This document shows positions 1 through 64,000 of a stretch of DNA of 64,000 nucleotides, piece after piece. The stretch spans positions 1 to 64,000 of the forward strand of contig MEDY01000021.1 in NCBI GenBank assembly GCA_001724265.1, written 5' to 3'. The DNA comes from Rhizaria sp. SCN 62-66. Lineage: Eukaryota. A program made the position numbers and the translations under genes. A model generated the notes under the pieces. The model had not been told where the DNA came from. It made no database searches and worked only from the letters and a program-made list of their open reading frames with translations. Numbering within the stretch: the stretch's first letter is position 1; every line of letters starts with the position of its first letter.

Positions 1-3000
1 GCCCCGGCGCGGCGCGCCATGGAGCGCGCGGCGGCGGCGCGCCAGTCTGCGACCTCAGCGGCGGCCCCGGCGGCGGCGCCTGCGTCCGCTGCGTGGCCGC
101 GCGCGAGCGCCAGGTCCGTGGCCATCGCGGCGCCCGCGGCGGCCAGCGCGGCGAGCGTGGCGGCGACCGCGGGCGGCGTCAGCGCACTAAGGCGGGCGAG
201 CGCGACGGGCACCGCGGCGGCGGCGGGGCCTGCGAGCGGGTACGCGCGCGCCGCGGCCGGGGCCAGCCACGCGCGGAGCCCGTCGCGCACGGCACAGAGA
301 TGCTGGTGCAGCGCGGCGGCTGTGCGCGCCTGCTCTTTGCGCGCGGCGGTTGCCTCGCGCGCCGCCGTCGCGGCCTCGGTGCGGGACGCGGTGAGTGCCG
401 TGTCCGAGATCTGCAGCAGCGCGCGGAGATGGGCGCACTCGGCGGCCGAGACGGCGGCGGACGCGGCAGCGGCGGACGCGTCTTCCGAGAGCAGCAGGAG
501 GTCTTGCGTGAGGCCAGCGCTCAAGTGCGTCGCGGCGAGCGCGCTGGCGGTGTTTACGTTGGCGCTACCCCAGCCCGAGCTTGAACTGTAGCTACCACTG
601 TTATGACTGTTGTTGACGCTGTCAGCAGTCGTGTTGCTGCTGCTGTCAAGAGCGCAGCGCCCGCCCGCCGCGTTCGCACACGCGCTGCTAGGGCTGGTGA
701 CGAGATCGAACGGGTTCGTCGAGAGGGGCTGTGCGGGACGCGGGTGCAGAGGCTGCAACCACGACCAGTCGCCCTCACCGAGCCCCATGTCGACGGCGCT
801 AGCACTCGCAGCAACAAGCGCCCTCTGCTGTTGCAGTGCCGCGGCCGCGGCCGCCGGGGTGGTGCTGGTGCTCAGCGCGGCAAGCGGTGCCAGCGATGAC
901 GAGGACGGTGACGACGAGATCGACGCGGAAGCATTCGCGCTACTGGCGTTGACGCTGCCACTGGCACTGCTGATGTCGTTGCAACTGAAGCTATTGTTGT
1001 TGTTGATATTGCGCGCCGTCGTAGGCGTCGCAGTTGCAGTGATAGTAAAACCAGCATCTGCGCCCGCGTCCTTGCTCTCGGTGTCGTTGGTCACCGCGGC
1101 AGTGGAGGCTGCGGCTGCTGGGGCCAAAGCAGGAGCGGGCACGGGCGGTAAGGGAGGCGAGATGCCGTCTAATGCAGCCAAACGACCGTGGGCGACGCCA
1201 GAGCGACTGTGAGAGCGACTATGCGCAGGGTCAGTGCCCGCGATGCTTGCGCTTGCGGACGAGACGGACAGCGAAGGATGGCTGTCGCCACTGTGATGGC
1301 CGCTCTTGCTCTTGCTGCTGGCGGAATCGATGCTCAAACGGCTGTTACTCTGAGCAGGCGTCGAGAGCAGCAGATCGTATCCGTTGTTCTTGGAGTCGTA
1401 ATCGTCGTCGTGGTTGCCTGTATCGCTGAGGTTGCTCTCGTCATCGCTGTCGCGATGACCACGTAGCTTCTTGCTGCCCCGCTGCTGCTGCTGCTGCTGC
1501 TGCTGCTTTGGGTGAGGCGACTGTGCCTCTGACTGACGCGAGCGAGATGTAGAGCTCATACGCCCGCGCTCCTGCTCCCGGTCGCGACCGCGTTCACGGT
1601 CACGGTCACTGTTATTCCTGCTCGTGGTGTTGTTATTGTTGTGGCTCAGGAAAGACGCTGACGATGACGACATAGGAGAGAACGGAGTCGGGGAAAACGG
1701 CAACAACGACAGAGGATTGCGAGACGGCGTGAACGTGAAGAATCCGCTCTCGTTGACAGTCATACCGCCGCTCACACCGCTTTGATGCGCACCCATAGAG
1801 TGGTGATTCACAGCGGCGCTACTGGCGCCACCGGCCGTCGCAGCGCTGATGCTGCTGATGACACCGGAGCCGCTGATGTCGACGCCAATGCCAGTTCCGG
1901 CAGCGGCGCCGACACCGGAACCAAAGCCAGAACTAGAGGCGTTGTTATCAACCCCAGCATTGGCATTCGCGTTGTTGTTCGGTGTTGCGTTGTCGGAGTT
2001 GGTTGGCGGCGCCGAAGGGTGTGAAATCGAGCTGATGCCAGACAGAGCGCTCGCGTTACCGTGCCGCATGGTAAACGCACCGGCAGCGTTGCCGTACGTA
2101 TTGCGCGGCACGCCGTAGGTGCTCACAGAGCCAGGGCTGCCGAGCAAGCTGTAGCTGTTCCCTGAGCGGTTCGCGCCGCCGCTCGTGCTGTTGCTGTTGC
2201 CGCTGTTGCTGCTGTCGCCGGTCGCGTGGAGGTGGATGTTCGTGGTCGTGTTGCTGCTGTAGACGTGATTGTTGGTGTTGGGATTCGCGTTAGGAGCTTT
2301 GAGGCCAAGAGCGCCAGCGCCGGCGAACGACTGGCTGTGAATCGCGGATGCCGCGGTCGATGCAACGGGCGCGGAGGCGGTTGCAGTCGGGGCAGGGCTG
2401 TGCTGATCTTGGTCGATCGTTGTTGTCGTTGTTGATGTCGTCGCGGTCGCCAGCGGCCGCGGCGGCGAGAACAAAGCGAGGCTAGATAGCGACTCGGTCT
2501 CCGAAAGCGGCTGCGTCTGTTGCAACTGCGAATGGTAGTGTGCGCCAGAGACAGTCGACGCAGAGGCTGGGCCCGCAGTGCCGTCGCTCTCAGAAGCTGC
2601 AACAGCGTCGCTCTCAGAGTTGAGGTTCGTGACGACCGGGACCGATGCGAGCAAGCCAGGGCTGGTGTACGTGCTCACAGCATCGCGGGCTGCAGCTGCT
2701 GGCGACTCAGGTGCGGCCGCGTGTCCGGCGGCGGCGGGGGACATGGGGACCGACACTGGCCCCGCTGCGAGCGTCGTGTCGCCGATGCGGCTCGCGTGCG
2801 ACCCACTTACGTTGATCCCGCCCGGGGTACTTACATTGTGCGCGACAGGAACGTCGGGCGTGCTCACGCGAGAGTAAGTGTTCGACTGAAACCAATTGAT
2901 TTGACTCGGACTCTGGCTCTGGCCCTGATTCTGATGGGTACTGCTGCTGCTGTTGCTGCGGTCATGGGACGCTCGCGAGTCAACAGCAGCGAGGATATTC

Positions 3001-4187
3001 CCACCAACAGTAATATCGGCAACACTACTCGAAGAGATGTTGTTGTGATTGCCGTCGTTGCTTGTCGCAGCGATCCTGCTGCTGTTGTTGATGTCAGAGT
3101 TGTCGGAAAACACTACGGCAGCGCGCGCCGCGGCCGCCTGGAACGACGCCGCGAGCGCATCCGCCCGCGACAACGACGGCGACGGCGCCGGCTGCTGTTG
3201 CGCCTGCTGCTGCGTCTGTTGCAGTTGTACGTTCTGTGCGTGCGAATGCGATCGCGTCCGCGACAGAGACGGCGACCGCGAGTGGTGCGAGTGCTCGCGG
3301 GCGTAGGCGGGCAGAGGCGGCGAGTGCAAGGGGGAGCCCAGCGGGGACATGAATCTGAGCGGGGAGCCAAGCCCCAGACCGAGGCCCACCGCCCCCGCAG
3401 CGACGCCGATGTCGCGGCTGCCTCGGCGGCTGCCGGTGATGTTGTTGGCTGCGCTGCTGCTGCTGCTGCTGTTTGCGGACGCCGGCTGGAAAGGAGACGA
3501 CAGAGCGAAGTTGTGCCCCGACGCGGCGCTTGCACTGCTCACGGCCTGCGCCTGCGTGTGTAGATGCGGCGACTGCGCCCGCGGCTGCTGCGCTGCAGTC
3601 GTGAACGCACCCGAGGGCGGCGAGATCGGTGCCAGCGGCAGCGGCAGCGGCAAGGGCGCGCCGGAGGGACGGAACGGAGAGCTCAACGAGCTAGAGGTGA
3701 AGCCAGCGGCTGCATCATCGCCCGCAGCCGCGGACGGGCCGTAACCGCTGGTGTTGTTCAGGCTGCCGCTCACGTTACTGTGAGCGTTGGCAGTGTTGTG
3801 GGCGCTGGTGTAGTCGAGCGGGGACTGGGGCAGGTACGACAACAGCGCGAGATCAGTCGCCGCAGCGGAGCCGTCAAGCGCAGCAGGCGTGCTGGTCCGC
3901 CCTCCCAGTGCTGCGCTGCCGACAGGCCCCGACGCCATGGCAGCAGAGGATGCGGATGTGGACGCGAATTGGGGGAGAGCGGATGTGGTGGAGGTGTTTG
4001 CAGCCCCGGTCAGAGGCGTCAGGAGATGCAGGGATGATGTCCCTGCGGAAGGCTGATAGGACGCGTTTGTGTCCGAAAGCTGGCGGAGGTAGCCTGGAGT
4101 AGCAGGAGGTGACGTGAAGGGGCTCTGGCGGCCCGTGCCAGGACTGCCGAGAGTGCCACCAGCCCGCGAAAAGGGCTCGTGGGCCAT
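1..4187 (-). CDS. Hypothetical Ser/Ala/Pro/Asn-rich protein with Ala-rich helical/coiled-coil region; runs off the window start (partial)
   Basis: ATG at 4187 reads MAHEPFSRAGGTLGSPG...; the same frame at the window start reads ...AAEVADWRAAAARSMARRAG. The track lists no minus-strand ORF terminating in this frame, so it stays open to the edge. The + strand ORFs here read as antisense shadows. Confidence 0.8.
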   Translation of the reverse strand, partial: MAHEPFSRAGGTLGSPGTGRQSPFTSPPATPGYLRQLSDTNASYQPSAGTSSLHLLTPLTGAANTSTTSALPQFASTSASSAAMASGPVGSAALGGRTSTPAALDGSAAATDLALLSYLPQSPLDYTSAHNTANAHSNVSGSLNNTSGYGPSAAAGDDAAAGFTSSSLSSPFRPSGAPLPLPLPLAPISPPSGAFTTAAQQPRAQSPHLHTQAQAVSSASAASGHNFALSSPFQPASANSSSSSSAANNITGSRRGSRDIGVAAGAVGLGLGLGSPLRFMSPLGSPLHSPPLPAYAREHSHHSRSPSLSRTRSHSHAQNVQLQQTQQQAQQQPAPSPSLSRADALAASFQAAAARAAVVFSDNSDINNSSRIAATSNDGNHNNISSSSVADITVGGNILAAVDSRASHDRSNSSSSTHQNQGQSQSPSQINWFQSNTYSRVSTPDVPVAHNVSTPGGINVSGSHASRIGDTTLAAGPVSVPMSPAAAGHAAAPESPAAAARDAVSTYTSPGLLASVPVVTNLNSESDAVAASESDGTAGPASASTVSGAHYHSQLQQTQPLSETESLSSLALFSPPRPLATATTSTTTTTIDQDQHSPAPTATASAPVASTAASAIHSQSFAGAGALGLKAPNANPNTNNHVYSSNTTTNIHLHATGDSSNSGNSNSTSGGANRSGNSYSLLGSPGSVSTYGVPRNTYGNAAGAFTMRHGNASALSGISSISHPSAPPTNSDNATPNNNANANAGVDNNASSSGFGSGVGAAAGTGIGVDISGSGVISSISAATAGGASSAAVNHHSMGAHQSGVSGGMTVNESGFFTFTPSRNPLSLLPFSPTPFSPMSSSSASFLSHNNNNTTSRNNSDRDRERGRDREQERGRMSSTSRSRQSEAQSPHPKQQQQQQQQRGSKKLRGHRDSDDESNLSDTGNHDDDYDSKNNGYDLLLSTPAQSNSRLSIDSASSKSKSGHHSGDSHPSLSVSSASASIAGTDPAHSRSHSRSGVAHGRLAALDGISPPLPPVPAPALAPAAAASTAAVTNDTESKDAGADAGFTITATATPTTARNINNNNSFSCNDISSASGSVNASSANASASISSSPSSSSLAPLAALSTSTTPAAAAAALQQQRALVAASASAVDMGLGEGDWSWLQPLHPRPAQPLSTNPFDLVTSPSSACANAAGGRCALDSSSNTTADSVNNSHNSGSYSSSSGWGSANVNTASALAATHLSAGLTQDLLLLSEDASAAAASAAVSAAECAHLRALLQISDTALTASRTEAATAAREATAARKEQARTAAALHQHLCAVRDGLRAWLAPAAARAYPLAGPAAAAVPVALARLSALTPPAVAATLAALAAAGAAMATDLALARGHAADAGAAAGAAAEVADWRAAAARSMARRAG

Positions 4188-4476
4188 GGTCTATAACAAC
4201 GGCGAAACAAGAATTGAGAGTATGAGTTTAAAATCATGAATATACGCAACAGTCTAAATTACGTGCAAAGTGGCCGCACTTTGATCGATGGTAAAGCCAT
4301 CGAGATATAGACCTGTTTTGTATTGGCGCCATCGAACCTCGGAGCGCGAGCGGTCGGTCGCCGAGTTCGAGCTTCGAGGGCGACGCTGTTGAATACGAAA
4401 TTTCAAGGTGGATATTGCACTGCAGCTCCGATATTTAAGGGATACAAGATTGGATTGAGCATTTAAACGCTTTGAA

Positions 4477-7400
4477 ATGAGTCGCCCCATTTCCCCCACC
4501 GATTTCAACGGTGCTGGGCCGACATTGGATGACATTTATGGCGTAACTAAGTTCACTTCCAACGCCTTCTTCGTACGTCCTTCAAGCTCTATCGCCCCAG
4601 CCATACCACGTCATTGAAGTGTTTTTATAACAACACCAGGCCGTATCTTCATGTAATTTTGCTCTAATCCGATTTGCAACTTTTGAATTTGCCTGTATCT
4701 TTAGTCCGAGCCAGGAACGGCTTTCCACGAAGTATCCGTTGCCCACCCTCCCCTTGCCTCCTTTGCCCCTGCACCCGCTGCAGCGCTAGAGCCACTCCCT
4801 CAGTTTACCACTCGCGATCCTCTGGGGATCGGCTTTGTCCATCAGCAATATCATCCCACCGCTGACGCTGACGCGCGTCCCCAAGGCCCCGCCGCTGCTG
4901 CTGCTCTGCGTGGCGCCGCCGCTGCGAACGAGGCTGACGCGGCGCCCGAGTACGACGACATCGACGACGACTTCGACGCCTCCTACGACTATAACGAAGG
5001 CGACGGCCGTTACGACGATGTCTACGACGGCAATATCGACGGTGCTTACGACAACGCCAGCAACGTCTACGAAAACAGCGACGCCGACAACAACAGAGAC
5101 CGCGTCCGCGACGACGACACAGGCTACGGCGAGCGCTACCAACAACAACACCAGCTACAGATGCAGCAGCAAGAGCTGCGGAGGCGCCGCCATTAGCAGC
5201 AGAGGCTGAGAGAGCGCAACACACACGCCACTACTGAGGACGAGGCCAAGCGCGCTGCGGCCCGGCTGGCTGAGCAGCTGCGCGACCATGACCGTGACCG
5301 TGAGCACGAGCACTACGACAACGACCTGGATCACTATAACCACGTTCTTGAGGCGAGTGACTACGGTGGCGGTGAGGTTGGCGGTTGGGAAGTGCCGCTG
5401 CACCGCCCTCAGCCCATCAGCGCGCGCGCTGCAGCTCACGGTCACTCCGGTGCTCACCCTGCTGCTACACACATCCCCGCTGCCAGCGCTGGCGCTGGCG
5501 CTGGTGCTGGTGCTGGCTCTGTGCCGGTGTGGGGCGACTGGGCCCACGCTCACGGCCGGTCCAGCGCCACCGCAGAGACTCTGTTCAGCCAAGCCTCGGC
5601 TGCGGCGGACGCGGAGGCGCGCTCCGTGCTCCGCCTGCTGTTCACGGTCGACAATAGCGAGGACAACACCGGCGAGAATGCCGACGCTGAGAGCGGGAGT
5701 GCGGCCGTGCTGTGGGGCGCGATGAGCGCGTGGCCCGAAGGCGACTTATTCAGCGCGGTGGCCGCTGCCGTTGCTCTGCTGACACAGTCACTCTCTCAGT
5801 CTAACTCACAGTCGCAGTTACAGCAAACTGAGCCCGACGTTGCGCATAGCAATGGCTCGTTTCTGACTCTGGCCGAAGTGACTTACCAGCTGTCAACATT
5901 CGCGTCAGCCCAAATTGCACACTCCACGCTTCTGCGCTTAGGCCGCGCCGCCGCCACAGCGTCGGGGCTTAACTTCCCGCACGGCAGTGCCGACGCCGCC
6001 GCCGCCGAGGGCCAGAGCGCCCTGCTCGCCGCGCTGGCGCCGTACCTCAGCCCGGGCCTCAAGCGGTCTCCGCCCGGCGTAGGGCGCGTGGCCGTGGGCC
6101 GCGAGGGCGCGGGCGCGCTGCGGCGCGCGCTGGCGTGGGCCGTGGCCGAGGAGCACCTCAGCAGCAGGGCGGCCGTGGCGCTGATGGCGGAGGCCACTGC
6201 GGCGGCGATGGGGGACCGCATGCGCGTCCGCGACTGGGCCGGGCACGGCGACGATTCTGACAGTGGCAGAGCTGATTAGGATGCTGCGCCTACCGTCAGA
6301 GCCCACGATGGTGATGTCCGTACTCCTGCAACAGCGCATGCAGGCGTCCCCACCGCGGTTGACGTAAGTGCGATGACTCACGACCAGTACTTGGAGTATG
6401 TTAGCGCAAGGATGACGAGCGTGACAAGCGCGATCAAAGGAGAAAGTGCCACGCCGACTGACGACGCGAATGACAACAATTCCGACCACATCTCTGTTGG
6501 TGGTACACCCCCGAGTTCGAGTTCCTTTACTCCCACGAAGAGTGGCACTGGTTTCAGCGCTTACGACCCGCAAAACATGCATTACCTGCCCGTCAACCCC
6601 GACGCTGCCGACGCCGCTGGCACGCAGCTGCCGCAGAAGTTCTCCCTGCTGCCGCAGCAAGGCGGCCTGACCGAGGCCCCCGCCTCGCCCGCGCGGCTGC
6701 CTTCTCTGACGCGCTACGCGACGCCGCCGCAGTCCGCGTCGCGCTCCCGCAGCGAGTACGACCAGTATGCCGCCGACATGGCCGCCGCGACGTTCGCGCA
6801 CGCGCGCATTGCCTTCGACGGCAGCGGCAACGAGTGCGTGCGCAGCCAGAGCAGCACGCCGAGCCGTCGCGCCCTGAGCCGCGCCGGCAGCAACAGCAGC
6901 TCCGCTCCACCGCACGACGGCACGCCGCACGACGGCACGCCGCACGACGGCGGCGCCGGGGGTGCTCAGCCGCACGGCTATTACCGTCAGCGCCGCCCAG
7001 TCATGCTCGATGGCTCACCGCAGCCTGAGGGCTCGCCCTCCGCTGCTGACGGCGTGGACTCTGCACAGGGCTCGTCGCGCGGGCTGGGGGCCGGGTCACC
7101 GTCGACGTCGTCGATGCCGCTCTCCCTTGCGGCCGCGTTTGCAGCCAAGGGCGCGAGCCGCTCTGGGCCGCCCAGCGCCTCTCCCAGCCCAACTGCCAGC
7201 GTCGCCGCCAGCGCGGGAAGCAAGGGTACCGGGTCCAGCGGGGCCACGGGTGCTGAGGCTGCGCTGAGCACTGGCACGGCTAATACTGGCACGCGTGACA
7301 AAGACGGTGAGAGCCAGCACTCGCAGGATGAGACGACGCAGCCACAGACAGGCAGAGATGCGCGGAAACACCGCAGTAAGAAGGCTGTGCAGCCACAGAG

Positions 7401-10400
7401 TCCACCGGATCAAGACCAGACGCGGCAGCTGCAGCAGCAATACCGGCAGCAGGGCCAGTTGCCGCCTTTGCGCAGCGATGGGCCCGCAAAGCCCGATGTG
7501 CTGGCCCCCGTGGCGTCGGTGCTCGCTGGGGCCGGGGTCGAGGCCGACGGCGGGTTTGCTTACCACCATGAAACCGACGACGATGATGACGAAGGCCACG
7601 ATGTGAGTAACATTGATGACAGCAACGTCAACACCAACACGATTTCTTCAACTCGCCACAAGCGCAGCAAGTCGTCTGTCGGTGACCAGCAATCTAAGCC
7701 GCAGCAAGATGCCGAACATACCCCATCTGGTTCGTTTCTGCTTCCTGCTTTGAGCTCTACCCAGTCAGCGTCACAGCAGTTATTGCCATTGCAACAACAA
7801 CATCAGTACCAAGCAGGCTGTGGCGATACTGGCTCCGTCAGTGGCCAAATGCGCGCTCTGCCCAGTGGCAACAGCGGCGGCGGCGGTCACACGCGCTCGC
7901 ACTCGTTCACAGTTCTCAACATCACCGACAGCGATATCAAGAACAACGGCGCTGACATCCACAGCAAGGCAAGCAGTCTTGCCGTGAGCACTCCGCCCGT
8001 TGCCGCTGTCCACTCCTCGGCCGCGATCGCGGCTGCTGCTGTTCCAGTCAGCGCCGTCGTGAGCAACACCGCGCCGTCGCCGACAACGCTGTCGGCGACG
8101 CCGCCGCCGCGCAGACTGCCGCCGCTGGGCGCGCTCACGCCCACGCCGCCGCGCACGCCGCCGCAGGAGGGCCGGTCGCCGCACCACTCGCTGTCCCAGT
8201 CGCAGTCGCGATCAACATCGCTGTCGCACCAGTCCAAGCTGCAGCCGCTGGGTCTCACGTCCGCAGTGGCTGATGCCGCGGCACAGGTGCGCACAACAAC
8301 GACGGCTGCGCTCGCGCAAATTGCAAACACTGCCAATTCGTCTCCCACGCAGAGTATGTATAACGACTGTAACAGTGCCTCTGCGGGTTTTATCGTCAGT
8401 GCGCCAATCATTGGCACTAAGCTCGCTCCTCCGACTGCCGTCGCGACAACGGAATCTCGTGTCACTGGCGCTGGGGTAAGCGCCGAGGCTGCCAACAGTA
8501 ATGTCCAGGTTGATGATGCACTAGCGTCCGCCAAGAACGATATGATTGTCACAACAAATGACAACAACAACGGTGCAGTCGCCAGTACTGAAACCCTCAC
8601 GCAAGCTGTCGCTGGATCTGCTGATGGCTCAGTCACACCTGCACGCAAGACCGCTGCTGTACATTCACCGAAAGCACTCAAACTCCCGCCTGCGCTGCTC
8701 ACGCCGCCTCAACCTCAGTCTCTGTCGCAGTCCCAGTCTCGGTCGCACTCGCGGTCGGCCTCGGTCACTCGGTGTGCAGTCGCTGCAGCGCTCGGCGCCA
8801 GCGGCTCCCCAACCGCGAACGCAACCGCAGTGGCTGCTGTGACGTCCATTGCAGTTTACCCTGCTGCGCGGCCGCCGCTGCCGGCTACGCCAAGCCGCGG
8901 CCGCCCCACGTCTCCGCCGCCGCTGGCGCAGGGACACTTGGCCGGTCAGCAGCTGCAACAACAACGCGCACTTAGCTCCAGCCGCACACCGAGCCCCAGC
9001 GCGAGGCTCCCGCCACTGCAGCAAACGCCGCCGCGATCCCAGTCCGGTTCCCAGCCGCAGTCGCAGACACCGTCGCGCGCTGCCTCGCAGTCGAGGTCGC
9101 AGACCCAGTCTCCAGTCAAAGCCTTTGCTGCTGACACTGGTTCGCCATCTACTCCTGGTAACGGCGTTTCTACTTCCGCTGGCCGTGCCAGACGTGGGCT
9201 GCTGGCGCGCACCGCTAGCGACTGTAGTCAGAGCTCAGGTTCGCAACCGGGCGAGGACAGCGCGCCCGGGACTCCGCGCAGCCGCGTGTCCCGCGCACAT
9301 GCGCTGCTGGACATGGAGAGGACGCGCATGCGCGATGGCCGCGCGGCCACTGTGGAGCGCGTGCGCATGCAGCGCAGGGCCAGGGACGGCGCTGAGGCGC
9401 TGGAGACAGAGTTGCACGCGTGGAGCGATGATCACGACCATCATAGCGGTGATTATAATTACGCTGAAAAGCCCTTCAAGCGCGACACTGTTGGCTACGA
9501 CGACGCTAAGACTGGTGCTGTTAGCGGTGCAGCTATGTTTGTCCTGTCTGACGACGACAGCGGGGCCGACGCCCCCGCAGCCCACACTGCCGACCGCAGT
9601 CGCCCGCGCGCCCCGAGCGCCACCCCCAGCGCGCCCAGCGTCGCCAGCAGCGTCGACAGCCAGGACAGCAAGGGCCCCCGCGCGCGCGCCATGGACGCCG
9701 CCGAGCGCGAGCGCAGACGCGCCCTGCGCAAGGACGTTGTTGACCGTGAGCGGCAGCGGCGCAACATGGAGCAGGGAGCTGTAGCCGCGGAACACGAGGG
9801 ACGCGTGTGGACCTCCGACCGCACTGCCGATATCAACACTACGAATGTTACTAATGTCGGCAACTCCACTGTTAACGCCGCGAACGGCAACCGGGTTCTT
9901 CTTGACGCAGTGATCCCCGCCAACATCACCGATGTGCAGAACGAGAAGCCCAGTACAATCGCTACCGGCCTCACGAAGCACGCCACCAGTAACGAGTTCA
10001 ACCTGAGCGCGAACGCGACCGGCGCTGTAGTCAGCGGCGGGTTCACTGCTGTTGTGCTCAACGGTGAAGTCGCGAACATCAGCGGCGACACCGGCGGCAA
10101 CAGCGGTGGCAGCGGCGGCAGTGGTGAGAATCATGGTAATGGGGGTGAGTTCGGTCGACGTGGCAGTCCCTCACAGTCTCCTGCTGATCCGACACCAAGT
10201 TGCAGCTCCGCGTCACCGTCAAAGCACTCTAACCAATCTGCGTCACCCTCACGCACGGCGACTGCTGAAGATGACGTCGATATTGACTCGCACACAGCAA
10301 AGATTGATAATGATGTAACGTCAAAGGCGAACGCTTCTCACAAGCATGCCAATTCTAACTCTGTAACTCATGCGGGCTTTCACATCGCTTCAAGTGTCGA

Positions 10401-13400
10401 GAAAGCTGGTGTTGCTCAGAATGCTGCTGCGTTGACCCAGACTATGACCAAGGCTGATATGGCTGCGCTATTCGACCTCGCCGCTGCCGAGGCCTTTGTG
10501 TTTCCCAGTAGCGACGACAGCAGCAACAAGAGCAACGATGACAAGAGTGCTGGTGAGGTGCTCGTAAAGCCCAGCGGCTTAGGCATGGCAGCTGTTCTTA
10601 CAGTCGAAGCCGCCAACACAGATGGTTTGCTTGCTATTGGTGCACGCAGCATCAGTATTGCGAATGCAGCTGCGGCTCCGCTCAACCCACCTGCTCTAGC
10701 ACCGGGGGCTCCTACAGTTCCGTGCCATCCATTGCCAGCGACCGTGGGCGGCATCCTCGGCGGAGTCTGCATCGCTGACGCACCTCCTTTGCTCCCTCTT
10801 CCTATCTCTGCCGACGCTGCAACAGTTGATCACGTGAACACGCACAACCGCGCCGTCATTGCTGCATCTGTGCCGCGCGAGTTCGCTTCTTGCGTGGTTG
10901 CGACCGCGGCGCTGAACGCGTATAACGCAGCCGTTGAGCGCGCCCGCGTCTTGACGGCGCTGAGCTCTGGCGTTGTGTCGCCGTTACTTGCAGACGCTGC
11001 GAACCGCAACGCTGACGCAACGCGGGACCACTACAAGAAAATGGTCGCAATTACCAAGGCGCAAGCGAAGCTAGATAAGCGCCCGAAAAAGCACGAGCAC
11101 GACGTGCACGCAGAGAGTCCGTCTAAGATCTCTGCCGCTCCCGGTTACACCACGCCAAATGTTGGTGACAGTGTACCAGCGACTGTGAAGGCGGATACTC
11201 CGTACTACACGAACAACAACAAGTACATCACTGGTGTGCCCGGGACAGAGGAGCTCATCACATATGACGTGCTGCCCGCGGAAGTGCCAGGCGGGCCGCA
11301 GCGCGTTGTTCGGCGTCTCTCTTCAAACAGCCCAGCCGCGCGCGTGCAGCAGGCGCAGCCACATGCCACAAAGCTTGTGCATTTGATGACAACGCCCGTA
11401 CCGTCAGCTGTTGCAGGTTTGCATATGGCTGAGACTGCGACATCGGGTGCCGTTATGGACGCAGACGCGGGTGCTGCGCGCGTGCCAGGCATTCTTACAA
11501 CTCATGGCGTTGTGGCAACTAATCGGCGGAATCCTGCTATCATAGACAGCGCTGCTGCTTGTGATGCTGAAAATGCGCTTACACCATCCAAGGCGAACCA
11601 TAACAACGCTGTCAATACGATTGACGCTAACCCGCCCGGTACGCCTGACCCATCTTACCGCCATCGCATTAGTAGCGGCAGCACTGCCAGTACTAGGACA
11701 GCTACGATTGCCAACACTCGTGTGATCACCGATGCTGATGCAGCGGCCGATGCGCACGCAGCCGAGATGACCGCGGCTGCCGTTGCGCTTACGGCAAGCA
11801 ACAGCACGCCCGCGCGCACCACGAGCAAGATCAGTACTGCTGATGATGCTATGATTGTTGCCAACGAGACTGTGCACGCGAGTGAACATGGGGCGGCCAC
11901 GATGCGCGCGGGCTTTGATGAACATTCTCCTCAACCCAGCATCAGTGATGTCCCGACTGGCAACGTTGACGCCGGCGTCAATCGTGATCGTTACACACTG
12001 ACGAGCGGTGGCGACAACGAGTCTCTCTCGAGCAAGACCAGTACTGGCCCTCGGACAAGCCACGGTATGAAGACGAGTGGGACAGCGTCTGCCCTGGCAG
12101 CAGTCGAAGCAGGTCATGTCCACATTGAGCTGCTTTACGGCGAACATGTTGCAGATGGCCACACGGTGTTCGCCACGAGCGCACGCGGCGCTGCCATCAT
12201 TGCTGCTCCGGCATTGCGTGCCGGCAACAGCAACTCCAATGCTGTCACGGACTCAACGCCTAACTCAGCTGAAGACAGTGATATCCCCAAGTCTGCAGCG
12301 CACGTTGACTCGTTCAAGCAACCCGTTGACTCAACACCTGCTGATCGCATCGATTCCCTGTCCAAGTATCTGGAGCATTCTAAGAGCTCTCGTGGCTTCA
12401 TGAACATGCCATCCTCTGCCTCGTTTCCTGCTCCTACTAGCGTGCGCCCCAGTGCCACAGTCAGTGCCGCTGCAAGCGCTGCAGGATTTGCGCTTGCTGG
12501 CGACACTGCTATGGCGACAGGCGCCGGCGCTGCGGGTTTTGCGTCCGACAGTGACGCTGCTGCGGTGATGCGTGCGAATAGTGATGATTACGACCCTGCG
12601 AACACATACGCTGACGGCCCAGCTCGGGCAAACTCACTTCGCAGCGGCAATATTGGTGGTAGTCACAGCATGAGTTCTGGCGCCCCTTCTAGCGCATTGC
12701 TCGCTTACAGCCAACTTGCTCAACACGGCGTTGGCCTCAGTGACTTTGCAAGCCCTGCTAAGCCTGTCAACTCATCTTTGGTTGCTGGCTCCAGCTTAGG
12801 TCTCGGACACCCTCTTCCGAAGCCTTGGTCACCTGCTCGCACGAACAATGCAACTGTAACCGCAAGTGCGACACTTGACCCTGCCTTTGCAGGGCCACAG
12901 CCCTCAGCTTCACCACTGTCTCCACCAGCGTCGTTAGAGTCTTTGCACGGGACGCTCTCTGCACCCGCGTCCGCCGTACCGAATACTAACAGTGGCGACG
13001 GCAACGGGGCCGTGTCCAGCGCCAGCAACAGCACGAGCGCCGGTGCTGCTGGCTCATCGCCTGCTGTGGCTGTCGGTGCGACTGGGAGTGAACGTGATGG
13101 CCATGTAATCCATCACAAAATGCACACGAAGACAACCCACTCTGACCATATTTTCAGCGACCTGCGGAATCATAACAATAACGCCAGTCTTGCCAGTAAT
13201 CCAAGCAGCGCGAGCACGTTGAGCTCTCAGCGGGCACGCGCCGCCGCTGCGGCGGCTACAGCCGCTGCGATGGCAGCGCTGGAGGCCGAAAAACGTGCCG
13301 CTGCAGCAGAGGCTACTGCTTCAGCGAGGGCGAATGAGATCGCTGCGCTTAAGGACAAGTTGGGTACGTAATTTTATTCCAATCAAATGCAGTTTTTAGA

Positions 13401-16400
13401 ATTTTGATCTATACCAAGCTGTATTCTAAACCCTCAATCCTGACATTCACATCATCTCTCTTGTTTTTATTTCCTCCTACAGGTTCTGTCTACGCTGCAC
13501 TCGACGGTGAGCGTGCAACGGTCAAGAAACTGACTGTTACTCTTGCTGCTACCGAGCAGACGGCAGTTGCCGCTGCGGCAACTGCTGCCGCTGAGACCGC
13601 GGCCGCCGCTGCTGCAGCGCATGTTGAACTCGAACGTGCAAAGTCGACGAGTGAGAGTCAAGCGGACGTGATCAAGAGTCAAGCTGCGACCATCGAGACT
13701 CAGGCCGCGGAGCTGACTGCCACGCGCACCGCACTGGCGGCGCTTCAACAACAATACGACCAGCTGCTGCGCCAACACAAGCACGACAACCAGAAGCATC
13801 AAACGGAACTTCAAGATCAACATGGTCTGCTGCAGCAACAGAAAGCGCGTTTGCTCAATGAGCAGCAAGAGCGTGAACGTGACCGTCATGCTCGTGAGGC
13901 TCACGATGCCGAGGTTGCCGCTGCCGCTGCGCTTGCTGCCGCGTCAGCCGCGGGTGCGGGCGCTAGCACGCTGGACGCCGCCCTTGCCGATGTTGCTGCT
14001 GCCCGCGCGGCCGCGGCTACGGCTGGGGCCGAAGTTGCCGCAGCGCGCAGAGACGCACAGGCCGCGATCGAAGATGCACGCGTGGCGCAGAGTGACGCGG
14101 ATGCTGCCAAAGCTGAGGCCACATCTGCTCGGACTGAGCTGTCGGCGATGGAGGCGCGGCTCGCTGCTACACTTAAACGCGCCGCTGCTGCTGAGGCCGA
14201 TGCGGTGGAGGCGCGAGCGCATGTCGAGACCCTGAATGTCGCCGGGGAAGCTTCCCTTGCCGCTGCTGCTGGCGCCGCTGCTGCCTCAGAGCAGGCGTAC
14301 GATGCTTTGCAGCTGCGTTTTGCCGAAGTCGAACACGCACGTAATGAGATTACACTTCGTTTTGAGAGCCAATCGAGCCGGATTGCTGAGCTTGATGCCG
14401 CGCTCGCCGAGAGCGAGACGCTGCGTGTTGCCTTCACCCTTCGCCTTGACGAGCAGTCACGCCGTCTAACTGAGAGCGAGGCAGCACGTGTGGCTGCTGA
14501 GGCTGCGGCTGCTGAGGCCACGCAGCGGGCTGTGATGGCCGAGGCTGCGGCAGCTGCGGATGCGGCAACAGCGGCCGCAGAGGCTGCTGCCCAGGAGGAT
14601 GCTCTAACAGATTTAGAGGCGCGTGTTGTTGCAGCAGAGGCCAAGGTCACTGCTTCTAAAGACCGCGCTACCGTTGCTGAAACACGGTGTGTCACTGCAG
14701 CTGCACTTGCTGCACCCAGTGAGCGGGATAACAACTTGCCTACCATCGACATTAAGATCGGTGATCGTACTGTTAATGCGTCTGCGGAGGCCTCCGAGGC
14801 TGCGTCGAAGCAGATTGTAGCTGACTATCAGCAGCAGTTGTCAACCGCACACCAGCAGCTTGCACAGTCGCGGCAGGACTACGCACAGCTGCAACGGGAT
14901 GTCACGCAGTCACGCTCAGAACTTTTGGAGTCGCAACAGCAACTTGTTGCAAGCAAGCTCGATCTGGTTAACTGCCAACAACAGGTTAACGATAGAAGCG
15001 CGGAGATTATTCGGCTTCAAATTGAGCTCGACGAAGGCAACCACAAGCTAGCAGAGGCTGAACAACAGCTCACTCTTGCCGCCAACGGTATTGTGCACAG
15101 CGAGACCCAAAATGAAGCGCAACTTGCGGACGCTCAGGTTCATCTCGAAGAGATCACGTCTGAGCTTGCGACAACTCAACGCACGCTTGCAGTGAGTCAA
15201 GCGCAGTGTGTGGAAACAGTTTCCAAGCTCGCATCAAAAGAGCAGCAATGTGTGGAGTTGGAGAGCGAACTCGCCGAGTGCGAAGAAGAGCTTGATGCGA
15301 TTGCACGCGAACGCGACGAACACAAGGCACGCGCAGACGACTGCCAGCAGCAGCTTGCGCACGCGAGTGACGCTGTTGCACAGCTGCAGAACACGCTCGC
15401 GGACCGCGAGCAGCAGCTGGCCACATGTGCGCAACAACTCAGCACCCGTGAGCAGAACCTCCGCGAGTGCATGTCGATGTTTGCCACTGCGCGCACGCAC
15501 GCTAGCGATTCTGAGCGACGGCTGCTCGAAACTCAGCAGCAGGTGCGTGAACTGGATCAGCGCGCAACCGAGGCTGAGAAGCGTCTTCACGATTTCGAGC
15601 ACCGTGTTCAGGACTCGGAGCAACGCGCCGCGTTCTATGAGCAGCGCGCCACGGACGCTGAGCAGCGACGTGTTGCTGCCGTGACGCTCTCGTCAGAGCT
15701 TGCTGCGCAGATCGCAAAGGCAGATGAGAAGGTCGCCGTCGCCGAGCTTGAGAAATCACGCGTCGAAGGTATGCTTTCGCAGTCGCTGTCGCAACCAGAC
15801 TTGCAGTTACAGTCACAATCAGCCATGGCGCTCGCGCCGCAGTTGCACACAGACTCGCGCAAGTTGCCGGCGACTCACAACGACGTTGATCATGACCAGA
15901 AGCAGTTAGAGCTACAGCTGTCACAACCGCAGCTTAACGAAACCACGTCGTCACAACGCCTGATTACGAAAACAGCGCAGTACATGATGTCGTCACAGGC
16001 CGCACTGCTGAAATATAAGAAGGAGCGTGACAATGCGAAGAAGCAGACACGCACAGTTGAATCTCTAAACAACAGCGACTCTAATAACAGCACTCTCAAC
16101 AGCCCGCGTCAAAATTTCAGAGAGACATTGTCTGCCGCTAGCCCCAGCTTCAACGGTACTGGCGCCGACGCTGGCACAGGCGCTGCTGGCGTTGTCGGAC
16201 CGTATAGACTTTCAGGTGGGTCACAGCTGGTTCTCATTACAGCTCCTGTGTCTGGCGGCATCAGCATTGGCGCACCGCATCCACAGCAACAGCACCATCA
16301 AGTGCAGCAACATGAGCAGTCGTTACAGTTGCAGCACCGCGAGCATGTGCCACAGCTTCAAAATCACGGCATCGCGCTCTTACAGCAGCAGCATCAGGAA

Positions 16401-17279
16401 CCGAATCAACAACATCTCTTGCGCATGGCTTCGCCTATGCGTCCCTTCAACACCCACTCTGCAGGTTCAGTGATGACGACTCCACACCGTTTCAACCCAA
16501 TGTATAGCAACAGTCAGCTCGGTGCCAACACGGCCACTGCTACGAGCGCACGGAGCAGGGCGCGGCTTGAAGCAGAGGCTGCGGCAGCATCCACTGCAGC
16601 TGCTATAGCTCAAGCCGCGCTTGCGGATGTTGCGAATGAGGATGACTACGACGACGCCGATGCAGAGGCAGATCAAGGTGTAGGTCACTACTCTTACTCG
16701 AATAACGACAATGATGCCGACAACAACACTTACAACGCTAGCCACGTTCGTGATAACATCCAGCATCAATATCTGCACCACGCAACCATGAGTTCACACG
16801 CTTATGATCACAGTCAGCACCAGACGCAATACGGCGCCGCAGCACAAACTGGCTTATTGGGCCTGTCTCAGCCTCCCCACACAGCTCCGCGCTCGTCCGC
16901 ACATCGCCAGCCATATGCAAGTCCGATTGCGGCGAACAGCACTGGCTACTTCGGTGCCATCATGCAGTCGTCCCCATCCTTCTTGCCTCCCGCTACTCCT
17001 GCTCAAAATAGCAGTGGCGCGGGTGTGAGCAGCATCGCGGCAAGCCGGACTGCAGAACGCCGTCAGAGACGCGGTCAGTCTGCCATCTCTGCCGCGGTCG
17101 CGCGGCGCAACAACGCGAGTGCAAGTGGAGGCGCCAACACAAGCGTTGCGGATAATAACCCGAGCAGTGGTGGTGGCAGCAACTTTGGTAGCAACGGGAG
17201 TGGTGGCATCAACAAAGGGAGTGCGATTGCAACCTTAAAAGCCGTCACACGTTCTACTCGGGACATCCACGACTACTAA
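4477..17279 (+). CDS. Giant (~4,183 aa if TAG is read) low-complexity protein with long C-terminal coiled coil; exons 4477-4572, 4705-13363, 13483-17279; two in-frame TAGs (5194-5196, 6277-6279)
   Basis: Exon 1 MSRPISPTDFNGAGPTLDDIYGVTKFTSNAFF ends at a GTACGT donor. Acceptor ...ctttag at 4704 keeps phase. One frame then links track ORFs 5392..6279 and 6373..13371 across two TAGs. Second intron GTACGT...ctacag (13364-13482) joins ORF 13404..17279 (Q/E/A/L heptad-rich), ending in TAA. Confidence 0.75.
6910..6951 (+). repeat. 15-nt coding tandem repeat (CCGCACGACGGCACG, ~2.8 copies; PHDGT)
   Basis: Directly visible; translates PHDGTPHDGTPHDG. Confidence 0.9.
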
Positions 17280-17647
17280 AGCTCTTGTCACACATGCACA
17301 CTCGTGACTTCAGTTCCTTTTAAAATCTACACATTCGTGCTCTTTTTAATCATATGCGACGCATTCTAATTATACGTTGAAAGGTACGAGTGTCCCCTTT
17401 ATTTCATAGTCATTTCTTTGTGATGTTACACAATGCGATTGTTAGCGAATTTTCCCTGATTACAACATACAACCAGTTTTTCAAATCTCCGTACGTACAG
17501 ATTTCTTTTAAACCCAATGTGGTGAAACAAACTGGCATGTACACGAAATTGCTATTGTATGTTTACACGGATCAAAGAATAAATAATCAAGTTATTCACT
17601 GCCGAGCAAGTCATCTATTAAATACCAAAGGAGGTGTGCTTGGTTTA

Positions 17648-20600
17648 TCAAATATCTTTGTCACCTTGTGCGATTGCAGTCGCAACGTCCCATTCACCAG
17701 TCTCACGCGCCTCTGTCTCTGCAGACGCCATAATGCGCAGCAACAGCTCACAGTCAACACCTGCTTCAACCCCAGCCACTTGTTCTGCATCCGCGTCAGC
17801 AGCGTCAGTCGACTTGGCTTCTGGTGCTTTCGCTTCTGCAGCCTTGTTTGACCGCGTAGCTTCGCGACAGACGCTCCCTTCGCCGACAGAGCGTTTTAAG
17901 TGCGTGTTGGACTTGGAATCACCGTCGGCGTCGGAGTCACATTCGGGGGTGAGAGGCCGTTCGCGGATCTCAACCTCCATGTATTCGTCTCTGCACGAAA
18001 CGGCAAACAATAGACACAAGTTGATGAGCGTAAGATAGGATTAGAATTCGCCCAAAATTAGCATGAAATTAAATTAATGGTATTACAAATATAGAATTGA
18101 CAGGCACTACACATTGAATTGTGCTTGATTGCGTACTCGTATCGGAACACCGGCGTTCCCTGCTGTTGCCCGCTCACATCATTCTGGCCGCCGCTATCAG
18201 CGGATTCATCAGAACTGTTCTGCTTTAGCGCCGCAGCCGCAGCGCGCGCTTCGGCAGCAGCAGCGTGGTCGCGTTCACGCTGTTCCGTAAACGCAGTGCG
18301 GGCACGCGCGCGCTCGGCATCAGCTGCGGCGTCAATAGTTGCGGACTGCTTCATGACCTGCATCAGAGCAAACAATGTCATACAATACACACAGTGATCA
18401 GACAATTAGCTCACATTCGAGATTAAACATACAATAAAAGGCAATTTCGCCAATGACTAACACATTAGGAAATATCGTTACATATGCATATGTAGCTGTT
18501 CTTGATGACACGTGTGTCCAGCGCAAACGTACCGTATCTGCGACCCACTTGTTCCACGCAGCCTCGTCCCTCTCCTTGAGTCCCATCGCACTCTCACTGC
18601 TCCCACCGCGGGCAGCGCGCGCCTTGGCAGCCGCATCCTCGGTCTCGCGCACGCGCGCGCGCTGCGCCGCAGTCGCTTCCGCGCCGGTCTTCACAACCGC
18701 TGAAGTGGTCGCGACAAGCGAAGCCCACGCTGACACGGCGGCGGATGACTGACCGTAACCAGCGTTGTTCTGGTGCCGCTGCGCAGCTGCAGCAGTGGTG
18801 CGAACAAACGCGTCCAACGCACCAGTGACAATAGCGGCTGCACAGGCCCACGCTGCAGGCAGCGCATGCGCGGGACGCGAGCTCTCGTGGGGCGACTTGA
18901 TTTTCGCGGCGTCGTAATCATCGTCGTCTTCGCTGCAGTCGTTGTCGCCCTCAGCGTAGATCGAGCTGAGCTTGTTGCTGTTGCTGTTGCCACTGCGGTT
19001 CTTCGGGGATTTTGCGTACGTTGTTGCAGTAACAACAAGCGAAGCCGGGACTGCGAGACCGTCAGCAGGAGCCGCAAACACAACGCCGAGCTTCGTAGCG
19101 AGCGCATTCGTAGACTTGTCATAATCGCGAGTGCTAATTGCGCTGGCATTACTGTTCGCATGAGTTTCAGGTGTCGCTGTGGCTGCTGTGATCGCGGCGG
19201 AGACGCCAATTGTGAATGCAGTGCGCTTCATGTTTTCATGCACACACCGGCGCTTACGCACAGCCACCGCCACCGCCGCAGTTGCTGCCACAGCCTTACC
19301 GGTTCCCGTCCCTGACGTTGCACAGCTTGTAGTCTTAGTTTGGGCTGACGTCGTGTTGGTGTGCGCGAAATTGAATGCGAGCAGCGAAGGAGAAAGTGCG
19401 ACCTGACTGCTGTACAAAGCACGCGCCCAGTTGAGCATGGCCAACACGCTGACGCGCGCGCGCGTCGCATTGTTAGGCTTTAAAGAAGTGCTCACTTGTG
19501 ACGGACTAGCGGGAGGATACTTGGATAGAGTGCGGTACATATGTAGCTTCACTTCATCAGGTAGCCAGCACAGCAACGCAGGCCTAGTGATATCAGAATT
19601 GTGATACTTGCTCTGAAAAACACGAGGATAGCTGTGAGAAAAGTCGGAAGCAGGCCGGCGTGCACCGACAGGCCGTTGCGGCAGAGACGCGACAAATGTG
19701 AAGAACACCAACTCAGCACGGGCCTTGAAAGGCAACGGATTACTAATGGCTGCAAGCGCGGCAGTAACCCTGTCGCAAGCGGTATCGATCAAGCTCGTTG
19801 TAACCACTGCGTCGGTGACACCAGCAGCCCCTGCAGTAGCCGGAGACTGCGGTAAAGTGACTGCGCGCAAGCATGCTGCGACTGTGGCCGCAGTTGGCGG
19901 CAAGCCGTGCAAAGCCTGCAGCAGCAAGTACGCCGCAAACGGCGACGCCGCAGGAACGCGTGCGCCGGCGTGAACGCCATCAGATCCAGTCTCGGTACTG
20001 GAAGACGGTGACTGCGTGGGGAAAACATATCCGCCAGACCACGGTCCCGGGCTCACATTCTTGCTGGAAGAGCTGTTAAACACTGTACTCTCAGGTGAAG
20101 CGGTGGTATTTGTAGTAGTCGCTGTGCGCGTTAATGCTGCCGCAAGTGCAGAAACAAACGGCGTGAAGTGCCTCAGAGCGCCAACAGTCAGCGCTGCGGC
20201 CGCGTCAGTTGCAGTCGCCATTGCAGTGCGCGCGCACTCTGCCGCGTGCGCTGCGCAATGACGCAATGCCACCGACGGCACAAGCGACTGTGTCGATGAG
20301 TGCGTCTGTGAGCCGGGCAGGGAAAGCGCAGGCGCGTCACAGCAGAGACGGACGCACGCGCGTTGCAACAACCACGCCCAGCGGACATTGAGCGGATCAC
20401 ATGCGTCTGTGTCGACATCGCGGTTAACTGTGGGTGCGGCAAGCACACAGTTAAGCCGCCACCTGTGTCCCCTGGCCGCTGCGTCGGCAACCACATACGA
20501 GAACAGTGCATTAAGCAGTGCAGCGCGCGCTGCTTCAAGACTAGAGTTATACAGGAAACGTTCTAAGACAGCAGTGTCGCACAGCCAAGCAGCGATGACC

Positions 20601-22075
20601 GCGACGACCCTCACCGCCGCGGCACGAGAGTCTGCGGTCGTGGTATTATCGCTGTTGCTATTATTGATTACGGCAACAGCAGCCTTTGCGAGCGACCGCA
20701 GCGCGAGCTTAAACGCGTCGACGGAGGCTGCCAGAGTCAGCACGGCCGGGCCCGCCTCTACCGCAGCAGCCGCGGGTGCCATCAGTGATCCACCATTCGC
20801 AGTATGACAAGTAGTGCTCGCAGCAGGAGCAGCGTTGTTCGCGGCCGCGGTGAAAGCAGCCGCAGCTGATTTAGAGTTTGTAAGTGTTGAACTCAGTGCA
20901 ATGTGCTGCGCGATCGCGCTCTGCTGTTCCTGCTGTGACAAACCGCGGCAAAGATACTCACAATGCTCCTTCTCCTGCAGCTGATGCTGCTGCCGTTTCT
21001 GTTGCGACACATTCGCGCTACCGGGGACACTTACATTGCTCGAGGTACTTAGCCTCTCAGGTGTAAGTGCCGCGTAGTGTGTCAGCGGAGTCACTGCAGC
21101 CGCGCCGGCAGCGGCGGGTCCGGGCCCCAGGGACGCTGGCGCCAGCTGCGCCGGCGTGACCGTGAGCAGATGCGGCTGCGCCAGTGCGGTCGCGACTGCG
21201 GCAGCTGCGGCAGCAGCGTCTGCGGAAGCCGCGGAAGAAGCCGGAGCTGAAGATGTTAAGAAGGAGTATAGCTGAGCCGGAACTCCGTTAATACTTCTGT
21301 CGGGGTCGGCGCTATTGTCGGTCACACTCGGTATGTTGCTGTAGCTGGAGCTCATGCTGTTCGTGTTAGAGTTGAGCGAGGGACCGTAGAAGGAGACGTT
21401 AGAGCCGCTCTCTGCAGCGTAAGCGTCATGAAGCTGTTTCGGGTACGTCTCCGTAACCGCGCAGAGCAGGGCAACAAGGTCAAAGCTAAGCGACGACAGC
21501 AGCTCTGAGAAGTCGTGCTGCAACAGGGCAGCGCTCTGCGTGTTGTTGTCGATGGTGTCGATGGTGTCGACGTTTTGGTGAGCGCTGGCTAGGAGCGGAT
21601 GCAAGTAGGGCGCAACCAAGCCCAGCGCAGCTGCAACACGCGCAGTGCTTGCATCAGCAGCGTCCAAATCACTGCTAGAGGCGGATGCAGTGAGAGTTAG
21701 CGAGGCAAGTGCAGAGCAGAGAGCGGGCGCGGTGGCGGCGAGCGAAGGGGCGAGGCACGAAGACGCGGCGCGCTCCGCTTTCAGCACAGTATTGAGCCCG
21801 GCGCGGGCACGATCAAGCATCTCTGGTGTAAAACGCAAAGACTCAAGGCCGGGGCGAGCTGCAGTAGGAGTGACAGAGCTTTCGGGAGTCGGCTGGGACA
21901 GGTTGTCAGCGGTCGAAGAAGATGTCGACGACAGGACCTCCGAGGTCGAGGCCTCGCCGTCGGAGGAGACACAGATAGCGTTTGAAGAGATATCAAGCTT
22001 TGCAAACAATTTGTCAGCTCGATTAAATGTAGAAACGTGGAGCTTCTGCTTTAGAGCAGAGATGTCGCTCTCCAT
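17648..22075 (-). CDS. Hypothetical Ala/Ser/Thr-rich protein; exons 22075-18533, 18357-18137, 17990-17648
   Basis: ORF from MESDISALKQ. Donors GTACGT (18532) and GTACGC (18136) with CAG acceptors join three track ORFs in phase; TGA stop. No confident family; weak F-box-like LLCWLPDEVKLHMYRTL. Confidence 0.75.
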
Positions 22076-22558
22076 CGCGGCTGTCGGAGAGAAGAAGGTC
22101 GAGTCAGAAGAGACCAATTAAGTCGTGAGATCAACCAGTAGATATTAAGATAGATCAGACACATACGGGGATATAATTTGAAGAACAAACGCATTTCCTC
22201 TGGTTAAATTGGGAAATACCATAGGAATACTATACACACGATTAAGTAATCCATTACTACTCAAATTTAATATTGGTTCGAGAGCTTGTTGGAGTGGCCA
22301 ACTGCTCGAACGCAGCCACAACAGCGCCATGAAACCATGGTAAGGTAAGCTTAACGACAATTCACAAAGATACTATCACCAGAAAAGTTGAGAGTAACAA
22401 GTACTATTTTATTAAACTTATATTAATTCATACATACAGAATGGCCCCGACGTGAGCCAACCACAAAGTACACAGCTCGCAATAAAACATGCCCCGCAAA
22501 AGTGCACGCAGCTGCAACACAGCGCAGCACTGCCTGTATAGCCCCCTATTTCCCGCGC

Positions 22559-25500
22559 TCACATGAACTCCTGCACATCCGCGCGCGCATCTGCCTTCTT
22601 AGACAGCGTGCTGAGACTGCTGTCCCTCTTCTTCTTCGCCTCGGCCTTCGCCGCGTCGGCCTTGGCCTTGGCAGCCGCGATGGGGTTGATGATGGCCTGC
22701 GTCTGTTCGTGCACCTCCTGCGCCTTCTTGCCCATCCCCTTGGGCGTCTCGAGCAGCGCAAACGAGTGCGCCACCTCGCCCAGGTGCAGCCGCTTGGGGT
22801 GGAAGATCGGCTTCAACACCTTAGGATACGCCGAGTACGCGCGGAGGAAGGACATGTACGCCTCGCGTGCGAGCGCGGCAAGCTCTTCATCGAGCGACAC
22901 CATGGCCTCGAGCTGCTTCTGCAGCACGGCGCCCGCAGGGACGCGGTAGGGCTCCGTCTGCCCGGACTCGGGCGCGGGCTGCACCAGCGTCATCGCCGAG
23001 AGCTGGTTCGGCGTCAGCCCGACGTGGAGCCCGCCCAGGATGCGCTCCAGCGGGCACGACGAGAGCTGGATGCCTTTCTTGAGCAACACGGTGACGTACT
23101 CCGCCTCGGACTCAACCAGGAAGATAATTGCTTGGCCCTGGCGGCCGAAGCGGGCCGTGCGGCCGACGCGGTGCACGTAGTCGTCGACGTCCTCGGGGGG
23201 ATCGTACTGCACGATCCAGTCGACCGCGGGGAGATCGAGCCCGCGCGCGGCGACGTCGGTGCAGAACAGCACACCCTCAGACGCCGCGCAGAACTCAAAG
23301 TAGGTCGCCGTGCGCTGCTTCTGCGGCAGAGAACCGTGCAGCTTCCACATCGGCGTCGTCAGCAAGGGCTCGCGGGCCGGGGGAGCCGCCGGCGCCTGCT
23401 GCGCCTGCTGAGACTTAGCGCCACTGCCGGGGGCGGTCTTGCCACTCCCAGGTGCGCCCGCAACGCCGGGCTTGTTGTTACCGTGAGGATTCGCACCGGT
23501 GGTGCTACTGGGGCCGGCGCCGCCCATGGCGAGGCGCGAGTGCGCGCTCTCAACGTCGGGCCAGAAGGTGTGCGCGAGGATCCTGTGCAGGAACTCGACG
23601 CTCGCGCACGTCGAAATGAAGACGATGGCCTTAAATGGCACGCCGCGGTTCTTGGCCGCCGCCGTGCGCAGGCGCAAGAATGACGCCAGCGCGACGAGGC
23701 GGTGGCGCGTCGACATCGTCACGTACAACTGCTGCAGCGTTGTCGGGGTCGCGTGGACTGTCGTCGTCGCGGCGGCGGCGGCGGCAGCGGCGGCGGCGCG
23801 CTTCTTCTTCAGCGCCTTCTCGTCGTCGTCGCTGTCGCCGCTGTCGCTGTCGCTGCTGCTGTCGTCATCACTGTTGTCACTGCTGTCGGCATTCGTGATC
23901 GTGGTGGTGGAAGTCTTCGCGCTGCTGGTGTCGACGTCGTAGTCGCTGTCACTATCGTCGACGTCGTTCTCAGCCTCGGCGGCTTCGGCACCAGCAGTCT
24001 CGCCGTCAGCGGCGTCGGCTTTCTTATCTTTCTTGTCCTTCTTACCGTCCTTGCCCTTGCTGCCGCCGTCGGCCTCCTCGTCGCCGAAGCCGACCTTGAG
24101 GGGGTTGGTTAGCATCTTCTGCGCCATCCGCTCCAGCGACGAGCCCATCCCGAGCGTGGCCGAGACCAGCACGTTGCGGCGCCTGTCGGTCGGGTCCACG
24201 CGCGACTTGCGCGAGATCGTGTCGACCATCTCGAAGATGTTCGTCACGGACTCCTCGAAACCGAGATCCATGAGACGGTCAGCCTCGTCCATGATGAACC
24301 AGCGCACACCGGCCAGCGACCACGCCTTGGTGGTCTCCATGTGGTCGTACACGCGGCCTGAGATGAAGACAAAAGTGCAAACAAGAAAGGACTCAGGATG
24401 AGTGTTAAACATGACAGCACGTGTTTTAGAAGACAACGATCCTGTGCGGCGATATGAACGGCATTAACCGACAACAAAAAGAAGTATTATTCAAAGATAT
24501 ATTCATTTTAATTGTTATTAAAACATATGTGACATCTACACGTACCTGGTGTGCCAATGACGACGTGGACGCCCTTGCGGAGCCGCGCCTTCTCGCTCTT
24601 CTTGTTCTCGCCGCCCAGCAGCGTCGTGGCAATGATCCAATAGTAGGGCTTCGCGACCTGCTTCCACACCTGCTCGATCTGCAGCGCAAGCTCACGCGTT
24701 GGCGAGAGCACGAGAGCCTTGGTGCCGGCGTCGCGAGCCCACCGCTCGTAGCCCTGCTCCTCTGGCCCCGCCGCCAGGTGCTGGATGATGGGCAGCAGGA
24801 ACGCGAGGGTCTTGCCGGAGCCCGTCTGCGACTTCACAAGACAGTCGCGCGGGAGCCCGCTGCCGCACAGCGCCGGCAGTGCAAGGGACTGGACGACTGT
24901 GGGGCGCGTGAAGCCGATGCTGTCGAGGTGCGCGCAGAGCTTCTCAGCGAGGCCGAGCGCGCGGAAACCGGTCTTGCTGCCACCCTTACCAGCGCCGCTA
25001 GCGCCGGCCGCGTTATCGCCGTTAGCAGCAGCCGCAAAGCCGGTGGCGGCGGCGGCGGCGGCGGAGAGCGCGGACGCGTCGGCGAGGATGCCACCGGCCG
25101 CGGAGGCGCGCGCGATGGACGCGGCCGAGGCGCCGCGGGCGATGCCTGCCTTGTGTGCGGCCGCGGGGCCCGTCAGGGGCTTCGCAGCAACGGGGCCCGT
25201 GTACCCGGGCGGCGGGCGCGACGGAATGGGCGCGCCCGACGCCGTGGTAGTCGCGGCAGGGTTGGCGCGGCCCGTCGCGGCGGCCACGGCGGCGGCGCGC
25301 TGCGCGGAAAAGTCGGGCAACGCGTCGAGCGTGGCCGGGACGACTGCGGCGCGGAACAGGTTCGCGCCGACGTACGCCTTCGGCACGGCGGGCTCGTGGC
25401 TCGGCTGCGCGCCGGACTTGTCGCCCTTGTGGTGGCCTTGGGCGCCGCCGCCACCGCCGCCGAGGCTGTGCTTGCTGTGGCTATGGCTGTTGTTGCTGTT

Positions 25501-25671
25501 GTTGTGTTGGTTGTAGGGGCGCTTGTGGTCGCCGCCGGAGACGTGGCTGCTCTTGTCAAAGGGACGCTTGGGGCGGTTGTAGTCACCGTTACGGGCATGG
25601 GAGGACGATGCCTCAGCGGCAGCGGTCGCTGCAGCGGCCTTGGTTGCGCTCGTTGCGAAGTTGAGCAACAT
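22559..25671 (-). CDS. DBP7: ATP-dependent DEAD-box RNA helicase DBP7/DDX31; exons 25671-24546, 24357-22559 (start could be 25713)
   Basis: Q motif (GFTRPTVVQ), SQTGSGKT, PTRELA, TPGR across the intron, DEAD, SAT, ARGLD, HRVGRTAR. Dbp7-type N-terminal MLLNF and C-terminal AYMSFLRAY...LHLGEVAHSFAL. Confidence 0.93.
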
Positions 25672-26283
25672 GCGGCGAGGGCCACTGCAGTCGCGAAGTG
25701 GCGTCACGGCCATGACATAGAACAAGAGACAGGAAAGGAATGAGCATATTTGGAAAATTGATTATAAAAGCTAATAAAATATAGATTTCATAAATCGCGT
25801 TGCCCTTACAATATTACGATTGGAACCTAGTAAATTTCGTCGTTTTAGAAGACCTCACTTTTCCGCTCTCGCCCCACTGGACTCGCGAACCCTCCATTGC
25901 CACGATACCTTGGTTTCACTTAAATATATTTGCATAAACGGAGACAGGCAGAATAGACGCACTTGTCCTGAATAGCACAAGTAGATTAATATCATGTGAT
26001 GAAATTCTTGACTTGATTGTGTTTTGTAAAGACCAAAATATCTCCCATACTAGCAACTGCAACCGTGACTTTACGCGACAGAGAAGTGTAAACATCCACT
26101 TAACATGGTGATAAACAAATTAAAAGCTTGTATTACTATTACCATTCACAAGTATTCTTTCAAATACTAAGTCGGACCGGGGTAATGGCCTTTCAGTTAG
26201 CAAGCAACAGTCGCCTCAATCAACAGTTGTGTTGTGTTACTGTTGTCTTGATGAACCGTAATTACACTGTTTAAGTACACTGC

Positions 26284-29200
26284 TCAATCGTCAGCATCAG
26301 AGGCTTGCTCCGAGTCCACATCGGACTCGGGCGCATCGCTATCCCCGTCCGCCGCAGCGCCATACACAGCGCCTTTCCCGGTCCCGCTGCCGGAACCCGT
26401 TGCGCCCACGATCTTCTTGCTGTCGACGCCCATCGCAGTGATCGCGGTCGCACCAGCAGGCGCCGCGCCGCTGCCCGTGGCCGCAGCGGCCGACGCGGCG
26501 CCCATGGTCTTCTTGAACTCCTTGAACAGCAGCTGGTACTCCTGCTCGGCGCGCTGGTCGGCCTCGGTCCAGCCGTGGTCGCCAGCGGTGGCGTTGGAGC
26601 CCGCGCTTGCGGCAGGGTCACGGCCGCCACCGCCAGCAGCAGCGCTGCCGCGACCGCCGCGGGCGCCGTGACCGTGAGCAGCAGAGGTTCCGCCCAGGTT
26701 CCCGCCGGTACGCGCGGCGGCGCCGCCGGAGGGCGACAATAGACCGGCGAGCGGGGACGACGCGTCCGTGACCGTCGACCCGTCATCGCCGTTGTTCAAA
26801 CCCGCGCCAGCGCCGGCGCCGCTGCCGTTGCCGTTGCTGTGGTCATCCATCATGCCTGACAGCAGAGACGAGATGTTCAACGGCTTGCGCGGCATGCCGG
26901 CGGCGCGCTTAGCCTTGCGGGCGTAGCGCAAGCGGCGGATCTCACGCATGCAGCACTCGCGCATCGCGGCCGCCTCCTGAAGTTTGATACGACAAGTAAT
27001 GATACGACAAATAGAGTTTAAGAGAAGAGAACGTGAGAATTAATGATCAATTACACATTTTATGAAACAAGCACGGTAAATAGAGTGAATTGAAATTAAA
27101 TTCCATTTGATAATATAAAATAAATGTTGTTTTAGTCAGTATCTATGCGTACCTGGTGCGCAGCGCGGCGCAGGAAGCGCGGCAGCTCAAGCACGTGGAG
27201 CTTGCCGGCGGCGTCACCGACGGCGAGCAGCTGCATCTCGGGCTCCGTCGACGGCATGCCGGCCCCGGAGACAGCCGCGGTAAGCAGAGAGCCGCCGCTG
27301 GCGCCACCGCCGCTGCTACTGCTGACTTCAAGCTCACCGAGCAGCCCAGTTGTCATCGACGCAGACGCGGAGTTGTGGCTGTTGTGGCTGCTGCCGCCGC
27401 TGGCGCCACCCATCAGCGCGTTCGACGACGACGTGACCCCAGTTGACGACGCGGCGGGCTGCCAGAAGTGCAGCGACGTGATCCTGTCGTTGCCGACATG
27501 GAACACGGTGGGCTTCAGCGCAGAGTCGAGCAAATCCCACACTTCGAGCGTGCCGTCGGCGCGGCCGATGATGACGATGGCGGCGCGCGAGGGCGACCAC
27601 GCCGCGCACGTCACGGCCTCGCCGGATTCGGGCGCGGAGAAGACCGGGAACGGGTTGTCCGTCTGCCATAGCGCGAATCCCCAGCCCGAAGCCACCAAGT
27701 ACAAGTCGGGGATGCGCGGGTTGCGCTGCACCGTCATCGCGGGCCGCATCAGCGGCGTGATGGGCAGCATGCGGCGCACGGCGCGGCGGCGGGTCGCGCC
27801 CCCGGCGCCGGAGCCGCCCGCGGCGCTGCCGTTGGAGGAGTCGTTGTCCAAGCCGGCGCCGGAGCCGGCGGCCTCCTCCTCCTCCTCGTCCTCGTCGAAC
27901 TGCGGGGAGCCGCTCGAGCCGCTGCCCGCGCCGGCACCAGAGCCGGAGCCGCTCGCGCTAGAGGACGAAGAGCTGGAGCTGGAGCGCGAGTTGGAGCTCG
28001 ACCGGCGGCCGAAGCCGAGCTCGCCGTCACGGGTGCGCGCGCCGCTGCCTCTGCCGCCGCCGCTGCCGCCGCGGCCGTTGTCGTCGTTGTCGTCGCCGCC
28101 GTCGCCGTCAGCGTCGTCGTCATCGTCGTCATCATCGTCGTCATCGTCGTAATCGTCGTTGGCGTTGCTGCTAGCACGCTTCGCACTCGCGACTACCATA
28201 GTGCCCTGCTCAGCAGAGCCACCGGCGGCGTTGTTGCTGCTCCCACTGCTCGCGCTGCCACTGCTGTTCTTGGCCGGCTTGCGCAGAGTCGAGATCGCAC
28301 GCTTCATGACGAGCCGGCCCACGGCGGCCGCCTCCTGGCCCTCCTTGCTCTGCCTGTAGTCCTTGCTGGTGAAGGCGATGCGCGCGTACGCCACCTCGCC
28401 ACTCTCCGTCGCCAGCACCGCGTCCATAGTCGGGCCCAGAGCGATCCGTGTCACAGGCAGCAGCGGCGAGTGCAGCAGCGATGACCCGCCGCCGGAGCCG
28501 GCGCTAACGCCCGCAGCGCCGCCGCTGCCGCCTGCGCCCGCGCCGTCGCCCGCGCCCGCCGCGCCCGCGCCCGCCGCACCGGGGCCCGAGGAGGAGGACG
28601 CGGAGGACGCCGAGGACGCGGCCGCGGCGGCGGAGGCTGCGGCCAGAGAGGGGTCGTGCACCGGCAAGCTGGCGCCAGGGCGCACGAGCGGCAGCACGAA
28701 GAAGGGCGCCCAGCGCACCTCGGGCGTGGGCGGAATGTTGGGGTTCGTCCGGGCGGCGGAGCCGTCGTCGCCGGTCTTGTTCTCGTCGCCAGCCGTACTA
28801 GAGCTGCCACCGGTGCCGGCGCCAGCGGAGCTCGCCGTGGCGGCGATCGCGGTCGATGCGGGGGCCGGGTTCGCGGACGCGGCGGACGCGGCCGCAGCGG
28901 ACAGCGCGGGGCGGCCACTGGGGCCCTTGCCGCCCGAGGCGCGGACGCCGAAGCGGCGGCCGGGGGCGGACCCGCCGGCAGCGGCGCCGCCGGGCGCGGG
29001 CGCGGCGGGGGCCTTGGGACGAAGACGGCCGGTGCGGCCGCCGGTGCTGCTGCCGCTGCCGTCGTCGTCATCGTCGTCGTCACCGTCAGCCGCCGCGCTG
29101 CCGCCGCCGGCCGCCGCGCTGCCGCCGCTGGGGTGCGCCGCGGGCGGCGCGGCGGCGCGGAGCGAGTCGACGTCCCAGTACAGGATGCGGCCGTCGCCGG

Positions 29201-30848
29201 CGACGGTGACGAACTGCATCGGCGGCTGCGCGCCGGGGCGCGGCGGCACGCACTCGCCGCGCCGGTTCAGGTCCACGTGGGGCGGCAGCACCGCGAGGTC
29301 CGTCACGGGGCGCGAGTGCGACCGCTCCGGCTGCGACACAGCCACGGGAGGGATGCACACGACGGTGGAGCTAGCAGCGCCCCCGGCGGCGGCAGCGGCG
29401 TTGGGATCGCTCGACTCGTCGCTGTTGGCGCTGCCGGCGGCGCTGCCACCCTTGCCGCGAGCGCCCTTGGCGCCGGCAGCAGCGGCGGCGGCGGCAGCGG
29501 CGGTGGAGTTGCCGCCGCCGCTGCTGTTGGCGTTGTTGCTATTGCCCTGGCCAGCGGCGTTTGCGTTGGTAGAGCTGGACGTGTAGGCCGAGGAGCGCAC
29601 GCCGACGGTAGGGTCCAGCAGGTGCAGCGCAGTGGCGGAGGGTGGCGGCGCGGTCAAAGTGCGAGCGCGCGGGGACGAGAGGTCCCACACGCAGACCTAC
29701 AGTTGTTGTAGAGGAGCGAATAAGCAAAGATACGGGTCAAGAAAGATGTTATACGGGACAAATGAGCATCATAAAAATGATAGGCGTTAATATAGACAAT
29801 AAAAGTATCTGCATTATAACTAAACAGCAATTCAGTAATAAGTTAACATTTCATTGAGAGATCTCATTTTAAAGTTGTGTGAACGCACCTGACCGGACTG
29901 GAGACCAGCGACGCAGATGTTGGGGTAAGAGGGCAGCCATGCAAACACCGTGACGTTACCGGGCACCTCAAGCACGATATGCGGGTGCAGCAAGTCTGCG
30001 AAATCCCAGACGAGAATCGCGGACGTCATCACCTTGGAGCTGCCGTCGACCCACTGGTCGAAGGTGCGCTTATGCGCGCAGGCGAAGGATACAAGGCCGA
30101 CGCGCGCCGGGTGCCACTGCACCGAGGTGATGAGCCGCTGGCGCGAGAACTGCAGGTCCTGGAACGTGTGCATGGGCTTGAGCGCGTTCTCCGTGCGATG
30201 GCCGAGCGCGGTCGCCGCGTCCGACGAAGCGGCCGCTTCCAGCACGGCGAGCTCGTCGCGGAAGAAATCGAACGTCTCGTTGTGCTGCAGCGCCTGCGTC
30301 GCCAACGCGGCCGCCGCGGGGAGGAAGCCCGAGGCCTGGGCGCGGGCGAGCGCACGCGCGGCCTCGGAGGCGGGCATCGTCATCGGGTGATACTGCGTCG
30401 CTTTGTTCACGCGCACGGAGAAGGACGTCTGCGTCTCGCTCGAAGTCATCTCGGGCGCGGCCTGGAACGCGGCGTCGTGCTCCTCGCGCTCTAGCGCGTA
30501 CCCGGGGATGTTCTGACGGCGGTACTCAGCGATCTTCTCGCCCTGCGGCCGGTCGCTCAGCTCGATCGGCTTGCCGAAAGCGTAGCGGCGCTGCGAGATG
30601 AAGTACTGCAACAGCGGGCGACTGGTCTTGACGCGCGAGCTCTCCACCTCGGCCTCAGTAGCGGGGGAAGAGAACGGACGGGCCTCAATTGGTTGCGGGT
30701 AGTACTGCTCGAGGTCGGCAAAACCGGCAAGGTCCGGGCCGGCCGCGGCTGCGGCGGCGGCGGCAGCAGCAGCGGCAGCAGCAGCAGAGCCGGAGGAGCC
30801 GCCAGCATTGGACTGCTGCGACTGGGCGTAGGGGTCCTCGGAGTACAT
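26284..30848 (-). CDS. WDR63: Axonemal dynein intermediate chain WDR63/DNAI3 (IC140-like WD40 protein); exons 30848-29889, 29696-27153, 26976-26284
   Basis: FQAAP...TQT...NKATQY segment, ITSVQWHP, ILVWDF, CAAWSPSRAAIVIIGRADGTLEVWDLL, LLAVGDAAGKLHVLELP and C-terminal E..AM.....REIRR..Y typical of WDR63. Phase-consistent GT-AG introns; large Gly/Ser/Asp insertions. Confidence 0.85.
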
Positions 30849-31298
30849 GGTGGGCTCTTAGAGTCGCTGTAGCGCGGGTTGGAAACTGCAACTCACGCGC
30901 AAGCGCGGGGGAAGCAAGGGGGGCGAACGCGGGCGCGTGTGGAGCTACAAGCAGAGAGGAACTGACTGCCAGAACAAAGCTCTGCGAAGAGTCGAAGCCG
31001 CTGTATCGGGGGAAAGTAAATGAAAAGGTAGGCAAGGGATGTGAGAAAATGAATATTGATATCTAGCAAATAATAGCGCATCGCAACTCTGGTTTCAATT
31101 TCACTTCAAAGCTCCGATGTCTAAGGGGTGAGTCCGATGCAAACATTCACATGAAGAGAAACCGATTTTGAATTTTTAGACCGGCCGAGTTTTTCGACCC
31201 AAGAGCCGACACACGAGACTCGCCCCAAAAAACGTTTGTGGTGACTCTCGAAAGGTAACTTTAATCATTTGATTCGTGTTCATTTGATCGTTGAATAG

Positions 31299-33291
31299 AT
31301 GTCTGACTCAACTGACACAGTGTCATTGTTTGACCAGTACCATTCGGTAAAAAAATTACTCGACGATTGGGAGTCTGGCGCTTCCAGCGCCGCCCTCACA
31401 GCGAGCCCCAGCGGCAACACAGCCGAGTCTCGCGCTGAGTTCATGGGCAAGCTACTCGCGGCCGTCACTGCGCTGGATAAGGCGATCGAGGCATCGGACA
31501 CATTCTCCTCGAACGAGATTGTCGATGACCTGTCGACGCTGTCGCTGCGGTATCTTTCGATTGCGTATCACCTCGGCAACGTGCTGCTCTCGATGCCCGT
31601 CACCGCGATCTTGTCCACCGCCGCTCCCGCGCAGCCCTCGTCCCAGTCGCAGTCCCAGTCCCAGACGCAGTCGCAGTCGACCGTGACCAGCGTCGCGACG
31701 CGCGCTGAGCACGTTAAAGGCGCCAAACTTGCGTTCATGCGCTTCCTCGACCGCTGCGAGTCGCTGCTGCTGCTCTCCGAGCGCGCCAAGAAGGATCTCG
31801 ACGCCCTCAACGTCAACAACAAGGCCGACAACGACAGCGAGCGCAATAGCGACAGCGCTAAGGCCCAGCAGCAGAACCAGCAGGACGCCCTTACCCAGCG
31901 CGCGTCCAAGATCGACCGCTTCCGCCGCGAGCAGTCTCTGCGGAAGCAGCTCCAGGCGCTGGAGCAGAAGCTCGCGCAGCGCCGCGCCCGGCTCGTTTCG
32001 GCCTCAGCCGGCGCGGGCACGGGCGGGAACGAGCTGGAGGCCGCGATCGAGGCCGATTCCGAGGCCGCTGAGACAGAGCGCGAGCTCGTGCTGCTGCAGA
32101 CCGAGGTGTTCGTCGACAAGGCTATCGTGCACCTGAGCTTCGTCAAGCAGGAGGAGGCTCTCTTAGCGCACGGCCGCGAGGAGGCGGACGAGGACCGCCG
32201 CCGCGCTGAGATGGGTCTCCCGCCGCTCGCCCGCGGCGGCAACGGCTCCATGCCTGGTTTGCGCCCCCACGGGCCCGCGCTGCCGCCCTCCGGCTCCGGC
32301 GGCAACTCCAGCGGGGGAAGCTTTGCTGCGACAGCGTCGGCCGCCGCGGCCGAGGCGCCGCGGCCGCTGCGCATCCACAAGATCGGCGACCACGACGCGG
32401 CGAAAGACCCCATCCCGGAGCACATGAAAGACTACATGAAGCACGTGGCCCCGGGGGCGCCGCAGAAGAGCACCAGCGCCGCCGGCCCCGCTGGCGGCGG
32501 TGTGGCTACTATGGACGGGGCCGGGGGCGAGGGGAGCCCGTTCGACAAGGCGTGGTTCAAGCCCTCAGCGCACGCGTGTGAGCACTGCGGCGACGACGAC
32601 GTGACGCGGCGTGCCGGCTTCACCAAGTACATGATGAGCAAGGTGGTCGGCGGCCGCGGCAAGCTCGTGCCTGCGTGCCCCATCCACGGCAACGCGCACC
32701 CGGCGGGGCAGTGTCCGGGCTTGCAGGCCGGCAGGGGCGGCGCCGGGGCCGGGCAAGGCGTCGGGTACCCTGACCCGATCAATTCGATGGTGCGTTTGTC
32801 TATATCTCGCGCAATATCTCTTTTTCGGTTGTGTCTCGCTAAAATGGATTGTCTTTGTTTCATCTTATTGTTCTGATATTTTGTCAACATCTTTTTAACC
32901 CGGTTACTAACTGGTTTTTCTTTATTTCTTGGTTCTTTACCCATGCGTACCGATTCTTGCTCTATTTCAGGTCAACATGCGCGTGGACCGGACCCAGGTG
33001 TTCCGCGACCGGAACCCGTGCCTGATGGAGCTCGACGACTGGGTCCAGATGAAGCAGTCCGAGGGCGCGCTGCCGACCGAGGTCGACGCAGAGCTCGCGC
33101 GCGGGCGCCAGGCGGCCGAGGAGGCGCGCGTGCGGCGCGTCGCGGACGGCGAGGAGGACGAACCAGAGCAGTGCAAGACTACGAAGCAGGAGCGCGATGA
33201 GGAGGACGCCGCGCAGGATAAGGCGCGGGCGTGGGCGGATTGGACCGATGACAACGAGAAGGGCATCGGCAACCGCAACTACCGTCGCTGA
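31299..33291 (+). CDS. TAP42: TAP42/alpha4 (IGBP1) PP2A-family phosphatase regulator; exons 31299-32789, 32971-33291
   Basis: FSSNEIVDDLSTLSLRYLSIAYHLG, QRASKIDRFRRE, VF....PCLMELDDW and KARAWADWTDDNEKGIGN hallmark motifs; GTGCGT...ttcag intron. Confidence 0.92.
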
Positions 33292-33529
33292 GCAAACACT
33301 AGTAGATAACGTTTGATTTGGTTTTCTTAAGTGCTGTAGTGACTAGTTGTTGTGAGCGCATATACTTGGTTTATGGTCATATTTATTGTTTATTGTAATA
33401 TTCCCAAGTGGGCTAATAAAGCGTAAAAAATAGTTTATTTAATGCGTCATAACAATCGTACGTCATAATCTAAGTAAACAGTTCACAATCAGTACAAAGT
33501 ACCTTCACCATGGAAGTGTCAAGTTGCAC

Positions 33530-35524
33530 TTACTTGCGAGGCCCCCATGCAGAGCGGTTACTCCCAACCGCACCAGCCTGCGGCTGCTGAGGCTGTTGTT
33601 GACCGGCGGCATTCGCAGTCGCGCGAGCGGGTCCCCACGCAGCCCTGCCACCACCAGGAGCAGCAGCACCACCAGCAGCCGCAGACGCGGGAGCAGTTGC
33701 ACTAGCAGAAGCAGCGCCAGCCTCGGCAGCAGCGCCGCCAGAGGGCCGCGAGCTCGCGCCGCCGCGCATGCCGCCGCGGCCACCACGAGTTGCGCCTAAG
33801 CCGCCGCCGCGGCTCGCACCCGCGCCGCCGCCGCTGTTGCTGCCGAAAGCACCGCCCTGAACCCGGCTCTTGGGTCCCCAGCCGCGGCTCTGGCCCTGCG
33901 ACTGACTACTGTCAGCCTCGGCAGCGGCATCGGTCTCAGTAGACGCGGGCGCCTGCTCTTGTTCGGGATAAGGCTCCGGTTCGGCTCCGCCGCCGAGAAC
34001 GTTCGCGTATGAGCCATGTTGCCCCTTCGACGGCCCCTTAGGCTTGCCCTGGGCCTGGAATTGAGCCAAGTCAACCGCACCTCCAGCATTTGCGGTGGCC
34101 GTTGCACTATTAGCATTGTTGCCCTTCGGACCCCACTTGGACTTGTTGTTGTTGTTGTTGTTGTTCCCGGCGCTATTACTGATATTGCTGTGAGTCCTAT
34201 TGTTGTTCTGGTTCGAGTTACTCAGACTGCTGCTGGCATTATTGCTGCTCGAGAGTTCGGGATCATTGGGTCCTGCTGCAGTCGGCGCAAGCTCCGCCAA
34301 GTGACCGTAAGCACCGCCGGCTCCGGCATCCGCGCCGGCGCCGCCGGACTTGGACCGTGACGGCGCGATCACTCGCGCGCGCAGCCTGTTCCCAGCAGCA
34401 GCGTCGCCGCCGTCCTCGTTCTGACCGGAATAAACGGCCTCGGCGGCGGCCTTGGCTTCTTGATCAGCAAGAAAAGCGCGCACCATGGCCGCGACGCTTG
34501 TGATATCGGGACCCTTCTCGTTGACCTTGCCGCTGGCGTCATATGCAGGCTGCAGTCCCGCGCCCTGGCCGGCCTTGTCACTACCATAACCATCCGCAAC
34601 CGTGGTGTTGTTACCGGCAGCGTCGTCCTCCTGCTCCTGCTGGCGGCGCGCGCGCGCCTCTGCGTCCGCGTTGACGGGGTTCTCGACGGGCGCGCTACCG
34701 GGCCTGCCGCCGTTGCGCTCGGTGATGGCCCTGCGGCGCCCCCACGCGATCACGCTGAAGCGGGGGCCCGTGCTCGCCGTGTGCGCGCGCGGGACGCCGT
34801 GCTGAAAGCGTTTGTTGACGTCTGAGTCAAACGCGAAGATGTCGCCGTGCAGCTGCGGGAACGAAAACTCTTGCCGCGACGACGGGTGCAGGAAAGCAAG
34901 CTCGCGGGACGCGCCGAACGACGCGCCCATGGTGAAGTCCTCGCGGACGCCCTTGAGCCCGTACGCGTGCGAGTCGTGGTGAAAGGGCTTCCAGGACGTC
35001 GCGTCTGGGTAGAAGTTAAGCCGCGTGGCGTGGATGTCGGCGTCGAAGTAGTCTCCCAGCGCAGTGACGATGGCGCGGAACGTGGGGGAGAAATCGGGGT
35101 TGTCGTACTTGTAGTGCTTGGACCAGTTGATCATGCCCGTGGCAGCCGGGTCGGAGAGCTCGCGCGCCTCCATGTCGGCCATAAGGCCGCGGAGCAGAGA
35201 GAAGTCGCTCTTGGCGCAGAGCGCGTGCTGTAGGTAGATGCAGTGGCCGGATAGCACGGTCGCAACATCCTCGGCTAAACGGCCGTCGAGGCGCGCGAAC
35301 TCGCTCTTCATCACGGAGCGGGTGTACTGCGCAATCAGGTTGGGCAGGCAGCCGGAAGTGGGCAGTAAGGGCTTCGACGCGGAGGCCACCAGGATAGGGG
35401 CAGCTGAGCTGTTGTCGCTGCCCTCGACAGTGGCGGCAGCATTGCTGTCATTATGCTTCTGCTGTTGTTGCTGTTTCTGTTGTTGAGCAGCTGCCTGGCG
35501 GGCAGCTGCAGTCCGGATGCTCAT
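33530..35524 (-). CDS. AlkB-like 2-oxoglutarate/Fe(II) dioxygenase with disordered RGG/WGP-containing C-terminus
   Basis: RLNFY...PFHHDSH (HxD), GASFGASRELAF, FQHGVP (distal His), PRFSVIAWGR (RxS..R). Likely start MSIRTAAARQ at 35524; the upstream ORF extension looks AT-rich and non-coding. Confidence 0.85.
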   Translation of the reverse strand: MSIRTAAARQAAAQQQKQQQQQKHNDSNAAATVEGSDNSSAAPILVASASKPLLPTSGCLPNLIAQYTRSVMKSEFARLDGRLAEDVATVLSGHCIYLQHALCAKSDFSLLRGLMADMEARELSDPAATGMINWSKHYKYDNPDFSPTFRAIVTALGDYFDADIHATRLNFYPDATSWKPFHHDSHAYGLKGVREDFTMGASFGASRELAFLHPSSRQEFSFPQLHGDIFAFDSDVNKRFQHGVPRAHTASTGPRFSVIAWGRRRAITERNGGRPGSAPVENPVNADAEARARRQQEQEDDAAGNNTTVADGYGSDKAGQGAGLQPAYDASGKVNEKGPDITSVAAMVRAFLADQEAKAAAEAVYSGQNEDGGDAAAGNRLRARVIAPSRSKSGGAGADAGAGGAYGHLAELAPTAAGPNDPELSSSNNASSSLSNSNQNNNRTHSNISNSAGNNNNNNNKSKWGPKGNNANSATATANAGGAVDLAQFQAQGKPKGPSKGQHGSYANVLGGGAEPEPYPEQEQAPASTETDAAAEADSSQSQGQSRGWGPKSRVQGGAFGSNSGGGAGASRGGGLGATRGGRGGMRGGASSRPSGGAAAEAGAASASATAPASAAAGGAAAPGGGRAAWGPARATANAAGQQQPQQPQAGAVGSNRSAWGPRK

Positions 35525-36134
35525 TCGTGTTGAGCTAATGTTGTGTCGGGTGTTGTTATAGAACGCATAGAGTACAATGAACAACATCGCAGGCGGTGTG
35601 TGAGCGGGGGTGTCGAACAAGATGCGGCAGGGATGCGATGATAAGACTATGCCACACACGGCATCACAGACAGTTCCCAGACAAGCATCTTTCAAATCAA
35701 GACAATAACGTTTACAATAAACACTGCACAAACTGTTGGATTGCAATACTAACGATTGTGTGAAGTAGAATATAAGTAAACAGAAGCTGACGATTGGGCG
35801 CCACGACTCGACCACAAAATTTTCCAAGGAGCCGTTCGACCATCTTGCCAATAGGTGCAGCACCATCACCTGACCGTAAACAGTTCTCTAGCCAACAGCA
35901 TCAAAGTTCAGATGTATTATCATTTAATTTACATTTGTCTCATCTTCTGAAACTGTATTCTACCTTGTGTATTCCCTTCAGGACGCACCCCCCGCTGACG
36001 TGGTCGCAGCGAGTGAGGCCAGTATCCTCCTGCATCCCCTCTGTCACACCACAGCTCACGTATCTCAACGAATAACACGTGTATTGATAATTGACGTGTT
36101 GTCTTCTCTGCGTGGTCGCTCCCACAGTGCCACA

Positions 36135-37568
36135 ATGCGTTTTGGCAATCTCCAAGCGAGGCTCTCCTTCAGGAGCCTCATGCTGCTGGTGGTCGCCTTG
36201 TCTGTCTGCTTAGCCTCCGCCTCCGCCTCCACAGCCGCCTCAACCCCCACAGTTGCTGCCACATCGACCACCCCGGACCGCACCCCGGTGCCCCATTTTA
36301 TCAACACCCGCGGCGACGACGTCGCGCGCGAAATGGCCCGCCGCCGCACGGTGCGCTGTCCCACCCCGTCGATGTACCCATCGTACCACGAAATCGTCGC
36401 CGTCGGCCGCGCGCTGGCCAAGACTCAGGACCGCCGCCGCGCGCTCGAGGCCCGCCGCTGCTACATGGACGCCATGGATCTCTATTTGACCCGCCTAGGT
36501 CTGTACGGCCAGTCCGAGGAAGAGGCGCGCCTGTCCGCGACTCCCGAGGCGGCGCAGAGCATCGCGTACGCGCAAACCGTGCTCCGCAACGCGCCCCAGT
36601 ACTCGACGCTCCCGGCGGGGCTGCCAAGGGACCCGCGCATCACGGACCCGTTACTGTTGGGCGGCGGCGTTCTTATGGACGCGCCTTCGCTCGAACAACA
36701 ACAGCTCGCGCAAAAGGCCGGGATCAACGCTGCCGCTGCCGGTGGCGCCACGGGTGGCATCAGTCAAAACGGCGGCGTCGTCTCGCCAACTCCCCTCACC
36801 CCCGGTGCCACTGGTGGCTTTGTGAGCGGGAACGAAGCTGAGCGCAAGAACCGCGACCGGCTGAGTCCGGATGACCCCGACGACGACCCCAACGCCGCCG
36901 CGCCCTACGTGCCGCTGTACGCGCGCGGCGGCGCGGCAGAGGCCGACGCGGCGGCCGCGGCGGCGCTTGCGGCCGCGGCGGAGAAAGCACGCGCGGAGGG
37001 ACACGACGGCGTGGTCGCCACTACCAGTGATCAGGCCAATAATGTGAACTCAAATGCGAATGGTAACAGTGCCGGCAACTCAGCAGGTTTGCCCGCGAAT
37101 GCGTTTCTGCCGACGGGCAACAATGGCGGCGACGGCGACGGCGACAGTCAGGTTGGTGTCCCGCCTGCTCTGCCTGACGAGCCCCTTACACAAGCCCCTT
37201 ACATCCCTTCGCTGGCGGACTTCGGCATCGCGATGCCCGAGCTCGAGCAGAGTCCCTATGCGCACACCGCGATCGTGGCCGATGACAACAGTCCCAGCGC
37301 CCAAAAGCAACGCTCTGGTACTTGGAACGGCAACGGCCAAAACATCAACGGGAATGGTAGCGCTGGTAACGCTAGTACTAACGACGCAGTGAACGCGCAG
37401 TCGCAGCCTGCGAAGGGGGTTGAGTGGTCTAATGGTCAGTCTAAGGGGCAGGTGTGGCGCGCGCACAGCGCCGAGGCGTGGACAAGTGACGCCAGGCTCA
37501 AGAGCAGGGCGCGCACGGTGTATGACTTGCAGCTCATGATTCAGCAGCGCGCACTGGGCAAGCCTTGA
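36135..37568 (+). CDS. Hypothetical secreted or membrane-targeted protein
   Basis: MRFGNLQARLSFRSLMLLVVALSVCLASASA is signal-peptide-like; short helical Cys/Tyr region then low complexity; TGA stop. Confidence 0.75.
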   Translation: MRFGNLQARLSFRSLMLLVVALSVCLASASASTAASTPTVAATSTTPDRTPVPHFINTRGDDVAREMARRRTVRCPTPSMYPSYHEIVAVGRALAKTQDRRRALEARRCYMDAMDLYLTRLGLYGQSEEEARLSATPEAAQSIAYAQTVLRNAPQYSTLPAGLPRDPRITDPLLLGGGVLMDAPSLEQQQLAQKAGINAAAAGGATGGISQNGGVVSPTPLTPGATGGFVSGNEAERKNRDRLSPDDPDDDPNAAAPYVPLYARGGAAEADAAAAAALAAAAEKARAEGHDGVVATTSDQANNVNSNANGNSAGNSAGLPANAFLPTGNNGGDGDGDSQVGVPPALPDEPLTQAPYIPSLADFGIAMPELEQSPYAHTAIVADDNSPSAQKQRSGTWNGNGQNINGNGSAGNASTNDAVNAQSQPAKGVEWSNGQSKGQVWRAHSAEAWTSDARLKSRARTVYDLQLMIQQRALGKP

Positions 37569-37883
37569 GTGGAGTATGAAACAACATGACACGCGTTGTG
37601 TACTGTTAAAAGTCGGGACGGGGAGATACACGTGTGCTGCTTCGCGATGCAAACGTCAGACTGTGGTCTGGTGTTACTGTTTTTGCACGAAGTCACGTTT
37701 ACCAACAACATGAAAATGCCTCCGTTATGAACGTAGCAATACATGAAGATACTTAGTTTTTGATCCGAAACTGGAAACAAACGTGCTCGAAAATCGCAAA
37801 ATAGTGTTGATACACTGTATTATTCTACCATCGCAATAAATACCTTCTCAAACAAACAAACACCCAACTGCGTCTAATATATC

Positions 37884-39669
37884 TTACATCTTCTTGCTCT
37901 GCACAGCGTCGAGCGACCGCTCAGCGCGACTCACCTGCGTCCTCAGCTCCTTGACCAAACTCAACAGCTTCGCGGCCTTAACATCATTCACCATATCCAC
38001 CATGCTGGGGCGTGCCCCGCCGTTGGCGGCCACAAACGCCTCCTGCCAGCGTCGCACCTCGGTCGCGGTCTGCTCTAGCGCCTGCTGTTTGGTGGCTAAG
38101 TCCGCGGCCAAGCGCGACACCGTGGCCTCGTGTTCGGCCTTGCGCTCGGCGCGGAGCTTGTCAGCCGCCGCGGCACGCTCCGCCGGGGTGAGCACGTCGT
38201 CGCCCACGCCGTCGGAGCCGGCCCCCGCGGCGCCGGGGCGGAAGTAGTGAGCGAACTTCGACCCCGCAACGCCCGCCGCGGTGCCGTTGGCGAGGCGCGA
38301 CAGGCGCGGGTTGATCGCGGGCGGAACCACGGCCTCGCCAGCCGTCTTCGCGCTAACAACGGTGTTGGCGTTGTTGTTGACGGTATTCATGGAGTAGATG
38401 CAGCGCATAATGAAGGATTTGTTAAAGTTTTGCTCAATCCACGCCGCAACCGCAACTTCATCGCCCGCACTGGGCGGCGGAGTCAGGGGTTCACTGTAGT
38501 CGACGCTTCTGGAGCTAGAGTCAGTCTGCTGCGGTGCAGACGACTTGCGCGTGAACGTCAGCAGCTCCTGCTCGATAGACCCGGGAATTTGCACCGGGAT
38601 GACCGCTTTCCCGCCCGCTTTGAGCCGCGCGAGCAGCGACACCGGGACGCGGGTCGACGCCACTCCGCAGTGAATGGCGTCGAAGGGGCCGTGGGGCAGT
38701 GCCACGTCAGCAGAGAAACCGTCGCCGCAGAGGAAAGTCACGTCGGCGGACTGGGCGGCGGTGAGGGCCTCGGGGGTGGCCTCTGTGGCAGCGCCGCCGG
38801 GGGTCGCACCGATCGTCGCAACTCTATGCAAAAAATACAGTAATAAAACAAAGAATATGTCCAAGTACATCAATAAATCGTGAGTAAGCCACTAATACTA
38901 TTGTACTAAATATAGTGGTAAAGCTGCATCTCATGTTTTATCTTCACATCAACTTATTAATCCCGCTAAACCGCAAGTAACGTCATTTTGCCAATAGATT
39001 GGTGAGCGTGTAAACTTACGTGAGAGCCGAGTTGGCGGCGGTAACGTTGTCGGCCGCCTGTGCGACCAAACCCGGTGCGATATCGACACCGACAACGCGA
39101 CTCGCCGCCGCCGCGGCAGCGGAGGCCGGGTTGGCGCGCAGGGCGTGGAAGACGTTACCGACGACGGCGGCGACGTAACCGGAGCCGGAGCCGACGTCGA
39201 GGACGGAGCGGGCGCGCGCGGGCGTGGCGGGGCGGCCCGGGACGTGCTCCGGCACGAACGCCGGCGACAGCGCCTCAAGCGCGATGCAGTGCATGTGAGC
39301 GGAGGTGATGGTGGCGCCGCAGCCGATGTCGTGCGGCTTGTCTTCGTAGGGAAGCGGCGCCGGGTCGAAGTCGGCGCGGTCCGTCTTGCGCACGGCGTAC
39401 TCAAGCAGTGGGGTCGTCACCAGGCTGTTCTTGCGGAGGTTGTCGCAGAGCTCGGTCTGCGTGGTGCCGGAGTTGTTGAAATTCATCGAGAGAGAGACGA
39501 GCATGTCGGTGCTGACGTTGCCCATCAGCGAGCGCGCGGGAGCAGAGACGACAGAGCTGCTGACTGTGGCCGGTGCTGTGTGTGAGACTGCGGGTGAGGC
39601 CACGGCGTGAGCGACCTTGCTGCGGAGAGGAGCCGCCCAACGGGAAAGGCGCGCGGTGCGGCTCAGCAT
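37884..39669 (-). CDS. PCMT1: Protein-L-isoaspartate O-methyltransferase (PIMT/PCMT) with putative mitochondrial presequence and C-terminal extension; exons 39669-39020, 38823-37884
   Basis: DRADF, YEDKPHDIGCGATITSAHMH, VLDVGSGSGY, GDG...GPFDAIHCG, LKAGGKAVIPV. N-terminus MLSRTARLSRWAAPLRSK is Arg/Ser-rich with no acidic residues. Confidence 0.9.
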
Positions 39670-39999
39670 ATGATGCGCGAGTGTCTGATTGTTCAGCCAG
39701 TCAAAGAGGGACACATAGGAAGTAAAAAACGGGGGGCGGCAGTGAGAGAGCGCTCTCGTTGGTCGCGGAATTGGGCTTACTGAAAGCATAGGTTTCTCTA
39801 TGGATCGACTGTCAACAGTCACATAGTTTTCGGAACAAACGCCCAATTGTATTTAAAACATTATACAGAAATTATATGTGCGCATCATAACATCTTTGCT
39901 TTCAACGCATCACACTGTGCTATCGCCAATGTCCGGCACTCAACCTCCTCGCACTTGCCCCTGCGCCCGCTTGCGCCACACTCTCAGGCCACCCTTCCT

Positions 40000-41105
40000 A
40001 TGCTAAAGAAGGCCCTCTCTAGCCTGACCGGCGCCGTTGCCCGCCGTCCTTATAGCCAGCGCCGTGCCGAGAGCCTCTGGAAGCTCTACCCCGTCACCCC
40101 GACGATGGTGTTTCCCACCAATGTTGAGGCTCCGTCGTACATTCGCAACGACAAGCCCACCATTAAGTCGGACAAGATCGAGTATAAGTCCGCCGCGGAC
40201 GTGGCGCTGATGCGTGAGGCGTGCCAGTACGCATCCTACATCCGCGAGTTTGCTGGCAAGCAGGTCGCTGTCGGCATCACCACCGACGAGATCGACAAGC
40301 GCGTCTTCAAAGAGGTCCGTCTCTAGAAAATTAACTTTAACTCGACATGTCTCTATTGAATCAACACTTGCTAATACGTTTGTATTTACGTATTACGAGC
40401 AATTTTGAATCTTATTCACTTGGATTTAGTTTCTCATGTCTGGATATATGCATGCATTTTTTGTCTTTAATATAGTGCGTTCGCCTGGGCATCTACCCGT
40501 CTCCCCTCGGCTACTGCGGCTTCCCCAAGACCGTCTGCACCTCGGTCAACAACGTCGTCTGCCACGGCATCCCCGACCTACGCCCACTTGAAGAAGGTGA
40601 CATTGTGAACATCGACGTCTCGACCTTCAAGAACGGCTTCCACGGCGACTGCTCGGGCATGTTCGTCGCCGGCACCGCCTCCGCCGCCGACACTGCGCTC
40701 ATCAACGCCACCAAGCTCGCGCTGGACCGCGCGATTGCCGTTTGTGGGCCCGGTGTGCCTTTGACCGCGATTGGTGACGCCATCCAGCCTGTCGCCGACG
40801 CCGGCGGCTACGGCGTCGTTGAGACCTTCACCGGCCACGGGATCGGAAAGGAGTTCCACATGGCGCCGTATATCTTCCACCACCGCAACGGGTATCCGGG
40901 CGTGATGCGGCCTGGCATGGTGTTTACCATCGAGCCCATCTTCAACGCCAGCAGGGACATCCAGTGCGTACAGCTGGACGATGGGTGGACCATCATCACC
41001 AGCGACGGGGCCCGGTCAGCGCAGTTCGAGCAGACACTCGTGATCACAGACACCGGCGTCGAGGTGATGACGCAGCACGAGCACGTGCGGGAGAAGTTTG
41101 CGTGA
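40000..41105 (+). CDS. METAP1D: Methionine aminopeptidase type 1, probably organellar MAP1D; exons 40000-40314, 40476-41105
   Basis: YPSPLGYCGFPKTVCTSVNNVVCHGIPD, NIDVS...GFHGD, GHGIG..FH, FTIEP, SAQFEQT. No N-terminal zinc finger; basic presequence-like MLKKALSSLTGAVARR. Confidence 0.9.
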
Positions 41106-41568
41106 GTGCGCTGGTGCGTCGCAAAAAATAAGGTGTGTGAGCTCATTAAGTATTGTGGGGCCAGAAGTCCAACCATCGGTCTGATGTAGCAACAAAACGT
41201 CGCATTGAAATGTGTTATCAGATGTTCGATTGGGCTGAGATGATATTTAATTGTAATTAAATGCGACAATATACAAAATAATATGTTTTTACATAATATG
41301 GACATGAAATCATTGTATTGAAAAGTTTAGATGGGCGATGAGATGTTGCCTTTGTTCGGATGAACATTGAATATAAAACATTGAATATAAACATTGCTTG
41401 TGGTTTGTGAGAGCACGTGGCCTTAAAACTATACATAGCAACACAGAAAGTAACGCGCATCAAGATTCTTGCGCTCGCACTGACCGACAATATCATAGGT
41501 TCAGTCCGTGGTGACCCGACAGTCAATTGCTTAAGCAAACTTACAAAAGGAAGGCGTCACTAACTCTT

Positions 41569-42174
41569 TCAATCGGTCTTGTTCATCCAAAAAAACGGGT
41601 TTTTGCGGTGTTTATCTGCAAACTTGGCCATCCAGCGGTCAATAAAGCTCGCCGGGATGACCAGAACCTCACCGTTGGCTGCCTGCGCCGCCGCGGCCGC
41701 CATGGTTTGGGGATCATTCGGCTGTGCAAACGACGTCATGTACGTGTACAGGTCCTGGGCAATGCCGCGGACCGAGTCGAGCGTCTTGGTTTCCTCGACC
41801 TGGTCGGCCGTGACGCGCTCTGCGAGATCTGTCTCGCTCTCGAGTGCAAGCATGAGGTGAATATATGGCGTCTCGGGGGGCAAGAGCCCGTTCCAGGCAG
41901 CACGGAAGAACGCCGTGGGCGACGACGCGAGCAAGGAGCCAAGATAGTTCCACTCCTGGCCGGCGGGGTCGGAGTAGTACACGCCGATGCCGGCCCCGGG
42001 CGGCAGCGCGATGGCGAAAGACACGGCCAGCGTGGTGATCTGACCGGGGGCGGGGATCGTGCACACCATCTTCGTCTCGTCAACCGGCTGGAAGGCTGTA
42101 ACAATGGGGCGGCCGGGGATGACGACGGCAAAGAAGTCTTTTACGGCTGCAGTCGCCTGGAATGCTTCAGCCAT
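41569..42174 (-). CDS. HIKESHI: Hikeshi/OPI10 family Hsp70 nuclear import carrier
   Basis: FAVVIPGRP, GIGVYY...WNYLGSL...PTAFF, IAQDLYTYMTSF, IP...IDRW..KF..K...NPFFW. Confidence 0.9.
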   Translation of the reverse strand: MAEAFQATAAVKDFFAVVIPGRPIVTAFQPVDETKMVCTIPAPGQITTLAVSFAIALPPGAGIGVYYSDPAGQEWNYLGSLLASSPTAFFRAAWNGLLPPETPYIHLMLALESETDLAERVTADQVEETKTLDSVRGIAQDLYTYMTSFAQPNDPQTMAAAAAQAANGEVLVIPASFIDRWMAKFADKHRKNPFFWMNKTD

Positions 42175-43050
42175 CGTGTCACGCGCTTATGGGAGCTTTA
42201 AGGAGGGCGAGCACTTTCAGTGGTGCAGCCACAGAGAAGAGCGGGTTCGTCGGGTATATTAGAGCTTGATGCGTTCAGGCTAAGGCATAGTATCAATGTG
42301 AAAGTAAAATATAGTGGAACGTGGGCTTTAGTCTATAAATGTTGATTATAACAAGATATGCTTCTTGGAGTGGTTTTGCATCGAGGGCTGCAACCTGAGA
42401 GCAAGTCGAAGAGCTCAGACCAAGTCGTAGATGGGCATAATGACGCACTATGCAGATATTAAAACAAAATCAGTCGCAATCAAAAACAAATCAAAGATAT
42501 ATCGTGAGAAAAAAACGCCAGACGGACTGTGCACGTCAGACAACAATGGTCTCAAACCGTAGTCCCTCTCGAAGACTCGGTCAAGTTCTTCTTCAGCAGC
42601 AGCGACCGGACCGAAAAACAAAAAAATTAAGCCGCTGGGCGAGACACTGAAAGGGGGGAAGACGGTCAAAAGCTCCCCTAGCTTTCCTTGTCTCATAATG
42701 TAATTTCATGTGTTTATCAATCGCGATAGGTTCTATTTTATGCTTGTGTCAGCGGTCATTCTGCGTTCACGGCGACGTACTGAATTTGCTTGAGTGGGCT
42801 CCCTTGGTCCACTCGCTCAAGTCGACCACCTCCTTCACAAAAGTCGTTCCCTCTCGCCAGAACCGCTCTAGATGAACTATCCCATACGTGTTCGGTGTTT
42901 GGTCAATATAGATACCTATATTTTCTCCGTTGCTAACGCTGCAACCTCAAGCTGTCCTTTCCAATCGCCTCAACTTTCCCTCACCCACTCCCCCTTTGCC
43001 TCTCGTTGCTCTTCTCCCACCTGCTTCTCCCTGCTCTCCAGGCCTTCACC

Positions 43051-45522
43051 ATGAGGCATTCAGTGGTGCTGTGTCTTCTCCTCGCCGTGGCGGCCGCGTT
43101 CGCCTCGGAGCTGGAGAACACCACAGCGGCTCCTGCGTTCCCGTGGCAGCGCCCGCCCGTGCAGGGCGCGGCGCCGCCCGGGCGCGCCGGTGTGTCGGCG
43201 TCCCTCGCCGGCAACGACCTCGTCGTCATCGGCGGCTGCGAGCACGACATCTCCTGCGTCTCGGACGTCCACATCTACGACACCAACGCCGGTGTTTGGT
43301 CGACGGTCTATTCGGGCGCGCAGAACACGGACCCCGAGAAGTCTCTGCTGTCGCAGATCGTGCTCCCTCCCCGTGGCTACCACTCCGCCACGGCCGTGAA
43401 CCAGCCCGCACAGGCCGCGTACCTCAACAAGCCCGCGTACAAGGTCTACGTCTTCGGTGGCCAGTCTTCCAACGGCTTCCGCAACGACATGTTCACCTTC
43501 GAGACGGCGACGCGCCAGTGGTCCAAGCCCCTCACGCCGGCGGGCGCCCCCAGCGAGCGCGCGGGACACTCGACGGTCCAGTACAAGGACAAGCTCATGC
43601 TCTTCGGTGGCAACACCGCCGCGGGCTTCGCCAACGACGTCTGGCAGTACGACATGCGGCTGAACACGTGGACGCCGCTCGAGACCAAGGGCACCGCGCC
43701 CCCGCCCAGTGCGTACCACACGACGACGCTCGTCGGCGACTTGCTCTACGTCTACGGCGGCCGCAACGACCGCGGCGTACTCGGCCAGGACGTCTTCGTG
43801 CTCGACCTGACTATCCTGTCGTGGTCCAAGCCCATCCTGCAGGGCCACACACCCGCCCCGCGCCACGGCCACGTCGCGTCGGTCAGCGGCAGCAAGATCT
43901 TCTTCTTCGCCGGCTGCGACATCACGCGCAAGACTTGCTACGACGACGTTCCCGTGCTCGACACCGAGAAGCTCATGTGGGTCACCCCCATGCCCCGCCC
44001 CGGCGGCCCCAACGCCGTGCTGCCCTTCCCCGCGGAGGTGGCCGCCGTCAATGCGGCCACTGCCGGGGTCGTAGCGATCACCGCCAATCAGGTACGTCTT
44101 TGGCCATAGAACATACTGTGGGAAGTCTGTTTGTTTGCTAAACGTGAAGCAGATAGTAAAATAGGGGGGTATAAATAGAAACTATCTGCTGTGATATTTT
44201 TTGACTCTTTGTTTTTCTTTCCTCCATGTGTTGGCTCGCGCTCCTATGATCTGATCTCTTGATTTCTCCTGTCCTCACCACTCAAATTGTTCCTCGGTCT
44301 TGCTTTTTTTTTGCTTTCACACACACAGGGTGCGTCTGCGACCAAGGCTGGCTCCGCGATGCTGAACTCGCTGCCCCTGGGCGCCGCCAGCTTCCTCGAG
44401 CTCGGCGCCACGTTCTCCCCGTCCTCCGCCCCCAGCAACGCGCTCGCGCCCGCCGTGCCGCGCCGCCGCCGTTCCACGGCGTACCGCTCGACGCAGGCCT
44501 TCCCCAACGGCGTGCTGCTTGAGGGAGAAGTGCCCGAGATCTACCGGGAGGCCGACTTCGCCCCCGCGGCCAGCAAGGACACCACCGTGTACCTCTTCTA
44601 CTACGACGACGGCACTCCCGTCCCCGCGAGCGCTGTCCCTCACGGCAACGCCGCCGGCGCGTCGCTGCTTGAGGCGGACCCGGCTGCTGCTGCTCCCGCT
44701 GCTGCTGCTCCCGCCGCTGCTGCTCCTGCTCCTGCTGCTTCCCCTGCTCCTGCTGCTGCCGCGCCCGCCGCCGCCGCTGCCCCTGCCGCCGCTGCCCCTG
44801 CCGCCGCTCCCGCCGCTGCTCCCGCCGTTGCTGCCAAGCCCGCTGCCGCTGCTGCTGCCGTTGCCTCCGCCGTTGTTGCTGCCATCACCAACAACACCAC
44901 CCCCGCTGCGGCCCCCGCCGCGCCCGCTGCTCCTGCTGCGCCCGCTGCTCCCCTGGGCGGCAACGGCACCGCCCCCGCCAACGCCACCAACGCGACCGCC
45001 GCCGTGCCGCCGCCGGGCACCGTGCCCGTGGTGACGGGCAACGGCACCATCGTCCACATCAGCAACACGAGCGCGGGCGCCAACGCCACGCGCGCGGCCA
45101 ACGCCACCGCTGCGCTGCCCTTCACGGTTGACAACGTTATCAAGTCGGGCAACCTGTCGTTCACGCCGCACGCCAACATCTCCGGCACGGTCGCGATCCC
45201 CGCTCCCGTGGCGGCGGCTAACGTTACCAAGGAGACGCTGCCCAAGATCCTCGGCCTCAAGAACCTCATCGACCGGACTGCAGCGCAGCAGCGCGACCGT
45301 GAGACGTTTGACGCGCAGCATAAGGCCAACAACCCCGAGCCCGTGCCCTACACTGGCACCATGGCCGCGCCCGCGGGCCACAGCTACGCGGGCGCGTTCG
45401 TGGCCGATGGACAGAAGCTCATCGTCTTCGGCGGCTGCCAACTCTTCGGCGACAAGTGCGGCGGAGATGTGCTGTTCATGCACGTCAACCCCAAGATCGA
45501 GTACCAGATCGCGCTGCGGTAA
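43051..45522 (+). CDS. Secreted Kelch-repeat beta-propeller protein with Ala/Pro mucin-like insertion; exons 43051-44091, 44329-45522
   Basis: Signal peptide MRHSVVLCLLLAVAAAFA; five consecutive Kelch repeats (R.GH....FGG...ND...D....W) and a sixth at the C-terminus; GTACGT...cacag intron. The 3' end could alternatively splice at 45519. Confidence 0.88.
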
Positions 45523-46307
45523 GCGAAATACAAGCGCACGCAGTGTGGTTGAGTAAGGGACTGATTAGCGTAAGAAAAAAGGAAGGGCCCAACATATAAA
45601 GCGAAACTTGTGCTGTTTTTTAATGACTGGAAGTTAGCTTTGCCTGGGTGGGTCTTGAGGAAAGAGCACCTGGGATAGTGTCGGAAGACACGAACATACA
45701 GCAAATATTCAAAGCATTATATTGTCTATGATACAACTGCACTAGCATACTCTTCTTGTATGTGGAATTGATATGATCACTCTCTGTTTATTCATGCTTT
45801 TGTATGCCGCGAAGTGACAGTACCACAAGTGGACCGCGAACGGCTACTCTGACGAGAGAGGGACAAAGGAGGCGTCCGATCTTGAGGCCCAAAATATACA
45901 CAACTTATCCCTGTATACGGAATGTCTCGGGTACTCTGCGATTAGATACGATTTAATTTATCTGTAATCATTTTGAGAATCTGCCCAAATGGCTTCTGTC
46001 GCCTGTTAATCGTCTTCTCACTACCACCTTCTTCGTAACCTCTCCCATTGCGCTTGGCCTCCTCCTACTCGTCTCTAGGCGAACGCCACAAGCCCTACTA
46101 GCGCTCTGAACGCTGAAGCGCTCTTTACTCAAACAAAAAACCGTTTAGACTCACCCTTGGCACTGCGCGCTCGCGCCTGCTCTCGCACAGTCGCCTTTTC
46201 TTCCCAATACCTACTCAGGCCGACGCACACTCTCGCGTCAATTCATTCTTCTTTCGAGAGCGCGCTCACACCAGCAGCAGCACAACAGAACAACCACAGA
46301 CAGCAAC

Positions 46308-49300
46308 ATGGGCGCGACGTGCTCCCAGGAGCGTCCCGTGGAGAAGGTCAACATGTACGACAAACAGCGCATGTGGACCACCTACTCCCTGGTAAACCGT
46401 GACGAGCGCGAGCTTGACAGCAATCAAAGCCACGAATTCTGGCCTGGTGTTCTCGGCTTCGACCGCGAAGTCATCCGCCTTGACCGCGGCTGCTGCGCTG
46501 ACGACTCCCTTGACCAGACCTACGGCATCCCGGACGTGCGCGTGCTGGAAGATGACGATGACCCCGAGCCCACCGCCGGCTCCAAAGACAAGGACGACAA
46601 CCGTCCAAAGCCAAAGCCCGCCGAGCTTAAGCCGACAGTCACTCTCCGCGGCGCGCACGACGACATCTGGTTTGATGATATCTACGATGCAACGAACAAG
46701 CTCGCCACTTCGCGCGATTTCGTCGCTTTGAACGAAAAGGAGACAGAGCAGCTTCAGCGTATGCGTGAGGAGCGCCCCGCTTTCTCCCGCCTCACCAAGC
46801 ACGACTCCAGCCTCAGCAACTCCAACCCCGACGCAAACGCGGCCATTACTGACAGCGCCTCCGACGCCTCTGCGGCCGCCTCCGCGACCTCAGCCTCCGC
46901 GGAGACCACCGACGCCGCTTCCCCCGACGACACCGACGACCTTGAGGGCGGCGGCTTATCCACCGCGGCCCTCTTGGCCAAGCACGGTCCGCTGTCGCTG
47001 GGCGGCGGCACGGGCGAGGGCGGCGCTGAGGGTGAGACGGGCGACGGCCCGGCCTCCGGCGACACGCCGACGCCGCTGCCGACTTACACGCCCCGCACGC
47101 GCGAAGCGATGCAGAAGGAAGCCGAGGCCGAGGCCGAGTCGGACGGCGGCATTTCGCCCGATGAGGAGGACTCACCCGCAGAGCTCATTGACGAGCTGCT
47201 TGGCAACGCCGACTCGGACGAGTCCGCCTCGGACGACGACAACGAGGCCAAGCACGCCGACGACAATGGCGAAGACCACGGTGAAGGCGAAGGCGTTGAC
47301 AGGGAGAAGGCGCAGAAGGCTGCCGCAGAGCGCGCCGAACGCGCCGAGCGCCGCCGCCAGCGCCGCGCGCGCGACCCGCGCACGCAGTATCGCATCATGA
47401 TGGCGATGCTCAACGGCATGTCCCGCGACCAGGCCGCCGCCTACGACCGCGAGCTCCGCGTCGCCGAGCGCGCCGCCCGCAAGGCGCAGCGCAAGGCGCT
47501 TGCGGCCTCGCTCGGCATGACCGAGGAGCAGGTTGTCGCGCTCGCCGCCGAGGTGCGCGACCGCGAGCGCGCGGAGAAGCTTGCGCGGCTGCAGGCGGAG
47601 CGCGCGGCGCGGCGTGCGGCGCGCGAGGAAGTCAAGCTCGCGAAGCAGACGCTGCGCGAGGCCCACCACAAGGCGTGGGAGGAGAAGCAGATCGCCCGCG
47701 CGCTGGCCGCGGAGCGCGCGCGACAGGAGGCCGAGGCCGAGGAGCACCGCGCCGCGATGGAGCGGCTCGCGCGCGTCGCTGCCGGTCTTGACGGGCCTGC
47801 CGCCGTGGCGCGCGAGACGTACGACTTCTCGCACATCAAGTTCGGTATTCTCACCGAGGAAGAAAAGATCCGCAACGAGCTCAAGGAGGAGGCGCAGACT
47901 GAGGAAGAGAAGGCCGAAGAAGAGCGCCGCCACCTCCGCGCCCTTCGCCGCGCGCGCCGTCTGGGACTCACGGGCGAGGCGCTCCAGGCGTACTTGGCCC
48001 GCGAAAAGGCCAAGGCGGACGAAGAGCGCCGCGCGCGCCGTGACGCCATCGCGGCCGGCGGCGCGGACGCCGCCGCCGCGGCTGCCGCCGCCGAGGCTGC
48101 CGAGGCCTCCGACGGCGCAGGCAAGGTGCGCCGGCCCGGCACGCGTCTCCCGCCCGGCTTCCGCATGCCCGAGGCCGAGGCCGATGCGCTGGCGCAGATC
48201 CGCGTCGCCGCGGCATCTGCGCAGGCGCGCAAGGATGCAGGCGTCACTGGCGACGAGGACGAGGACTTTAGGGACGACGAGCACGCTCATGGCCCTTCTC
48301 ACAGCCACGGTGACGACCACGTCGCGCCGCCCGGCGGCGCCAGCACAGCCTCTGCCGCGGCCATCTCCGCCGTCGTGGCCGCCGAGACCGAGGCGTTGTC
48401 GTACGAGGCCGCCCAGCAGCAGCGCGCAGCCACCGAGGCCGCCGCGCTGGCCAAACTGCACCTGCCGCCCGTGGCGCAGGGCGACGAAGGCACGACGCAC
48501 CTCCAGGTCGCACCCAAGGGCCGCGTCGACCCCGCCAAGGAGGTGATCGAAGAGGGCGTGCGCTTGATCAACGAGAACGAGCTGAGGTGGTGGGAAGAGA
48601 AGCTTCTGTCGAAGCTGTCCTCTGACTGGTCATCGTTCTCGAAGGAAAAGGGCAAGTTCCGCATGTTTAAGGCCAAGATCTCCGCGCTCGATCTCGCCAA
48701 CGCGCCTCAGTCCGGCCTGCAGGCGTTCATCAGTGAGATCTTTATTCCGCATTCGACGCCGATGCAGGTGTTCCACTCGCTCTACGACCTCGACGCGCGC
48801 AAGTCGTGGGATCTTGGGTACCTGAAGAACGAGGTGACCCATGAGTTCCAGGGCCACCCGTTCCACAACGAGGTCTGGTTCACGCGTAACGAGGTCCCCA
48901 TGATCAAATCGCGCGACTTCCTCTGCATCCGTGCCTACACAATGTACCGCGACCTCCGCACCCTGTTCAAGCACCGTCTCGCCAAGACGGATATGAGCGA
49001 CGCCGAGGCCGCCAAGTGTATCATCCCCGCGCGGTACGAGTCGCGCGAGGCCCTGCGCGCGGACGCCGCCGGTGAAATCGCGGCGATTAGCTACATGTAC
49101 CGCTCGATTGACCACCACTCGGTTCCGGAGAACAAGGACACGTTGCGCGCGTGGTCGCAGGGCGCGGCGTTCATCTACCGCGTCCCGGCGCCCACCGACG
49201 GGCTTGGCGAGGGCTTGAACCCGCCCGACGAGACGCTGACGCAGGGCCGCGAGGGCTGCATGGTGTACTTCGTGTCCGCCACCGACCCCCGCGGATCGAT

Positions 49301-49403
49301 TCCTTCTTTCCTGGTCAACACGGCCGGCGTGTCGGGGTTTAAGGACTGGGTCAACAAGTTCACCAATCACCACCTCAAGATGCACGATAACTCCACCGCG
49401 TAA
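46308..49403 (+). CDS. START/SRPBCC lipid-transfer domain protein with N-terminal acylation motif and central coiled coil
   Basis: C-terminal LYDLDARKSWD, PMIKSRDFL, YRSIDHHSVP, DPRGSIPSFLVN typical of START domains; starts MGATCS; R/E/A-rich centre. Confidence 0.85.
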   Translation: MGATCSQERPVEKVNMYDKQRMWTTYSLVNRDERELDSNQSHEFWPGVLGFDREVIRLDRGCCADDSLDQTYGIPDVRVLEDDDDPEPTAGSKDKDDNRPKPKPAELKPTVTLRGAHDDIWFDDIYDATNKLATSRDFVALNEKETEQLQRMREERPAFSRLTKHDSSLSNSNPDANAAITDSASDASAAASATSASAETTDAASPDDTDDLEGGGLSTAALLAKHGPLSLGGGTGEGGAEGETGDGPASGDTPTPLPTYTPRTREAMQKEAEAEAESDGGISPDEEDSPAELIDELLGNADSDESASDDDNEAKHADDNGEDHGEGEGVDREKAQKAAAERAERAERRRQRRARDPRTQYRIMMAMLNGMSRDQAAAYDRELRVAERAARKAQRKALAASLGMTEEQVVALAAEVRDRERAEKLARLQAERAARRAAREEVKLAKQTLREAHHKAWEEKQIARALAAERARQEAEAEEHRAAMERLARVAAGLDGPAAVARETYDFSHIKFGILTEEEKIRNELKEEAQTEEEKAEEERRHLRALRRARRLGLTGEALQAYLAREKAKADEERRARRDAIAAGGADAAAAAAAAEAAEASDGAGKVRRPGTRLPPGFRMPEAEADALAQIRVAAASAQARKDAGVTGDEDEDFRDDEHAHGPSHSHGDDHVAPPGGASTASAAAISAVVAAETEALSYEAAQQQRAATEAAALAKLHLPPVAQGDEGTTHLQVAPKGRVDPAKEVIEEGVRLINENELRWWEEKLLSKLSSDWSSFSKEKGKFRMFKAKISALDLANAPQSGLQAFISEIFIPHSTPMQVFHSLYDLDARKSWDLGYLKNEVTHEFQGHPFHNEVWFTRNEVPMIKSRDFLCIRAYTMYRDLRTLFKHRLAKTDMSDAEAAKCIIPARYESREALRADAAGEIAAISYMYRSIDHHSVPENKDTLRAWSQGAAFIYRVPAPTDGLGEGLNPPDETLTQGREGCMVYFVSATDPRGSIPSFLVNTAGVSGFKDWVNKFTNHHLKMHDNSTA

Positions 49404-49968
49404 TTAGTGTCGCGGCGTGAGAGTGCGAGTTGATTGACATGTGCTTGATGGAGTTCGGGGAATACTAGCTTTGTGATGCTAGCAAAGATAAAGTTATATT
49501 CAGAGTTTAGCCGTGTACTTGGACGTGTCTACCTTCATGAATAGGATAATACACAGAGGTCGCAATATTTTAGGAAATCAATTCAGACCTCGTTGTGTGC
49601 GCAAGTGTGAGTCTTTGTATTTGCTGGAGCGGGAAATATAAACATAGAAATTCGTGACTGTCACGAGCACGCTTTACACAAAGATACACCATCACAAGTG
49701 CAGGACGAGTGAACAAAGTACATGTACATCGTACCAGAAGTGAAGTGTTAAGCTGAAAAGCCGTGTTTGCTGTGCAAAATGAGCACGACAAACTGGGGAG
49801 TTGAAATAAGGATAGAACAAAGAGTGCCTTGCTTCGTCAAAGCAAGACATCCTGAAAATTAACAAAACAAAACATCGGGAAATTACCACACAAGACTCTA
49901 TCACATCGTAATCCCAAAGAGTCTGTGTCGATACTCTCGGCAGGATATAAGTACGTGCGAGAACTGAC

Positions 49969-52464
<2,496 letters not shown>

Positions 52465-54386
52465 TGCTGGTCTAAAATACCATCAAATACAAACAACGAG
52501 AGCATATGGCGTTCGTTTCGAGGAACACATAATGTAGAAATTGGCGGGGAGGGGCCGGAAGTGAGCTGTGGTCGTCGAGAAGAAAAACCATAAATCACAA
52601 TTATCACAATGTATATGGCCAAATGTGCAGGTACCAAGCTGGTATTTCTGCACAGCAACTACTGGAACATACTGTAAGCTGGCTTTGTACGCTGTAGTGA
52701 AGATATGTGTTGCGCTAGGGATGCATAATAGCAATGGCGGGAAGGGCTAGTGACGTCTCTACCTGGACTTCCTTAGGTAGGTTCAGTTGACGTGCACAAT
52801 GGCCTCAAAAGAAGCTCGTATATAGAGAAAATGACAAACACCCCAACACGGTGTTATAAAAACAAATCAATTCCGGTATCAACGGGCTATGCAACGCATA
52901 GCCAGAGAGAAGCTCCGCGCGCCGCACCTAATGACGCGGCTCGCAGTTGGTCGGCCGTCGATCAAAAAGTGACCGTGAGCGCGATGGTGGGATCGAGATC
53001 CAGAAACGCAAACAAAGACGTATCCAACCAAGTGTCATATGGTCGTGGTAGTCGAATTATACCATAACATTGGATAGTTCATTGACCAAAATCATGAAGT
53101 TCCAAATGATTGCTTATGTTACGAAGGGTTGATCGTGTGGCGCGTTTTTTCCTTCAGGTCAAAGTAGAGATCTGAACAGCAGCCAAAACGACTGTCTCTC
53201 TCCGTCCTCACGTAAAAACGGGGTACTAGTATGGAGCTGGAGACCGCATAGTTATCAGCTTCGCCTCGTTGGCTATGATGTCGGCCGCGTGACTGCCGTG
53301 ATGTGACACTGCGCATTGAGAGTTGCTCCACGTCTTGTCGTTGTTATTGAAAACGACACTGCCTGCCCTACTGGCACCACTTATGATGCGTGATGTGCGG
53401 GCTCTTCAGCCTTGAGCTCGTCGAGGCGTTGATGGGTGTACATCGCGGTAGGATCGCCGTCGTTCTTTGTGTGCTCGTTCAGAGCATGCCGTTGTGCATG
53501 CGGTCTTCGACGTAGCTCTGTGTGGGTCTGCCTGATGACTTATCAGACAGATTGGCAATTTCATCGCAAGATGATGGGCCTCGTCGATCCAAGTCTGAGT
53601 ATATCACCATCAAATGCTTTTAAATACCCCAACATATTTATTTCTCCGTAAGTGTCACTATCCCTTAAAAGGGCCGGCATACTGAGAGAGTAAGGCATAT
53701 CTCACTCACAAAAATGAGTATACTTGAAATAATAAAGCTAAAACCAAAAACAAAATGCACAATTAAGCTAATCATAAAGATCTTGAATTCTCATAGCTAG
53801 CAGTATAGAGCTCAGCTATCAAGTTTAATGTAACTTGCTCACGGTCATCTAGGACAAGGCTGGGGGTTGCAGAGTAGTGAGGCCGCAGGTCAAAGCGTAT
53901 TGCAAGTCATGTCAAGCCAGGGCTTACTTTCGTACAAACATGGCACCCACTGAATAATCAAGATATGCACTCCTTGGTGGCGGAAATAACCATTAATAAT
54001 ATTGAGAATGTCTGTGAGGGATACGCGCGAAGCGTATAGTCCTGGGAAAAGTTTGCAAGGATGAGACTTCGAGTGTGAGGGCTCAAATTCACTCCCCCCA
54101 TATCCCTGTTCTCCCTGCCGATGTACATGCACTCGTGAGGATAATAGTGTAAGCTCCCATATCGCAAGCCCTGATTTCTTTCTGCTGGGCGTGAGTCCCG
54201 TTCAAATTCCGCCTCAAATCGACTTTCTTTTGCCGCCCTATTTTGAATTTGACCTCACTAGCCTTCGCGCCCACAGTCATCCAGACCCTCCACACCACCA
54301 TATCAGCCACATCTGCCACCCCAGCGTGTTTCTAACCTTTCGCTGGCCCTCGCGCCTCATTCCCAGCCTCTCGCTTGCTTCCCCGC

Positions 54387-57300
54387 ATGAGCAGTGTGCC
54401 GCAAGTCCCCGTCGCAGGCGCCTCAGCCGACGCCTCCGACCTCACCTCCCCACCTCCTCAGTCGGCTCCACTGGGCGCTCTGCCACCCGTGCCGAGCATC
54501 CCCACTGTCGTCGTGCCGCAGTTCCTCATCGGACAGCCCCCGCAGCCGACGCAGTCCTCGGCCACCGCGGCTTCCCCCACTGATGGCTCTTCCGCCGCTT
54601 CCGGGGGCCTCCAGTCCGACGCCGACGTCGACGGCAACAGTAACGCTAACAAGCCCTCCGACGCCGCTGCTGCTGCAGCTGACTCAGTTGCTGCAGCCAA
54701 CGGTGCCCCGCGCCAGCAGCCGCCCCCACTTGGCTCTGACGCCGCTGCCGCGCAACAACAACAACAACAACAGCAGCAGCAGTACCAGCAGGCACTCGCC
54801 GGCATGGGCATGATGCGTCCGCCGGGCGCCGCCGGTGCCCCCGCGCCCGCCGCCGCCGCCCCGGCCGCCTCCGCGAGCCACCTGCCGTACATTTCCCTGC
54901 CGCCGATGACGCAGATGTCGCAGATGTCGCAGCTGCCCGCGCCGCTCGCGCCCCCGCCGCCGCCCCACGGCCAGCTCCCCGGTCAAATGGGGCCCCCTGG
55001 GCCCGGTCAGCTGGGCCCCGGGCCGCTCGCCGCGCCCGGCCACGGTCAGCTGACCGGCCCCGGTCAAATGGGTCCCCCCGGCCAGCTCAGCCAGCTCCCC
55101 GGGCAACTCCCCGGTCAAATGCCTCCCGCCACCGCTGCGCAGCATATGGCGGCCCTGCACGCCCACAGTCACGCGCACGGAACGCACGGGACCCACGGTC
55201 CGCTGGGCCCGCTCCTGACGCTCAACGACGTCGCCACCTCGGCCAGCAGCAGTGCCGCGCTTGCCACGCAGCTCCAGGCGCAGGCCAGTCAGATCCAGCA
55301 GGCCCAGGCCCAGGCGCAGGCGACGCAGCAGATGCAGGCACAGGCCATGGCCGCCGCGGCGGCCGCGCTCGCCGCTGCCCAGGGCCCCGCCGCAGCCGCA
55401 GCCGCCGCGGCCGCAGCCAACAGCGGCGCAATCAACAGCAGCAACAGCGGCGGGGGCGGCGCCGCCGCCAGCAGCAGCCGCAGCCCCGCGGGCTCCGAGG
55501 CCGACGCCGCCTCCCGTGGGGACGCCACCAGCGTCAACGGCGGTGGCGCCGGCGGTGACGGCGACGATGATCATGATGACGGCGGTGTGTCACAGAACAG
55601 CAAGCGCCGCCGCATCGCCTCTGGCCCCGGTGGCGCCGCGGGCAAGGACGACGGTGGCAACGTCACCGCCGCGCTGGCGGCCCCGCACCCGCCGCCGCAC
55701 GGCCACGCCCACGGTCACGCCCACGGTCATGCCCACGGTCACGCCCACGGACTCATGAACGTCGGGCTCCCCGGCGTCGGCGTCGGCGGTGTGGCTGTGG
55801 GCGTGCCCGCGATCGGACAAGTGCACATGCCGTCGCAGGCCGAGTCCTCCGCCGCCGCGGCCGCCGCCATCGCTGCCGCCGCGGCCGCTGCGAACCAGCA
55901 GCAGGCGCAGGCGCAAGCCCAAGTGCAGCAGCAGCAACAGCAGCAGCAGCAGCAGCAGGGCCAGCAAGGCCCGCAGCAGCTGCCGCCGCACCTGCAGCAG
56001 CACCACGCGCACAGCCACGGTCACTTGACCGCCGCCCACGGTCACCTGCACCCGGGGCCGCCGCACCCGCACGCGCACGCGCCGCCGCCACACCACGGCC
56101 ACGTGCCGCCGCCGCCGCACGCGCACCTGCACCCACACCAGCAGCATCAGCACCAGCACCCGCATCACCAGCTGCTGAGTGTGGACCCCAACGACATGGT
56201 CTCCGCCGCCGCCGCCGCTGCCGCCGTGGCCGCGTCCAACCAGCAGGCAGCGCAGAACCAGGCCCAGCAGCAGCAGCAGCAACAGCAACAGCAAGCGCAG
56301 CAGCAGATGCAGCAGCAGCAGGTAGTCGAGTCGCAGGTCGACGGAATGATCTTCCCCAGTAGCTCGACGGGCCGCAAGAAGTACACCGCCGAGCTCAAGC
56401 TGCAAATCGTGCAAGAGGCCATCTCTGAGGGCACGATGAAGATCTCCAAGAAGTACGGCGTCAACGCGCGCCAGATCCAGCGTTGGCGACACAACCAGGA
56501 CGACTTGAAGAAGATGGACCAGATGCAGACGCGCGTCAAGCCTTCCGGCCGGCCCCCGCTCTACGCCCACTTGCAGGAGGAGCTCGCGGACGAGGTATGT
56601 GCAATATGAAGCCGAATAACATATTCAATATAATGACACTTGATGAACACTGTTTTGCTATTATCGGCTTTGAGAAAACTTGACTCACACATATTTCTGC
56701 TGTAAACTTTTTAATTCAATTGTGTTGTTATTTTTTGCTGTCTAGGTGCGTCGCCGGTGCGATGAAGGCATGAAGGTAGACGCTACCTTCATCCGCAAGC
56801 GCATGGAAGAGTTGATCGAGAACGACCACACCCGTCGCGGTATCACCCAGCAGCAACAGCAGCAGCACCAGCAGGCTCAGCAACAGGCCCAGCAGCAACA
56901 GCAGCAGCAGCCGCAGCTGATGCACATGGACCCCATGATGGCGAGCCATTACCTGGCCCACGCGCAGCAGCACCAGCACATGGGGCCGCCCCCGCACGGC
57001 CAGCTGCCACCCCACGGCCACCCGGGCGCCCACGGTCACGGTCCTCACGGCCACCCGCCCGTGCCGGACCCGTCCGCGGTGGCCGTCGCCGGGCTCGACC
57101 CCAACGCCGTCTCGCTCGCCGCCGCCGCGGCCGCCGCGGCCGCCGCCGCCAACTCGCAGCCCCACGGCCACGGCGGCCCGCCCCCGCACAACCCGCTGGC
57201 GCCGCACGGCCCCCACGGGCCCCACGGGCAGCTCCCCGTCGGCGTCGTCGGCATGCCGCCCGGCGGCGCCGGCGCGGGCGGCAACAACCCCGCCGCCGCA

Positions 57301-58776
57301 GCCGCCGCAGCCGCCGCGGCCGCTGCCGCTGCCATTGCCGCCACCTCGCGCCGGCCGCAGATGCCTCCCGGTGCCGCCACCGCCGCCGCGGGCGGCAACT
57401 TGGCCGCCGGCGCTGCGGCCGCCGCAGCCGCAGCCGCCGCAGCGGGCATCCGCCGCGGGCTGCCCGGTCTGGACGGCAAGCCCGACGACGGCCAGCAGCA
57501 ACAGCAGCAGCAGCAGGGCGGAAACGGCGGCGGGCTCCCGGGCGTGTCGGTGGTGCCTCCCGGCGTCGTCGGCGTCAACGGCGTCCCCGTGCCGGGCGTC
57601 GTCCCGGTCCCGGGAGTCGTTCCCGTCGGCGCGATCCCCGCCCAGATGCTCATGACCCCCAACGCCGTCGCCGCCGCCGCGGCCGTCGCGGCTGCCGCGG
57701 CGGCGTCGTCAAACAGCAACGCTCTCATCAATGCCGGCGTCGGCAGCGGCACGGTCACCGTGCCCGGAAGCTCGAAGCGCGGCATCAGCAACGGGTTCGT
57801 CAACTCGTTCCTCCGCAGGTTCAAGATCGGCAATACGCCCGCCACCGGCGGCAGCGGCGGCGGCAGCGGCAGCGGGGCTGGTGGCGGCGGCATCACCATG
57901 TCGGGCGGCGGCGGCGCGATGGGCGCCCACGGTCACGGCCACGGTGCCCACAGTCATCACGCGCACAGTCAGGCCCATGCCCAGCAGCACCAGCAGCAGC
58001 AACAGGCTCAGCAGCACCAGCAGCACTCGGCTGTCGCGGCCGCTAATGCCGCCGCCGCCGCCGCCGTCGCCGCTGCGGCTCAGAACGCGGCTGCCGGCGG
58101 CCAACAGCAGCAGTCTCAGCAGCAGCAACAGCAGGCGCAACAGCAGCAGGCTCAGCAGCAGCAGCAACAGCAGCAACAGGGTGCGCTGAGCGCCGCCATC
58201 GCCAGCCAGGCCCAACAGCAACAACAACAGCAGCAGCAGCAGCAGCAGGGCCAGGGCCAGAACCCCGTCTCTGGCGCTGCCGCTGCGAACGCGATGCTCT
58301 CGTCAAACAACCCTGCGGCCGCTGCCGCCGCTGCTGTCGCCGCCGCCGCCGTGGCCGCCGCGGCCAACAGCGCGGCCGCGGCCGCGGCCGGGGGTGGTCC
58401 CGTGCCGCCGCCGCCGCCGCCGCCGCCCGTGGTGCCGCCGATGTACGGCGCGGCGCCGCCGCAGACCATGCCGCCGCAGGCGATGCCGCCGCCGCACGGA
58501 CACGCGCCCCACGGGCACGCGCCCCACGGGCACGGGCACGGGCAGGGCCCGACACTGGGGATCCCGATCTCGGGGCTGAACCCGATGACGAACCTGCTGG
58601 GCGGCGGGTCGCTGCCGACGCTGGGCATGCACCCGTTTGCGCCGACGCAGGTGGTGTATCCCGGCGCGATGGGCATGCACCCGGGGCTGATGCCGCCTAT
58701 GGTCATGACCAGTATGGAGGGGAATCCTGCGATGAACCCCAGTCTCATGCCCAATATCAACAACGTCAAGCGGTAA
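54387..58776 (+). CDS. Gln/Ala/Pro/His-rich putative transcription factor with pogo/CENP-B-type tandem HTH DNA-binding domains; exons 54387-56594, 56746-58776
   Basis: RKKYTAELKLQIV...ISKKYGVNARQIQRW (Brinker/psq-like HTH), GRPP linker, LQEELADEVRRRCDEGMKVDATFIRKRMEELI plus displaced ISNGFVNSFLRRFKI (Tc5/CENP-B HTH). GTATGT...tctag intron; no DDE domain. Confidence 0.8.
55701..55748 (+). repeat. 12-nt coding tandem repeat x4 (GHAH)
   Basis: GGYCAYGCCCAC units directly visible. Confidence 0.85.
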
Positions 58777-59391
58777 ACCGGTGCGACAGCAAATAGGATA
58801 AGTAGATTTTTGAAGAAAACCAAAACGACTTAGTATTGTGTTGATGATTTATTTTGTTTTGTGATATGTACGTAAGACGTAGGCTGATGTAAAGCGTAGA
58901 AGTGTGTAAAGAAGATGTGTGATGTATCATAAGTTAAGAGCCTGGTGTGATGAAAGATATGATGGCGCTTTGACAACGATTATGTAAAGAAAGATTGGAC
59001 TTGTTTTCAGTTTAAGCCGTGTGTTGTACATACATTTTTTCCATTGTTCAACCTACGACGCTTCGTCTTCATGTGCAAATATCCCCTCAAAGTGTTGCTA
59101 CCGGTGCGTGACTGATCTGTCTCGATTGGTCCCGAGCCGTCGAATGTTCTCACGCAGAGTGAAGTAGTCAACTTGCGCAGCATATATGTCTTGATTTGCT
59201 CGTACATTAGCTATATAGAGGATTAATTTGTAATTAACACTGAGTTTTCAATCTATCTCTCTTTTAATCCGTCTCTGACTACTGGGCTTGTGCTTATATT
59301 GACCTCACTTTGTTCTCGTGTTTTTGTTCTAAATTTGTGTTGTGTTGTTGCTCGCTCTAGCGCCTCCGAGAGCGCACTAAATCTTCCTAAG

Positions 59392-60682
59392 ATGGGTGCC
59401 CAGGAACGCATCAAGGAGATCGAGGCCGAAATGGCCCGCACTCAGAAGAACAAGGCCACCGAGTATCACCTCGGTCGTCTCAAGGCCCGTCTTGCCATCC
59501 TCCGTGGTGAGATCATGAGGGAGGCCTCCGCTAAGAAGGGCTCTGCCACCGAAGGCTTTGGTACGTCACAACGCACAGATTATCATGTTCATCAGTCTAC
59601 GTATGTCTGTGTAGTTTCTTTAATGCTCCTCAATGTGGTTTTTAGTCTTATCCACACTCACTCCGACTCACATAACTGTTTTCTATGTTCGCTCATCGCT
59701 CCTGCTCTTTTGTCTCTCACCTTCGCTTGCGCTCTTGCTCGCCCACGCAGAGGTTGTCCGCTCCGGCGATGCCCGCATCTCCATGATCGGTTTTCCCTCC
59801 GTCGGTAAGTCCACCATGCTGTCCACGCTCACGGACACGCAGTCCCGCGCCGCCGCGCACGCCTTCACCACGCTGACGTGCATCCCCGGTGTGCTGAAGT
59901 ACAACGACGCGACACTGCAGCTGCTCGATCTGCCCGGCATCATCGAAGGCGCCTCTGGCGGCAAGGGCCGCGGTCGCCAGGTTATCGCCGTCGCCCGCTC
60001 CAGCGACCTCATCCTCATGGTGCTTGACGCCGCGCGCGCCAACGTCGAGCGCCGCCTGCTCACCAAGGAGCTCTACAACGTCGGCATCCGTCTCAACTCG
60101 AAGCGGCCGAACATCTCGATCAAGCCGCGCAAGTTCGGCGGCGTGAGCGTCAACGCGCTCGTTCCGCTGACGCACCTCGACAAGAACCTCGTCCGCGACA
60201 TTCTCGGCATGCACAAGATTCGCTCCGCCGATGTTATTTTCCGCGAAGACTCCACCGTGGACGAGTTCATCGACGTCGTGCTGGCGAACCGGCGCTACCT
60301 GCCGTGTCTCTACGTCGTAAACAAGATCGACACCATCTCGCTAAACGACGTGGACACGTTCGCGCACCGCAAGCACACGACTGTCATCTCGTGCCACCAG
60401 AAGCTCAACCTCGACTACATGTTGTACCAGCTGTGGGAGCACCTGGGCTTCATCCGGCTCTTCACCAAGCCCCGCGGCCGCCGGCCTGACTTCTCCGACC
60501 CGATCATTATGCCGCGGAACGCCACGGTCGAGAACATCTGCGAGCGTATCCACAAGAGCTTCGTTACAAAGTTCAAATACGCGCTGGTGTGGGGCACGTC
60601 GGTGAAGCACCAGCCGCAGCACTGCGGCATCAAGCACGTTCTGCACGATGAGGACGTCGTTGCCATTCACACCTACAAGTAA
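59392..60682 (+). CDS. DRG2: Developmentally regulated GTP-binding protein DRG2/Rbg2; exons 59392-59560, 59751-60682
   Basis: ERIKEIEAEMARTQKNKATEYHLG, GFPSVGKST, FTTLTCIPG, DLPGIIEGA, NKID, TGS domain (YALVWGTSVKH.PQ..G..HVL.DEDVV). Confidence 0.95.
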
Positions 60683-61119
60683 GCAAGCGCAACGAAAAGT
60701 GACAACGCACTGCGTTGCGACGGGAGCAACAACCATTGCGGCTGAATGTTAAGTTTCGATGAGTGCGTGCGGCAATGATATATTGGACTAAGAGTATGTA
60801 GCGTAGAATAGCTACTGTGTTTCAATGGTAGTTTAAATGTATGTGTATGACATAGTAGAGAATTGTTTGTATTGGTGTATGTTTGAAAGCAAATGAGCGT
60901 GCTGCGCTGTGTCTGCGTCGGCCACACAGAGGCTGTGGTCGCCAGAAACAAGCAGATTAGGCGCAAGCGCGAGTGATACAAAGTCAACTTTATAGAACGC
61001 ATTACATCGTCAGAGAAACTTGAATGCTATATATTGAAGATTATCCTTGACAATCTCTACTTTCTGTAAATTATACGTTAAGGCACGCTGATTTAGGTCT
61101 TTAAAGCGTTGTCCCGCGC

Positions 61120-61640
61120 ATGTCCTCGTCCTCGCTGCAACCACACACCAACGGCCCCGCCGCGGCCGACGCGAGCGACGACCACGCTGCCGCTACGCAC
61201 CTCGCTCGCATTCTTAACGACGGCACCGGTGATTCTGCGTCTTCCGCCGCAGCTGTCCCCGCAACCGCGTCGACTCCAGCGGCGGCGGCACAACGCGCAC
61301 CCCCGCGTCCTAGCCAAGACTTGATTGATCGCATTCGAGCGCGGCGATTGGCAGAGCCTCAGGTCAAGGACTGGCGCGAGGTACGTTAAAAATGATGTCT
61401 GAACAATTATACTTCACATGAGTATTCTAATATTGCTTTCGCATTTGCCTAATTCCTCATCCTTGCGATCCTGTTGTCTTTTGTTGTTGCACTGGTTTGA
61501 CTTGCTTGCTCCAGACGCTGTCCGAGATCATCTCGTCAGATGTGACGCCGAAGCGCGGCCCGAACGCGGACCAGTGGTTCGCGTTTATTGTGCCGGGCGT
61601 TGTGTTTTATGTCCTTATCTACTGGATTGTCACAATGTGA
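61120..61640 (+). CDS. Small hypothetical tail-anchored membrane protein; exons 61120-61380, 61515-61640
   Basis: GTACGT donor at 61381, ...ctccag acceptor at 61514. Exon 2 reads TLSEIISSDVTPKRGPNADQWFAFIVPGVVFYVLIYWIVTM then TGA, ending in a hydrophobic helix. Confidence 0.75.
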
Positions 61641-62747
61641 GCATGGGAACAGGACGCCATTTCGCTCTCTCAAGTTTCCCTTCAATGGCTATAGCTCGAC
61701 ACCAACAAGGAATTTGGTAAAAGCGCGCACCAGTATGCCTTTTTAAACTGTGTTGTATAACTATTTTTGCTTTTAAAGCGAACACATGCGACTACACCTC
61801 TCTGTGACGCGCAGATACATGCTCAATTGGTCACTCCAGGCCACATATGTTTCAACAAACGAGAGACGCTTACCACACTATTAACACGACTACATAGACC
61901 AACAGAACTAATACATAGAACCAGTATATACATATAACATAATTACGCAACACTGGCAACAGCAACGATATTGCTGATCAGAAACGCTGAATTCCTATGG
62001 AATCCGGCTTCAGGGCGACGTGGTTCCGAAAAAAAATCGGGCTGCTTGGGACAGTTAAGAAATCGAACCAGATTTCGAAGGCATAAAAGTGGCACTAAGA
62101 ATGGCCGTGATAGCGTTTTTGTGACGTGATGCTCTACAACATCGTGCGATTTGTCGTTATTTAAGCCGTTGCTTCTTCACTCTGCATGAATACTGCTCAA
62201 TATCCCTTGGACTGGTCCAACAGTGGCCCGTTCTGAAGACGAATCCTGTGGCACCTAAAAAAGCACCCCGCCGGTCTATCTGCGTGGCCAGAATCAAACA
62301 ACTAATGTGAACGTGATGTATGTGTGCTAATTTTTAACGGCCGTTGCGCTGATAGATCTTAGCGACGGTATGCGACGTGCTTCAGGCAACCGTATGCCTC
62401 TTTGACTCGACACGCGCTGCCCTAACGCCCTCAACCGCTCCCCAATGCATAATTCCTCGTGTGTATTAGCCATAATCACTTCTGCGACCGCGCCACATCA
62501 CCATTGCTCCTATTTTTATGTACTTTTTGCTTGCTCTTGCCCTCCCAGGTCGCCCGTCAAGGTCACACACTCGCACACAGCGTTTGCTGTCCCCTCCACT
62601 CGCCCCACCTTCCCTTCCCTCCCCGGCCCTCCAGGCCCAGCCCAGACTCGCCCAGCGTCCGCGCTCGGCCCTGCGCTTTCCCTCGCGCGCCTCTCAGTTC
62701 CCCGCACACACCGCAACAGCCCGCTTGTGTCGTGATTTGTGTGCGTC

Positions 62748-64000
62748 ATGGGAGCGTGCGCCAGTGTCCCCAAATCCGCCGACAGCGGCAGCGGCGGCAC
62801 ACATAAAAAGAACGCCAAGAACAACAAGACCAACGGCGCCGACTTCGCTGACGGTGGCGGTGGCGCGAACAACGCGGCCCCCGCCGGCCGCGTCTGGTCC
62901 TCGAGCCCCGCCACCCCGCGCCTCGGTCACCGCTCCGCCGACGCCGCCGCCGACAGCAACGCCACCTCCGCCTCCGCGTCTCCGGCGCCGGGCTCGGCGT
63001 CGGCCTCGGTGGCGGCAAGCGCGGCGGCATCCCCGAGCCGGCCCGTACTGCACGTGGACGACAGCCTCGCCGACTTCAACTTTGATGACGACGACACGGC
63101 GGACCGGACGCGCCCCGCGACGCGGTCACACGCCGCCGCGGCCGGCCACCGCGGGCCCGCCAACGCGGGGTCTAGCGCCAGCGGGGACAACAGCACCACG
63201 CCCACCACGGCCCGCAGCCACAACAACGCGGCTGCCGGGCACAGCAACACCGCGGACAAGAACAACGGAAGCAATGTGACCGAGTCGTCGCCGCCGGCGA
63301 CTAGGGGACTGTGCGGTTCTGGCGGCGCCGCGACCCCGGTGTCGTCGAGCCACAACTCGCCGTCCAACGGCTGCAGCAACGGCGGTGGCCTCTGCTCCGG
63401 CGGCTCTAACAACAACAACAACAACAACAACAATAACAATGGTAGCAATTCTAACAATAACTCCAATATGCGCTCCCGTGGTGGCTCTAGCGCGGGCGCG
63501 ACTGCCTCAAACGCGGCCTCCCCTGCCCCCAACAGCAGCAGCAACAACGCAGGCACGGGCGCGGGCGCGGGTGTCTCTGCTGCCGGCTCCAGCGCCAAGT
63601 CGAGCGACGGCAGCGAGTCTGCGTTCCTCACGATCCCGATGTTCGACGAGCTCGACATGAAGGCCATGCAGGTCATCCGCAAAGTCTTCACCACCAAGAC
63701 GTTTGCCGAGGGCGACATCGTGCAGCCGCCGCGGTTTCCGCGCGCGCGGACTCGGCCGGTGCGGCCGAAGCCTCTCGTGCCGGGGCTCAAAGCCAAGGCT
63801 AAGAAGGACAAGGCCGAGGCCAAGGAAGCGAAGGAGGCCAAGGCCAAGGCTGCTGCTGAGGCTGAGGCTGAGGCTGAGGCGAAGGATGACGGGAGCAAGG
63901 CTAAGGACGATGAAGTCAAGACCGATGACACGGACAAGGCCGAGGTCAATACCACCGCTGCTGCTGAGGCTGCGGTCGACGCTGATGCCACGGACAAGGA
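62748..64000 (+). CDS. N-acylated (MGACAS) protein with the start of a probable cyclic-nucleotide-binding domain; partial at window end
   Basis: Open frame from ATG 62748 to the edge (absent from the track because it has no stop). FLTIPMFDELDMKAMQVIRKVFTTKTFAEGDIV matches the start of cNMP-binding (CAP_ED) domains. Confidence 0.7.
   Translation, partial: MGACASVPKSADSGSGGTHKKNAKNNKTNGADFADGGGGANNAAPAGRVWSSSPATPRLGHRSADAAADSNATSASASPAPGSASASVAASAAASPSRPVLHVDDSLADFNFDDDDTADRTRPATRSHAAAAGHRGPANAGSSASGDNSTTPTTARSHNNAAAGHSNTADKNNGSNVTESSPPATRGLCGSGGAATPVSSSHNSPSNGCSNGGGLCSGGSNNNNNNNNNNNGSNSNNNSNMRSRGGSSAGATASNAASPAPNSSSNNAGTGAGAGVSAAGSSAKSSDGSESAFLTIPMFDELDMKAMQVIRKVFTTKTFAEGDIVQPPRFPRARTRPVRPKPLVPGLKAKAKKDKAEAKEAKEAKAKAAAEAEAEAEAKDDGSKAKDDEVKTDDTDKAEVNTTAAAEAAVDADATDK
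63408..63440 (+). repeat. (AAC/AAT)n coding microsatellite, poly-Asn
   Basis: Directly visible. Confidence 0.9.

Follow-up and report, generated by a model that had tools for sequence, protein, structure and literature searches.

Two in-frame TAG triplets are the only interruptions of a 4,184-codon gene in the window (the whole 64,000-nt stretch analysed here), and none of the 15 genes ending inside the window terminates in TAG. Because both in-frame TAGs are real and no nearby gene ends in TAG, TAG may stand for an amino acid in this organism, and we tentatively favor UAG as a rare sense or non-terminating codon. Two damaging mutations in one gene would be almost as likely. In the favored reading, UAG would be an inefficient terminator that has gone from gene ends, with UAA and UGA alone terminating, and an amino acid would be inserted at an in-frame UAG, owing to a suppressor-type tRNA(CUA), to a release factor poorly recognizing UAG, or to both. 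It would then be a very rare sense codon, used about once in 8,000 codons.

Structure and product of the long gene

The region 4477-17279 is one gene, consisting in the ORF and splice model of three exons with together 12,552 nt, i.e., 4,184 codons including the stop (Table 1), very close to the ~4,180 codons of an earlier reading made from the sequence only. Both TAGs were found in the peptide contexts quoted there, and a search for further lesions across the 4,184 codons returned no frameshift, no TAA and no TGA. The gene product is a low-complexity, coiled-coil protein. Exon 2 requires the ATG of exon 1, because its own first in-frame ATG lies at 5161 and the coding score is present already from 4720. 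Intron 1 matches the introns verified in conserved genes, as its donor is of the same type, it falls into the same length class and its GC is similarly low, and intron 2 links the frame-1 ORF to the frame-0 ORF 13353-17279. The two TAGs split frame 1 into the ORFs 4705-5196, 5197-6279 and 6280-13371, of which the last, counted from the ATG at 6373, gives exactly the 2,332 aa reported before. The intergenic region upstream (GC 0.32-0.47 per 60-nt window, with one exception at 0.67) is the only promoter-like low-GC stretch before position 6600.

Table 1 Features of the long gene and of the region upstream of it
Feature	Start	End	Strand	Description
AT-rich divergent intergenic region	4191	4476	.	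bounded by a minus-strand gene (ORF end 4190) and by the long gene's start
Exon 1	4477	4572	+	ATG plus 31 codons, ends in phase 0; from sequence and translation
Intron 1	4573	4704	+	132 nt, GTACGT...CTTTAG, GC 0.41
Exon 2	4705	13363	+	8,659 nt, frame 1; both in-frame TAGs, zero TAA/TGA
In-frame TAG 1	5194	5196	+	codon 196; ...ELRRRRH-TAG-QQRLRERN; next base C (TAG CAG CAG)
In-frame TAG 2	6277	6279	+	codon 557; ...DSDSGRAD-TAG-DAAPTVRAH; next base G
Intron 2	13364	13482	+	119 nt, GTACGT...CCTACAG, GC 0.33, phase 1
Exon 3	13483	17279	+	weak coiled-coil matches; terminal TAA 17277-17279, followed by A and AT-rich sequence

No homologue of the long gene was found among 1.84 billion cluster representatives, and the earlier caution that the case consists of two TAGs in one non-conserved gene holds. 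The database proteins did not include an ORF that spans TAG 1 with a length of 288-919 aa.

Coding signal across the two TAGs

A codon log-odds score trained on the other ORFs of the window was followed in 120-nt sliding windows from 4720 to 7300. Frame 1 was positive in all 43 sliding windows and ranked first among the six frames in 40 of them. For comparison, 118 stop triplets in the 64 kb are flanked by 60 open codons on each side, and only the two TAGs had 100-codon flanks that were clearly coding-like on both sides (0.60/0.38 for TAG 1 and 0.26/0.36 for TAG 2; the runners-up scored 0.26/0.07 and 0.11/0.11). According to the sliding-window scores and this comparison of flanks, the continuity of the frame is more than chance. 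The coding signal is back immediately past TAG 1, with the next in-frame ATG not before 5722, and neither TAG lies at an edge of the signal. The description of both sites as GC-rich, protein-like sequence distinct from the AT-richer introns was borne out, as GC is 0.60-0.63 around the TAGs vs 0.31-0.41 in verified introns; near TAG 1, GC at the three codon positions amounts to 0.71-0.80, 0.36-0.43 and 0.71-0.74, respectively. Both TAGs are genuine genomic codons in continuous, coding-like sequence of a single frame, and in the favored reading they would be present in the mature mRNA and passed by ribosomes.

Stop codons at gene ends and codon use

The 15 genes ending inside the window use TAA (8) and TGA (7). 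Among these ends, that of the IMPDH gene is ambiguous between TAA and TGA, depending on a possible last mini-exon, and only some are anchored by homology (MetAP, DRG2, DDX31 and PCMT domains). The sequence-only reading had listed 16 genes, eight ending in TAA and eight in TGA; its observation that TAG is missing stood, whereas two of its models belong to one gene (30857-29890 joins 29696-27132 and 27039-26284), which brings the count to 15. The terminators are followed by G (10), A (3) or T (2) and never by C, that is, by a purine in 13 of 15 cases. As a control, the share of TAG among stop triplets is 23.3% in non-coding sequence (12.2 kb) and 22.2% in the 300 nt past the gene ends, and the next in-frame stop beyond the true one is TAG in 4 of the 15 genes. 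The probability of finding no TAG at 15 ends is 0.035 at a TAG share of 20% and 0.013 at 25%, and rises to 0.09-0.21 if TAG makes up 10-15% of the stops in this lineage.

A code in which UAG alone has changed should lack UAG among its terminators and keep UAA and UGA there, and the 15 gene ends show this pattern; in addition, no in-frame TAA or TGA occurs in the correctly framed coding segments of the window. In such a code, UAG should also recur in many genes, conserved positions of conserved proteins among them. This was not seen in the window, a small sample compatible with rare use. In about 16,000 codons, TAG occurs in frame twice, vs 639 CAG, 170 CAA and 154 TTG codons, and the pair TTG/CTG, which differs by T or C at the first position, stands at 154/419. 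TAG thus reaches about 1/100 of the frequency expected for a settled synonymous codon. It is absent from the nine genes of the window with Pfam domains (DDX31, TAP42, PCMT, MetAP, Hikeshi, Kelch, IMPDH, DRG2 and a WD40 protein) and from the ~12,000 codons outside the long gene. These figures qualify the original proposal of UAG as a sense codon next to UAA and UGA as stops, which otherwise withstood the attempts at refutation made here. No tRNA(CUA) was detected in the 64-kb window, a span too small for this to carry weight (one doubtful Ala-GGC tRNA was predicted by ARAGORN, with no Rfam match), nor was an eRF1 gene present in it.

Regarding the amino acid, glutamine had been named as probable. 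The CAG-rich context of TAG 1 hints at it, with two CAG codons directly downstream, whereas neither a homologue nor an internal paralogue aligns to either TAG site and the precedent in the clade is leucine.

Lineage and comparison with known codes

The window, a eukaryotic contig rich in GC, stems from a metagenome of a bioreactor or of wastewater. In two single-gene trees, this uncultured, GC-rich organism falls into Cercozoa, and by one gene (DRG2) its nearest relative is probably the sainouroid Guttulinopsis. In the DRG2 tree (29 rows), the window falls into a clade of eight rows that includes Guttulinopsis vulgaris (support 100/99), and moving Guttulinopsis to the chlorarachniophytes was rejected by the AU test (p 6e-5). 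In a quick DDX31 tree, also of 29 rows, it falls into a clade of 11 rows together with Amorphochlora and two Paulinella (SH-aLRT 95). These placements come from single-gene trees with few named taxa and a long Guttulinopsis branch, and were made without rRNA.

Nuclear codes with UAG reassigned and UAA kept as a stop are described for few lineages, and the two codons were deemed mechanistically coupled until 2017 (PMC5304391; PMC11687900). The closest parallel is exLh of the Sainouroidea, the only member of the Rhizaria for which a sense UAG is known, in which UAG encodes leucine and only UAA (56) and UGA (15) terminate (PMC5304391). As reported there, 71 exLh genes contain 384 in-frame UAGs, many at conserved leucine positions, UAG is the commonest leucine codon in the proteasome genes, and Guttulinopsis is the closest sequenced relative. 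The organism studied here belongs to the same supergroup and, by the DRG2 tree, probably to the same neighborhood, and it likewise has TAG as the only in-frame stop and TAA and TGA as the only terminators. It differs from the published description of exLh in having just two TAGs in 15 genes, none of them in a conserved gene, and in a TGA:TAA ratio at gene ends of 7:8 instead of 15:56. A literature search on UAG reassignment in Cercozoa and Sainouroidea found no report beyond the 2017 paper (PMC5304391).

Guttulinopsis vulgaris was judged to use the standard code, with UAG hardly serving as a terminator (PMC5304391). Among the named taxa of the DRG2 tree it is the closest to our organism, which it resembles in the near absence of UAG from its gene ends. 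However, its bias among stops is general, because almost all of its reported stops are UAA, whereas TGA is used freely in the window and TAG alone is missing. Moreover, in-frame stops were found in a single Guttulinopsis transcript and put down there to a sequencing error, whereas the TAGs described here recur in other runs. UAG stands for glutamine, with UAA still a stop, in Iotanema spirale (PMC5304391) and in Hartmannula sinica as well as Trochilia petrani (PMC11687900). These three, too, have UAG uncoupled from UAA, and glutamine would fit the CAG-rich first site, but they are unrelated lineages (a fornicate and two ciliates, respectively), in which UAG is described as widely used in the sense role.

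One specific version of the favored reading is an early, low-use change of UAG from stop to sense in a wastewater cercozoan adjoining the sainouroids. UAG would have gone from gene ends, would be decoded perhaps as leucine, and would be entering weakly constrained sequence at about 1/100 of a settled frequency; we consider this version rather unlikely. If true, it would represent the intermediate stage presupposed by models of code change. To our knowledge, all described UAG-only cases are mature, with UAG in wide use, and we know of no observed nuclear lineage in which UAG has gone from the terminators and is barely used as sense. Either the change seen in exLh would be older and wider in the clade than thought, or the clade would be prone to repeated loss of UAG termination. 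Annotators of eukaryotic bins from wastewater would also be warned that genes may be truncated at TAG.

Alternative readings of the two TAGs

The most serious competitor is a damaged gene in an organism with the standard code, which we regard as possible, if short of probable. The first 557 codons would carry two nonsense mutations, at site 1 most simply from CAG to TAG. Either the whole gene would be a recently disabled allele, or its N-terminal part would be dispensable and about 3,600 codons would be translated from a transcript starting downstream; chance, a habit of the lineage, or both would account for the missing TAG at the 15 gene ends. The finding would then amount to a damaged gene of the ordinary kind and a quirk of stop usage in a small sample. 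Base rates favor this reading, given how common nonsense alleles are and that a change of UAG only is described for no more than a handful of lineages (PMC5304391; PMC11687900), and so does the report that Guttulinopsis uses UAG for one terminator at most (PMC5304391). At 5% and 13% of the frame and at most 361 codons apart, both TAGs fall within the first 13% (5′ part) of a single fast-evolving gene that has no homologues, and the other ~12,000 codons carry none. Since TAG accounts for 57% of the possible nonsense mutations in a sequence this rich in Q and GC, it would be unremarkable under plain mutation for both stops to be TAG; site 1 adjoins CAG CAG, and the commonest nonsense change here leads from CAG to TAG. 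Fifteen gene ends are also few, as the probabilities for a TAG share of 10-15% indicate. With premature stops in a gene that belongs to no known family, the case resembles an ordinary nonsense allele or a young unitary pseudogene.

Several observations speak against such damage. The 12.5 kb contain no frameshift and no other stop, and the coding signal is undiminished on either side of both TAGs. The possibility of a separate 5′ transcript, raised by the sequence-only reading, was followed up: between 4741 and 6600 every GC window is at least 0.52, leaving no promoter-like stretch, and the coding signal has no boundary at the TAGs. A scanning ribosome would have to bypass a 195-codon ORF and many ATGs before reaching 6373. 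Among the differences listed between the window and sequencing run X4 (40 of 91), 13 fall into the long gene (11223-17099 plus 7441) and eight of these are synonymous; with 72% non-synonymous changes expected, the probability of five or fewer is 0.012. The long gene looks alive, without TAA, TGA or frameshift and with mostly synonymous strain differences among those listed. Further lesions and relaxed constraint, which would mark a pseudogene, were not seen, a result compatible with a very young lesion. Damage must also be reconciled with identical TAGs in runs from 2016/2017 and from 2025 in separate studies, and the absence of TAG alone from gene ends, with TGA about as frequent as TAA, would have to be a coincidence.

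Gene-specific programmed readthrough, with UAG as a normal stop that is leaky at two sites through local context and passed by a minority of ribosomes, is improbable. UAG-CAR-YYA is the leaky context of plant viruses of the tobamovirus type. TAG 1 with the CAG CAG that follows it is a partial match to this motif, and the C after it follows none of the 15 true terminators, but GAT GCT after TAG 2 does not match, and we know of no leaky context of this kind. The 100 nt from each TAG folded no better than shuffled sequences (z +1.03 and -0.25, respectively), so that no stimulatory structure was found. Known readthrough cases extend a C-terminus past one stop, whereas here two serial leaky stops so early in the 4,184 codons would yield very little full-length product. 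The lack of TAG at the 15 gene ends would be left unexplained.

It is very improbable that the TAGs belong to alternative 3′ splice sites, at which exon 1 would be joined to the AG at 5196 or 6279, giving three nested products with the TAGs as true stops of the shorter forms. Both sites read TTAG, many introns in the window end in TAG, and an acceptor directly after an in-frame TAG would keep the frame because exon 1 ends in phase 0. However, the 30 nt before each TAG are purine-rich and GC-rich and lack the pyrimidine- or AT-rich tract of the checked acceptors. The implied introns of 624 and 1,707 nt would be coding-like with GC of ~0.6, in contrast to the four checked introns, which are 119-161 nt long, have GC of 0.31-0.41 and start with GTACGT, GTATGT or GTCCGT. 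TAG would also end two products here while ending none of the 15 other genes. More generally, 132 in-frame GT..AG pairs span TAG 1 and 227 span TAG 2, and all of them exceed a GC of 0.45 (minima 0.59 and 0.58) and lack a GTRNGT or GTNCGT donor. There is no intron-like sequence able to remove either TAG and no usable donor nearby, which speaks against the splice acceptors considered in the earlier reading.

An assembly or sequencing artefact, through wrong bases at the two TAGs or through a chimera formed at the (GCTGGY)n repeat 5486-5521, where the contigs of all runs stop and which none of the contigs listed spans with 31 nt on both sides, can practically be dismissed, as each TAG lies deep within one contig from another run without a single difference, and a chimera at the repeat could not create either TAG because each contig has coding-like sequence on both sides of it. 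This check for base errors, suggested by the sequence-only reading, used a 793-nt contig of run X4 for TAG 1 (4721-5513; from a 2025 study distinct from the source of the window) and a contig of 1,409 nt from the runs X2 and X3 for TAG 2 (5488-6896; the tables of the two runs are identical, and they are possibly one data set). The X4 contig may stem from the window's own strain rather than a diverged one.

The RNA contigs listed all lie within 8762-14144, with none over either TAG. They come from the polyA metatranscriptome run X13 and match exon 2 at 8762-8998, 10787-11084 and 11702-11965 with 0-1 differences and exon 3 at 13908-14144 with no difference.

A long gene with two in-frame TAG codons

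The sequence-only reading had proposed that UAG is a sense codon, probably for Gln, in Rhizaria sp. SCN 62-66, whereas UAA and UGA are kept as stops. Both TAGs behind this proposal (TAG 1, 5194-5196; TAG 2, 6277-6279) were confirmed in the sequence with their quoted peptide contexts, and the spliced gene model proved sound, with three exons and 4,184 codons in total. We tentatively consider UAG a non-terminating, rare sense codon here, a reading that is plausible but somewhat short of probable.

Exon-intron structure of the long gene
Feature	Position	Strand	Remark
Exon 1	4477-4572	+	carries ATG, ends in phase 0
Intron 1	4573-4704	+	
Exon 2	4705-13363	+	
Intron 2	13364-13482	+	
Exon 3	13483-17279	+	stop TAA

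The 4,184 codons contain no frameshift and no in-frame TAA or TGA, and in frame 1 from 4705 to 13371 the two TAGs are the sole stops. Because the coding score of exon 2 begins at about 4720 and its first in-frame ATG lies only at 5161, exon 2 needs the ATG of exon 1. An open frame by itself is no proof of coding, since frames of at least 300 codons arise by chance at 65-70% GC, for example an antisense ORF of 358 aa at 5938-7014. A codon log-odds score, trained on about 11,900 codons from the other long ORFs of the window, was positive for frame 1 in 43 of the 43 120-nt windows between 4720 and 7300 and the best of the six frames in 40, with no dip at TAG 1 or TAG 2. Codon-position GC near TAG 1 was 0.71-0.80, 0.36-0.43 and 0.71-0.74 for the three positions. 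The two ORF pieces of the gene score 0.45 and 0.33 per codon (accepted genes, 0.19-0.53), and all long ORFs in non-coding frames remain below both, at 0.17 or less. Of the stop triplets flanked by 100 open codons in both directions, TAG 1 (0.60/0.38) and TAG 2 (0.26/0.36) alone have clearly coding-like sequence to either side; the remaining three belong to weak antisense frames (0.26/0.07, 0.11/0.11 and 0.08/0.06).

Stop codons at gene ends and the rarity of in-frame TAG

Gene ends were rebuilt from ORFs, coding score, donors and Pfam, which placed the ORF ends at 18398, 27132, 29832, 32876, 40326, 44109, 51359 and 56609 inside introns. Fifteen genes end within the window, eight with TAA, seven with TGA and none with TAG (the IMPDH gene ending with TAA, or with TGA via a possible mini-exon). 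The earlier census of 16 genes (eight TAA, eight TGA) was thus right about the absence of TAG, but its count changes to 15 genes with seven TGA, the WD40 models having been merged. As controls, TAG accounted for 23.3% of the stop triplets within 12.2 kb of non-coding DNA and 22.2% in the 300 nt past gene ends, and the next in-frame stop beyond the true one was TAG in 4 of the 15 genes. The absence at the 15 gene ends is specific to TAG, which argues for a code change; the probability of finding no TAG among 15 ends is 0.013 at a TAG share of 25%, 0.035 at 20% and 0.21 at 10%. The base 3' of the stop was G in ten of the 15 genes, A in three, T in two and C in none (e.g., ends 17279, 22559, 26284, 33291, 37568, 41105, 45522 and 60682). 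This stop context is strong, and TAA and TGA have about equal shares despite the high coding GC3.

Against a code change stands the extreme rarity of in-frame TAG and its clustering in one gene without relatives. It occurs twice in about 16,000 codons, compared with 639 CAG, 170 CAA, 154 TTG and 419 CTG; were it an established synonym of CAG or TTG, it would be expected to be about 100 times commoner. These counts are approximate, as 416 of the 16,531 codons tallied, those of 62749-63998, were taken one base out of frame, which also gave two spurious TGAs. Both TAGs lie within the first 557 codons of a single gene. That the conserved genes of the window contain none also counts against a code change, as does the small size of the sample.

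Searches for a homologue or an informative internal paralogue from which to read the residue at UAG found neither. A HMMER search with exon 2 residues 1-1199 (TAG as Q) against 1.84 billion representatives returned nothing beyond the two ORF pieces of the window itself, and tblastn of 101-aa stretches at each TAG against the window gave low-complexity matches only. The suggested preference for Gln over Leu therefore found no support. Pfam yielded nothing for the long gene except weak coiled-coil matches below the cut-off, and a search of exon 3 against the protein atlas nothing useful.

Alternative explanations for the TAGs

Under the standard code, the 5' part of the long gene could be nonsense-mutated, a doubtful but serious alternative that gains from nonsense alleles being so common in general; 2.6% of the possible substitutions in this sequence are nonsense, and 57% of those lead to TAG. 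The TAGs are real, the coding sequence runs on through both of them and the gene looks alive, which speaks for a code change. In the comparison of the window with metagenome run X4, 8 of the 13 long-gene differences found among the 40 of 91 differences listed are synonymous, and the probability of at most 5 non-synonymous changes in these 13 is 0.012-0.046 under neutrality. Contigs of X13, a polyA metatranscriptome run of study P3, match the gene with 0-1 differences at 8762-8998, 10787-11084, 11702-11965 and 13908-14144, a weak hint of transcription. None of the X13 contigs listed crosses TAG 1, TAG 2 or an intron, and no RNA run is among the matches listed for 4300-7300. The low summed X13 depths at the TAG bins (0.32 and 0.38) could equally reflect foreign low-complexity sequence matching at 85% likeness.

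Gene-specific readthrough, in which translation would pass the TAGs of this gene in particular, is unlikely, and the fold z-scores at the two TAGs (+1.03 and -0.25) count against it.

The checked introns of the window are short (119-161 nt) and AT-rich (GC 0.31-0.41), with the donors GTACGT, GTATGT or GTCCGT and pyrimidine-rich tracts before acceptors, and many end with TAG. The interval 44092-44262 is not counted among them, its acceptor coordinate being wrong. If exon 1 were spliced straight to the AG of TAG 1 or TAG 2, the frame would be kept, but these would be poor sites: the preceding 30 nt are purine-rich and GC-rich in both cases, unlike the checked acceptors, and we regard such alternative acceptors as very improbable. 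Removal of the TAGs within introns was rejected, as no intron-like GT..AG pair spans either of them. All in-frame pairs across TAG 1 (n = 132) and TAG 2 (n = 227) exceed a GC content of 0.45 (minima 0.59 and 0.58), none has a donor resembling those of the checked introns, and the plus strand lacks a GT[AG][ACT]GT donor between 4574 and 6363. The earlier remark that the TAG sites differ from the AT-richer introns thus holds, with GC of at least 0.58 in the TAG-spanning pairs vs 0.31-0.41. Separate genes ending at the TAGs were rejected as well, as the coding signal is immediate after TAG 1 and no ATG follows for 175 codons. After TAG 1 and TAG 2, the next in-frame ATGs are at 5722 and 6373, respectively, and there is no low-GC spacer: every 60-nt window in 4741-6600 has a GC content of at least 0.52, and the intergenic region 4191-4476 is mostly at 0.32-0.47. 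In the other genes of the window, no suspicious in-frame TAG was found near the starts, and each opens with an ATG not far past the upstream stop. Neither splicing nor a start site bypasses the TAGs, which favours a code change.

An assembly or sequencing artefact is hardly credible, as each TAG lies within a contig of another run at 0 differences from the window: a 793-nt X4 contig over 4721-5513 for TAG 1 and a 1,409-nt contig of runs X2 and X3 over 5488-6896 for TAG 2. X4, a 2025 run from a different study, diverges from the window by about 0.3-1.2% elsewhere and also has window-identical contigs, so its TAG 1 contig could belong to either strain. X2 and X3 share identical contigs, depths and differences despite separate studies and years on file, and probably represent the same data, deposited twice and hence a single witness. 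Metagenomes of bioreactors and wastewater from several studies contain the region 4300-7300, and the organism is present in the public runs X1-X4. A word-index search with 4705-6279 found no database protein of 288-919 aa across TAG 1, and a 40-base pattern around TAG 1 had no match in the searched genome contigs or viral contigs.

Exon 2 also contains a (GCTGGY)n microsatellite (5486-5521) encoding ASAGAGAGAGAGS, within which contigs from all four compared runs end. Foreign contigs pile up on it by the thousand (summed depth 2,427 for X4, 656 for the RNA run X13), and most false joints come from it. A chimera at this repeat cannot produce the TAGs, because each lies well inside one contig.

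Affiliation of the organism and known UAG codes

The best named matches of the DDX31 piece were Paulinella chromatophora, P. micropora and Amorphochlora. In a quick 29-row DDX31 tree, the window, seven metagenome proteins and these three cercozoans formed an 11-row clade (SH-aLRT 95). A careful 29-row DRG2 tree placed the window in an 8-row clade (support 100/99) whose sole named member is the sainouroid Guttulinopsis vulgaris. Forcing Guttulinopsis to the chlorarachniophytes, an alternative chosen once the tree had been seen, was 55 log-likelihood units worse (AU p 6e-5). Judged from these trees, the organism may be a sainouroid-like cercozoan; this is tentative because Guttulinopsis is long-branched and the trees include few named taxa. 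The DDX31 piece is recorded on contigs as long as 135 kb; among the matches listed from a metagenome scan with it, there were only two distant loci. The database proteins P0005, P0125 and P0126, from close metagenome relatives (72% identity in DDX31; 84% and 80% in DRG2), together form a clade of uncultured cercozoans. PMC8827150 records sainouroids from sewage works. Rosculus vilicus is an unlikely source, its genome having 37.7% GC (PMC10770858) vs about 60% here.

If so placed, the organism would belong to the only rhizarian neighbourhood with a UAG precedent, tentatively a further point for a code change. PMC5304391 describes the sainouroid exLh, in which UAG encodes Leu (384 UAGs in 71 genes, with 56 UAA and 15 UGA stops) and is the commonest Leu codon of the proteasome genes, and in whose eRF1 the N-domain position corresponding to human Leu69 is altered; it further gives UAG as Gln in Iotanema and judges Guttulinopsis to use the standard code, with nearly all stops UAA and one putative UAG. 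For phyllopharyngean ciliates, UAG as Leu or Gln is stated in PMC11687900. A literature search for a UAG change in Sainouroidea or Cercozoa found no report besides PMC5304391.

Other genes of the window

The window is eukaryotic, gene-dense and GC-rich (0.45-0.78 per kb, about 60% overall), and its Pfam families comprise DDX31/DBP7, TAP42, PCMT, methionine aminopeptidase, Hikeshi, a Kelch protein, IMPDH, DRG2 and a WD40 protein. Three minus-strand ORFs in 26284-30857 (30857-29890, 29696-27132 and 27039-26284), separated by two AT-rich introns with the donors GTGCGT and GTACGC, appear to form a single gene, whose middle exon encodes WD40 repeats near its end. The IMPDH gene (49969-52216, minus strand) has at least four exons; the TAA of its last clear exon overlaps a donor-like GTAAGT, so the C-terminus may be set either by this TAA or by a TGA that closes a 5-codon mini-exon. 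ARAGORN called a tRNA-Ala (anticodon GGC) at 47318-47389 on the minus strand, within the GC-rich coding ORF 46149-49403; Rfam had no tRNA there at gathering score, and the call is probably false.

A two-exon plus-strand gene at 54336-58776, with an intron (56595-56745) ending in TAG, encodes long poly-Q tracts and, around residue 680 of its exon 1, a DNA-binding motif resembling Brinker/HTH_Tnp_1. The gene may be related to transposases, either domesticated or still active. The last gene (62748-64000, plus strand) follows a C-rich leader; the in-frame TGA ahead of it (62733) was dismissed, as the leader before the ATG at 62748 is non-coding. Its N-terminus, MGACASVPKS, has a Gly/Cys motif like those at which proteins are myristoylated and palmitoylated.
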